Shown piece after piece: positions 1 through 64,000 of a stretch of 64,000 nucleotides of DNA (its first letter is position 1; every line of letters starts with the position of its first letter). The translations under genes were made by a program, and so were the position numbers. The stretch covers positions 1,116,001 to 1,180,000 of the forward strand of contig CATNEN010000008.1 of assembly GCA_950097015.1 (NCBI GenBank), written 5' to 3'. The notes below the pieces were generated by a model. The model was not told where the DNA came from, did not search any database, and saw nothing but the letters and a program-made list of their open reading frames with translations. The stretch is from Macrostomum hystrix. Taxonomy: Eukaryota; Animalia; Platyhelminthes.

Positions 1-2323
1 ATTTGAAGCACCTGTCTAACAGGTATTAAAACCCATTACCGAATACTTGAAGCACCTGTCTAACAGGTATTAAAACCCATTACCGAATACTTGAAGCACC
101 TGTCTAACAGGTATTGGAACACATTCCCGAATATTTGAAGCATCTGTCTAACAGGTATCGGAACACATTCCCGAATATTTGAGGCACCCGTCTAACAGGT
201 ATTGGAACACATTCCCGAATATTTGAGGCACCCGTCTAACAGGCATTGGAACACATTCCCGAATATTTGAAGCACCTGTCTAACAGGTATTGGAACACAT
301 TCCCGAATATTTGAAGCATCTGTCTAACAGGTATCGGAACACATTCCCGAATATTTGAGGCACCCGTCTAACAGGTATTGGAACACATTCCCAATTATTT
401 GAGGCACCCGTCTAACAGGTATTGGAACACATTCCCGAATAATTGAGGCACCCGTCTAACAGGCATTGGAACACATTCCCGAATATTTGAAGCACCTGTC
501 TAACAGGTATTGGAACAAATTCCCGAATATTTGAAGCACCTGTCTAGCAGATATTGGAACACATTCCCGAATATTTGAAGCATCTGTCTAACAGGTATCG
601 GAACACATTCCCGAATATTTGAGGCACCCGTCTAACAGGTATTGGAACACATTCCCAATTATTTGAGGCACCCGTCTAACAGGTATTGGAACACATTCCC
701 GAATATTTGAGGCATCCGTCTAACAGGCATTGGAACACATTCCCGAATATTCGAGGCACCCGTCTAACAGGCATTGGAACACATTCCCGAATATTTGAAG
801 CACCTGTCTAACAGGTATTGGAACACATTCCCGAATATTTGAGGCACCTGTCTAACAGGTATTGGAACACATTCCCGAATATTTGAAGCACCTGTCTAAC
901 AGGTATTAAAACCCATTACCGAATACTTGAAGCACCTGTCTAACAGGTATTAAAACCCATTACCGAATACTTGAAGCACCTGTCTAACAGGTATTGGAAC
1001 ACATTCCCGAATATTTGAAGCATCTGTCTAACAGGTATCTGAACACATTCCCGAATATTTGAGGCACCCGTCTAACAGGTATTGGAACACATTCCCGAAT
1101 ATTTGAAGCATCTGTCTAACAGGTATTGGAACACATTCCCGAATATTTGAAGCATCTGTCTAACAGGTATCGGAACACATTCCCGAATATTTGAGGCACC
1201 CGTCTAACAGGTATTGGAACACATTCCCAATTATTTGAGGCACCCGTCTAACAGGTATTGGAACACATTCCCGAATATTTGAGGCACCCGTCTAACAGGC
1301 ATTGGAACACATTCCCGAATATTTGAGGCACCCGTCTAACAGGTATTGGAACACATTCCCGAATATTTGAGGCACCCGTCTAACTGGCATTGGAACACAT
1401 TCCCGAATATTTGAAGCACCTGTCTAACAGGTATTGGAACACATTCCCGAATATTTGAGGCACCTGTCTAACAGGTATTGGAACACATTCCCGAATATTT
1501 GAGGCACCTGTCTAACAGGTATTGGAACACATTCCCGAATATTTGAAGCACCTGTCTAACAGGTATTAAAACCCATTACCGAATACTTGAAGCACCTGTC
1601 TAACAGGTATTAAAACCCATTACCGAATACTTGAAGCACCTGTCTAACAGGTATAGGAACACATTCCCGAATATTTGAGGCACCTGTCTAACAGGTATCT
1701 GAACACATTCCCGAATATTTGAAGCACCCGTCTAACAGGTATTGGAACACATTCCCGAATATTTGAAGCACCTGTCTAACAGGTATAGGAACACATTCCC
1801 GAATATTTGAAGCACCTGTCTAACAGGTATTGGAACACATTCCCGAATATTTGAGGCACCTGTCTAACAGGTATTGGAACACATTCCCGAATATTTGAAG
1901 CACCTGTCTAACAGGTATCGGAACACATTCCCGAATATTTGAGGCACCCGTCTAACAGGCATTGGAACACATTCCCGAATATTTGAAGCACCCGTCTAAC
2001 AGGTATTGGAACACATTCCCGAATATTTGAAGCACCTGTCTAACAGGTATAAGAACACATTCCCGAATATTTGAGGCACCTGTCTAACAGGTATCTGAAC
2101 ACATTCCCGAATATTTGAAGCACCTGTCTAACAGGTATCGGAACACATTCCCGAATATTTGAAGCACCCGTCTAACAGGTATTGGAACACATTCCCGAAT
2201 ATTTGAGGCACTTGTCTAACAGGTATCGGAACACATTCCCGAATATTTGAAGCACCTGTCTAACAGGTATTGGAACACATTCCCGAATATTTGAAGCACC
2301 TGTCTAACAGGTATTGGAACACA
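1..2323. repeat. 44-bp minisatellite (about 53 units), running off the window start
   Basis: Unit ATTTGAAGCACCTGTCTAACAGGTATTGGAACACATTCCCGAAT repeats head-to-tail with period 44 and no spacers. Confidence 0.97.
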
Positions 2324-2845
2324 TGCATAAACACTGGAATCTTATAAATGGAAAAGGATTCGAACGAACCTCTGACGCTTCACCTTTCATAATATTTTTA
2401 TGAAACTCGTTGGTAACATATAGAGAGCAAATTCATGTGATTTTTAATTTTTAATACAAGAGGCTAGCCTTGCGGTATTTAGTTTCCTCTCTGCCTAAAA
2501 TAATTCACATAAAAGTACATCAATAACGTGTTTAATGCATAATATATGTATATTTATTGCAATAGATTGGAAGTACTATGGCATAATATACTGAATTTTA
2601 TAGTTACAAAACCAAAGGCACCATGCTAATTAAATATTGGAGGCCATTGGATCGGTACGAATGACACCATATTGTGCGTTTACTTTTGCACTTTTACTTT
2701 CGGGGTCACGCACACAGTACGTGCGCGCTTAAAGTGCACCTTTAGTTGTCTGTCACTCGGCAACGTCAAGGCCATGGACAGCGCCGACAGCGGCGGTTAT
2801 GCGAATTCTTATTGTCAAATCTGACACAGCTATAAAAACTAGTTA

Positions 2846-3741
2846 AGTAACAGAGTGACAGATTGACAGAGGGAAGAGTGACAGAGGGAAGAGTGACAGA
2901 GTGAAGAGTGACAGAGTGAAGAGTGACAGAGTGAAGAGTGACAGAGTGAAGAGTGACAGAGTGAAGAGTGACAGAGTAAAGAGTGACAGAGTGAAGAGTG
3001 ACAGAGTGAAGAGTGACAGAGTGAAGAGTGACAGAGTGAAGAGTGACAGAGTGAAGAGTGACAGAGTGAAAAGTGACAGAGTGGCAGAGTGAAGAGTGAC
3101 AGAGTAAAGAGTGACAGAGTGGCTTAGTGAAGAGTGACAGAGTGAAGAGTGACAGAGTGAAGAGTGACAGAGTGAAGAGTGACAGAGTGAAGAGTGACAG
3201 AGTGAAAAGTGACAGAGTGGCAGAGTGAAGAGTGACAGAGTCAAGAGTGACAGAGTGAAGAGTGACAGAGGGAAGAGTGACAGAGTGAAAAGTGACAGAG
3301 TGGCAGAGTGAAGAGTGACAGAGTCAAGAGTGACAGAGTGAAGAGTGACAGAGTGAAGAGTGACAGAGTGAAGAGTGACAGAGTGAAGAGTGACAGAGTG
3401 AAGAGTGACAGAGTGAAGAGTGACAGAGTGAAAAGTGACAGAGTGGCAGAGTGAAGAGTGACAGAGTCAAGAGTGACAGAGTGGCTTAGTGAAGAGTGAC
3501 AGAGTGAAGAGTGACAGAGTGAAGAGTGACAGAGTGAAGAGTGACAGAGGGAAGAGTGACAGAGTGAAGAGTGACAGAGTGAAGAGTGACAGAGGGAAGA
3601 GTGACAGAGGGAAGAGTGACAGAGTGAAGAGTGACAGAGTGAAGAATGACAGAGTGAAGAGTGACAGAGGGAAGATTGACAGAGTGGCTTAGTGAAGAGT
3701 GACAGAGTGAAGAGTGAGAGAGTGAAGAGTGACAGAGTGAA
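2846..3741. repeat. 15-bp minisatellite (GAGTGACAGAGTGAA)n
   Basis: Direct reading of tandem units; this array produces the spurious KSDRV and TLSLF ORFs. Confidence 0.95.
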
Positions 3742-4053
3742 GCTGGCATGAATGCCTTCCTGGACCTTCCCCCTTTAGATCTTTTTATCAAAGGGGAAGC
3801 GATGAAGACGGCTCGTCGTCTTCTGGACGCGGGCGTCTCCATCCGGAAGCAACTTGCCTTCAGCAAGCGGAACCTCCAGCCCCATGGCTAGAGCCATGTC
3901 TCGACCTCAGCCTACATCACGCCGGCATCACCGGATCCCCCTGCGCGACACCGCAGCTTTAGTTGCCCGTGGTCGCCAGTGGCTAGCGGAATGGGCGGCA
4001 ACGCCTCCCCGCTGAATCCGAAGGATGCCCCCTGCAGCTAAGTCAGAGTCAAG
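3742..4053 (+). mobile_element. 5'-truncated, internally deleted copy of a LINE related to the 6050-12106 element
   Basis: 3742-3890 translates as [49 protein letters not shown], matching ORF2 [48 protein letters not shown]. It ends in CCCCCTGCAGCTAAGTCAGAGTCAAG, like the LINE 3' tail. Confidence 0.88.
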
Positions 4054-4330
4054 ACAGAGGGAAGAGTGACAGAGGGAAGAGTGACAGAGGGAAGAGTGAC
4101 GGAGTGAAGAGTGACGGAGTGAAGAGTGACAGAGTAAAGAGGGAAGAGTGATAAAGTGAGGAGTAACAGAGTGACGGAGTGACGGAGTGAAGAGTGACAG
4201 AGTGAAGAGGGAAGAGTGATAAAGTGAGGAGTAACAGAGTGACGGAGTGACGGAGTGAAGAGTGACAGAGTGAAGAGGGAAGAGTGATAAAGTGAAGAGT
4301 AACAGAGTGACAGAGTGATGGAAGGAAGAG
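4054..4330. repeat. Degenerate GAGTGACAGA-family repeat (paralog at 41117-41400)
   Basis: Mixed 10-15-bp units of the same family as 2846-3741; a near-identical block follows 41117. Confidence 0.85.
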
Positions 4331-5412
4331 TTACAGAGCGAAATAGTGACAGTCCCTCCAGAGTGAAGAGTAACAGTGAGACAGTGTGAGAGAGTTAAGA
4401 AGTGAATGAATTTATCACAGAATGCGAGTAACAGCAGTGTGATGTTGCGAAGCGTCGTGCGAAGATCATAAGCAACTTCCTTCGAAAAGCTCTAAGCAGC
4501 TGTAGGCACTGTCGCAAAGATGTCTATCACATTTTCAGAAGGCCATTTTTGGACTGATGACGTCAGTTTTAACAAATTTTCGAAAACTACCTAAGCTATT
4601 CGCTAACTAGAAACAGGAAATATTTTATGGCTTTCAGGTGCAAAATAGCCAGACTTTTTAAGCAGTTAATTCAATACGAATGACAAATTTACAATTGCAT
4701 CTTGCCTAGTTTTCGTCTTGTTCATCGTAACAATCGCGTGTTAACAAAATTGCATTTAAAAGTACGGGAAATAGTTTAACAAAACGCTGAATCAAACGAA
4801 CAATCCAACCCTGTGGAATAAGTTATGAAAAATAAGTAACCAACTAATATCTTTTAAATATGTTTTACCCTCCATAGATAATTTTGTGTTCATATAGTTT
4901 GACAAATGATTCTAGAAATAAAAAGTAGCAGAAAAACAATCAAAGAAAATACGAGTACAAAAGATAGTAAAAAACGGTGTAAAATGTATCTGCATATCTA
5001 TATATACATATAAGAACACGTATTAGCGACGTAAGACCGCTGAAAAACAGTGTATCACATTAAAAATTTTGATTTTACTATTTTTTTGGATTTTACTACT
5101 GAATTTCTTGTACCACTACTTTCAGTAGAATTTGATGTAAATTACATCGTTTTGATTTAAGCAATTTCATCCTCAAAGCAGACATGTCAAGCATAGTCAT
5201 TGTTGCATACTCTAATTTAATTTCTTAAATGTATAAAAAATAAAGAAAAATTTACGATTATTGTCTGTGACTGATATGAAGAACATTTTTATCTGAACGA
5301 ACAAAGTCCAACTGTTAAACCAAAGCGTGGTTAAATGTTGCATTTTTTAAATACCAGCAATTATCGAGAATCATGAGAACACACAGTTATTCTAGTAGAC
5401 CTAGTAAACGTG

Positions 5413-5754
5413 ATGCTTTCATCGTTAATTATTGAGTTGGTAACAAAGAAGCTTTCCAGCATTCCAGGTGCATTTAATTTCATTGTTATTATTGGGGTGC
5501 TGCTGGCTCGATATTGGGTGTCAGTCGGACAGCCAGTAAGAAGGCTAAATATTGGAGCTAAGTATTGGAGCGGGAACCTGAGCCCCAGTTCCTGTCCAAG
5601 TTGCGTCGGGGCGTCGCAGGTGTGCCAGGGCGCCAGTTTGAATCTTCCCGGCGACATCCTGCTAGGCGGCCTGTTCCTAGTGCACGAGAAGGCGGCGCCG
5701 CGAGGCTGCGGCCAAATTAGCGAGAATCGCGGGGTTCAACGACTCGAGGCCATG
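5413..5754 (+). pseudogene. Metabotropic glutamate receptor-like exon 1, copy 1, truncated by a deletion
   Basis: Encodes LPGDILLGGLFLVHEK...CG...RGVQRLEAM, the mGluR Venus flytrap N-terminus. It is identical to 42309-42650 and then jumps to intron sequence that lies near 43040 in copy 2, a deletion of about 380 bp. Confidence 0.88.
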
Positions 5755-6049
5755 TTTCTTGCTTTAACGCTTTCTACCTTAATTCTACTTTCTATCTTTC
5801 TTCTACCTTACTAAGGTACATTACTTCCAGCAGCGTGTTTCTACATTTCTCAGATAACCACCGGGTTTGCTTAGAATTACAACAAAATATTTGCACGGAG
5901 TGGCCCAGATTTTACCATAGAATCTGCCGCAAACTGCAATCAAATTGGCCAGCAGTAAACTTAGCAATCAGTTGCATTGTACTGGAGGATATTCATTAAG
6001 TAAACAGTGCAAGAAACGATAAACATGCCTACTGACTGTACATACTGAA

Positions 6050-6276
6050 GCTCGCACCGGCGGGACACAGTGCCTGTGAGGTATGAGTCAGTCCAGGCCC
6101 ACGGGCTTTGGTCTGCGATGCCTCACACCTGCAGCCGTTTTTTGAGCAGGCCTGGCAGGAAGGAGACCTGTACCTTCGGGTGCAGGAATCCCTCCAACGC
6201 TGTCCCGTCAGCTGACCCATGGGTACACGTCCCGCGAGTGTTCAAGGCTGACCCTAGGGCAGCCGGACAGAATGGG
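6050..6276 (+). ncRNA. HDV-like self-cleaving ribozyme fold at the LINE 5' end
   Basis: P1 GCUCGC(6050-55)/GCGAGU(6234-39) with a G.U pair at +1; P2 CCCAU(6216-20)/AUGGG(6272-76); P3 GGG/CCC around L3 UACACGU; P1.1 AC/GU; P4 GGCUG...CAGCC; J4/2 CAGA with C6268. The predicted cleavage site coincides with the element boundary. Confidence 0.8.
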
Positions 6277-6718
6277 CAACAGCGCTGGATGACCCATCCA
6301 GGGCCTCCGGCCAAACTGGGTACCTCTAGCCCCGGCTGGAGGGAAAGGTGTCACCCTTTGACCTTAACAGGGTATGTGGCTTGTCCGCAATTTTCGTGCA
6401 CCTGTGCGTGATCAGGTACCTCTGGCTACGGCCCTGAGGGACAGGTGTCACCCTTTGACCTTAACAGGGTTTGCGGCCAGCCCGCAGGCCTCGGCGCCGG
6501 CTCAATGGCACCCTCCAATGTCCCAGTGTTGACCGTGCTGATGGACGCTTGGCCAGGGAGTAGTCTGGTCTCTTACGGTTCCTCCCGGTGGTCCTGGCAT
6601 CCCACCCCGGGTTGTAACTTGTCTTTTTTGGCTGCCCCCGCTCAGTTTTGGGATCGCGGCTGAGCGGGTTATTCCTGCCTGTGTCTACAGGAAGCCCCTC
6701 TCTTCATTGCAGCTTTCA

Positions 6719-8266
6719 ATGGCTTCTAGCCCTTCAACTGCTCCGGCCGAGGACACCATGGTGCCTGAGGCCATACACGCTGCGGCGCCCGGGCTAGCTG
6801 GCCCCGCGACCGCCACAAATGCCGCGCTGCCCAACTCGCGCGATGACCGGGGCGCTAAGCGCTCCACCACCTCTGGAGCGGCAAAACGCCGTAGGCGCAT
6901 GCTGGCCCACGGCACGTCGGCTCCATTGACCAAGGACCAGGCCCAGGCCAGAGGGGCCGAAGGGGCTCTGCCTAGGGCGGGGGCTGGGGCGGGGGGCCTT
7001 GTGCCTCCTGCCCAGGCTCCTGCACGGGGCGGAGCCCACGACGCCCCGAGGCCAGGGTCGCGGGCCAAGGAGGGCCCGGCGCCCATCCGGACGGCTGCCC
7101 GGCCCGAAGGAGAAGCGGAGGCGGAGGGCCCTGTGCCCACCGCCGACGCAGATCCCGAGGGTGGGGACGCCACCGGACAGGGCCCGGGACCACAAGCTAC
7201 CTACGCCGCCATCGCACGTAGGCAACCTGCCGTCATCATCACCGGCAGAGACGGGAAAAGGCTGAGCAGCGAACAGCTCAGCGACATTTGCCGCAACATA
7301 GATGCTATGTTGTGGCAACTTCAACTGAAGGGCGAGCCCCTGGCGGTCGGCGCAAGCGCTACCAGGGAATCGTGCTTCGTCGTCTGGCCCGGCGATGCGG
7401 AATCGGGGCGGCGGCTCCTCGAGTTGCTGCCCACGCAGAGCTGGGCGGCTGGCCTCGAGTTCCTACGGGAGAACGAGCCACCAAAGACCAAGCGACACCG
7501 TATCTTCGTCCCGGCGAAAAGTGTCGTCACCAGCGCTGAGGACCTCCGCAGGGGCCTCATCGCGATGAACCGGGAGCTGCCGACAGCGGGCCTGATCGTG
7601 CACCGCACGATCCTGCGCCCCGACGGCACCGGTTTCACCGCCATTCTGGGCCTGTCCGAGCAATGGACACGCCGCTACCCAGATGGCGCCAACATTTGCA
7701 TTGGTCTGTGGAAGACCAAAATCTTCGCCTTCGAGGCGGATAAAACCCGAGGTCAGACCGGGCCCACCACCGTACCGGCCAATGAAGGGTCCTCGGACCC
7801 CAAGGCTGGGACTGGGGGCAGGGCCCAGTCGTCCCGCCAAAAAAGGCCAGAGCGTGCCATCGCTGGCAGCTCTGAGCGTCGCCCCGCGCGTGTCACAAAG
7901 CGCCGGGGCCTTCTCCAGCGGGCCTCCGAGGTGGTGCGAACCGCCAAGATGGCCCAGCTGCGCGCTGAGATGCGCGGTGGCCCACCGGGGCAGGCGCCGC
8001 AACCAAGGGCTACGGGGGAGGCCTCAGAGGTGCCCAGCTCCATCGAGCAGGGCCCTTCGAGCGCCCCTCCCACGGCCCAGGGAGCGGTGTCGGCTCCAGT
8101 TGAGGGCGACTCTGGGCCTGGGCTCGGGGCCGGGGGCGGGGACTGGGCGGCTGACGCCGTCGAGTTCCCGTCTCCGGCTCGGGGCCTGGGCACGGAGGAG
8201 CCCATGGCTACCGACATCGACCCGGAGGAGGAGGACCGCCTTCTGGCTGGGTCCCCCTCCAAGTAG
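6719..8266 (+). CDS. LINE ORF1 protein (putative nucleic-acid-binding protein)
   Basis: Long open frame directly upstream of ORF2 within the TSD-bounded element; first ATG at 6719. No CCHC knuckle seen. The central RHRIFVP...MNRELPT...ICIGLWK segment resembles LOA-clade ORF1 (DUF4780-like; inference). Confidence 0.85.
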   Translation: MASSPSTAPAEDTMVPEAIHAAAPGLAGPATATNAALPNSRDDRGAKRSTTSGAAKRRRRMLAHGTSAPLTKDQAQARGAEGALPRAGAGAGGLVPPAQAPARGGAHDAPRPGSRAKEGPAPIRTAARPEGEAEAEGPVPTADADPEGGDATGQGPGPQATYAAIARRQPAVIITGRDGKRLSSEQLSDICRNIDAMLWQLQLKGEPLAVGASATRESCFVVWPGDAESGRRLLELLPTQSWAAGLEFLRENEPPKTKRHRIFVPAKSVVTSAEDLRRGLIAMNRELPTAGLIVHRTILRPDGTGFTAILGLSEQWTRRYPDGANICIGLWKTKIFAFEADKTRGQTGPTTVPANEGSSDPKAGTGGRAQSSRQKRPERAIAGSSERRPARVTKRRGLLQRASEVVRTAKMAQLRAEMRGGPPGQAPQPRATGEASEVPSSIEQGPSSAPPTAQGAVSAPVEGDSGPGLGAGGGDWAADAVEFPSPARGLGTEEPMATDIDPEEEDRLLAGSPSK

Positions 8267-8278
8267 ACCTCTGCCTGC

Positions 8279-11200
8279 ATGATGATCCCCGGAATATCAT
8301 GTCTGCAAGTTAACACCCAGCACTGCGTGGCAGCATCAGTCAATCTGATGCGCACGACAGAGCGCATGATGCCGGGCCTTGTACTTGTGCAGGAGCCCTG
8401 GCTATCAAAGAACAAGCCAAGCAACATTCCTGCTGGCTATGACTGCTTCTGCATGGCAGACTCTGTCCGCCCTAGATCACTGATCTATGCCGCAAAAGCC
8501 TTAAATGCGTGGATGAGACCCGATCTCTCTAACGGGGACATCTGCGTCATCCAATCTGCACACATTGTGCCTAACAAGTTGACCCTCGTGGCATCCGCCT
8601 ACCTGGCAGGCGACGCCCCCGTGGTTAGCGATACCCTCGTCGCCCTCTGTGAATTCGCCAGGGCACGAAACTTCGAGCTGCTCCTCGCGGGAGATGTAAA
8701 CTCGCATCACACCCACTGGGGTAGCTCAAAAATCAATGACTGCGGCGAAGAGCTCCTGGCCTTCGTCAGCGGCACGCCTCTAAACTTCTGCAATGTGGGC
8801 AACACGCCCACTTTCGACAATGGGCGGTGGGCTGAGGTGCTTGACGTCACCCTGGCCTCACCCGGCATCCTCCCAAGGGTGCTGGGATGGGAGGTGTGGG
8901 AGACCGAAAGCTCGCTCTCGGACCACCGTTTCATCCGTTTCAACATCGGCACCCCCGATAAGAAGCAAAAGCCTATTTGGAGGCGTAATGTCAGAAATAC
9001 CGACTGGCCCGCGTTCAGCCAAAAGCTGCATGAGGGCCTTCGGGATTCTGACCCCTCCATGGCCATGGAAACCACGCAGGACCTGGATGGAGTGGCTGCC
9101 CTGCTGGGCGGCGCCATCACAGAGGCCTACGAAATGGCTTGCCCGCTCAAAGCCTACAAAGGCAAAAAATCGGCCCCCTGGTGGAACCCCGAGCTCGGAG
9201 TCCTAAGACGCCGAGCTAAGGCTCTCCAGAGGAAGCTGAAAACCTCGCACGACCCTGATGACAAAGAGGCCTATACTCGCGCCATCCATGAGTTTAAGGG
9301 CCGGGTCAGAAGGGCAAAAGCGGACAAGTGGCGACAATACTGCGAAGGGCTTGAGGGCTCGCGGCCCACGGCCCGCGTGGTAAAGGCGCTCACCAACGAC
9401 CGCTTCTCCAAGCTCTCATCGATTAAAAAGCCGGACGGCTCGATCACTGAGCGCCCGGAGGAAACGCTCGAGCTTATGCTAGGGCATTTCTTCCCGAGTG
9501 TACCGGCGCACTTCGGCCCAGACGACCACTCGCGTGGAGGTCAGGGCCTGGCTCAGTCACTCGTTACGAATGACCGCATCGTTCGCGCGGCTAAGTCATT
9601 CAATCCTTTTAAAGCACCTGGGCCAGATGGTATATATCCGGCCTTTCTGCATGAAGCGGTTAAAAATGGCCGCTTCCTCCATCTCCTCTGCAGACTTCTA
9701 CGGGCCTGCATCGTGCTGGGCTACGTACCAGCGCGGTGGCATGAAGCCCGGGTCGTCTTCATCCCGAAGCCCGCCAAAGGCGACTATCGCTCGGTCAAGT
9801 CTTATCGCCCGATAAGCTTGACTTCCACCTGCCTCAAGCTCATGGAAAGACTGGTGCTCTGGCGCCTTCTTACTGTAGAGCTAGGGCGGGCCCCGCTCTC
9901 ACCAAACCAGCACGCCTTTCGGGCGGGCCGGTCCACGGAGAGCGCCCTCCACTGCATTGTGGAGACTCTCGAGAAGGCAGTGCTGGGCAGCGGTTTTGCC
10001 CTGGCTGTTTTCCTTGATATTGAGGGGGCCTTCGATAACGTTATTTTCGAAGCCTTTGAGAAGGCCCTGGTTTCCAGGGCCACTCACCCCCACCTCGTCC
10101 GTTGGGTCATGTACATGATCCGGAATCGCCACGTGGTGGCCCACCTCGAAGGCAGGGTGCTCTCGGCACCTGTCCTAAAAGGAGGGCCCCAAGGTGGCGT
10201 CCTCACCCCACTGCTGTGGAATCTCGTCATGGATGAGCTGCTAAAAAGCACTCGGCCTGACCCAGTCCTGAAGGTGGGATATGCCGACGATGTGACCGCC
10301 ATCTGCGCGGGCCCCTCGGCGGAAACCACCAGGGACCTCATTCAGGGCTTTATCAACAGGGCGGTGCGCTGGGCGGACCAATGCGGGCTCCGACTCTCTG
10401 AGTCCAAGACCGTTGCGGTTATGTTTACCAGCAGGCTGCGCTGGACCATTGAGCCTCTGACTCTCTATGGCAAGAATATTGCCATGGAAAAGCAGGTCCG
10501 GTGCCTTGGTATCCTGCTAGACCATAGGCTTAACTGGACCCCGCACATTACCACAAAGGCCAAGAGGGCCCTGGCCATTCTGGCGCAAGTCAGGCGAGCC
10601 GTGGGCACCACTTGGGGGCTAACCCCCAAAAACCTTTGGTGGATTTACACGGCGATCATTAGACCGTCAGTCGCTTACGCTGGCCTCATCTGGGCCAGTG
10701 CCATGAGCATCCAGAAAAACCTGGAGGCGCTTTATAGGGTGCAGGGCAGAGCCTGTCGCATGACGCTGGGCGCCCCACCCTCCACTCCCTTTGAAGGCAT
10801 GAACGCTTTCCTCAACGCTACACCCATTGACATTTTTGTTAAGGGGGAAGCGGCAAAGTCCACCCGTCGTCTCCTTGATGCGGGTGTATCCTTCCAGAAT
10901 TCGCGAGCCTTCTCGAAGCGCTCCCTTCTGCCCCACTCTGACCTCTGCCTGAAAACTCTGGGCGAGTGCGGAGGGCTCACCATCCTTTCGGACGGGGCCC
11001 CGGCCACTTTACTCCGGAGCCACAGGTACAAAGTCAGCATCTTCCCTCGTAATGAGGTAAAGGACTGCTGGGATGACCCCGCAGTCCACTGTTACACTGA
11101 CGGCTCCCTGATGAACGGTAAATCGGGATTCGGGGTGTGCGTCGCCTCGGGTGGCGAGGTCCTCTGGACCCACTCCCAACACTGTGGCAAGAGCTCAAGC

Positions 11201-11983
11201 GTTTTCCAAAACGAAATGCTCGCCATCAGTTTCTGTGCGGCTGAGCTGCGCCAGAGGCAGCTGGCTGGTCGGAGGATCTTTTTTCACTCCGACAGTCAAG
11301 CAGCCCTCAAGGCCCTCAGTCGCTGCACCTCTCGCTCCAGAACCACCTTGGACTGCAACACCCAGTTAAACGGTTTGGCGCAGTCTAACAAGGTGGAGCT
11401 GATGTGGATCCCTGGGCACGCCGGGCTCACAGGGAATGAGATGGCGGACGAGCTTGCAAAGGCTGGAGCAGCCAGCTCCCTGATGGGCCCGGGCCCGGAA
11501 TCCCCGATCCCCGCCTCCGTTGTCAACTCCAGCATCAACCACTGGATGGAGACCCAGCACCGGAGGAGGTGGTCCAGCACCCTGAACTGTCGCCAGTCCA
11601 GGGCTGCGGTGCCAACCCCCTCTAGTAACCTGCGTAAGGCCTTACTCAGGCTAAACCGCAGAGACCTGAGAGCAGTCACCATGGCCCTTTCGGGACATGG
11701 CTGCTTCACCAGACACCGCTACCTCCAAGGCCACGTGCCTGAGGAAACGTGTCCTTTCTGCTGCTCCGGCCGTGAAAACGCCGAGCATTTCATTTGCCAC
11801 TGCCCGGCCTTCACCCGGGCTAGGCTAAAACACCTCGGGCCGGCACCGACTCTTGCCGAAGCCTGCTCGCCCGAGAACATCCCTCAGCTCGCCCACTTCC
11901 TCCGGGATACCGGCCGAGCTGATTTCTTCCCAGCCTATGGCGAGGAAGATCGCGCGGCGGAACCGACCGACGGACCACCCTGA
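8279..11983 (+). CDS. LINE ORF2: APE endonuclease, reverse transcriptase, RNase H, C-terminal Cys/His knuckle (1234 aa)
   Basis: APE motifs VQEPW, GDVNSHH, LDVT, SDHRFI; RT motifs [34 protein letters not shown]; RNase H motifs [27 protein letters not shown]; CPFC...EHFICHC. Confidence 0.97.
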
Positions 11984-12302
11984 GCGGCACCGCCTCGCTG
12001 GAGGCCGTCTGGCTGCCAGGGGTTAGCGATATGGGCGGCAGCAGCCGCCTCCTCGCTGCGTCCGTCATGGAGGCCCCCTGCCGCTAAGTCAAGTAAGTCA
12101 AGTCAAGTACATACTGAACCCAATTCATGCTGATGAGCAGACTTTAACCAATATTGTTAGCAAGCGCAAAAAATGGCAACAAGCATCAAAGGCGGCTGTA
12201 AGCGGGTGTCACTGGCAGCACTGAAGAACTCGTCTGCAGCATATATGTCATTAGTCCGTCAAGCAAGGATGTCATCCCGCTGTAAGCATCGTTGAAAGTA
12301 CA

Positions 12303-13270
12303 TCAGGTTGTGGTTGCACCACTGAATGCACTAGTGATGACATCCATGGACGCCTCGACTTCGCGCTTAAGGACAGCCATTCGATGCTGGTCCATCGTTA
12401 CACCCGCAGCTTGTGCCAGGTGTCTGTCCGCGACCTCACGCTGTATGGCAGGTGTCTGCAATCTCTGCTTCACTGCTGCCTTCAGAGCGGATCCAGCTCG
12501 TTCAGCCGGATTGAATATGGCGGCAGGTACCGGAGTCGTGTCCACCTGAAATTGTGGGGCGCATTGAGGTGAGCCCGAGCTACGTCAAAGAGGATCACGA
12601 AATCGCCTCCCACCAGCTGGTCAACTTCGGATAGAAATGCGCAGAAGTGTTCATTGCGGGCACCTCCCTCCACCAGAGCAAAGTGAACCAGGCCAATCTC
12701 CTGAGAAATCGCCAAGCAAATTCTGAGATTTCTTCCGCGTTGTCCATTTACAATGGCAACCGCCCGTTCACCCCGTGCAGCTCGGTCTTGAGTGCGTGAG
12801 GTCCACAAGTTCACTCCGAACTCGTCCATGTACAGCAGATGATTCTGGCTCCCGTCCACCAACAGCCACTCAACGTGCATCCTTCGAGCCTCCTTCGTGA
12901 CCTCTTCATTCCAATTCTGCGGCACCTGCCTGACCAGCTTGAGGGTGATTTGGCGGCCATCAAGTGCGCGGCTTATGGTCGCAAGGTCCACCTTTGGAGC
13001 ATTTGGAAACTCTAGGATGAGATGAATCTTCATCTGCTGCAGAGTCACTGTCGGATTGCCACCAATGTATGCGCAAATGCTGTCGAGCATGGCGTCGGTC
13101 AACGACTTGCGCTTGTCACCTCCTCGAGGCAGAGGTTCAGTACGACCAGTGGCTGCGAACATTCCTACGATGTTTCTTACTGTTTTTCTAGCGATGCCCA
13201 TCAGCTGACCCAGATGCTGCCAGTCATCCCCATTCTTAAAAACTTGAATCAACCGATGGCGATCCTGTGT
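12303..13270 (-). pseudogene. IS630/Tc1-mariner-type DDE transposase, frameshifted
   Basis: Motifs YMDEFG, ILFDVARAH and YLPPYS, then a frameshift near 12510 into FNPAERAGSALKAAVKQRL (LNPIE-like). No ATG start or TIRs found. Confidence 0.8.
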
Positions 13271-13674
13271 GGAAACGTTTCTGTCAAGAAGATTGGATTG
13301 AAGCTTCTAGCTCAAATAAATTGATCAATAATTTAATTAAGTTTGGTAGATACAAATGTTAAAATGAAGAACTGCATTTGTGTTAGCTTTTGATTAAAAT
13401 CGTCTTAATAATTGCATGCTAACCGAAAATATTGCCTGGTGCAACTATAATTTTAGTTATATTGTGTCAGATCGTGGCAAGCCGAGTGAATCTAGGTATA
13501 CAAAACGACACAACAATACTGAACATCATGGATTGATAGTAAAGATGACTGTATAAATCTGTCATCATTAACAATGGGACTTTCTGCAGGGTTTCACTAA
13601 AATGCTTCACGTCCTTTGCTCAGCGAGCTAGCAAGACAAAAATTTTAAGATCAACAGTTCACTCAAATATCCGG

Positions 13675-14327
13675 ACAGCTCACTACAGATCCCAGGGATC
13701 ACTCAAGACAGCTCACTCCAGATCCCAGGGATCACTCAAGACAACTCACTCCAGATCCCAGGGATCACTCAAGACAGCTCACTCCAGATCCCAGGGATCA
13801 CTCAAGACAGCTCACTCCAGATCCCAGGGATCACTCAAGACAGCTCAATCCAGATCCCAGGGATCACTCAAGACAGCTCAATCCAGATCCCAGGGATCAC
13901 TCAAGACAGCTCAATCCAGATCCCAGGGATCACTCAAGACAGCTCAATCCAGATCCCAGGGATCACTCAAGACAGCTCAATCCAGATCCCAGGGATCACT
14001 CAAGACAGCTCAATCCAGATCCCAGGGATCACTCAAGACAGCTCACTCCAGATCCCAGGGATCACTCAAGACAGCTCAATCCAGATCCCAGGGATCACTC
14101 AAGACAGCTCAATCCAGATCCCAGGGATCACTCAAGACAGCTCAATCCAGATCCCAGGGATCACTCAAGACAGCTCAATCCAGATCCCAGGGATCACTCA
14201 AGACAGCTCAATCCAGATCCCAGGGATCACTCAAGACAGCTCAATCCAGATCCCAGGGATCACTCAAGACAGCTCAATCCAGATCCCAGGGATCACTCAA
14301 GACAGCTCAATCCAGATCCCAGGGATC
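13675..14327. repeat. 33-bp minisatellite (about 20 units)
   Basis: Unit ACAGCTCAATCCAGATCCCAGGGATCACTCAAG, period 33. Confidence 0.96.
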
Positions 14328-14403
14328 CCTCTGAGCTTCGCTAAATGCAGTGTAAATTAAGAAACTACAATAGCATAGATTAGGATTACATTACCAATGA
14401 TAG

Positions 14404-14593
<190 letters not shown>

Positions 14594-15059
14594 TTCAGAA
14601 TCCGAATTTCCAGAATCCAATTTTTAGAATCCGAATTTCAAGAATCCGAATTTCCAGGATTTCCAGGATTTTCTTTCCGTTAATCACCCCGAGGCGGATT
14701 TGGCGTGATCGGATTTAGTCTCCAAAGTTCGATTGATGGAATAATTCTGATCGATACTTTATTAACACGTTTTTATCTTAAGGATAAGGAGCTTTCTTAC
14801 GAAATGAAGCTGATTTCAAAGACTCTTGGGAATCTGATTGAAGTGCATATTGAGTAGCTTCTTGTCTTTGATAACAAGACTTCTTCTCGAGTGGATTAAA
14901 TTGCCCGACTTACACCGACTTCAAGTACGAGTACAAGAAGAAGAATCACGTCATGGGAAACATGACAATTATTAATTATAAATCCCCCTACTAAAAAAAC
15001 TAAAATTAGCAATCCCCCAGTTGAGAATCCTAAAATTCGTAATCCCATTGTTGTGAACC

Positions 15060-15220
15060 AGAAAAGAGGAATCGCGTGGACACGAATCCTAAAATTGGAA
15101 ATCCCATAGCTAGGAATCCTAAAGTTGTAGATCCAATAGTTAGGAATCCTAAAATTGGAAATCCCATAGTTAGGAATCCTAAAATTGGAAATCCCATAGT
15201 TAGGAATCCTAAAGTTGGAA
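15060..15220. repeat. Short 30-bp tandem repeat
   Basis: GGAATCCTAAAATTGGAAATCCCATAGTTA repeated about 4-5 times. Confidence 0.8.
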
Positions 15221-15277
15221 TTCACTAGAAATAAATACATATCAATATTTTTTTAATTTGCCTCTGAATTGTGCCAG

Positions 15278-15484
15278 ATCCCGCAGATCGGCTACGCATC
15301 CACGAGTCACTAGCTGAGCGATAATCACCGCTTCGACTATTTCTTTCGCGTGGTCCCGTCAGACACTCGCCAGGCGAAGGCCATGGCGGACATTGTTAAA
15401 CAAATGGGCTGGAATTTTGTAGCAGCCCTGTACGACGAGGGAACCGCAGCTTCCAGGAGTTCACGATTCACGCTTCAGAACTCG
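15278..15484 (+). pseudogene. mGluR-like exon 2 (copy 1) with an in-frame stop
   Basis: After a CAG acceptor: [54 protein letters not shown] (TAG at 15311-13). A frameshift follows, then FQEFTIHASELG and a GT donor at 15485. Confidence 0.88.
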
Positions 15485-15978
15485 GTGATTGGCTTTTCAC
15501 TCTTTGAAGACTTTGCGGGCTGCGGGCAATGGCACATCATTTGGTGACACTAGACAGCAGTTTGCGAGGAAGCGATTCTTCCTATTCCGCTGACTCCAGA
15601 GCACACACGCACACAGGTGTGTACATCTGCCCTGACTTTCTCAGTGCAATCAGGCAGTTTACACTTAAAGTGTGCTTTGGAGGTCGAATCTTAGGGCGTA
15701 AATTGCACGACAAGCCCCCAAACCGTCTCTTCGTGGCTGCGCCCCAAACGAATGTGGCCTCACCGCGGAATCGAGCTCAGGGATATTAGTGCGAGACTCA
15801 GACGCGTCAGACCGCTATGCCAGGCCCCAAAACTTTTCCCAAAAAATGCTGTGTTACTTTAGTCGTCATAGGTTGCTGCTGCTTGACGTCTGAAGTGGAC
15901 GTCAGTTGTGGCCCCTTAAATCCATCCGATGCAACCCATCGTGTCAAATGATGTGGCTACACGTGTATCCTCAATCAG

Positions 15979-16320
15979 GAGTCTGCATCAGCCGGACGCA
16001 GCTGATTCCAAGAAACCAACTGAAACGCACCCTGGAGGACATCGCCGCCAGCCTGTTCAGCCTGGAGAAGTCGCGGGTTGTTGTCGCATTCTGTCAAGCA
16101 GAGTCGCTTCGCACCCTGCTTTTGTTGCTGGGCAGAAGTAAGAAAAAATGCTCGGACAGGGCAGGAGCCTCTTCTGCGTGGCCAGCGACGGCTGGGGACG
16201 AAAAACTGACCATCTGGCTGACGATGAGGAAATCGCCTAGGGCGCCACCAGCCTGCTGCCTGAAAGCGGCCCGTAAAAGGTCCGCGATTTCTTGGAAAGA
16301 ATATTAGAGACGCCTAAACA
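15979..16320 (+). pseudogene. mGluR-like exon 3 (copy 1) with a frameshift and stops
   Basis: The acceptor phase matches exon 2. It reads GVCISRTQLIPRN...RVVVAFC, then in a shifted frame FCVASDGWGRKTDHLADDEEIA*GATSLLP, matching mGluR WVGSDSWG...EEIAEGAVTILP. The 3' end is approximate. Confidence 0.82.
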
Positions 16321-16332
16321 GCATTAAAAACT

Positions 16333-16708
16333 TTCCTAGAAACTCTAGTTTCCTAGAAACTCTAGTTTCCTAGAAACTCTAGTTTCCTAGAAACTCTAGT
16401 TTCCTAGAAACTCTAGTTTCCTAGAAACTCTAGTTTCCTAGAAACTCTAGTTTCCTAGAAACTCTAGTTTCCTAGAAACTCTAGTTTCCTAGAAACTCTA
16501 GTTTCCTAGAAACTCTAGTTTCATAGAAACTCTAGTTTCCTAGAAACTCTAGTTTCCTAGAAACTCTAGTTTCCTAGAAACTCTAGTTTCCTAGAAACTC
16601 TAGTTTCCTAGAAACTCTAGTTTCCTAGAAACTCTAGTTTCCTAGAAACTCTAGTTTCCTAGAAACTCTAGTTTCCTAGAAACTCTTAGAAACTCTTAGA
16701 AACTCTTA
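16333..16708. repeat. 17-bp minisatellite GTTTCCTAGAAACTCTA
   Basis: About 21 tandem units; differs at 3 of 17 positions from the GTTTCCAAGAAACTATG arrays at 39609 and 47520. Confidence 0.95.
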
Positions 16709-16723
16709 GAAGATTGAGAATAT

Positions 16724-17062
16724 TCAATCCCAAACTCCCAGTTTCCGAACTGGGACGATCGAATCACAAACTGGGAGGATTGAATCCCAAACTGGCAGGA
16801 TTGAATCCCAAACTGGGATAATTGAATCCAGAACTGAAAGGATTGAATCCCAAACTGAAAGGATTGAATCCCAAACTGGCAGGATTGAATCCCAAACTGG
16901 CAGGATTGAATCCCAAACTGGCAGGATTGAATCCCAAACTGGCAGGATTGAATCCCAAACTGGCAGGATTTAATCCCAAACTGGCAGGATTGAATCCCAA
17001 ACTGGGATAATTGAATCCAGAACTGAAAGGACTGAATCCCAAACTGGCAGGATTGAATCCGA
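16724..17062. repeat. 21-bp GGATTGAATCCCAAACT-family satellite
   Basis: Tandem GGCAGGATTGAATCCCAAACT units directly upstream of the secreted-protein cassette; a short remnant lies at 44862-44935 in copy 2. Confidence 0.9.
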
Positions 17063-17550
17063 AACTAAGTCTATCTAATGCTAAACGTCAGTCAATCTCA
17101 TGCCAAATCCCCACGAGTCTCATGCTAAAGTCCACAATCACGCCACCAGTGCTTCTCTGTGATCACTTGCAGGCAACACTCGAAGCACAGCAATTGCTAA
17201 GCGATGCGCTATACAAAAATACTAGTTAAAATTTATTTTTTAGAAATACTTTTTTCTGTATCTGAGAGCGGTTTCAAAATTTAGTTGAGAATATGTATCC
17301 GTTTCGCAGCAACGTCGAATACACAGAGATAGTCCTGAAGATTTTCCATACTGATTGCAACGCAAACGCAACATCTACATTCCTGAAGGTAAAAATGTAG
17401 TTCCTGAGAATGAAAAAGTTTTCTTCCGCTCGCCTGCGCTTAACGTTAAAAATGCCAAGCCACCAAATGCTATATATTAGCGACTGAGACATTCAAATCA
17501 AACACCAATTTCTCGATTCGTCTATTGAATCTGCCAGAAATTAAATTGGA

Positions 17551-18108
17551 ATGCCCAATCAAAGCAGTTTTCTCATCTTACTGACGCTGGTCCTACTGGA
17601 AGTCTGGCTAGCTCTGCCTCTTGAAGCTTCGCAACGCGCAGTCATCAGCCAAAGCTCGCTGGTTAAGCTGAAGAATGTGCGAACTGGTTATTACATTATG
17701 GTGATTGATGATCCTCACAATCGATTTGAACGTAGCTTCTTCTGCCGCTCAGATCATTATTTGGAATTTACAACCGATCGTCCAGCCTCATTCCTATTCG
17801 AAGACGCCGGGGGTGGCGCTAAGAAGATTCGCATACATTTTAACGGAAGTTCTAGTGCTAAACACTATGTAGAATGCAACTGGAACGAAGAAATCTTCGA
17901 TACAAAAGAAGACGCTGATCCTCTTCAGGAGTGGTTCATCGAGAATCAGAATAAATCGCTGGAAATCAAAGATGGCGACATTGTAACCATCAAGAATGCG
18001 GAATACACCACAGCCTACATTGCTTTCTCGACGAGGCGATCACTTCATGGCAATATTTTTTGCCTGAACCAGGTTTCAGATAAATGGAAAGTCATTATGA
18101 TCAAGTAA
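17551..18108 (+). CDS. Secreted beta-trefoil-like protein, paralog 1 (185 aa, intronless)
   Basis: Intact ATG-to-TAA ORF in AT-rich flanks; hydrophobic N-terminus FLILLTLVLLEVWLALPLEA; three strand repeats (LVKLKNVRTGYYI / KIRIH...EWFI / GDIVTIKN...AYI...KWKV). TATA-like TATATA near 17471 and AATAAA at 18126. The open frame is conserved in paralog 2. The fold is inferred. Confidence 0.82.
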   Translation: MPNQSSFLILLTLVLLEVWLALPLEASQRAVISQSSLVKLKNVRTGYYIMVIDDPHNRFERSFFCRSDHYLEFTTDRPASFLFEDAGGGAKKIRIHFNGSSSAKHYVECNWNEEIFDTKEDADPLQEWFIENQNKSLEIKDGDIVTIKNAEYTTAYIAFSTRRSLHGNIFCLNQVSDKWKVIMIK

Positions 18109-19961
18109 GACCCGGAACTCTTAGAAATAAACTGCCAGAATATCATTGTTTTAGCTGAAATATCTTTTTATTTTCTTCATACGACTAAAATGAGAAAGAC
18201 AAACGACTCAATTTTTAGCTGTGAGAAAATAATTAAATAAATTGTCACAATAATGTCGGAATCAAAATCTAACTACGAAAATTTAGCGCGCATTTTAGAT
18301 ACAATAGCTCAGTGTGAGTTGTTAGTGGTGTAGAAACTATGCAATAGAAAGTTAACGATCACAAATTTGTTCAAATAGATAAAATCTATTTTTAACTAAA
18401 CATTTAAATTTCGTGAATGTGTCCTTGGAAATTTCTTCCGATATTCTCTAAAGATGTCCTTGAGGATTGAATCCCAAACTGAAAAGATTTAATACCAAAC
18501 TGGGAGGATTGAATCCAAACTGAAAGGATTGAATCCAAACTGAAAGGATTAAATACCAAACTGGGAGGATTGAATCCAAACTGGGAGGATTGAATCCCAA
18601 ACTGGGAGGATTGAATCCAAACTGAAAAGATTAAATGCCAAACTGGGAGGAGTGAATCCAAACTGAAAGGATTAAATGCCAAACTGGGAGGATTAAATCC
18701 AAACTGAAAGGATTAAATACCAAACTGGGAGGATTGAATCCAAACTGGGAGGATTGAATCCAAACTGGGAGGATTGAATCCAAACTGGGAGGATTGAATC
18801 CAAACTGGGAGGATTGAATACCAAACTGCGAGGATTGAATCCAAACTGGGAGGATTGAATACCAAACTGGGAGGATTGAATACCAAACTGGGAGGATTGA
18901 ATCCAAACTGGGAGGATTGAATCCAAACTGGGAGGATTGAATCCAAACTGGGAGGATTGAATCCAAACTGGGAGGATTGAATCCAAACTGAAAGGATTAA
19001 ATACCAAACTGGGAGGATTGAATCCAAACTGAAAGGATTAAATACCAAACTGGGAGGATTGAATCCAAACTGAAAAGATTAAATGCCAAACTGGGAGGAT
19101 TGAATCCAAACTGAAAAGATTAAATACCAAACTGGGAGGATTGAATCCAAACTGAAAGGATTAAATACCAAACTGGGAGGATTAAATACCAAACTGGGAG
19201 GATTGAATCCAAACAGAAAGGATTAAATACCAAACTGAAAGGATTAAATCCAAACTGAAAGGATTAAATACCAAACTGAAAGGATTAAATACCAAACTGG
19301 GAGGATTGAATCCAAACTGGGAGGATTGAATCCAAACTGAAAGGATTGAATCCAAACTGGGAGGATTGAATCCAAACTGGGAGGATTGAATCCAAACTGG
19401 GAGGATTGAATCCAAACTGGGAGGATTGAATCCAAACTGGGAGGATTGAATCCAAACTGGGAGGATTGAATCCAAACTGGGAGGATTGAATCCAAACTGG
19501 GAGGATTGAATCCAAACTGGGAGTATTGAATCCAAACTGGGAGGATTGAATCCAAACTGGGAGGATTGAATCCAAACTGGGAGGATTGAATCCAAACTGG
19601 GAGGATTGAATCCAAACTGGGAGGATTGAATCCAAACTAGGAGGATTGAATCCAAACTGGGAGGATTGAATCCAAACTGGGAGGATTGAATCCAAACTGG
19701 GAGGATTGAATCCAAACTGGGAGGATTGAATCCCAAACTGGGAGGATTGAATCCAAACTGGGAGGATTGAATGAGAAACTGGGATGATTGAATCCGAAAC
19801 TGAAAGGATTAAATCCCAAACTGAAAGGATTAAATCCCAAACTGAAAGGATTAAATCCCAAACTGAAAGGATTAAATCCCAAACTGAAAGGATTGAATGC
19901 CAAAGTGAAAGGATTAAATCCCAAACAAGAATATTGAATGCACAACGGGATGATTGAATCC

Positions 19962-20334
19962 TGTAACGTAATCGTAATGAATCAGAGAACAAAGGCGGTG
20001 GTTCTTTTTGGTTGTTTGTCGATCGTATGACCGAGAGCTTGAGGAAGGTTGGAGATTGCACTCCTTGGCTACTTATATTTATAGTGTCCAACGGAATATT
20101 CTAGAATGTTTTATTGCATTATAACAAAGTTAATATTCGGAAATAACTATAGTACGAAATATGTGACGATAAAGTATTATCTGAGTCTTATAATTAACTG
20201 CAAGCTGATTAATAGAAAAATAAAATTTACTTTTGAGAACTTCTAGAAATTCTGAGAAAATTATACAAGGATTTGACTTAGAATATTCTCGAAGATTACC
20301 TAATTTAGACAATACGGTACACTGCAATGTTACA
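19962..20334 (-). mobile_element. Solo LTR (373 bp) of the Ty3/Gypsy element
   Basis: TGTAAC...GTTACA termini, ATCC on both sides, near-identical to the LTRs at 26523 and 31232. Confidence 0.94.
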
Positions 20335-22535
20335 ATCCCAAACTGGAAGAATTGAATCCCAAACGGGATGATTGAATCCCAAACTGAAAGGATTGAATCC
20401 CAAACTGGGAGGATTGAATCCAAAACTGAAAGGATTGAACCCCAAACTGAAAGTAATAAATCCCTAACGGGAGGATTGAATCCCAAACAGAAAGGATTGA
20501 ATCCAAACTGGGAGGATTGAATCCAAACTGGGAGGATTGAATCCAAACTGGGAGGATTGAATCCAAACTGGGAGGATTGAATCCAAACTGGGAGGATTGA
20601 ATCCAAACTGAAAGGATTAAATACCAAACTGGGAGGATTAAATCCAAACTGAAAGGATTAAATACCAAACTGGGAGGATTGAATCCAAACTGGGAGGATT
20701 GAATCCAAACTGGGAGGATTGAATCCAAACTGGGAGGATTGAATCCAAACTGGGAGGATTGAATCCAAACTGGGAGGATTGAATCCAAACTGGGAGGATT
20801 GAATCCAAACTGGGAGGATTGAATCCAAACTGGGAGGATTGAATCCAAACTGGGAGGATTGAATACCAAACTGGGAGGATTGAATCCAAACTGAAAGGAT
20901 TAAATACCAAACTGGGAGGATTGAATCCAAACTGAATGGATTAAATACCAAACTGGGAGGATTGAATGAGAAACGGAGATGATTGAATCCGAAACTGAAA
21001 GGATTAAATACCAAACTGGGAGGATTGAATCCAAACTGGGAGGATTGAATCCCAAACTGGGATGATTGAATCCGAAACTGAAAGGATTAAATCCCAAACT
21101 TAAAGGATTGAATCCCAAACTGGGAGGATTGAATCCAAACTGAAAAGATTAAATGCCAAACTGGGAGGATTGAATCCAAACTGAAAGGATTAAATACCAA
21201 ACTGGGAGGATTGAATCCAAACTGAAAGGATTAAATACCAAACTGGGAGGATTGAATCCAAACTGAAAGGATTAAATACCAAACTGGGAGGATTGAATCC
21301 AAACTGAAAAGATTAAATGCCAAACTGGGAGGATTGAATCCAAACTGAAAGGATTAAATACCAAACTGGGAGGATTAAATACCAAACTGGGAGGATTGAA
21401 TCCAAACAGAAAGGATTAAATACCAAACTGAAAGGATTAAATCCAAACTGAAAGGATTAAATACCAAACTGAAAGGATTAAATACCAAACTGGGAGGATT
21501 GAATCCAAACTGGGAGGATTGAATCCAAACTGAAAGGATTGAATCCAAACTGGGAGGATTGAATCCAAACTGGGAGGATTGAATCCAAACTGGGAGGATT
21601 GAATCCAAACTGGGAGGATTGAATCCAAACTGGGAGGATTGAATCCAAACTGGGAGGATTGAATCCAAACTGGGAGGATTGAATCCAAACTGGGAGGATT
21701 GAATCCAAACTGGGAGGATTGAATCCAAACTGGGAGGATTGAATCCAAACTGGGAGGATTGAATCCAAACTGGGAGGATTGAATACCAAACTGGGAGGAT
21801 TGAATCCAAACTGGGAGGATTGAATCCAAACTGGGAGGATTGAATCCAAACTGGGAGGATTGAATCCAAACTGGGAGGATTGAATCCAAACTGGGAGGAT
21901 TGAATCCAAACTGGGAGTATTGAATCCAAACTGGGAGGATTGAATCCAAACTGGGAGGATTGAATCCAAACTGGGAGGATTGAATCCAAACTGGGAGGAT
22001 TGAATCCAAACTGGGAGGATTGAATCCAAACTAGGAGGATTGAATCCAAACTGGGAGGATTGAATCCAAACTGGGAGGATTGAATCCAAACTGGGAGGAT
22101 TGAATCCAAACTGGGAGGATTGAATCCCAAACTGGGAGGATTGAATCCAAACTGGGAGGATTGAATGAGAAACTGGGAGGATTGAATCCAAACTGAAAGG
22201 ATTAAATACCAAACTGGGAGGATTAAATCCAAACTGGGAGGATTGAATCCAAACTGGGAGGATTGAATCCAAACTGGGAGGATTGAATCCAAACTGGGAG
22301 GATTGAATCCAAACTGGGAGGATTGAATCCAAACTGGGAGGATTGAATCCAAACTGGGAGGATTGAATCCCAAACTGGGAGGATTGAATCCAAACTGGGA
22401 GGATTGAATGAGAAACTGGGATGATTGAATCCGAAACTGAAAGGATTAAATCCCAAACTGAAAGGATTGAATCCCAAAGTGAAAGGATTAAATCCCAAAC
22501 AAGAATATTGAATGCACAACAGGATGATTGAATCC

Positions 22536-22908
22536 TGTAACGTAATCGTAATGAATCAGAGAACAAAGGCGGTGGTTCTTTTTGGTTGTTTGTCGATCGT
22601 ATGACCGAGAGCTTGAGGAAGGTTGGAGATTGCACTCCTTGGCTACTTATATTTATAGTGTCCAACGGAATATTCTAGAATGTTTTATTGCATTATAACA
22701 AAGTTAATATTCGGAAATAACTATAGTACGAAATATGTGACGATAAAGTATTATCTGAGTCTTATAATTAACTGCAAGCTGATTAATAGAAAAATAAAAT
22801 TTACTTTTGAGAACTTCTAGAAATTCTGAGAAAATTATACAAGGATTTGACTTAGAATATTCTCGAAGATTACCTAATTTAGACAATACGGTACACTGCA
22901 ATGTTACA
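22536..22908 (-). mobile_element. Solo LTR (373 bp) of the Ty3/Gypsy element
   Basis: Same sequence, ATCC TSD and flanks as 19962-20334. Confidence 0.94.
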
Positions 22909-25900
22909 ATCCCAAACTGGAAGAATTGAATCCCAAACGGGATGATTGAATCCCAAACTGAAAGGATTGAATCCCAAACTGGGAGGATTGAATCCAAAAC
23001 TGAAAGGATTGAACCCCAAACTGAAAGTAATAAATCCCTAACGGGAGGATTGAATCCCAAACAGAAAGGATTGAATCCAAACTGGAAGGATTGAATCCAA
23101 ACTGGGAGGATTGAATCCAAACTGGGAGGATTGAATCCAAACTGGGAGGATTGAATCCAAACTGGGAGGATTGAATCCAAACTGGGAGGATTGAATCCAA
23201 ACTGGGAGGATTGAATCCAAACTGGGAGGATTGAATCCAAACTGGGAGGATTGAATCCAAACTGGGAGGATTGAATCCAAACTGGGAGGATTGAATACCA
23301 AACTGGGAGGATTGAATCCAAACTGAAAGGATTAAATACCAAACTGGGAGGATTGAATCCAAACTGGGAGGATTGAATACCAAACTGGGAGGATTGAATC
23401 CAAACTGAATGGATTAAATACCAAACTGGGAGGATTGAATCCAAACTGAAAGGATTAAATACCAAACTGGGAGGATTGAATGAGAAACGGAGATGATTGA
23501 ATCCGAAACTGAAAGGATTAAATACCAAACTGGGAGGATTGAATCCAAACTGGGAGGATTGAATCCCAAACTGGGATGATTGAATCCGAAACTGAAAGGA
23601 TTAAATCCCAAACTTAAAGGATTGAATCCCAAACTGGGAGGATTGAATCCAAACTGAAAAGATTAAATGCCAAACTGGGAGGATTGAATCCAAACTGAAA
23701 GGATTAAATACCAAACTGGGAGGATTGAATCCAAACTGAAAGGATTAAATACCAAACTGGGAGGATTGAATCCAAACTGAAAGGATTAAATACCAAACTG
23801 GGAGGATTGAATCCAAACTGAAATGATTAAATGCCAAACTGGGAGGATTGAATCCAAACTGAAAGGATTAAATACCAAACTGGGAGGATTAAATACCAAA
23901 CTGGGAGGATTGAATCCAAACAGAAAGGATTAAATACCAAACTGAAAGGATTAAATCCAAACTGAAAGGATTAAATACCAAACTGAAAGGATTAAATACC
24001 AAACTGGGAGGATTGAATCCAAACTGGGAGGATTGAATCCAAACTGAAAGGATTGAATCCAAACTGGGAGGATTGAATCCAAACTGGGAGGATTGAATCC
24101 AAACTGGGAGGATTGAATCCAAACTGGGAGGATTGAATCCAAACTGGGAGGATTGAATCCAAACTGGGATGATTGAATCCAAACTGGGAGGATTGAATCC
24201 AAACTGGGAGGATTGAATCCAAACTGGGAGGATTGAATCCAAACTGGGAGGATTGAATCCAAACTGGGAGGATTGAATACCAAACTGGGAGGATTGAATC
24301 CAAACTGAAAGGATTAAATACCAAACTGGGAGGATTGAATCCAAACTGAATGGATTAAATACCAAACTGGGAGGATTGAATCCAAACTGGGAGGATTGAA
24401 TCCCAAACTGGGATGATTGAATCCGAAACTGAAAGGATTAAATCCCAAACTGGGAGGATTGAATCCAAACTGGGAGGATTGAATCCCAAACTGGGATGAT
24501 TGAATCCGAAACTGAAAGGATTAAATCCCAAACTTAAAGGATTGAATCCCAAACTGGGAGGATTGAATCCAAACTGAAAAGATTAAATGCCAAACTGGGA
24601 GGATTGAATCCAAACTGAAAGGATTAAATACCAAACTGGGAGGATTGAATCCAAACTGAAAGGATTAAATACCAAACTGGGAGGATTGAATCCAAACTGA
24701 AAGGATTAAATACCAAACTGGGAGGATTGAATCCAAACTGAAATGATTAAATGCCAAACTGGGAGGATTGAATCCAAACTGAAAGGATTAAATACCAAAC
24801 TGGGAGGATTAAATACCAAACTGGGAGGATTGAATCCAAACAGAAAGGATTAAATACCAAACTGAAAGGATTAAATCCAAACTGAAAGGATTAAATACCA
24901 AACTGAAAGGATTAAATACCAAACTGGGAGGATTGAATCCAAACTGGGAGGATTGAATCCAAACTGAAAGGATTGAATCCAAACTGGGAGGATTGAATCC
25001 AAACTGGGAGGATTGAATCCAAACTGGGAGGATTGAATCCAAACTGGGAGGATTGAATCCAAACTGGGAGGATTGAATCCAAACTGGGATGATTAAATCC
25101 AAACTGGGAGGATTGAATCCAAACTGGGAGGATTGAATCCAAACTGGGAGGATTGAATCCAAACTGGGAGGATTGAATCCAAACTGGGAGGATTGAATCC
25201 AAACTGGGAGGATTGAATACCAAACTGGGAGGATTGAATCCAAACTGGGAGGATTGAATCCAAACTGGGAGGATTGAATCCAAACTGGGAGGATTGAATC
25301 CAAACTGGGAGTATTGAATCCAAACTGGGAGGATTGAATCCAAACTGGGAGGATTGAATCCAAACTGGGAGGATTGAATCCAAACTGGGAGGATTGAATC
25401 CAAACTGGGAGGATTGAATCCAAACTGGGAGGATTGAATCCAAACTGGGAGGATTGAATCCAAACTGGGAGGATTGAATCCAAACTGGGAGGATTGAATC
25501 CAAACTGGGAGGAATGAATCCAAACTGGGAGGATTGAATCCAAACTGGGATGATTGAATCCGAAACTGAAAGGATTAAATACCAAACTGGGAGGATTGAA
25601 TCCAAACTGGGAGGATTGAATCCCAAACTGGGATGATTGAATCCGAAACTGAAAGGATTAAATCCCAAACTTAAAGGATTGAATCCCAAACTGGGAGGAT
25701 TGAATCCAAACTGAAAAGATTAAATGCCAAACTGGGAGGATTGAATCCAAACTGAAAGGATTAAATACCAAACTGGGAGGATTGAATCCAAACTGAAAGG
25801 ATTAAATACCAAACTGGGAGGATTGAATCCAAACTGAAAAGATTAAATGCCAAACTGGGAGGATTGAATCCAAACTGAAAGGATTAAATACCAAACTGGG

Positions 25901-26999
25901 AGGATTAAATACCAAACTGGGAGGATTGAATCCAAACAGAAAGGATTAAATACCAAACTGAAAGGATTAAATCCAAACTGAAAGGATTAAATACCAAACT
26001 GAAAGGATTAAATACCAAACTGGGAGGATTGAATCCAAACTGGGAGGATTGAATCCAAACTGGGAGGATTGAATCCAAACTGGGAGGATTGAATCCAAAC
26101 TGGGAGGATTGAATCCAAACTGGGATGATTGAATCCAAACTGGGAGGATTGAATCCAAACTGGGAGGATTGAATCCAAACTGAAAGGATTAAATACCAAA
26201 CTGGGAGGATTAAATCCAAACTGGGAGGATTGAATCCAAACTGGGAGGATTGAATCCAAACTGGGAGGATTGAATCCAAACTGGGAGGATTGAATCCAAA
26301 CTGGGAGGATTGAATCCAAACTGGGAGGATTGAATCCAAACTGGGAGGATTGAATCCCAAACTGGGAGGATTGAATCCAAACTGGGAGGATTGAATGAGA
26401 AACTGGGATGATTGAATCCGAAACTGAAAGGATTAAATCCCAAACTGAAAGGATTGAATGCCAAAGTGAAAGGATTAAATCCCAAACAAGAATATTGAAT
26501 GCACAACGGGATGATTGAATCCTGTAACGTAATCGTAATGAATCAGAGAACAAAGGCGGTGGTTCTTTTTGGTTGTTTGTCGATCGTATGACCGAGAGCT
26601 TGAGGAAGGTTGGAGATTGCACTGCTTGGCTACTTATATTTATAGTGTCCAACGGAATATTCTAGAATGTTTTATTGCATTATAACAAAGTTAATATTCG
26701 GAAATAACTATAGTACGAAATATGTGACGATAAAGTATTATCTGAGTCTTATAATTAACTGCAAGCTGATTAATAGAAATATAAAATTTACTTTTGAGAA
26801 CTTCTAGAAATTCTGAGAAAATTATACAAGGATTTGACTTAGAATATTCTCGAAGATTACCTAATTTAGACAATAGGGTACACTGCAATGTTACAATAGT
26901 CCCCCCTGCGGGAGACGGAGTCTCCTAAAATAATGCGTTGGCGGGGCTTAACGTACCGTATGATAGGGTAGAGTTATGAAAAAAATTAAATATTCGGCA

Positions 27000-29900
27000 T
27001 TAAAAATATAGGTAATCATTGTTGTTTTTGAAGCGCACGTTCCGGCCACTCCTGGTAGTCCTTGGTGCTCTCGCCGCCACCGGAGTCGTCCGTGGTGGCA
27101 ATGCGGTGTCGCTCTGCGCCCGATCCTTGGACGGTTGAGCTTGGTCGGGTGGCTTTGGACAAGGTGTGGCAGCGGCGGTACGGAGCGGCTTCAGGCGGTC
27201 GATTGACACTGCCTCCTGCTGACCTGGGTGGAGCTCCAGAATGAAGAACTTTGCCGTCCGACGTATGACCGGGTAGGGCCCCTGGTAGGGTGCTTCCAAG
27301 GGTTTGCGGACGCGATCCACTCGCACCCAGACCTTTTCCGCCGTCGAGAGGTCTGCTGGGATGTATCGCTTGGCCGTCGAAGGCGAAGGTCGCGCGCCGT
27401 CGTCGGTGATATCGTCCATTCGAAGCCGTAGATCATTGGAGTCGACGTCCTCGGTGGCCAGGACTCTCGGCAGCATCGGATGCTCTCCTGTGAGACGCGT
27501 GAAAGGGCTGACTCCATCCTCGTCCGGGTTGATGTGCATGGCGAGTAGTGCGAGGGGCAGGTTGTCGAGCCACGCCTGTCCATGAGCCTTCAGGATGTGC
27601 TTGAGCGTCCGGTGAGCTCGCTCGATCTTCCCGTTGGTCTGCGGATGGTACGCTGTCGTCCGAAGCCGGTAGAAGCCGACGCTGGTAGCCAGGATGTTGA
27701 AGAGGTCCGCTTCGAACTGCGCGCCGCGGTCGGTGACGACGTAGAGGGGTACGCCGAATCGCGAGATCCAGGATGCTAGGAAAGCGGACGCGACACTCTG
27801 AGCCGTGATGGACTCGATCGGCGTTGCTTCGATCCAGCTCGTGCCTCGGTCTATCATGGTGAGCAGGTACCGTGGAGTTAGGCCGCATGAGACGTCGTGC
27901 TTTCGCTCGGGAACTGGCAACGGGCCGACAATGTCGATGTGGACGGTCTCAAACCGGTTTGAAGGCAGATCGAACGCTGAGGTGCCGGATATGGTGTGGC
28001 GGCTGACCTTGTTGCGCTGGCAGGTCTGGCAGGCTCGGCAGTAGTCTTTGATATCCGCGCGCATGTTGGGCCAGAAGTAGCGCGACGTGATGAGGCGAGC
28101 TGTCTTGCGGAAACCGAAGTGTCCGATGTCATGAAAGTGTTGCAGCGTCGCTCGTCGCATCGACTCCGGTATGACCGGGCGCGGGTAGCTCGAGGAGGTC
28201 TCACAAAGAATCGTCCGCTGTCCGTTCACCGGGAAGGGTCGGCAGCCCTCGGATGGCTGCAGCTGCTCCTTTGCCTGACGCTCGGCGATGGCCGGGATGT
28301 CGATGGGTGTTGTCGGTAGGACGCTGTTGACCGGGGTGGTGCCCTCGTCAAGCCGGGATAGCGCATCAGCTACGATGTTGTCGGAGCCGCGGATATAGGT
28401 GATATCCACGACGTACTCGGCGATGACGCTCAGGTACCGTTGATTCCGGTCGGAGGTGCCGGTGTTGCTGCTGCAGAACGCCTGGGCGAGGGGTTTGTGA
28501 TCCGTGAAGACCGTTACCTTGCGACCCTCGATCAGGCTCCGGAAGTGCAGAACAGCGAGGTACACTGCGAGAAGTTCCCTGTCGAAAGCTGAGTACTTCT
28601 GTTGTGCTGCCGACAGTTTCTTGCTGAACAAGCCAATGGGCGTCGTGTTAGCGTCGGTCGATTGATGCAGAGCTGCGCCGACGCTGCTGGACGAAGCATC
28701 CGTGACGAGACTGTATGAGTCGCACTTGGGGTCCGGGTGCTGCAGCAGAAGTCTCTCCGCTAAGGTTGCCTTGAGCTTGTCAAAGGCCTGTTGATGAGCT
28801 GGGTCCCATCTGTAGGATCTCGGAGACTGCAGTGTTGTAGTGACGAGATCCTGCAGAGGTGCTGCGATTTCGGCGAACTGCGGGACAAAGCGTCGGTAGA
28901 ACCCGATGACGCCGAGGAATTGACGCAGGGCGTGGGGGTCCTTGGGAGCCGGCCACTGGCGGATGGTGTCGACCTTGGATGCGAGAGGCCGTATGCCCTC
29001 GGCTGATACCTGATGTCCCAGGAAGGTCACCTCGCGCTGCATGAAGGCGCACTTGTTGAGCTGCGCTTTGAGTCCGTGCTGGGCCAGACGTTGCAGGACT
29101 GCTTCCATGTGCTGCAGGTGTTCCTCCTCGCTGGGGGAGGCAACCAGCAGGTCGTCGATGTAGGCGACCGCGAACGGAAGTCCGCGCAGAACGCTGTCAA
29201 TGAAACGCTGGAATGTTTGTGCTGCGTTCCTCAGGCCGAATGGCATCCGGATCCATTCGTAGAGACCAAACGGTGTAATGATGGCGGTCTTCGGGATGTC
29301 CTCCTCGGCGATCGGAATCTGGTGGTACGTTATAGGAGGTCCAGTTTCGAGAAGACCCTCGCGCCGTGAAGACTTCTTGTGAAGCACTGAATGTGCGGAA
29401 TCGGATAGTTGTCCGGCTTGGTGAGCTTGTTGAGTTGCCGGTAGTCGCCACAGGGTCGCCATTTGCCGTTGGGGACGCCGTTGTCCTTCTTGGGGACCAT
29501 GTGTAGTGGTGACGCCCAGTTGCTGGCGGAAGGCCGAAGGTATCCGGCGTCGATCAGCTGCTGGAATTCGTCCTTGGCGATCGCCAACTTCTCGGGATGT
29601 AGCTGTCGAGCTTTGGCGTGAACTGGCGGGTGCTCGTAGGTGATGATATGGTGCTTCGTGTCGTGCCCGACCTCCTCGGCTTTGGGCAAGCGGCCGCCTT
29701 CGACGTACGAGAATGTGTCCTTAAAACGGTCGATGAGCTGCTGGACTCGCGCGTCACAGTGCTCCGGGTACGCTAAGGAGATGGCAAAGGTGTCGAGCTG
29801 CAAGCTGGCGACAGGCAGCGTCTGCGTGTGCAGGTTCGTTTCTGGATCCACCAGCTGTCGGGCCTTGCAGTCCACGAGCAATCCGAACTGAGACAGAAAG

Positions 29901-30231
29901 TCGTACCCGAGAATCGGCTGAATGACGGTGGCGACGAGGAAGGTCCACTTAAACGATCGGCGAAGACCTCGGATGGCAATGGTGAGCGGAAACAGGAATG
30001 GACTCACCGGTGGCGGTTGTCAATCGGTACCCGGTTGCTTGGAGAGCCTGGTGGAGGTACTTTGTCGGAATGATGGACACGGCAGCGCCTGTGTCGACAA
30101 GAAAGGAGAGGCACCTGTTGCTGAAGGTGAGGTCTTTTTTCTCGGGAAACCACCAGGAAGTTTTTTCTCGCCGCACTCCCAGGCTCGACGCTACTCACTG
30201 CGGCGTGGTGGGCAGCGCCATCCTGTTTCCC
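27000..30231 (-). pseudogene. pol: Ty3/Gypsy pol (protease, RT, RNase H, integrase) with about 3 internal frameshifts
   Basis: Motifs [53 protein letters not shown]...CQTC, HIDIVGP, TDRGAQF, NGKIER and GPY. Frame breaks occur near 30138, 29990 and 29330; some are in homopolymers and may be assembly errors. Confidence 0.9.
30167..30231 (-). promoter_or_regulatory. -1 programmed ribosomal frameshift signal (slippery site plus pseudoknot)
   Basis: G_GGA_AAC in the gag frame (30231-30225), a 5-nt spacer, stem 1 GGCGCUGC/GUAGCGUC and stem 2 CGCCGCA/UGCGGCG; the -1 frame stays open towards the protease. Confidence 0.75.
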
Positions 30232-31208
30232 GGGGCCTGACTGTGTCGCACTGGCGACGAAGAACGCGATTGAGCAGGCGTCGTCTCGTTGTTCGAGAGA
30301 ACATGCGGGGAGTGCCCGGACGTCTTCGGAAATTGGCACCATCGGCGACAGGAGCGAGCTTGGAGACCGTAGAAAACGTGCGCGCGGCATATGACCGGAC
30401 GTTGGCCCGGTTTAAAGGGCTTCATGCCGCCCCGATTCGGCTTCCGAGCCTGGCTGGAGTCGCCGTGCGATGTCGCGGGGAGGGCCGCGACCATGCTAGG
30501 CAGAGCAGCGTTGACTTTGCCGAATGTGTTCTGGACTGCGAACATCGAGTCGGCGATTGAAGCGAGTTCTGCTGGCGACTGGTGCTGAAAGCCGGATAGA
30601 GCGATGCGAAATTCGTTGGGTAGGCAGCGCAGCAGCGTTGCCTTGACCATGTCGGGGCAGGCGGACGGCTGGATTCCGCATTGCGACATCTTGGCCGTGA
30701 GTCGTTGCAGAAAGATGGACGGCTTTTCTCCGCCGAGGTCCGAAGTAGCCAGCAGGTCGTTGATTTTCTCCTGCTTGCTCTTTTGCATCATATTGCAGAC
30801 GCTTGTCTTCAGAGCAGCGTAGTTGGCTACGGTCTCGGCCGTCAGGAGCACAGAGGCGATGTCCTCAGGCAGGTTTGCATCGAGATGATGGTACTGAGTC
30901 TCCTCCGACGTGAAGCGTGCCAGCTTGAATTGTGACTCGAGAGTCTGAAACCACGCATCGGGGTTATTGCGGTAGAATGGTGGTGCCTTAACGCTTACAG
31001 CTGCTAACGTGGGTTGGAAAACTGGCAGTGGCATAGAGTCTGCGACGACGTAAGGCTGACCTAACGATGTAGGAGCAATGGTGATGCTGCTGGGCTGGCT
31101 CATGGGCGGAGGCGCGGCGCTTGTGGTAGCGCTTGGCTGACTGACTACCGGTGTAGGAGTTGGATTGCTGTCCGACGGTGAAGTCGTTTCCTCGCTGGGA
31201 TTTATCAT
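30195..31208 (-). CDS. gag: Ty3/Gypsy gag
   Basis: First ATG after the PBS (MINPSEE...); KAPPFYRNNPDAWFQTLESQF, LGGEKPSIFL and the CRAHVFYGLQARSCRRWC Cys/His motif. The longer track ORF starts inside the LTR. Confidence 0.88.
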   Translation of the reverse strand: MINPSEETTSPSDSNPTPTPVVSQPSATTSAAPPPMSQPSSITIAPTSLGQPYVVADSMPLPVFQPTLAAVSVKAPPFYRNNPDAWFQTLESQFKLARFTSEETQYHHLDANLPEDIASVLLTAETVANYAALKTSVCNMMQKSKQEKINDLLATSDLGGEKPSIFLQRLTAKMSQCGIQPSACPDMVKATLLRCLPNEFRIALSGFQHQSPAELASIADSMFAVQNTFGKVNAALPSMVAALPATSHGDSSQARKPNRGGMKPFKPGQRPVICRAHVFYGLQARSCRRWCQFPKTSGHSPHVLSNNETTPAQSRSSSPVRHSQAPGNRMALPTTPQ

Positions 31209-32032
31209 GTTTGTCGCCTCACCGGACCAGTTGTAACGTAATCGTAATGAATCAGAGAACAAAGGCGGTGGTTCTTTTTGGTTGTTTGTCGATCGTATGA
31301 CCGAGAGCTTGAGGAAGGTTGGAGATTGCACTCCTTGGCTACTTATATTTATAGTGTCCAACGGAATATTCTAGAATGTTTTATTGCATTATAACAAAGT
31401 TAATATTCGGAAATAACTATAGTACGAAATATGTGACGATAAAGTATTATCTGAGTCTTATAATTAACTGCAAGCTGATTAATAGAAATATAAAATTTAC
31501 TTTTGAGAACTTCTAGAAATTCTGAGAAAATTATACAAGGATTTGACTTAGAATATTCTCGAAGATTACCTAATTTAGACAATACGGTACACTGCAATGT
31601 TACAATCCCAAACTGGAAGAATTGAATCCCAAACGGGATGATTGAATCCCAAACTGAAAGGATTGAATCCCAAACTGGGAGGATTGAATCCAAAACTGAA
31701 AGGATTGAACCCCAAACTGAAAGTAATAAATCCCTAACGGGAGGATTGAATCCCAAACAGAAAGGATTGAATCCAAACTAGGAGGTTTGAATCACAAACT
31801 GGGAGGATTTAATCCCAAATTCGAGGGATTGAATCCCAAACTGGGAGGATTGAATGAGAAACTGGGAGGATTGAATCCCAATCTGGGATGATTGAATCCG
31901 AAACTAGAAGGATTGAATCCGAAACTAGAAGGATTGAATCCCAAAGTGAAAGGATTGAATCCGAAACTGAAAGGATTGAATCCCAAAGTGAAAGGATAGA
32001 ATCCCAAACGAGAAGATTGAATCCAAAACTGG

Positions 32033-32066
32033 GTTGGTTCTCTGCTGCTGCCTCGTCTCGGTTCAG
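32033..32066 (+). pseudogene. mGluR-like TM4 exon end (copy 1 remnant)
   Basis: LVLCCCLVSVQ followed by a GTGAGT donor; matches 47441-47474 and its downstream intron. Confidence 0.75.
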
Positions 32067-32807
32067 GTGAGTCTTAGAACTGAGGAACTGAGAACAGAGT
32101 TGAAGTGAGCTTGTTTCCTGTTTCCAGGAAACTGTGGTTTCCAAGAAACTATGGTTTCCAAGAAACTATGGTTGTCGTTTTGACAATCAACTAAGTTAGT
32201 GAATTTTGGTAGATATATAGTTTATTTGGTGGCAGTGGAAGCAAAGGTAAGGCAGACAGAAAGGAAACTTGGACACACTTGAGGGGTGCGAAACTAATAG
32301 AACCTGTAACTGAGAGGAGGTCTTGAACATAGACATAAAAGTTGTAGACGCAAAGCAAGAGGCCACAGACATAAATAAGGTTAGCTGCAACTAATGCGTT
32401 AAGGGAGACTAAAAGTACATGAAAACGTAAGACGAAGGCGAAGGTCCAAAAGAGGCAAAGAATTGGAGGATTATAATCCGACAGGTTCGGGGGGGGCACA
32501 AATGACACAAACATTGGAAGATGAATTCTGACATTTTCCGGGGGGGGCGGAGGACAACAGGCAAAACTGAGTTCACGACGAGAAATAGTTGGCTAGTACG
32601 GGTGGTCGGATGAACTTCCGGAGCGGTTAAAGCGTTAAACATAGTCTATTGGGCAACGTATTCGTCACAGTAGTAAATTTGAGAGGCATTAGTCACGTCA
32701 CAGATGCCATCACGAATCGCCTGGCGGCGAAAGGCGTGAAGATCGCTTGCGGAGAGGTCGTCGGCGGTGCCGGCCGCTTCGGTGGCGCTAGCTGACGAGC
32801 CGGCGGA

Positions 32808-35800
32808 CTAGCCGGCGGATGAGCTGGTGAACGAGCCGGGTAGACCCGCCGCCAGAACGATGGGCTGTGCAGCGCCGGCGTCGCACTCGAGCGGGACGAG
32901 GTGGGCAACGGATCGGCAGACCTCGTGGCCAGAAGCGGTGCGGATGGTGACGTACCGGATGATGCCAGCGGGATCCGGGTGCAGTTGGAGGATGCGGCAC
33001 AGCTTCCATGTCGCTCTGGGCGTCGGTTCGGCAAGGAGGCAGACCTGGCCGAGGTGGAACTCACTGGCGTGCTGGCGGTGGCGGCGCCGCTCTTGAAGAT
33101 GGACAGAACGGAGGTGATTGAGGTACTCTCGGTTCCACCGGTCCCAGAAAGCGTTGAGGATGGCGTCGCGGCGGCGATGAAGAGCTCGAAGATGGTCCGC
33201 CGCGGAGGTGCCGGCTGGCAGAAAGGTGTCGTCGTTGACTGGAAGGAGCAGGTGAGGGCCAACCCCGAGGAGATGAGCCGGAGTCAGCGGTGATGGATCT
33301 GCCGGGTCGTTGGAGACGGTTGTCAGTGGCCTGCAGTTCAGTATGGCCTCGATCTTGACGAGGAGAGTGTGCAGCTCTTCATCGGATATACGCTTGCGCC
33401 AGAGGGCAGGACGAAGGCTGGACTTGGTGAGGGCGACGAGCCGCTCGACTGCCCCTTGATGCCAGGGAGCTCGGACTGGCGCGAACTTAAACACGAGGGG
33501 TCGCGCTGCAGCCAGCGGCCGAAGGTCGGCATGAAGCTTCTTCTGGAAAGCGGTGGCGATGTGGCTCTCCACAAACTTGCCGGCGGCTTGGAAGGCGGTG
33601 GCCTGGTCGAGGTAGACAGCACATTTGGTGAGACCGCGGCGGCACCAGAAGCGCTCGAAGGCATGGAGTACAGCATCGGCGGAGTAGTCGTAGAGGGTCT
33701 CGATGTGAAGAGCTCTTGTCGTGCAGCAGGTGACGAGCAGGGCCCAGCGCTTGGTGGAGAGTCGAAGCTTGCGGTCGTAGGTGAAGTTGGGCCCGAGCTG
33801 GTCGACGAGCACGGAGGCGAAGGGACCAGCTTCAGCATCGAGTCGCTCCTTGGGTAGCTGGCCATGTCCTGGTGGTGCACGGGTTGAGCCTTTGGCGAGG
33901 CGGCACTGGATGCAGCTTGAGAGTGCTTCACGGACTGTCAGTAGGCCTTTCGGCACCCAGTATTTGTCGCGGAGCATTGCGAGGACGGTTGAGGCACCAG
34001 CGTGGCTGCTTTGACGGTGGAGGAGCAGGGCAAGCAACCGGGTCAGGCAGTGGCCAGGCGGCAGCAGGAGCGGGTACTTGGAGTCTTCGTCCATGGAAGC
34101 GTTGGCAAAGCGACTACCCAAGCGAATGAGGCCGTCACAGAGATGAAGGTCCAGCTGGGCAATGATCCTCTCGGATTTAGGTCGGCCGGACTCGAGGGCC
34201 CGGATGACAGCACCGTAGCACTCAGTCTGGGCTGATCGAATCCAAAGAAGCAAGGCCGCCTGACGCTCAGCGTGGGAAGGCGGGAAGTCCTTCGAGAATG
34301 GCCGGTGCAGCATGAGGGCCTTCAGACGGAGGAGGTAGCAGGTGACACCAAGAATGCGTTCTAGCCGGTCGGAGCGTCTGAGGCTCAGTTGGCCAGGCGT
34401 CGTGTGGGTGGTGGATCCCGCAGCGAGTAGAGTGGCGACGGATGCTGTAGCCGTCTTACTGGTCGGAACGCCGTCCAAAAGACGAGGATCAGGCATTGCA
34501 GCGGTCCAGGTAGGCCACTTGGTGAATGGCTCCTTGAGGAAGGCAGGTCCCTCGTAGTAGTTGGACTGTTGCAGTTGAGCAAAGCTGAGCGGCTTTGTGC
34601 AGTGGTCGGCAGGGTTCGCGGCCGTGGGCACGTAGCGGTAGTCACGGGTGACGTCGGAGTCGAGGATCTGCTGAACGCGACGTGACTCGTAGGCACGGAG
34701 CTTTGTCCCGTTGGCAAGCCAGTAGAGCACGATCTGGCTGTCGATAAAATGGGTGACCCCTTCGAACTTAAGGTGGTTTCGCAGAGCATCGAGAATGAAA
34801 GATGCGGCGCGGGTGGCGATGAGGGCGGCCCAGAGCTCGAGGCGTGGGACGGTGACGAGCAGGCCTTTCCTAGCTGTAGGGGCAAGGCGGGTCTTGGCAA
34901 AGACGAGGCGGCAGGTGATGTTAGAGCCGAGGTACTGCCAGATATAGATGGTGAACCCGTAGGCGCCTGGGGCACCGTCAGAGAAGACGACGAGGCGGAC
35001 CGGTTGGTCAGCATCCTGGAGAGCGAAGCGTGGGACAGTGATCTCGTCGAGGCGAAGGAGGTCGGGCAAAAGTTTGGCCCATGCCGCACGGACCTCGGGA
35101 CGGACGGCTTCATCCCAGGAGTCTGAGGCTTGGAAGCTCTGGCGATAGAGCAGGCGGGCGCCGAGGATGAGCGGAGTGGCGTAGCCAACCGGGTCGAAAG
35201 GGGTATAGACACCTCTGCAAAGAGTACGGCGGGTCAGCTCCTCGGGGCTCGGTAGGTTAGGCTTCTTGAGGGAGACGGTATCGCGAACTGTGTCCCATCT
35301 GAGTCCTAGGAGGCCAACCGGGTTGTCGGCGAGGCGGTCCTCGTCGGGGAGGTCAACGAGACAGCCGGGGATGTTGGTGGTGAACTCGCGGAGGTGGAAG
35401 CAAGCGCGATGGAAGAGCCCACGAAGGCGATGGACGAGGCGAGTCGCATCGTGTTCGGTGTCGGTGCCAACAACGAGATTGTCGACGTAAAGACCGCCTA
35501 TGACGCGCTCGAGCTCAGTGCGGTAAAGGCCGGAGTCACCGGAGCTTAGAGCATCGTGGCAGATCTTGTGGAGGACTGCTAAAAGTATCCAGGGGCTGGG
35601 AGATGCCCCCATGACAATTCGAGTGAAGCGCCAGACCTCGTAATTGCCCTGAAGGAGCGGTTTGGTGATGTCCTTTGGGAGGATGATGCGGAGGGCGTCG
35701 CGGTGTGGCTTGTGGACGCCGATCTGATAAAAGGCAACCTTTAGATCAGATGAAATGGCAAAACGGTGGGAACGGTGCACTAGAAGAACCTGGAGCATGG

Positions 35801-36936
35801 AGGTCAGAATGTTGGGTCCGGTGTCCAGGAGGTCATTAAGCGCAGTCCCAGCCAGAGAAGTCTTGGCGGAGGCGTCGACGACGGGGCGGATCTTGGTTGT
35901 GCTTGAGCTCTCCTTAAATACCGGGAAATGTGGCAGGACATGGACGACTGGGCCGGCTGGCTGGTCGGTGGTAACGAGTTCTAGGACTCCTTCGTCTTTG
36001 CGCTTCTCGAATTCTGCGTAATAGGCCTCGCGTTCGGGAAGACTGAGACGGCGGTGAGTGGCTTGAGCGCGACCGAAGGCCTGGCCGAAATTGGAAGGCA
36101 GAAGCTCTGCACCAGGCTTGAACGGCAGGTCCACGAAGATGCGACCCTCCGGGTCGCGGCTGGCGTTGGCGAGGAGGCGTCGGGAGGCGTCATCTTGCAT
36201 GCAGGGCTTTCCGGCGTCTTTGTCGATGCCCAGAGCTTCGAGATTCGACATGCTGTCGAGTAGCTGTTCGAGACGGAGTCCGTTGTCGTTGAGATAGGTG
36301 TTAGCGACTAGTGCCTGAGACGAGCCTAGGAGGCCGTTGACGCGGCTGTTCGTTGTGCCTAGGGAGCCGTTGAGGATGGCACCGAATGGTGTCAGGTAGG
36401 CCGTGAGCGTTGGGCGCAGCGCCAGAGCAGGAACCGCGGGGCCGATGAGTAGTTGGTTGACGTCGCCGCCGAGGATGAGATCAAGAGAAACGTCCCTGTC
36501 GTGAGCGGGCGGCAGGTTGCAGACGCCGTTGGGTACGCTCTTGAGGGTGTTAATGACGTCCTTTGGGAGGTTGACAGCAGGCATGTAGATTGGAGCTGCC
36601 AGCTGTTCGGAGGCGAGGGCGGTGATTGGCCAGCGGCGGCCGTCTGGAGCCTGGAGGTCAAAACTCACGAGGTCTGCTGTGACTTGACGTCTGGACTCCG
36701 CGTGGAAGGTGGAGGTGGCTAGAGTGAGCCTTTTGGCGGCCTTGAGGCCAAGCTTGCGTGTGACGGCACCGTCAATGTGCGAATATGAGCAGCCCGAGTC
36801 GAGTAGAATGTTACAATCGACCGAGCGGCCATCCTTGGGATTGATGGCTTTCGCTTGGAAGGTGGCCATGATATTCGGAGTGAGGCCTCCGTCGACTGAA
36901 GCAGAGACGAGGGAGTTGGCCGTCTCTTTAGAGTCA
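32808..36936 (-). CDS. pol: BEL/Pao pol part of the gag-pol polyprotein (protease, RT, RNase H, integrase)
   Basis: Motifs LLDSGCSYSHI, LPHFPVFKESSSTTKIRPVVDAS, SDLKVAFYQI, YVDN, FSDGAPGAYG, VPRLEL, NPADHCTK, PWHQGAVERLV and FWDRWNREYL. It is in frame with gag once the 36937-37809 insert is removed. Confidence 0.93.
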
Positions 36937-37005
36937 CTGTGGTAGTGTAGCTCGCTTTAAAATTAGCAAAAGAGCAAACGTCAAGACAAACATTTATTAT
37001 TTAAA

Positions 37006-37046
37006 CTGCCGACGCGTTTCGTCCAAAGCGGACATCTTCAGGGCAA
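37006..37046 (-). ncRNA. Minimal type I hammerhead ribozyme in the PLE 3' repeat
   Basis: UUGCC-CUGAAGA-U-GUCC(GCUUU)GGAC-GAAA-CGCG-UC/GGCAG: complete core, palindromic stem III, and one extra nucleotide after A9. Confidence 0.8.
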
Positions 37047-37203
37047 ACGAACCATAAAAAACACAACCGAACATGTATTTAAATTAAATCGAAAAATATT
37101 GAGCGAACAAATAGAACAGAGGGAACGAAAAAGCATGCTGTAAACTTTTGAACGACCAATCAGTGAAGAGGGAGCAACCACCTCACCACCGAGTACATCG
37201 AGA

Positions 37204-37725
37204 TCAAAAAATTCTGAGTTGTTGCTCCATACCTTTACTCACAAGCTGAATGTTTAAGCTAGGGTTGTACTTCCTAATGTACGTAGCTTCCAACAGTTTT
37301 AGTTTTCTATCATTGTTACAAACATCTAACACCTTGAACAACTGCAAAGGCTCACAGTCACAACACGCCTTGCACACGAAAAGGTGGTCTTTAATGGCCG
37401 AAGACCCAAGCCAGTGCTCCCTTACCCTCTTGTGCAGATGTCGTTTCGTTTTTCCGATATAGGAAACACCCTGATCAACAGAGCAATGAAATTGATAGAC
37501 GACACCAGCCTTAAGTGGGAGAGGAACACTAAATTTGAGTCTGCTCGCGTAACGCGCAATCTTTTCAGTCCTGAACACAACTCTAATTTTGCAGTTGAGC
37601 AGTCTAAGAAACCTCTTTTCTAACTTCTTTTTAAACTCAATCGAAGCAGATCCAAGAAATGGTAAAATCATCAGCGAGACCGAAGATTCCGTCTCCGAAA
37701 CCTTCCCGTGTTGCACGCAGGACAC
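37204..37725 (-). pseudogene. C-terminal GIY-YIG endonuclease of a Penelope-like element (RT missing)
   Basis: LPFLG...RVVF...GVVYQFHC...YIGKTKRHLHKRVREH...AIKDH...LLEATYIRKYNPSLN. Confidence 0.9.
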
Positions 37726-37809
37726 TTTTTCAGAAACAAACTGGTTAACAATACGTTAACCAGTTAACATTACTTTACAATGTTTGTCTTGACGTTTGCT
37801 CTTTTGTTA

Positions 37810-39275
37810 TCTTTAGAGTCAGCGTCTGCACTGGCGTTGAGATGAGCGTTAGAGCGGGGATAAGTCGAGGGGCACCCAGAACCACCGAAGTTGGCTCCAT
37901 GAAGCGTCGTGTGGTGTGGAGCATTGCACTCGCGGCAACGTCGACTGTCACGGCAGTCCTTAGTGTGATGAGCATGGAGGCAGTTGCGACATAAGTTCTT
38001 TTCCCGTATAATCTTAAGGCGAGCGTCGGGATTGCGGACCTTGTCGCAAAGGGTGGCAGCATGGTCCGAGCTTTCGCAGTAGAGGCAGGGACGGCTGGGT
38101 TTGTAGAGCCGTTGTCCAGCAGTGGGAGTGGTGGACGTTGATGAGCGGATTGGAGGGTCGGTGCGAGAAGTGAAGCTGGTACGAGGCGCAGGGCCGGTGC
38201 GATTTGTGGGACCAACTCGAGGAGTGTTCGGTACCGATGGACGGATATTGCTGGAGTTACGAGTAGGCAGCGCTCGGGAGTTATCGCTACCCAGGAGACT
38301 GGCAGAGGCGTATGGTGCGACGGGCGTGGTGATTGATGCGGCTCTAAGCGTCTTGACCTTGCAGTCGAGGTGACCTTGGAGCTGATCCATGGTCGGTATC
38401 AGAGGTTGCCCGTTGGTGGCGCGGATATTTCGGATCTCACTCTGGAGCTCGAATGGGAGGCGGCTCCATAGGGCATAGACGTAACCGTCGAGGGTACGTA
38501 CAGGTTCTCCGAGGCGAAAGAGCTGGCCAGTAGCGAGACGGAGGGCGTCGGTGAAGGCCTCCAGCTCGTCAAGGTCGGAGGCGGAGCCACAGTGGAGTGT
38601 GAAAAGGCGTTGGAAGGAGGCGTTCAGTTGCTCCTGATCGTCGGCGTAGTTGGCCTGGAGGACGCGGCATGCCTCTTTATAGGCGCCAGACTGACAGGCA
38701 TCGAGAGCACCCAGTTTTCTCAAAGCAGGGCCGGAGAGTAGACCACGAAGGGCCTCGAACTTGTCGACTTCGTGTAGGCTGGAGCGGTCGACGCGGTACA
38801 GGAATGACTGCCAGAAGCCTGGGAAAGCGGCAGGGTCCGTGCCGTCGAACGTCTGTACGTTTACGTTCTTGAGAATAGTTGAGCTGATGAGGCCAGCCCG
38901 GTCGTGTTCCGTACGTGTGGAATGAGAGACAGGCGTCGAAGCAGGATGGGCAGTATTGGAGGCGCACTGCTGCATGAACTGCTGATTTTGCTGGACGATT
39001 TGCTGCATCATCGCCTGGTTTTGTTGTTGCTGTTGCTGCTGTTGCTGCATGAAGCCCAATAATAATCCTAGCATCTGAGTCATGCAGTCTGTAGTTGCTG
39101 CGAGATTCGTAGGCGAGGCGCCCGCTGTCGATGGACCATTGGCTTCGGTTGGTGGTTGTGTCGTGGCGGAGGCAGAGGCAGCAGCAGAGATGGCAATCGG
39201 TTGGAGGCCTGTGGCTTGATCCTGTGGCTGGATCTGGTCGTCTGTTGAGTCTGTCATGGATCGCGTGTTAACCAT
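37810..39275 (-). CDS. gag: BEL/Pao gag part of the polyprotein
   Basis: ATG 18 nt after the PBS; FDGTDPAAFPGFWQSF...DKFEALRGLLSGPA (DUF1759-like); zinc knuckles CLYCESSDHAATLC, CRNCLHAHHTKDC and CRECNAPHHTTLH. Confidence 0.92.
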
Positions 39276-39608
39276 GTTGACGCTCTGCTACCAATTTTGT
39301 CGTTTTGACAATCAACTAAGTTAGTGTAGTTTGGTAGATATATAGTTTATTTGGTGGCAGTGGAAGCAAAGGTAAGGCAGACAGAAAGGAAACTTGGACA
39401 CACTTGAGGGGTGCGAAACTAATAGAACCTGTAACTGAGAGGAGGTCTTGAACATAGACATAAAAGTTGTAGACGCAAAGCAAGAGGCCACAGACATAAA
39501 TAAGGTTAGCTGCAACTAATGCGTTAAGGGAGACTGAAAGTACATGAAAACGTAAGACGAAGGCGAAGGTCCAAAAGAGGCAAAGAATTGGAGGATTATA
39601 ATCCGACA

Positions 39609-40982
39609 ATGGTTTCCAAGAAACTATGGTTTCCAAGAAACTATGGTTTCCAAGAAACTATGGTTTCCAAGAAACTATGGTTTCCAAGAAACTATGGTTT
39701 CCAAGAAACTATGGTTTCCAAGAAACTGTGGTTTCCAAGAAACTGTGGTTTTTTTCAAGAAACTGTGGTTTCCAAGAAACTGTGGTTTCCAAGAAACTGT
39801 GGTTTCCAAGAAACTGTGGTTTCCAAGAAACTGTGGTTTCCAAGAAACTGTGGTTTCTAAGAGACTGTGGTTTCCAAGAAACTGTGTTTTTCCCCCAAGA
39901 AACTGTGGTTTCCAAGAAACTGTGTTTTTCCCCCAAGAAACTGTGGTTTCCAAGAAACTGTAGTTTTTTTCTAGAAACTGTGGTTTTTTTCTAGAAACTG
40001 TTGTTTTTTCAACAAAATGTGGTTTCCAAGATACAGTTTTTTTCTTCAAGAAACTATGGTCTTTTTCAAGATACTGTGGTTTCCAAGAAACTGTGGTTTC
40101 CAAGAAACTGTGGTTTCTAAGAGACTGTGGTTTCCAAGAAACTGTGGTTTCTAAGAAACTGTGTTTTTTCTCCAAGAAACTATGGTTTCCAAGAAACTGT
40201 AGTTTTTTTCTAGAAACTGTGGCTTTTTTCTAGAAACTGTGGTTTTTTTCAAGAAACTGTGGTTTCCAAGAAACTGTTTTTTTCTTCAAGAAACTGTGGC
40301 TTTTTTCAAGATACTGTGGTTTCCAAGAAACTGTGGTTTTTCAAGAAACTGTGGTTTCCAAGAAACTGTGGTTTCCAAGAAACTGTGGTTTCCAAGAAAC
40401 TGTGGTTTCTAAGAGACTGTGGTTTCCAAGAAACTGTGTTTTTTCCCCAAGAAACTGTGTTTTCCAAGAAACTGTAGTTTTTTTCTAGAAACTGTGGTTG
40501 TTTTCTAAAAACTGTGGTTTTTTTCTAAAAACTGTGGTTTTTTTCTAGAAACTGTGGTTTTTTTCAAGAAACTGTGGTTTCCAAGAAACAGTTTTTCTCT
40601 TCAAGAAACTGTGGTTTCCAAGAAACTGTGTTTTTCCCCCAAGAAACTGTGGTTTCCAAGAAACTGTAGTTTTTTTCTAGAAACTGTGGTTTTTTTCTAG
40701 AAACTGGTTTTTTTTCAAGAAACTGTGGTTTCCAAGAAACAGTTTTTTTTCTTCAAGAAACTGTGGCTTTTTTCAAACTATGGTTTCCAAGAAACTGTGG
40801 TTTCCAAGAAACTGTGGTTTCCAAGAAACTATGGTTTCCAAGAAACTGTGGTTTCCAAGAAACTGTGGTTTCCAAGAAACTGTGGTTTCCAAGAAACTGT
40901 GGTTTCCAAGAAACTGTGGTTTCCAAGAAACTGTGGTTTCCAAGAAATTGTGGTATCCAAGAAATTGTGGTTTCCAAGAAAC
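39609..40982. repeat. 17-bp minisatellite (ATGGTTTCCAAGAAACT)n, continuing 32126-32172
   Basis: Tandem units on both sides of the BEL element, degenerating into T-run variants. Confidence 0.94.
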
Positions 40983-42308
40983 TCATGTTTTTTTATGTAA
41001 GACAAATTTTTTATTTTTACGTAATAAAAAAAATAGGTACGTAATAATATATATATATATTTACGTTAGTCACAGGGGGTGCCGAAGGATGCCCCCTGTA
41101 GCTAAGTCAAAGTCAAGACAGAGGGAAGAGTGACAGAGGGAAGAGTGACAGTAGGAAGAATGACGGAGTGAAGAGTGACGGAGTGAAGAGTGACAGAGTA
41201 AAGAGGGAAGAGTGATAAAGTGAGGAGTAACAGAGTGACGGAGTGAAGAGTGACAGAGTGAAGAGGGAAGAGTGATAAAGTGAGGAGTAACAGAGTGACG
41301 GAGTGACGGAGTGAAGAGTGACAGAGTGAAGAGGGAAGAGTGATAAAGTGAAGAGTAACAGAGTGACAGAGTGATGGAAGGAAGAGTTACAGAGTGAAAT
41401 AGTGACAGTCCCTCCAGAGTGAAGAGTAACAGTGAGACAGTGTGAGAGAGTTTAGAAGTGAATGAATTTATCACAGAATGCGAGTAACAGCAGTGTGATG
41501 TTGCGAAGCGTCGTGCGAAGATCATAAGCAACTTCCTTCGAAAAGCTCTAAGCAGCTGTAGGCACTGTCGCAAAGATGTCTATCACATTTTCAGAAGGCC
41601 ATTTTTGGACTGATGACGTCAGGTTTAACAAATTTTCGAAAACTACCTAAGCTATTCGCTAACTAGAAACAGGAAATATTTTATGGCTTTCAGGTGCAAA
41701 ATAGCCAGACTTTTTAAGCAGTTAATTCAATACGAATGACAAATTTACAATTGCATCTTGCCTAGTTTTCGTCTTGTTCATCGTAACAATCGCGTGTAAA
41801 CAAAATTGCATTTAAAAGTACGGGAAATAGTTTAACAAAACGCTGAATCAAACGAACAATCCAACCCTGTGGAATAAGTTATGAAAAATAAGTAACCAAC
41901 TAGTATCTTTTAAATATGTTTTACCCTCCACATAAAAAATTTAGATTTTACTATTTTTTGGATTTTACTACTGAATTTCTTGTACCACAAAACTAATTGT
42001 ACCACAAAGCCATACTTTCAGTAGAATTAGATGTAAATTACATCGTTTTGATTTAAGCAATTTCTTCCTCAAAGCAGACATGTCAAGCATAGTCATTGTT
42101 GCATACTCTAATTTAATTTCTTAAATTTATAAAAAATAAAGACAAACGTATGATTCTTGCCTGTGACTGATATGAAGAACATTTTTATCTGAACGAACAA
42201 AGTCCAACTGTTAAACCAAAGCGTGGTTAAATGTTGCATTTTTTAAATACCAGCAATTATCGAGAATCATGAGAACACACAGTTATTCTAGTAGACCTAG
42301 TAAACGTG

Positions 42309-42951
42309 ATGCTTTCATCGTTAATTATTGAGTTGGTAACAAAGAAGCTTTCCAGCATTCCAGGTGCATTTAATTTCATTGTTATTATTGGGGTGCTGCT
42401 GGCTCGATATTGGGTGTCAGTCGGACAGCCAGTAAGAAGGCTAAATATTGGAGCTAAGTATTGGAGCGGGAACCTGAGCCCCAGTTCCTGTCCAAGTTGC
42501 GTCGGGGCGTCGCAGGTGTGCCAGGGCGCCAGTTTGAATCTTCCCGGCGACATCCTGCTAGGCGGCCTGTTCCTAGTGCACGAGAAGGCGGCGCCGCGAG
42601 GCTGCGGCCAAATTAGCGAGAATCGCGGGGTTCAACGACTCGAGGCCATGGCTTATGCCCTGCAGCTGGTCAACCGGCCAGACAGCCCTCCGCCCCGCCT
42701 CACTCTCGGTGGCCGACTGTTCGACACCTGCGCCAGGGACACGACGCACGCCTTGGAGCAGAGCATAGACTTGGTAGCCGACAGGCTGAGCAGCCTAGAC
42801 GGATTCAGTCCAGCTGGTGACCAGCTGCGCTGCAGCGGCGCTTCACTCGGAGGCGCCAGCGTGAGGACGCGGAAACAGGTGGCCGGAGTGACCGGAGCTG
42901 CCGACTCCTCTGTCAAGCATCATGATCGCCAACATCCTGAGGCTCTTCAAG
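42309..42951 (+). pseudogene. mGluR-like exon 1, copy 2, with a 1-bp frameshift
   Basis: GDILLGGLF...RLEAMAYAL...LGGRLFDTCARD..HALEQS...VAGVTGAADSSV. An extra A near 42915 breaks SIMIANILRLFK, which ends at a GT donor (42952). Confidence 0.88.
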
Positions 42952-43208
42952 GTTGGCGGTCGGGTTGAGCAATTTCTTTGAGGATATTATTCATTTCTTG
43001 GAAAGCCACATAATTTTCTTAGAATGCAGTTTCGTGCTTCAACGTTTCTACCTTAATTTTACTTTATAGCTTTCTTCTACCTTACTAAGGTACATTACTT
43101 CGAGCAGCGTGTTTCTACTTCTCTAAGTTTCTATGTTTCTACATTTCTCAGGTAACCACCGGGTTTGCTTAGAATTACAACAAAATATTTGCACAGAGTG
43201 GCCCAGAG

Positions 43209-44842
43209 TGGCCATTTGTTAAGTAGCTAACGAAAGTACGTACAAAAATGTTTTTTTTACTTTTAAGTACACAATGTACTACAAACAGGAGAATTTTATT
43301 GGCAGCCCGATGCTGACACTTACCGCTGAACAGTCTTCACGTCTTTATGGCCAGTTATTTTGCAGATCTGCTCCAAACGAAAGCCAGCTTCGTGCAACTC
43401 ATAAATGACGGTGCCCAGTGTAGACTTTGGACAACTGTGCAGTCGCTGAAATCTGATTCTGAACTGGGCCATCAGATTCTGAAGCGCATTCACGCCCATT
43501 GGCTTTGTTGTGTACAAGTGAGCAGCCTTTTTGCCGATGCTAGGCATAAGAAACAGAGGCATGTTACTCTCGGCAGTCCCAGCCGAAAGGCTAGCCTCCC
43601 GCTTTTCCAAGTACAACTTGATCGCAGCCACAGGGCAGTGCTCTCCGCCGGTCGACTTCACAATGGCTTCTCTCGATTGTCTTCCATTGCGCCCGGCGAT
43701 AGTCTTGTGCCGACGGTTTTCTCGAGTCCTCCATTATGTCGCACAGTCTCCACTCCACTCCGCAACTCAAACACCAGACTGTTGACATTGAGCGATCGGA
43801 GCCATTCACGACCTCGCTGACCGAAGTAATAGAGCAGAATGAAGTACACCTCGTGTAGAAGCTTCGTCCCATTTGAGCGGTCGAAGTACGTCCACATTTT
43901 GTTAAGATCGTCCTTCTCCATCGCCTCGTAATGCCTAATGCGACCGCCATTTTTTAGGAACATTCGACAAACAGCCTTCAAGGCTAAATTCGCAATATGA
44001 AACTTTTCACCTTCAATGATGTTAATGGCCCTGGTACGCCTGAAATACCGAAACAAGCCGGCTCGAAAGCAGATTAGACTAGACGGTGCTTAGAAGCTCC
44101 CATCTTGCTTCCTAAGAGTGGCATAAAAGAACTTCAGCTTTTCCGCAAGCTCGTCCTCAGTGCAGGATCCAGCTTCAAAGCTTTCGAATTTGTACTCTCG
44201 AAGAAATACTTGGAAGCGGTCAATAGCCGATTCTTCTTGCTTTTCGGTAGAGATGACCATGGTCTCCTCGTCCTGTCTGTCGACAATCGCTTGCAGTTCA
44301 GTTGTGGAACCTCCAACATCCGGAATTGATTCCGAGTCTTCACCCTCCACCAAGGGAATCCGATTGAATAGTTCTTCCAGAGTAGGTAGGAGCGGCTCAT
44401 CATCGAACATCGTCCGCTCGATCAACGCACTTCTGTCCATGAGCTCTACATGCTTCTCGATTTCCGCCGTAGTCAAGCCGATTATGCAATTGTCCGGGAA
44501 TTGAGACAGATGAATAATGTTTTCAAATGAACGCACACTGAGACGAACAAATATCGCGCTGTAGTGGAGAGAAAGATATTCCTTGCCTCCCTCAACCCTG
44601 TTCTTTGCAAATTGCCATAGACAAAAATGAATAGGCACTGTTGGCTAGTCAATATGACAATGTGATTGAAGCACGGCTTGCAAGTGCACTATCTTTCCAT
44701 TGAGACCTCGGAGACCTGGGCGGACCTGGGCCAACTTTGTCGCAGCTAGACAACTTTGTCTATGGAAAAACCTTATCTAAGCTGAGCAAAACTTAGGAGA
44801 GAGATTTTCGTCTCTACGCCAAATTGATCGCAGTTTTGGCCA
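43209..44842 (-). mobile_element. Degenerate Crypton-type tyrosine-recombinase DNA transposon
   Basis: Recombinase remnants bounded by candidate 6-bp direct repeats TGGCCA (43209-14, 44837-42); the boundaries are tentative. Confidence 0.65.
43320..44638 (-). pseudogene. Crypton/DUF3504-type tyrosine recombinase, fragmented
   Basis: Across frames: ELAEKLKFFYATLRKQDGS; YYFGQRGRE; HCPVAAIKLYLEKR; KPMGVNALQNLM; ISATAQLSKVYTGH (HxxR motif partly deleted); LHEAGF...ICKITGHK. A TAA stands where the catalytic Tyr is expected. Confidence 0.8.
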
Positions 44843-45417
44843 ACTAGATCGCAATTAGATCCCAAAACCGAAAGGATTGAATCAGAAACTGGGACGATTG
44901 AATCCAAAACTAGGATGATTGAATCCGAAACTGAGTCTATCTAATGCTAAACGTCAGTCAATCTCATGCCAAATCCCCACGAGTCTCATGCTAAAGTCCA
45001 CAATCACGCCACCAGTGCTTCTCTGTGATCACTTGCAGGCAACACTCGAAGCACAGCAATTGCTAAGCGATGCGCTATACAAAAAATACTAGTTAAAATT
45101 TATTTTTTAGAAATATTTTTTTCTGTATCTCAGAGCGGTTTCAAAATTTAGTTGAGAATATGTATCCGTTTCGCAGCAACGTCGAATACACAGAGATAGT
45201 CCTGAAGATTTTCCATATTGATTGCAACGCAAACGCAACATCTACATTCCTGAAGGTAAAAATGTAGTTCCTGAGAATGAAAAAGTTTTCTTCTGCTCGT
45301 CTGCGCTTAACGTTAAAAATGCCAAGCCACCAAATGCTATATATTAGCGACTGAGACATTCAAATCAAACACCAATTTCTCGATTCGTTAATTGAAACTG
45401 CCAGAAATTGAATTAGA

Positions 45418-45978
45418 ATGCCCAATCAAAGCAGTTTTCTCATCTTACTGAAGCTGGTCCTACTGGAAGTCTGGCTAGCTCTGCCTCTTGAAGCTTCGCA
45501 ACGCGCAGTCATCAGCCAAAGCTCGCTGGTTAAGCTGAAGAATGTGCGAACTGGGAATTACATTGGCGTGAATGTTGATAACCACCTGAAAGTCATACGT
45601 ACGTATGTGTGTGACACAAAGTATTTTTTGGACGTCACAACCGATAGTCCAGCCTCAATCCTACTCGAAGACGCCTGGCATGACTCTAAGAAGATTCGCA
45701 TACAATTGTACGAAGATGCGCCTCCTCGATTCTACGCACAATGCATCACCGACATCACAATCTTTCTTAGACAAGGAGACGATGATCGTGGTCAGATGTG
45801 GTTCATGGTGAATCAGGACAAATCGCTGAAAATAAAAGATGGTGACATTGTAACCATCAGGAATATGTACTGGACCAACGCCTACATTGTTGACACATCG
45901 CCGAAGCGATCGTTTCATAGCAGTATTGCTTGCCAGAACAATGTTCCAGATAAATGGAAAGTCATTATGATCAAGTAA
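45418..45978 (+). CDS. Secreted beta-trefoil-like protein, paralog 2 (186 aa, intronless)
   Basis: Intact ORF colinear with 17551-18108; 3 conserved Cys; identical DKWKVIMIK end; AATAAA at 45996. Confidence 0.82.
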   Translation: MPNQSSFLILLKLVLLEVWLALPLEASQRAVISQSSLVKLKNVRTGNYIGVNVDNHLKVIRTYVCDTKYFLDVTTDSPASILLEDAWHDSKKIRIQLYEDAPPRFYAQCITDITIFLRQGDDDRGQMWFMVNQDKSLKIKDGDIVTIRNMYWTNAYIVDTSPKRSFHSSIACQNNVPDKWKVIMIK

Positions 45979-46274
45979 GACCCGGAACTCTTAGAAATAA
46001 ACTGCCTAGTCAGTTGTTCGAATCGTTGTGCAGAATATCATTCTTTTAGCTGAAATCTCTTTTTATTTTCTTCATACGACTAAAATGAGAAAGACAAACG
46101 ACTCAATCTTTAGCTGTGAGAAAATAATTAAATAAATTGTCACAATAATGTCGGAATCAAAATCTAACTACGAAAATTTAGCGCGCACAATAGATACAAT
46201 AGCTCAGTGTGAGGTGTTAGTGGTGTAGAAACTATGCGATGAAAAGTTCACAAATGATGTGCCGTCGCATGCAG

Positions 46275-46854
46275 GGGGCGAGTGGGTCAGCGGCTAACGT
46301 CGCTGCCTCGCACTCCAAAGGACGCTAGTTCGATTCACCCTTCAAGTCACGATTAATTTCGGGACTTGTTGGGGGGGTTTGGACAGTAGCGACCGGCGGA
46401 GGTGCACCATATTTCGTGCAATCAAAGCTTGAAATAATAGCTTCGCTCCTGCCTTCTGCATGCCTGCTTGTTTGTGTTTGTGTTTGTGCGTTGGGCCGGG
46501 TGTGAGGCGTTGTATGGGGGGTGGGGCGGGTGTGCACCAGCCATGCGTGCTCTGAGCGGCGAGGTTTCACCAGCCGTCTGCGCGCGTGACTTGGTCCTCT
46601 CGTCCCTACCCTTCAGGCATGTAAGTCCTCCCCTTGTTTGGTCAGCTCTGTGCGTGTGCGGGCCTGGGGTGAGAGGCACTCCGGCTGCCACCCCCTTCCC
46701 CGCTTGGCTTGCGGCTGTGTATGAGGTGCCTGTGTTCAGGGGTCTAGATGGCGCGATGGGCGACTCCCGCCTAGTTCGCCGGCCTGGGGGCATGCCGTTC
46801 CTGCGCTTGTGCGTCAAGTGCCCCAGGCCCCCCTGCAATTAAGTAAAGTAAAAA
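46275..46854 (+). mobile_element. tRNA-derived SINE (580 bp) with a LINE-like 3' tail
   Basis: 14-bp TSD GCCGTCGCATGCAG (46261-74, 46855-68); A box TGGGTCAGCGG (46283-93); B box GTTCGATTC (46328-36); ends in CCCCTGCAATTAAGTAAAGTAAAAA. Confidence 0.88.
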
Positions 46855-46919
46855 GCCGTCGCATGCAGCCCTTCTGTTATTATTGTTATTATTATTACTA
46901 TTATTTACCATCGCTTCAG

Positions 46920-47474
46920 GCCACGAGCGCATCGGCATTGACAGTCTCTACGAGCAGGAGGGCCTAGTTCCCATGGTGGTGGACGCAGTGCTATCCATGG
47001 CTCATGCCGTACAGTAGGCACAGTAGGCACCGAGACCTGTGCCCAGCCGAGTATACGCCACCCTGAACGGCACACTGCTGCGTGAGTTCATTAGCCGGGT
47101 GAACTTCACCGGCACGTCGGCCAGTACTGATCGAGAGTCTCTCTACGAGATCTTCCAGTACCAGCGGGGTCAGAACAAGCGCCGCTATCGCTAACAAAAG
47201 ATCGGCACCTGGGGAGGACAGCTCAGCCTGGACAATAGCACTTTGGCCTGGGGCGACTTCACCGGAGGCGATCCATCGGTGCCGCCGCTGTCCGTCTGCT
47301 CATCCTGAGCATGTCCGTCCGTCTCAGCCTGAGCATCATCTACTCGGCCATCTTCACAAAAACTAACCGGCTCAGTAGTATCTTCAACCGGGCGGTGAAG
47401 TCGCTGATGAAGCAGCCGTCCTACACGAGACTCGATCTCAGTTGGTTCTCTGCTGCTGCCTCGTCTCGGTGCAG
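46920..47474 (+). pseudogene. mGluR-like exon(s), copy 2: flytrap C-terminus fused to TM3-TM4, with stops
   Basis: GHERIGIDSLYEQEGLVPMVVDAVLSMAHA...NFTG...YEIFQYQ...KIGTW...SVCSS*, then in another frame LSIIYSAIFTKTNRLSSIF and QLVLCCCLVSVQ, followed by GTGAGT. Confidence 0.87.
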
Positions 47475-47519
47475 GTGAGTCTTGGAACTGAGGAACTGAG
47501 AACTGATTTTAAGTCAGCT

Positions 47520-47735
47520 GGTTCCTAGTTTCCAGGTAACTATGGTTTCCAAGAAACTATGGTTTCCAAGAAACTATGGTTTCCAAGAAACTATGGTTTC
47601 CAAGAAACTATGGTTTCCAAGAAACTATGGTTTCCAAGAAACTATGGTTTCCAAGAAACTATGGTTTCTAAGAAACTATGGTTTCAAAAAACTATGGTTT
47701 CCACGAAACTCTGGTTTCCAAGAAAATGTTTCCAA
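47520..47735. repeat. 17-bp minisatellite (ATGGTTTCCAAGAAACT)n, copy 2
   Basis: Same unit and the same position relative to the TM4 exon as in copy 1. Confidence 0.92.
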
Positions 47736-47823
47736 GACACAAGGTCCTGCGCTGCGCAGTGGATGCGTCCATTGTAGTGTCGCTGCTGTACAATATGATC
47801 CTCATTTGCTCTGTGCACCATCT

Positions 47824-47848
47824 CTTTCACTCTCACTCGCACTCTCAT

Positions 47849-47933
<85 letters not shown>

Positions 47934-47939
47934 CTCACT

Positions 47940-47982
<43 letters not shown>

Positions 47983-48007
47983 CTCACTTTCACTTTCAGT
48001 CTCACTT

Positions 48008-48050
<43 letters not shown>

Positions 48051-48051
48051 T

Positions 48052-48097
<46 letters not shown>
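47824..48097. repeat. (CTCACT)n hexamer microsatellite
   Basis: Direct reading. Confidence 0.95.
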
Positions 48098-48098
<1 letters not shown>

Positions 48099-48354
48099 CG
48101 CCCCAGCTGCACCCATGCATAGCTACTATCGCTGGTCTTCCTAAGCCCGCCCTAACTGGAAAGTTTTCCTTGTGAAACCCTGCACAGGTAAAGCAGCAGA
48201 CGGAGCTGTTGCTTCAGCGGCAATCGTCGATGCGGACGCAGCGGACGGTCGTCAGAGAGCGAATAAGCGAAGATGCCAGCAGCCCACCGTCAGCTTCTCC
48301 TCGGACAGCGGCTTCCCCTGCGAGAGGCTGCTCATCGCCAATGCGGCGGTGCGC

Positions 48355-49138
48355 GAGACTGCTCTTTGAGACTGCTCTTTGAGACTGCTCTTTGAGACTG
48401 CTCTTTGAGACTGCTCTTTGAGACTGCTCTTTGAGACTGCTCTTTGAGACTGCTCTTTGAGACTGCTCTTTGAGACTGCTCTTTGAGACTGCTCTTTGAG
48501 ACTGCTCTTTGAGACTGCTCTTTGAGACTGTTCTTTGAGACTGCTCTTTGAGACTGCTCTTTGAGACTGCTCTTTGAGACTGCTCTTTGAGACTGCTCTT
48601 TGAGACTGCTCTTTGAGACTGCTCTTTGAGACTGCTCTTTGAGACTGCTCTTTGAGACTGCTCTTTGAGACTGTTCTTTGAGACTGCTCTTTGAGACTGC
48701 TCTTTGAGACTGCTCTTTGAGACTGCTCTTTGAGACTGCTCTTTGAGACTGCTCTTTGAGACTGCTCTTTGAGACTGCTCTTTGAGACTGCTCTTTGAGA
48801 CTGCTCTTTGAGACTGCTCTTTGAGACTGCTCTTTGAGACTGTTCTTTGAGACTGCTCTTTGAGACTGCTCTTTGAGACTGCTCTTTGAGACTGCTCTTT
48901 GAGACTGCTCTTTGAGACTGCTCTTTGAGACTGCTCTTTGAGACTGCTCTTTGAGACTGCTCTTTGAGACTGCTCTTTGAGACTGCTCTTTGAGACTGTT
49001 CTTTGAGACTGCTCTTTGAGACTGCTCTTTGAGACTGCTCTTTGAGACTGCTCTTTGAGACTGCTCTTTGAGACTGCTCTTTGAGACTGCTCTTTGAGAC
49101 TGCTCTTTGAGACTGCTCTTTGAGACTGCTCTTTGAGA
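48355..49138. repeat. 13-bp minisatellite (GAGACTGCTCTTT)n, about 60 units
   Basis: Highly homogeneous; produces the spurious 296-aa SKSSLKEQSQRAV ORF. Confidence 0.97.
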
Positions 49139-49269
49139 GCATTGTGCTGCCTTTGGTGTCTTTGATGTTTCAGTTTAATATTTTGAATTAAAAAACTAAC
49201 TTAGATTTCTATTTCCTATGAATTTCTTCTCCTGACTCTCCTATTTCACCCCTTAGTTGTTTATTCCCA

Positions 49270-49860
49270 ATCCCTCCTAGATTTCTCCCCCCATCTCTGA
49301 GATTTCTCCTCTCCCTCTCCCTCTCCCCTTCAACCCCTCAGATTTCTCCCCTCTCCTTTAGATTTTCCCCCCTCTCCCTCAGATTTCTTCCCCACTTCCT
49401 CAGATTTCTTCCCCTCCCCCCCTCAGATTTCCCCCCTCTACCCACAGATTTCTCTGCTTCTCTCTCAGATTTCTCCCCATCTCTCTCAGATTTCTCCCTC
49501 ACTCCCTCAGATTTCTCCCCTCTCCCTCAGATTTTTCTCCTTCTCCCTCTGATTTCTCTCCTTCTCCCTCAGATTTCTTCCCCACTACCTCATATTTCTC
49601 CCCTCTCCTTCAGATGTCTCCCCTCCCTCAGATTTATTCCCCTCTCCCTCCTCCTCAGAATTCTCCCCTTATCCCTCAGAATTCTCCCCTCTCTCTCATA
49701 TTTCTACCCCTCTCTCTCATATTTCTCCCCCACTCCATCAGAATTCTCCCCTTATCCCTCAGAATTCTTTCCTCTCTCTCATATTTCTCCCGTCTCTCTC
49801 AGAATTCTCCCCTTTCTCAGAATTCCCCCCTCTCTCAGATTTTTCCTCTCTCCCTTTCTC
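49270..49860. repeat. Degenerate pyrimidine-rich repeat (CTCCCTCAGATTTCTCCC-like)
   Basis: Recurrent CTCAGATTT/CTCAGAATT cores in C/T-rich sequence. Confidence 0.75.
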
Positions 49861-50199
49861 ATACTCTCGCTAAGAATTTCCCCTTATTCACAGATTTGTA
49901 CCTTCTGATTTCTACGTTGACATTTGTGTATTACTGTGACTTTCGCGTTCTATGCAGACTCTGGGCATTTTTTCAGAAACAGTTTGAATTTTCTTAAACT
50001 TAGAATCGCTGCGCAAATCTTACACGCCGCTTTCTATGTTGTATGGTTTGTACATTGTACTAGCGTACAGCTGGCTAGGGTAGCATCTGAATTTGTTCAG
50101 TATCTTTTTTAATAATATTTTGTTTAAATACATAATTACTGTCGCTAAACTCTGGCCTAGACTCTGGCTTATATTAATAACTTTTAGATTTCAGGAATT

Positions 50200-51010
50200 A
50201 ATAAAGAATCTTGGGATTTTCTTTATATGTGACTTCCTTGGTTATAGGATTTTCATGATTTTGGGATTTTATTGATTGTGGGATTTCCTTGATTATGGAA
50301 TATCCTTGATTTGGGACTTCCTTGATTTTGTGGTTTCCTTGCTTTTGGGATTTCCTTGATTTTTGGATTTCCTTGTTTTGTGACTTCCTTGGTTATAGGA
50401 TGTTCAGGATTTTGGGATTTCTTTGATTATGGAATTTCCTTGATTATGTGGTTTCCTTGATTTTTAGATTTCCTTGATTTTTGCATTTCTTTCGTTTTTA
50501 GATTTCCTAGATTTTAGTACTTCTTTGAATTTAGGATTTCCTGGAATTTGAGATTTATTTTGTTCTGAGACTTACTTGATTCAGTAATTTCTTAGATTTT
50601 TGGAATTCCTTGATTTTAGGATTTGCTTGATTTTTAGTTAGGGATTTCCTTGATTGTGGGATTTCCTTGATTGTGGGATTTCCTTGATTGTGGGATTTCC
50701 TTGATTATGGGATTTCCTTGATTTTGAGATTTGCTCGATTTTTTGATTTCTTTGATTTGGGATTTACTAGGTTATGGGATTTCTATGATTTGGAATTTCC
50801 TTGATTCGGGATTTCCTTGATTTTTGGGATTTCCCTGATTTTTGGGATTTCCTTGACTTTTGGGTTTTCCTGGATTTTGGAATTTCCTTGATTTGGGATT
50901 CACGTAATATGGAACTTTCATAACATTGAATTCATGGATTTTGGATTTCATAAATTCCTGATTTCAGGGATTTGTGTTTTCAAATATTTGGGAATATTGG
51001 GATTTCGTGT
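50200..51010. repeat. Degenerate GGGATTTCCTTGATT-type tandem repeat
   Basis: Recurrent core with variable T-rich linkers. Confidence 0.75.
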
Positions 51011-51733
51011 ATATGGGATTTTATAAAATATTTAGGACTGTGGTGCTCTGGAATTATTTTTTTTGTTGTCAGGATATCAGGATTTAGATTTTCGGATTCG
51101 AAAATATTGTACGAGCGTAGTTTATTTAAATTTGAGAATAGATTTCGGTGATGTAGGATTTCTCTTGTCAGCTGGAGTGAGTTAAAATTCGGCACAAGAT
51201 AGATACTCGTATTTTTTATCGCGATCTCGCCAACAGCTGATCGACTCAAGAGAACAAGTAAAAGCCGTCACAATGAGGTTTTCACACTCCCACAGGTGTG
51301 AACATCTGCCCGTCTCTCTCATCGTCATCGAATGCTAACAGCGTTGGGTAGTGTCTGATTGGTTGACAGACTAGGTGATGGTGTCCTGGAGTTGAGCTGT
51401 GCCTAATATTTAGCTTTGATCTATGATATTGGAGAAATTCGCGTCAGGGTGTCCATAGTGACCTATTTCCACCTGTTGTAGCCCTTGAAGGTCCAGCAGT
51501 CCGTCTAGAAAAGGGTAGGTGACCACCGAAGACGCAGATGATGCAGGCACATTCGGGTGACATGCTGATCAATTTTTCGAAGGCCTGGCAAAGCCGCACT
51601 GAGGCGCAGTGCTAATTCGTGTATAGGGGTGTAGAAAATACACTATCTCTTATAGGAAAAATCTGATATTCTGCCAGAAACATTGAATATCTCGACGGTC
51701 TGAAGAGCTGGCGATTCGACTATTGTTTCAGAA

Positions 51734-54700
51734 TGTAAGCGATTGAAAAGCGCTTACATCGGTTCTCCTTTCAATCAGCGACCTTCATCTGCATTTCGAC
51801 CCACCCAGCGCTCAAAATAGACCTGAGCGAGCCAGACCGGCTGACCTGACGGCCTGGAAAGCAATGACGCAGAGACCGAGAACCTATGCACCCTATCAGC
51901 CTGCGAACTCGTGCCTAGAATGCTCGGGTCTGGTGTGTTGGGTTGGGGACCATGGCAACGCGGGGCAGAGAGATAACTGCTTGTGTGTTATCTTTTATAT
52001 CTCTCTCTCTCTGACCCCCCCCTACTGCTAAACACTGTGCCTTATCGCTTGAATATAAAATACACTGCTTCGTAGATATGCTCCTGCACTGAAGCTTTGA
52101 GATGTGAGTCTCACACTCATAATTGTTGGCCTCTGTGGTCAGTACGAGTTCAAGTCTTTCGGTTAGTGTCGGCAGAAGGTAGCAGGCAGCAAGAAAACCT
52201 GCTATATCTGGTTCCCTAGACCTTCCGGAGTCACCGCTAGACACAAGACAACGATTCCTGCTACACTGACAGAGGACTTCGTACTGGATGAAGGCCGGAG
52301 ATCGAGAGGCGACGCGCAGTTTCGTACCAAGCTACCAGCCAGACACTACTCAGCAACCAGCGCAAATCACGACGATTCTTACCTAGAGCGGTCATTTGGC
52401 GAGCGATTCAATTATTGTTCAACACTGGGAAAATGCGGTTACTAGTGTAGCCGCATGTAATAACCTACAAGGCACTACACAAATGTCGACTTTTTTCCCT
52501 GCCAGCCAAGTCTGAAGTTGATCAAGATGGAAGATTGTGACGAAGAAGATTGTCAAGCAGTCGTAGTTTACAATAATTGACTCTGGCCAATGAGCCAGCA
52601 ACACTGACACACACGGAGACATTGATATTTCAAATTGCATGCAAAAGCATGCCCTTTGTGAAGCAGGCGACTTCACCGATTATAAAACTAGACTGCAAAT
52701 ACTTGTTGTGACGCCTGAGCTGCAACTAAGCAAGCCCGATGGGACTGCCACCAGTAACAACACCTCCCTGGCCACCGTGCGATGGTCAGTTTTCGGGGAA
52801 CATACATTGCCCCATGTTGATGATAATTGCTGCACACACTACTCAAGCTGTACTGCTCAGTCGAAGGGACGAGCTGGTGCAAGCCAGAACATTTTCTGCC
52901 AGTCAAGACCAACTCAGACTCCAGGACCGCATACAATCAAGAAGATCGGCACCAAACAAGCTGCCGAGCACAATGCAAGAAAAGCTGGTATGAGACTGCC
53001 AATCGCGAGAAAGACAGGACATCATCAGAACATCACGGTACCAGTGAGATCTTCGACGCCAGGAGAACTGACACGGGTGTCAGTTTTTCAAAAGGGGAAG
53101 ATATGTAAGCGATTGAAAAGCGCTTACATCGGTTCTCCTTTCAATCAGCGACCTTCATCTGCATTTCGACCCACCCAGCGCTCAAAATAGACCTGAGCGA
53201 GCCAGACCGGCTGACCTGACGGCCTGGAAAGCAATGACGCAGAGACCGAGAACCTATGCACCCTATCAGCCTGCGAACTCGTGCCTAGAATGCTCGGGTC
53301 TGGTGTGTTGGGTTGGGGACCATGGCAACGCGGGGCAGAGAGATAACTGCTTGTGTGTTATCTTTTATATCTCTCTCTCTCTGACCCCCCCCTACTGCTA
53401 AACACTGTGCCTTATCGCTTGAATATAAAATACACTGCTTCGTAGATATGCTCCTGCACTGAAGCTTTGAGATGTGAGTCTCACACTCATAATTGTTGGC
53501 CTCTGTGGTCAGTACGAGTTCAAGTCTTTCGGTTAGTGTCGGCAGAAGGTAGCAGGCAGCAAGAAAACCTGCTATATCTGGTTCCCTAGACCTTCCGGAG
53601 TCACCGCTAGACACAAGACAACGATTCCTGCTACACTGACAGAGGACTTCGTACTGGATGAAGGCCGGAGATCGAGAGGCGACGCGCAGTTTCGTACCAA
53701 GCTACCAGCCAGACACTACTCAGCAACCAGCGCAAATCACGACGATTCTTACCTAGAGCGGTCATTTGGCGAGCGATTCAATTATTGTTCAACACTGGGA
53801 AAATGCGGTTACTAGTGTAGCCGCATGTAATAACCTACAAGGCACTACACAAATGTCGACTTTTTTCCCTGCCAGCCAAGTCTGAAGTTGATCAAGATGG
53901 AAGATTGTGACGAAGAAGATTGTCAAGCAGTCGTAGTTTACAATAATTGACTCTGGCCAATGAGCCAGCAACACTGACACACACGGAGACATTGATATTT
54001 CAAATTGCATGCAAAAGCATGCCCTTTGTGAAGCAGGCGACTTCACCGATTATAAAACTAGACTGCAAATACTTGTTGTGACGCCTGAGCTGCAACTAAG
54101 CAAGCCCGATGGGACTGCCACCAGTAACAACACCTCCCTGGCCACCGTGCGATGGTCAGTTTTCGGGGAACATACATTGCCCCATGTTGATGATAATTGC
54201 TGCACACACTACTCAAGCTGTACTGCTCAGTCGAAGGGACGAGCTGGTGCAAGCCAGAACATTTTCTGCCAGTCAAGACCAACTCAGACTCCAGGACCGC
54301 ATACAATCAAGAAGATCGGCACCAAACAAGCTGCCGAGCACAATGCAAGAAAAGCTGGTATGAGACTGCCAATCGCGAGAAAGACAGGACATCATCAGAA
54401 CATCACGGTACCAGTGAGATCTTCGATGCCAGGAGAACTGACACGGGTGTCAGTTTTTCAAAAGGGGAAGATATGTAAGCGATTGAAAAGCGCTTACATC
54501 GGTTCTCCTTTCAATCAGCGACCTTCATCTGCATTTCGACCCACCCAGCGCTCAAAATAGACCTGAGCGAGCCAGACCGGCTGACCTGACGGCCTGGAAA
54601 GCAATGACGCAGAGACCGAGAACCTATGCACCGTGCCTAGAATGCTCGGGGCTGGTGTGTTGGGTTGGGGACCATGGCAACGCGGGGCAGAGAGATAACT

Positions 54701-54929
54701 GCTTGTGTGTTATCTTTTATATCTCTCTCTCTCTGACCCCCCCCCTACTGCTAAACACTGTGCCTTATCGCTTGAATATAAAATACACTGCTTCGTAGAT
54801 ATGCTCCGGCACTGAAGCTTTGAGATGTGAGTCTCACACTCATAATTGTTGGCCTCTGTGGTCAGTACGAGTTCAAGTCTTTCGGTTAGTGTCGGCAGAA
54901 GGTAGCAGGCAGCAAGAAAACCTGCTATA
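51734..54929 (+). mobile_element. Non-autonomous LTR element in tandem arrangement (LTR-int-LTR-int-LTR, 1370-bp period)
   Basis: LTRs at 51734-52206, 53104-53576 and 54474-54929; PBS TGGTTCCCTAGACC 2 nt after LTR1 and LTR2; PPT AAAAGGGGAAGA before LTR2 and LTR3; 5-bp TSD CAGAA; no recognisable gag/pol. Confidence 0.87.
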
Positions 54930-55757
54930 CAGAAGATGCGCAACAAAAAGTTGGCCCGTGATCTTGAGTTTCGTGTGCTTGCGTTGCTCCGTTAGTTCTA
55001 CTGTTAAATATTTTTACGAAATCATCGGCATATTTTACGAGAAAGATACGAGTAAAGTATATATGAATGTGGTAAATAGATTTATCATCAGTTCTAAGCT
55101 TTATCTCCTGAGCTGGTCTGCCTGTGAGCTTTTGAGATGTAAAAGTACATCTATGCTTCTATCTCCCTGACTCACTGTGCGTGTCTGCCATCAATTTTGA
55201 CTTCATAGTCTTTCAATAAAAATTGATAATTATCTGCCGTGTGCCAGTCTTAGCCCAGTATTTAGGCTAGGCTTAGAGATTGCTTGGTTAGATGATTATC
55301 AAATTAACATTGTCTATCATTCTAGCTGATAACATAGGTCTGTGGTCTAACTGCCAGTAATATACATACCTAATGAGTACTGAATAATTGAAGAAAGTTT
55401 GTGATATAAAACAGCCCTTGGTAGTCAATTAGATCTTGCCTATGTAATCTGAGATCTATTTGATAGTGAATGAGTTTTACGATGAATAAAGAAAGACTGA
55501 GGGTTAGACTAAGAGTGAAAGCTCAAGTCACTTTCATTTGTTTTCTCTAGATTTGTTAAAAATCACGACTGTAAAAAATTGAATTGGCGAGGAAACTTCC
55601 GGTTGCTAACTCGCGCAATTCGTGCTTCCCGGAAAAATATTTAATGAACTTTTATCTAAAGCTCTTACCTTAAACTCACACAATATTATAATACATTCTG
55701 ATTACTTTTCAGGAGCTATGTAGACCTTTTTTGTTAGAATTTTAACATACTAATCAC

Positions 55758-55974
55758 TACATCGGCTCGTTTAGAATGTACATCGGTTCGTTTAGAATGT
55801 ACATCGGTTCGTTTAGAATGTACATCGGTTCGTATAGAATGTACATCGGCTCGTTTAGAATGTACATCGGCTCGTTTAGAATGTACATCGGTTCGTTTAG
55901 AATGTACATCGGTTCGTTTAGAATGTACATCGGCTCGTTTAGAATGTACATCGGCTCGTTTAGAATGTACATCG
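55758..55974. repeat. 21-bp minisatellite (TACATCGGTTCGTTTAGAATG)n, about 10 units
   Basis: Direct reading. Confidence 0.94.
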
Positions 55975-57512
55975 GTTGTCAAAAAATATACTTTGAAAGC
56001 CTGACCAGTGATGATGCGCACACAGCCTCCCAGTATGTTGGCCTACAGCCAAATCCTGAAAGCAATAGTATGACCAGAAGTCATTTCCCAGTGTCGTCCT
56101 TTCTCTCTTTCCTTATTTGCTCAGCCATCTGGGCCGGGCAGTTCCGCCCATAAAACTAGTCAAAGCTTCTTTCCGGTTGAGTGCAGGGCCACTCAGGCCA
56201 AATCTTGCCCGCCCCTTCGCATTTCGCCTTCCTCGCCTCAAAATCCACTCCCAGGCCAACACTCCCAATGCAAATGTCGCATGATTTCCCCATGGCCTGA
56301 CAACCGTGTCTCGGCTGGCGAAGAGGATGAAAAGTAAACATTTTTGGGAGTTTGGGAATATTTTCTTGTCCTTTTTTATAGATTAGGAAGGTATTAGTTA
56401 CTTATTTTAAATGTATTGTTCTTCTGCTTCAGATTTCCGAGAGTTTTTGACGGTTGTTGCTAATCCGGCTTAACATGAATTGACTTGTAATGACTTGTCT
56501 ACACAAGCAGCGTCACCAATGTACAAAATTCCCACTGTACAATGACCACATAAACTATAGTACATCTCTAAAGTATTAAACATATCGCATTATCCCCAAC
56601 TTAAACTGACCCTTTCCTACAATGTTCATCATCACCTATCTACACTTATCCTTCCAAATGTACAATATCCCCAACGTACAATGACCTAACTCCATAATGT
56701 ACATCATTACAAACGTACAATGATCATCATCCATACTGTACATTATCACCAACGTACAATGACCCAACTCCATGATGTACATCATCACCAACGTACACCA
56801 ATCCTTCCTCAGAAAGTACTAAAGTGTACATTCTCTATTAAGTACATCACTTGTACGAGTACTTTATCGATTTTCCTACCTTAGATTTGTCGGCCTCAAA
56901 CAGCGCGTGTGTATTTTTAGTCACTCTTTAGCCCGATTCCAGCTAAGCCGTCAAGCAATAAAACCAAGCCAATTAACTTTAATGACCATCGCTTTGGCCC
57001 GTTGGAATTCAGGCAGTATAACAACTGCCCCGATGAGTCAATTAAATCGATCAACTCCGCTCCGTCATAAAACTGTCAATTCTCCATCTCATAACTTTAA
57101 CAAATAGCGGGGACGAAATATTTGTTATAAACTAGCTCAAACTCCAGGTAGAAATATCTAGGAATTTTAAACAGCTGGTCTGCACTTATTGCAGTGGACT
57201 ATGCAGGTTTTTAACTTAATTGACACTTTTTATAAGTATTTTCCAGTGCCTGTGTGGGCTACCGAGTGTGGTTAGGGGCTTGGGGTGGGTGGGTTAGCCG
57301 GTTGAAATTGGAAAAAATGTGAACAATTTTCATATTTTCTTTCCACTCGGCAATGGGGTAGGTTGGCGATTAGGCGATGAAATAAAGGCTATCTGTCAGA
57401 CGGGTGTAGATAATTGCATTGGACTTGACTTCAATAGAAACCATTTTGTCTGGCTGCTTTGCACATGCACTTCCCTGCTGTACCTCCCACCGCCTTCGCC
57501 TGTCCATACTGC

Positions 57513-58320
57513 TCCCACTCTACTCTCTACCCACTCTACCCTCTACCCACTCTACTCTCTACCCACTCTACTCTCTACCCATTCTACTCTCTACCCACTC
57601 TACTCTCTACCCACTCTACTCTCTACCCACTCTACTCTCTACCCACTCTACTCTCTACCCACTCTACTCTCTACCCATTCTACTCTCTACCCACTCTACT
57701 CTCTACCCACTCTAATCTCTACCCATTCTACTCTCTACCCATTCTACTCTCTACCCACTCTACTCTCTACCCACTCTACTCTCTACCCACCCTACTCTCT
57801 ACCCACTCTACTCTCTACCCACTCTACTCTCTACCCACTCTACTCTCTACCCATTCTACTCTCTACCCATTCTACTCTCTACCCACTCTACTCTCTACCC
57901 ACTCTACTCTCTACCCACTCTACTCTCTACCCACTCTACTCTCTACCCACTCTACTCTCTACCCACTCTAATCTCTACCCATTCTACTCTCTACCCATTC
58001 TACTCTCTACCCACTCTACTCTCTACCCACTCTACTCTCTACCCACTCTACTCTCTACCCACTCTACTCTCTACCCACTCTAATCTCTACCCATTCTACT
58101 CTCTACCCATTCTACTCTCTACCCACTCTACTCTCTACCCACTCTACTCTCTACCCACTCTACTCTCTACCCACTCTACTCTCTACCCACTCTACTCTCT
58201 ACCCACTCTAATCTCTACCCATTCTACTCTCTACCCATTCTACTCTCTACCCACTCTACTCTCTACCCACTCTACTCTCTACCCACTTTACTCTCTACCC
58301 ACTCTACTCTCTAACCACTC
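57513..58320. repeat. 16-bp minisatellite (CCACTCTACTCTCTAC)n, about 50 units
   Basis: Direct reading. Confidence 0.95.
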
Positions 58321-59269
58321 TGAGACAGGGGAGAGATAAGACAGGGGAGAGATGAGACAGGGGGGAGATAAGACAGGGGAGAGACGAGACAGGGTTGAGC
58401 AGGTATTAAAATGTGTCAGGGGCCGGATTTGGGAGCTTCGATGGCCGCATCAGGCACACAGGTCAGAGTTTTTAACCCCTGACTGTAACCTCTCATCACG
58501 CTGACTCCAACTTAAAAAATTCCATTTCACAATCTTTTCTGTCTCAGAGGGGCACTCAAGGCAGAAAAAATTTACCCAGGAAGGGTGGAGCCGATCGCAC
58601 GAACACTCTAAGTTGAGAAGAGATAGAGAGAGAGAGTGGGAGGGGGGCAAAAAGCAAAGACTGGAGCAGACGAAACAAGAATTTACTTTCGCCTCTGAAT
58701 CATTCTAAGAAAAAAAGGGAGAAACTGGAGAAGTCTCGCATGACTTTCGGTTCGCTGGTTTCTCTCTCCAACTCTAAGTCTCCCGCGTCGCTGTGTAGCA
58801 ATTGAGATACTGAGATGGACTGACTGGTTGAAGTGAATGAAGTATCTTATCCTTCGTAGAGTCTGGAGGGTTCTAGCTCAGGCAAGTTAATTATTGAACT
58901 TTGCCTGCCGAGGAGGGACATAAGCAAGCGCTGTTTCTTTTAGTGAGCAAGAGAAATGCAGGAAATGCTTGACGCGAAAGTGGCCTCACAAAGTATCCAT
59001 TGCTGGCAGGTTTTTTTATTTCCCGATTCCAGACAGGGGAAGATTTCCGATCCTGCTTGAGGCAGGTTTTCCTTCATCTTCTGGCGAAGCAATATCCCTT
59101 TCAGGGGGGTTCAACTGCCGCCGAATGGAAATAATATAAGAAAATTATGTTCTCCCAATATGAATTTTTCATTGGGCCTCGGATCAGGCAACAGTCACTC
59201 TCTGCACCCAAAGGTTGAGCTGACTGACTGGCCGGCAGAAAGACAGACACACAGAACTCACAGACACCC

Positions 59270-60140
59270 AGAAACTAACAGACACAGAACTGACAGACAC
59301 ACAGAACTGACAACTGACAGCTGACAACTGACAACTGAGAACCCACAACCGACAGACACCCACAACTGACAGACACCCACAACTGACAGACACCCACAAT
59401 TGACAGACACCCACAACTGACAGACACCCACAACTGACAGACACCCACAACTGACAGACACCCACAACTGACAGACACCCACAATTGACAGACACCTACA
59501 ACTGACAGACACACACAACTGACAGACACCTACAACTGACAGACACCTACAACTGACAGACACCTACAACTGACAGACACCCACAATTGACAGACACCTA
59601 CAACTGACAGACAACCATAACTGACAGACACCCACAACTGACAGACACCCAGAACTCACAGACACCCACAACTAACAGACACAGAACTGACAGACACCCA
59701 AAACTGACAGACACCCACAACTGACAGACACCCACAACTGACCGACACCTACAACTGACAGACACCCACAACTGACAGACACCCACAACTGACAGACACC
59801 CACAACTGAGATACACCCAAAACTGACAGACACACACAACTGACAGACACACACAACTGACAGACACACACAACTGACAGACAGAACTGACAGATGCCCA
59901 GAACTGACAGACACCCAAAACTGACAGACAACGACAACTGACAGACACCCACAACTGACAGACACCCACAACTGACAGACACCCACAACTGACAGACACC
60001 TACAACTGACAGACACCCACAACTGACAGACACCTACAACTGACAGACACCTACAACTGACAGACACCTACAACTGACAGACACCTACAACTGACAGACA
60101 CCCACAACTGACAGACACCCACAACTGACAGACACTCATA
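59270..60140. repeat. 17-bp minisatellite (ACTGACAGACACCCACA)n
   Basis: Direct reading. Confidence 0.94.
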
Positions 60141-60809
60141 ACAGGCAGACACCCAGAATTGTCAGCAAAAGCGGTAGCAACAAAAAGAGAAATTTCTACA
60201 ATAATAAAGCCGGCGCTTTGATCCTTTCATCAATCCAGCCCCTCAAAGCGCTACAAATGTAGGATGGCAAGGACGGAGATCTGCTCCGGCCCACTTCCCA
60301 ACCCACCAACAGTCCAGTTTCCCCCTTCCTGAGAAAATCGTGCTTAAGAAACGGTGTCTGCGTACTGCGCGTTCACTCTGGCTCTTCTCTTCTTAAGCCG
60401 CGGCCATTCACTTTATTTTTGGTCCAATAACATGTCGTGGTCGCATTGGCTAGGACTGGCAGACAGACAGGCAGACAGACAGGCAGACAGGGAGGGAAAA
60501 TTGTGTGAGCATGGCGACCCGGGATATGACTGGGCCTGCTTCTTAAGTCAGCGTTGGGAAAATAATTTAACGAACAAAAAATTTCCCATTTTTAGAAGAA
60601 CTATTTAGACACCAAATGATCCCTCCGTTGACATGACAAAGTGAAAGGGCATAAAAAAGTTTTGAATATGTCGATACCCGAGCTGGCCACAGTATCCAGG
60701 CTTGTGGCATCTCAGACCATCGGTGATCTGCAGTCAGAGTTGCAGGTGAGAATCAGATGAAAAACATTATCGCTTCATATCAGTGCCTCTTTGATTTCAT
60801 GCATGGCTG

Positions 60810-62630
60810 ACTGAATCAATATATCTATGTGCTGATTGATGGACCAATAGATCTATGTGCTGATTGATGGACCAATATATCTATGTGCTGATTGATGGAC
60901 CAATAGATCTATGTGCTGATTGATGGACCAATATATCTATGTGCTGATTGATGGACCAATATATCTATGGGCTGATTGATGGACTAATATATCTATGTGC
61001 TGATTGATGGACCAATATATCTATGTGCTGATTGATGGACCAATATATCTATGGGCTGATTGATAGACTAAAATATCTATGTGCTGATTGATAGACTAAT
61101 ATATCTATGGGCTGATTGATAGACTAAAATATCTATGTGCTGATTGATAGACTAATATATCTATGGGCTGATTGATAGACTAAAATATCTATGTGCTGAT
61201 TGATAGACTAATATATCTATGGGCTGATTGATAGACTAAAATATCTATGTGCTGATTGATAGACTAATATATCTATGTGCTGATTGATGGACCAATATAT
61301 CTATGTGCTGATTGATGGACTAATATATCTATGGGCTGATTGATGGACCAATATATCTATGTGCTGATTGATGGACTAATATATCTATGTGCTGATTGAT
61401 GAATCAATATATCTATGTGCTGATTGATGGACCAATATATCTATGTGCTGATTGATAGACTAATATATCTATGTGCTGATTGATGGACCAATATATCTAT
61501 GTGCTGATTGATGGACCAATATATCTATGTGCTGATTGATGGACCAATATATCTATGTGCTGATTGATGGACCAATATATCTATGTGCTGATTGATGGAC
61601 CAATATATCTATGTGCTGATTGATGGACTAATATATCTATGGGCTTATTGATCGACCAATAGATCTATGTGGTGATTGATAGACTAATATATCTATGTGC
61701 TGATTGATGGACTAATATATCTATGGGCTTATTGATCGACCAATATATCTATGTGCTGATTGATGGACTAATATATCTATGGGCTTATTGATAGACTAAT
61801 ATATCTATGGGCTAATTGATAGACTAATATATCTATGCGCTGATTGATAGACTAATATATCTATGGGCTGATGGATAGACTAATATATCTATGGGCTGAT
61901 TGATAGACTAATATATCTATGGGCTGATTGATAGACTAATAGATCTACGGCTGATTGATAGACTAATAGATCTACGGCTAATTGATAGACTAATAGATCT
62001 ACGGCTGATTGATAGACTAATATATCTATGGGCTAATTGATAGACTAATATATCTATGGGCTGATTGATAGACTAATAGATCTACGGGCTGATTGATAGA
62101 CTAATATATCTATGGGCTGATTGATAGACTAATATATCTATGGGCTGATTGATAGACTAATAGATCTACGGGCTGATTGATAGACTAATATATCTATGGG
62201 CTGATTGATAGACTAATAGATCTACGGCTGATTGATAGACTAATAGATCTACGGCTAATTGATAGACTAATAGATCTACGGCTGATTGATAGACTAATAT
62301 ATCTATGGGCTAATTGATAGACTAATATATCTATGGGCTGATTGATAGACTAATAGATCTACGGGCTGATTGATAGACTAATATATCTATGGGCTGATTG
62401 ATAGACTAATATATCTATGGGCTGATTGATAGACTAATAGATCTACGGGCTGATTGATAGACTAATATATCTATGGGCTGATTGATAGACTAATATATCT
62501 ATGGGCTGATTGATAGACTAATAGATCTACGGCTGATTGATAGACTAATAGATCTACGGCTGATTGATAGACTAATAGATCTATGTGGTGATTGATGGAC
62601 CAATAGATCTATGTGATGATTGATAGACCA
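60810..62630. repeat. 28-bp minisatellite (GCTGATTGATGGACCAATATATCTATGT)n, about 65 units
   Basis: Period 28, with 27-bp variants in the distal half. Confidence 0.95.
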
Positions 62631-64000
62631 ATATATTTGTGTGGTTGTACATACATAAATGGATGATAGACGTGTGAGACCATAACGATATAAAGTAACG
62701 GAATGTAGAAGTTTTGCCAAAATTTTCTCAAACCGTCAGACACGCAATGCGCACTCGTCTAGGCCACTGAATTTGATTGACATAGCAAGTCAAATAATCT
62801 GTCACAGGCAGCGTGGACCTTTGCCAAAAATGAATGAATAATGCAAACATACCGACCATGTCAGCTATGGTTGCATATGAGCAGATGAGTCCTACTCATA
62901 TTTATGGACTATGCATTTGATGCTAGACTTCTCCGATTCAATTTCGTATCAAAAAAACCAGCAAGATACGCTCGTATAGCGACAACGGCCGAGCTTTGCT
63001 TCTGGGATGTGGGACTTGGGGATTAAGCAAGACTAACTAGAGGACGGGCACAGTAAGAAGGAAAATAATTGGGGGTAGCTGGGCCAGGGGCTTTAATCAG
63101 ATTTCTGTCGGCTCTTCTGTATGACAATTGGATTTTAGAATCAGGGCTGACGATTCTTACTGCATATTCGGTAAGCAGTAAGTAATATATATGCATTCTA
63201 TCCTTATGAGACTATAAGGAATATTTTTGACTTATCTATCAAATGCTTGAGTCAATTTGAGACCAAGAAAGTTACATGATTCTCTGGATTCTTTTACTCT
63301 TAACCCTCCCCCAGTCCATGGACTGAACAGCTGTACGAAGGTCCATTCGAAAAGTCTCCGAGCAGCCGCCCCACCTCTAATTCCGTTTCCTCGCCATCTC
63401 AGCTGGTAAAAAAATTTTCTTCCCCCAACCGCTGTTGCAGCGGCCGAGTCACTCGAGACTCAAATAGTCTGTTACAAGACAGCAAGCCAGCTGGGCCAGG
63501 CCCTCTTAACGAGCAGACTGACTCGAAAAGTGGGGAAAGAATTTTTTCGCGGAGAATTTAGGGCTTAAGCGGGACAATTTCTGGAATAGACCTGACGAGG
63601 CCGAATAAGGAAACTGCCTCGAGGGAGAATGAAAATTTTTTATCACCGTTAATTTCTCTCGTATCAATCACAGCCTGGCTACCGGGCTCACAGGACGCTC
63701 TCAGACAAGATTACACTCGAGGGATTATGCTACTACTAGATTATACATGCACGAGTAGTGCTTGACAGTCTCGAATTTCGTGTCAATCTTCAATGCAGTT
63801 GCTTTGAAAAACTAGATTCCCATGTCCTTTAGACTTGTCTTCGAATCCAGTGTTGGGCGCCGACGTGGTGCAAATAAAAACCGATAGACTCTTTTCTTAA
63901 TCCCCGTACTGTTTTCCCTTTTTCTTCTTCTCGTCTTTGCTGGTCGCTCCACATTATCTATTTTTCTGACAAAGAGTATTTTAATATTCTCCCCCTCTCT

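Follow-up and report, generated by a model that had tools for sequence, protein, structure and literature searches.

Conotoxin precursors and snake-venom PLA2 genes join a constant secretion leader to a mature part with accelerated replacement. The share of selection and of mutation or conversion in this pattern is debated for these genes, and the question of conversion versus selection has a long history in conotoxins, venom genes and gall-midge effectors. Lysenin-type toxins, known mainly from earthworms, are toxins of the aerolysin type in which the C-terminal domain is the part that binds membrane headgroups. The lysenin taken as reference here is that of Eisenia fetida, among the aerolysin-family pore-forming toxins (PDB 3ZXD, 3ZX7, 5EC5, 5GAQ). 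It is a coelomic-fluid defence toxin whose phosphocholine pocket is formed by Lys185, Ser227, Gln229, Tyr233 and Tyr282 (PMC3526787). In the small secreted salivary gland protein (SSGP) genes of the Hessian fly, non-coding flanks and the signal-peptide region have diverged less than the mature part, a pattern called 'unusual conservation' (PMC2955719).

Two genes, named A and B, lie in a window of Macrostomum hystrix DNA, i.e., the whole stretch of 64,000 nucleotides that was analysed. They are intronless members of a lineage-specific family in this free-living flatworm, and a search of the lysenin and flatworm literature returned no description of it. The reading preferred here, with a probability of roughly 0.7, is that of a transcribed family numbering 16 copies or more, in which a predicted signal peptide precedes a trefoil of about 158 aa homologous to the lysenin C-terminal domain, with a homogenised promoter and leader, diversified loops and cassettes set among minisatellites.

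The duplicated cassettes and their family

Homology between the cassettes carrying A and B (Table 1) stops at minisatellites on both sides and decays within the upstream array (11 of 57 positions differ). The hand counts of a first-pass annotation were all reproduced. Its estimate of about 97% identity over about 490 bp upstream corresponds to the three distal differences of Table 1 plus 8 in 234 positions over the promoter and 5' UTR (17317-17550), and the single leader difference (T12K) and the identical last nine codons were found again, the next difference past T12K being the third base of codon 46. In the core, A and B agree at 59 of 130 aligned residues (about 58 of 131 by hand), silent differences affect 6 of 58 degenerate codons with a conserved residue (about 6 of about 64 by hand), and the open frames, the single codon indel and the three kept cysteines are confirmed. 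Core differences between A and B are distributed 46/41/28 over the three codon positions. A TATA-like box (TATATATTA), read directly from the sequence, occupies 17471-17479.

Table 1. Positions of the cassettes, genes and gene segments in the window
Feature	Positions	Strand	Remarks
Upstream minisatellite bounding cassette A	16332-17066	+	20-21-nt unit (GGATTGAATCCCAAACTGGCA-like)
Cassette A, duplicated unit	17010-18356	+	counterpart 44876-46251
Distal upstream flank, cassette A	17067-17316	+	A vs B 3/250 differences
Proximal promoter, family-conserved	17317-17520	+	family mean pairwise difference 0.085-0.116
5' UTR	17521-17550	+	transcript 5' ends ~17521-17545
Gene A CDS	17551-18108	+	intronless, 185 aa; stand-alone lysenin-C-terminal-like beta-trefoil, predicted secreted
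Predicted signal peptide, residues 1-27	17551-17631	+	MPNQSS + hydrophobic run + PLEAS; by inspection
Constant leader (predicted signal peptide, linker, first trefoil strand)	17551-17687	+	A vs B 1/137 (T12K)
Variable core	17688-18078	+	A vs B 115/391 differences (29%)
Hypervariable loop 1, residues 50-67, strand 2-strand 3	17698-17751	+	nine sites with P(omega>1) >0.9
Hypervariable loop 2, residues 96-104	17836-17862	+	six selected sites
Hypervariable loops 3 and 4, residues 159-167 and 172-176	18025-18078	+	seven selected sites
Constant C-terminal strand (DKWKVIMIK), stop and short 3' UTR	18079-18150	+	A vs B 1/72, plus 25-nt indel
Downstream flank, cassette A	18151-18356	+	A vs B 10/206 differences
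Large downstream array, same 20-21-nt minisatellite	18371-26522	+	27-35 motif hits per 2 kb
Cassette B, paralogous ~1.35-kb unit	44876-46251	+	87% identity across 1376 nt
Gene B CDS	45418-45978	+	186 aa; slowly evolving sister of A
B-specific 25-nt 3' UTR segment	46007-46031	+	25 gap columns in A

The family has 24 matches in the M. hystrix genome assembly (220,453,370 bases in 42 contigs; PMC10468722), including 16 distinct intact ORFs, a lower bound that puts it at 16 intact copies at least. Across these copies, the promoter and leader have a mean pairwise difference of 0.06-0.11 versus up to 0.52 in the core; the leader is the least variable stretch (0.057-0.082) and the distal upstream flank is poorly kept (0.14-0.49). 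Nearly all cassettes of the family are bordered by the 21-nt minisatellite, always in the orientation of the gene, and these arrays probably promote cassette duplication by unequal exchange. The window also holds a pair of 183-aa ORFs at 52639 and 54009, a near-identical tandem duplicate. These ORFs were considered as family members and excluded, since they match no Pfam model and do not resemble the family.

Evidence of transcription comes from assembled contigs of four runs, presumed to be RNA, from which expression levels are not derivable. In the region of cassette A, the contigs cover only 17521-18136. Run X5 contains an exact contig of A, 449 nt long (17658-18106), and run X6 its counterpart with a single difference. 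The 25-mer of B is carried exactly by a contig of X3 and occurs only in B among the sequences compared, while loose contig ends match B and the copies L005, L004/6 and L013/14 exactly. A paralogue contig begins at 17521, adjoining an Illumina adapter, other contigs begin at 17545, and the 3' ends lie at 18106-18136. Adapter and spliced-leader sequences are joined to contig ends; the Macrostomum 35-nt spliced leader (sequence from PMC8629364) has 23 exact copies in the genome versus 0 for the reversed control. No contig of the four runs extends over the promoter (17317-17520) or the downstream flank (18151-18356). Since an AATAAA stands at 18126-18131 in the 3' UTR of A and contigs reach no farther than about 18136-18150, the larger part of the conserved 3' flank appears to be untranscribed. 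The view of A and B as a real gene family, for which transcription had been proposed as a check, is thus upheld by the copy number and by contigs that include the core of A exactly, the runs being presumed RNA.

Fold and relationship to lysenin

The beta-trefoil fold, first called from three repeated strand motifs, agrees with the AF2 model of A, which has 12 beta-strands (pLDDT 78.8, pTM 0.74), and with the structures that this model retrieves. Foldseek against the PDB gave 94 matches with E no higher than 0.001; the best 50 of these 94 are lysenin, N-terminal domains of RyR/IP3R, the designed trefoils Symfoil and ThreeFoil and an SDF2-like protein, and the top 16 are all lysenin (E 2.7e-8 to 1.5e-7; TM 0.66 by query). 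A structure search of the Atlas gave ricin-type and MIR trefoils with TM of 0.59-0.72.

The proposed ricin-B/MIR-like affiliation did not hold. Pfam yielded chance-level matches only, and even with a cutoff as loose as E 10 the models PF00652, PF14200 and PF02815 match neither A nor B. The Q-x-W motif, which is (Q-x-W)3 in the ricin-B type, is found once only, as the invariant Q126 and W128, and the likeness to MIR is structural only (E 3e-5 to 4e-4). The best match is the C-terminal domain of lysenin: the family profile matches lysenin residues 194-296 (E 1.2e-6), and a search of 1.84 billion representatives left one credible match only, a full-length lysenin homologue (P0001), which matches the family in the genome reciprocally at E 1.8e-6 to 7e-3. 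The second match of this search (P0002), an F-box/WD40 protein, was treated as spurious, and a separate search for homologous proteins found none. The family is homologous to the lysenin C-terminal domain and belongs to neither the ricin-B nor the MIR group; it does have relatives, by profile, Foldseek and reciprocal match.

One full-length lysenin homologue is present in the genome (L027:988-1938, contig 11). In A, the trefoil occupies residues 28-185 of the 185-aa ORF, and each gene of the family would consist of a predicted signal peptide fused directly to a trefoil of about 158 aa. The predicted signal peptide runs straight into the trefoil, which leaves no room in A for the N-terminal pore-forming module, some 160 residues long in lysenin; as for an upstream exon, the four runs contain no contig joint before the ATG and no contig beyond 17521. 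Lacking this module, the family does not count among pore formers of the lysenin kind. Viewed by eye, the leader is made up of MPNQSS, a hydrophobic run of 10-18 residues, with Glu17 within the run in A and B, and PL(A/E)AS. It looks like a signal peptide by this inspection, and AF2 places a helix at residues 4-27 of A.

Probable exchange and selection in the cassettes

The constancy of the leader, already seen in the first-pass annotation, is real, but purifying selection on the protein does not account for it. Leader diversity is flat over codon positions (0.074/0.081/0.085) and its omega is about 1.6, at a rate five-fold lower than in the core, so that the leader appears to be kept at the DNA level. 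Silent divergence between A and B reaches 0.159 in the core, compared with 0.030 over the flanks and 0.012 over the distal upstream part; core values of 0.16-0.25 stand against 0.01-0.05 in flanks (p 0.002). The trees of flank and core disagree, too, with AU p values of 1.4e-3 and 5e-10 for groups picked once the trees were known. Recombination or gene conversion among copies would thus keep the promoter and leader near-identical, as suggested by the flat codon-position diversity, the five-fold slower silent and replacement change and the conflicting trees. With core silent divergence about five times that of the flanks, part of the contrast between the two probably comes from this homogenisation. 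An older divergence with converted flanks, named beforehand as the finding that would count against selection, is therefore partly true, and the contrast overstates selection.

Diversifying selection on the core is supported by counting and by codon models. For A and B, the Nei-Gojobori method gives dN 0.41, dS 0.25 and omega 1.64. Over the family, M0 yields an omega of 1.7-1.9, significantly different from 1 (p <=1.5e-4) with four codon-frequency models, and diversity by codon position is 0.262/0.227/0.205. M2a, which assigns 37% of sites an omega of 4.2, is preferred to M1a by a 2dlnL of 84.5, whereas two null simulations gave 1.5 and 0.0; these models come from a purpose-written script run on one tree, and recombination, evident here, as well as multi-nucleotide mutations can inflate site-model tests. 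Sites scored as selected make up 17 of 64 outside strands versus 6 of 59 in strands, and they cluster in four loop regions of the predicted trefoil, on which diversifying selection would act. Loop 1 reaches a family difference of 0.45-0.52 and has a low pLDDT (57-64). Loops 3 and 4 border Cys171, which aligns with the Cys following Tyr282 of lysenin.

The excess is carried by one of the two genes. The core tree joins A and B with a support of 100/98 and gives them branch lengths of 0.374 and 0.075, respectively. An apparent equidistance of A's core from all copies was an artefact of a gap-rich nucleotide alignment, the codon alignment and ML tree placing A with B. Once polarised, core changes amount to 49 replacement and 4 silent in A versus 12 and 5 in B. 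The omega of the A branch is 4.4, different from 1 at p 0.001, while that of the B branch is about 0.5-0.6, the branch model giving 0.54. A burst of amino-acid replacement would thus have taken place in A since its split from B. The first-pass annotation had ascribed diversifying selection to the pair; counting, branch and site models all give omega above 1, but the excess is found on A only.

Could the whole contrast come from old paralogues, with a core drifting at omega of about 1 and conversion of the promoter, leader and 3' end, and no adaptation at all? The silent divergences and conflicting trees given above fit such a history, as do the omega values of 0.6-1.1 (Nei-Gojobori) of many older pairs and the marginal pairwise excess of A and B taken alone (98 replacements among 115 changes, versus 79.5% expected). 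It is nevertheless considered improbable in view of the omega of the A branch, the M0 values and the M2a result, to which young pairs at omega 2-7 and the larger variation of codon positions 1 and 2 than of position 3 can be added.

Targeted hypermutation of the core between sharp boundaries, raising silent and replacement change together, would dispense with flank conversion. The boundaries are indeed sharp (17687/17688 and about 18079), silent divergence is 5-13 times as high in the core as in the flanks, and 32 of the 71 core codons replaced between A and B differ at two or three bases; the independent pair L004/L005 is alike, with flanks 98-99% identical and a core at 92%. A mutator acting on A should raise silent and replacement changes alike, so the asymmetry in replacements alone (four-fold, versus symmetric silent changes of 4 in A and 5 in B) counts against this mechanism. 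The tree conflicts also indicate flank exchange, no template repeat or reverse transcriptase is linked to the cassettes, and the nearby retroelements are ordinary transposons, which makes hypermutation very unlikely.

A might also be a decaying duplicate without function, its replacement excess resulting from lost constraint. Its branch is five times as long as that of B and it departs from motifs conserved in the family, e.g., NAEYTT in place of NMYWTN. However, A retains an open frame, several runs (presumed RNA) contain contigs that match its core exactly, its omega is significantly above 1, and it keeps the 52 family-invariant residues, although by definition since these columns include A. 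Decay is accordingly given hardly any credence. Diversifying selection on the core together with exchange of the flanks remains the preferred reading, and since silent and replacement changes can be polarised, flank conversion is separable from core selection.

Putative role and comparison with known systems

The family probably constitutes a secreted repertoire of candidate binding modules, lectin-like or binding lipid headgroups, with varied specificities, and a putative role in defence or recognition is the most likely one. Rather than in defence or recognition, these proteins might act in reproduction, as seminal-fluid or prostate-gland proteins under sexual conflict in a hermaphrodite that inseminates hypodermically. 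They are small, predicted to be secreted, lineage-specific and present in many copies, and reproduction-related genes are reported to evolve fast in Macrostomum, especially in hypodermically mating species (PMC8662610). On the other side, the only homologue with a known function, lysenin, is a defence toxin of the coelomic fluid (PMC3526787), and the reproductive role is held to be rather unlikely, if worth keeping in mind.

A more far-reaching proposal, regarded as speculative and unlikely, is a germline-encoded recognition repertoire derived from the targeting domain of a toxin, in which loop-specific trefoils would mark microbes, prey or partner cells and the cassettes would generate and co-regulate variants. 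If this is true, the trefoils might also redirect or inhibit the one full-length lysenin-like pore former, which is encoded on contig 11, and the minisatellite-bounded cassettes with their homogenised promoter and leader would be the machinery that makes and co-regulates the variants.

Under the preferred reading of a diversified secreted family, a flatworm possesses one full-length lysenin homologue and, besides it, 16 or more stand-alone copies of the targeting domain, the latter probably under diversifying selection. Macrostomum species are amenable to RNAi, in situ hybridisation and transgenesis. The family thus offers a tractable case of how the binding module of a toxin may turn into an independent and rapidly diversifying secreted family, and it bears on how a promoter and leader stay constant while putative binding loops change.

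With lysenin, the family shares YA..C/S, Q-x-W, GD-VT-.N.Y, the Cys before the last strand and DKW, and its linker and first strand read RAVISQSSLVKLKNVRTG against RQIILGKTEIRIKHAERKEY in lysenin. The phosphocholine-pocket residues are mostly lost in the HMM alignment, where only the position of Tyr233 is kept, as Tyr or Phe. Ser227 corresponds to Gly in the family (Asn in A), Gln229 to a variable residue and Tyr282 to Ala (Phe in A), and Lys185 aligns within hypervariable loop 1, the most variable loop of the family. Unlike lysenin, the family is multi-copy and hypervariable, belongs to a flatworm and not to an annelid, and does not include the pore-forming module. With ricin-B and MIR domains, it has the 12-strand trefoil in common, whereas Q-x-W is kept in only one of the three repeats.

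As in the Hessian fly SSGP genes, a clustered multigene family has flanks and a leader more conserved than the mature region. The proteins and organisms are nevertheless unrelated (a plant-galling insect versus a free-living flatworm), and the salivary effector role is inapplicable; a reading of A and B as gall-midge SSGP effectors was dropped, the host being Macrostomum hystrix. Unlike the SSGP genes, the family has minisatellite-bounded cassettes and a flank exchange backed by tree conflict. From conotoxins and snake-venom PLA2, it differs in fold and biology, its variable part, about 130 residues long, being a folded and lectin-like domain that varies in its loops only.

Two copies of a minisatellite-bounded cassette

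Genes A and B each encode a putative secreted lysenin-C-terminal-like beta-trefoil, and both ORFs lie where the first-pass annotation had placed them. In the self-comparison of the window, their duplication is limited to a unit of about 1.35 kb, and past either end of this unit A/B homology is replaced by minisatellite. Between promoter and leader (the start of the CDS, with the predicted signal peptide) on one side and the short 3' UTR on the other stands a variable core, in which A and B share 59 of 130 aligned residues, silent differences occur at 6 of the 58 degenerate codons with an unchanged residue, and 32 of the 71 codons with a replacement carry two or three base changes. The core differences number 46, 41 and 28 at codon positions 1, 2 and 3, and the Nei-Gojobori method gives a dN of 0.41, a dS of 0.25 and an omega (dN/dS) of 1.64. 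The counts previously made by hand for this pair were all recovered to within one or two units.

Coordinates of the features in the window and of related loci elsewhere in the assembly
Feature	Position	Remarks
Gene A	17551-18108	185 aa
Gene B	45418-45978	186 aa
Duplicated unit	17010-18356 and 44876-46251	
Distal upstream	17067-17316	A/B substitutions 3/250
Promoter and 5' UTR	17317-17550	A/B substitutions 8/234
Leader	17551-17687	A/B substitutions 1/137
Core	17688-18078	A/B substitutions 115/391
Last strand, stop and 3' UTR	18079-18150	A/B substitutions 1/72, plus a 25-nt indel
Downstream flank	18151-18356	A/B substitutions 10/206
TATA-like box	17471-17479	
AATAAA	18126-18131	
LINE (endonuclease, RT, RNase H)	8279-11983	region given also as 6707-11983
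DDE_3 transposase fragment	12482-13252	
Gypsy-like pol	27000-29462	
Pao/BEL element	32808-36869	with DUF1759 gag-like ORF to 39275
Four more satellites	1-2200, 13674-14331, 48199-49200, 60678-62200	periods about 44, 66, 13, 28 nt
Tandem ORFs	52639-53190 and 54009-54560	183 aa, differing at one residue
L022:1012-1695	contig 34, about 7.600 Mb	divergent family member, 228 aa
L027:988-1938	contig 11, 6601481-6602431	single intronless gene, 316 aa
L034	contig 2, 6500456-6500800	152-aa open frame

Protein A, used as query in a six-frame search of the whole assembly (220,453,370 bases, 42 contigs), found 24 matches. Among them are 16 different intact ORFs (177-228 aa) with the N-terminus MPNQSS, a copy number that is a lower bound. 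Contig 8 carries A and B, contig 34 a trio at 0.31-0.34 Mb and a cluster at 7.51-7.60 Mb, and broken copies also occur in the genome. The same 20-21-nt minisatellite (GGATTGAATCCCAAACTGGCA-like) lies within 1.5 kb of nearly every family cassette, always on the strand of the gene and never reversed. The divergent member at L022 retains the constant leader, but its trefoil is interrupted by two insertions and its C-terminus is extended by a segment containing Cys and Gly.

A and B are surrounded by transposons and several satellites, and the tandem-repeat content of the window is unusually high. The tandem 183-aa ORFs, which have no Pfam match and do not resemble the trefoil family, probably belong to a repeated element.

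Fold and relationship to lysenin

The A/B protein has no Pfam match, and a word-indexed protein search gave none either. The AlphaFold2 model, based on a 15-sequence alignment (mean pLDDT 78.8, pTM 0.74), displays a helix at 4-27 and twelve strands and, together with the Foldseek trefoil matches, bears out the beta-trefoil fold first proposed from strand motifs. The best 16 Foldseek matches in the PDB are lysenin throughout (E 2.7e-8 to 1.5e-7, TM about 0.66 by query, about 20% identity), followed by RyR/IP3R N-terminal trefoils, designed Symfoil trefoils and an SDF2-like MIR protein. Ricin-type and MIR trefoils are also the structure matches in the ESM-Atlas, and the feature search is concordant. 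The ricin-B/MIR-like label initially given to the pair holds as a structural likeness only: Pfam gives it no match, and lysenin is best by structure and by sequence.

A family profile matches lysenin residues 194-296 (E 1.2e-6). A search of 1.84 billion representative proteins gave two matches, one being a full-length lysenin homologue (E 2.7e-30 against lysenin) and the other an F-box/WD40 protein taken as a chance match. Reciprocally, a genome search with this homologue finds family members (E 1.8e-6 to 7e-3). These profile and reciprocal matches speak for true homology between the family and lysenin.

The Macrostomum hystrix genome also encodes a predicted secreted full-length lysenin homologue (L027), whose match spans lysenin residues 81-294 (E 1e-22) and therefore includes part of the pore-forming module. 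The mature N-terminus of the family, RAVISQSSLVKLKNVRTG, aligns, in both lysenin and L027, with the linker and the first strand of the trefoil. The family would therefore consist of a signal peptide fused straight to the C-terminal domain of lysenin and would lack the pore-forming module. L027 is likely the source lineage of this trefoil-only family. A weak lysenin-trefoil-like match (L034, E 9e-5) stands outside the MPNQ family.

In lysenin, the trefoil is the domain first docking the toxin to phosphocholine headgroups, through a pocket of Lys185, Ser227, Gln229, Tyr233 and Tyr282, and its removal lowers affinity about 100-fold (PMC3526787). In the family, Tyr233 alone is retained, as Tyr or Phe; Ser227 is replaced by Gly and Tyr282 by Ala, Gln229 is variable, and the position of Lys185 falls within the most variable loop. 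L027 retains Ser227, Tyr233 and a basic residue where lysenin has Lys185.

Selection on the core and proposed homogenisation of its flanks

The replacement excess reported in the variable core is upheld across the family. A Goldman-Yang likelihood script written for this analysis, applied to 128 core codon columns and the ML core tree, gives a one-ratio omega of 1.72 under F3x4 and 1.83-1.91 under other frequency models (against 1, p 1.5e-4 to 4e-6). M2a is preferred to M1a (2dlnL 84.5, p 4e-19) in a site test that recombination and multi-nucleotide mutation can inflate, with an omega of 4.2 at 37% of sites, and two M1a simulations gave 2dlnL values of 1.5 and 0.0. Sites with a posterior >0.9 concentrate at residues 50-67, 96-104, 159-167 and 172-176, representing 17 of 64 non-strand versus 6 of 59 strand positions. 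Independently of the tree, young family pairs have an omega of 2-7, and core diversity is lowest at the third codon position (0.262, 0.227 and 0.205 for positions 1, 2 and 3).

Polarised with outgroups, the A branch carries 49 replacement and 4 silent changes and the B branch 12 and 5. Replacements are asymmetric (binomial p 2e-6), silent changes are symmetric, and the replacement share on A is above the neutral 79.5% (p 0.01). The branch omega is 4.4 for A (against 1, p 0.001) and 0.54 for B.

Selection is not the whole story, as it explains only part of the contrast between flanks and core. Silent differences at residue-conserved codons of the A/B core amount to 6 per 37.7 synonymous sites (0.159), versus 0.030 in the non-coding flanks (Fisher p 0.002) and 0.012 in the distal upstream (p 2e-4), a stretch unconstrained family-wide. 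Hence the cores either predate the flanks or have mutated more. A mutator acting only within the core is a weaker explanation, since silent changes are equal on both branches and replacements differ four-fold. The rival named in the first-pass annotation, an old divergence with converted flanks, gains from this silent contrast and from the conflict between the upstream-plus-leader tree and the core tree, and has omega above 1 against it. A flank-tree clade is rejected by the core data (AU p 5e-10) and a core-tree clade by the flank data (AU p 1.4e-3), both values being weakened by the choice of groups after seeing the trees. The same design is found in an independent pair, loci L004 and L005, with cores 92% and flanks 98-99% identical. 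Because leader diversity is flat across codon positions (0.074, 0.081 and 0.085) and the leader, changing at a rate five times below that of the core, has an omega of about 1.6, leader conservation indicates homogenisation acting on DNA and not protein-level constraint.

In the proposed mechanism, recombination or gene conversion would hold promoter and leader in concert among copies, probably aided by the flanking minisatellites, diversifying selection on the four loop regions would prevent homogenisation of the core, and copy A would have undergone an adaptive burst.

Transcription and putative role

Portions of the gene were found in four public runs guessed to be RNA, as assembled contigs that indicate presence, not level or tissue. 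These are confined to 17521-18136, with none on the 450 nt upstream or 200 nt downstream, flanks that are genomically two-copy. Run X5 includes a 449-nt contig exactly equal to A (17658-18106), found again in X6 with one difference; X1 has contigs of 153 nt (no difference to A) and 308 nt (one difference), and X3 a 282-nt contig with 257 nt on the stretch, identical to A. Two features were counted as signs of RNA: a paralogue contig passes from Illumina adapter directly to position 17521, and in an X5 contig the final 23 nt of the Macrostomum spliced leader are joined to a family member. The contig span, the TATA-like box and the AATAAA together define an mRNA of about 0.63 kb that has no intron. 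At the leader/core boundary, loose contig ends are exact matches to other copies (the 3' UTR segment unique to B, L005, L004/L006 and L013/L014), which indicates that several family members are expressed. Transcription, on which the initial reading depended, is thus seen in exact contigs of the A core and in those of several members.

The X5 spliced-leader junction lies at an internal AG in the signal-peptide coding region (17610-17620), where the leader's own ATG would fall out of frame; it may represent cryptic trans-splicing or an isoform without signal peptide. At 18136, the X3 contig passes from A-identical sequence into a 25-nt segment that is B-only in the assembly, either a strain indel difference or a chimera across identical 3' ends. 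The 35-nt spliced leader (sequence from PMC8629364) has 23 exact copies in the assembly, and the reversed control sequence has 0 matches. Some copies stand in tandem on contigs 15, 17 and 42, one per about 11.6 kb, and these arrays are presumably SL RNA gene repeats.

Given the lack of a pore module, the replaced pocket residues and the hypervariable loops, the family trefoil would most likely serve for binding, with specificities that vary. Defence or recognition would rank first among its putative roles, other secretions third and reproduction second, fast-evolving reproductive genes being documented for Macrostomum (PMC8662610). A literature search for lysenin and flatworms found no account of such a family.

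The combination of a constant leader and a hypervariable mature part is itself already known, as it likewise occurs in venom genes. Gall-midge SSGPs share it with the flatworm family (PMC2955719). What is unusual in the flatworm family is its origin from a toxin targeting domain and its minisatellite-bounded cassettes.
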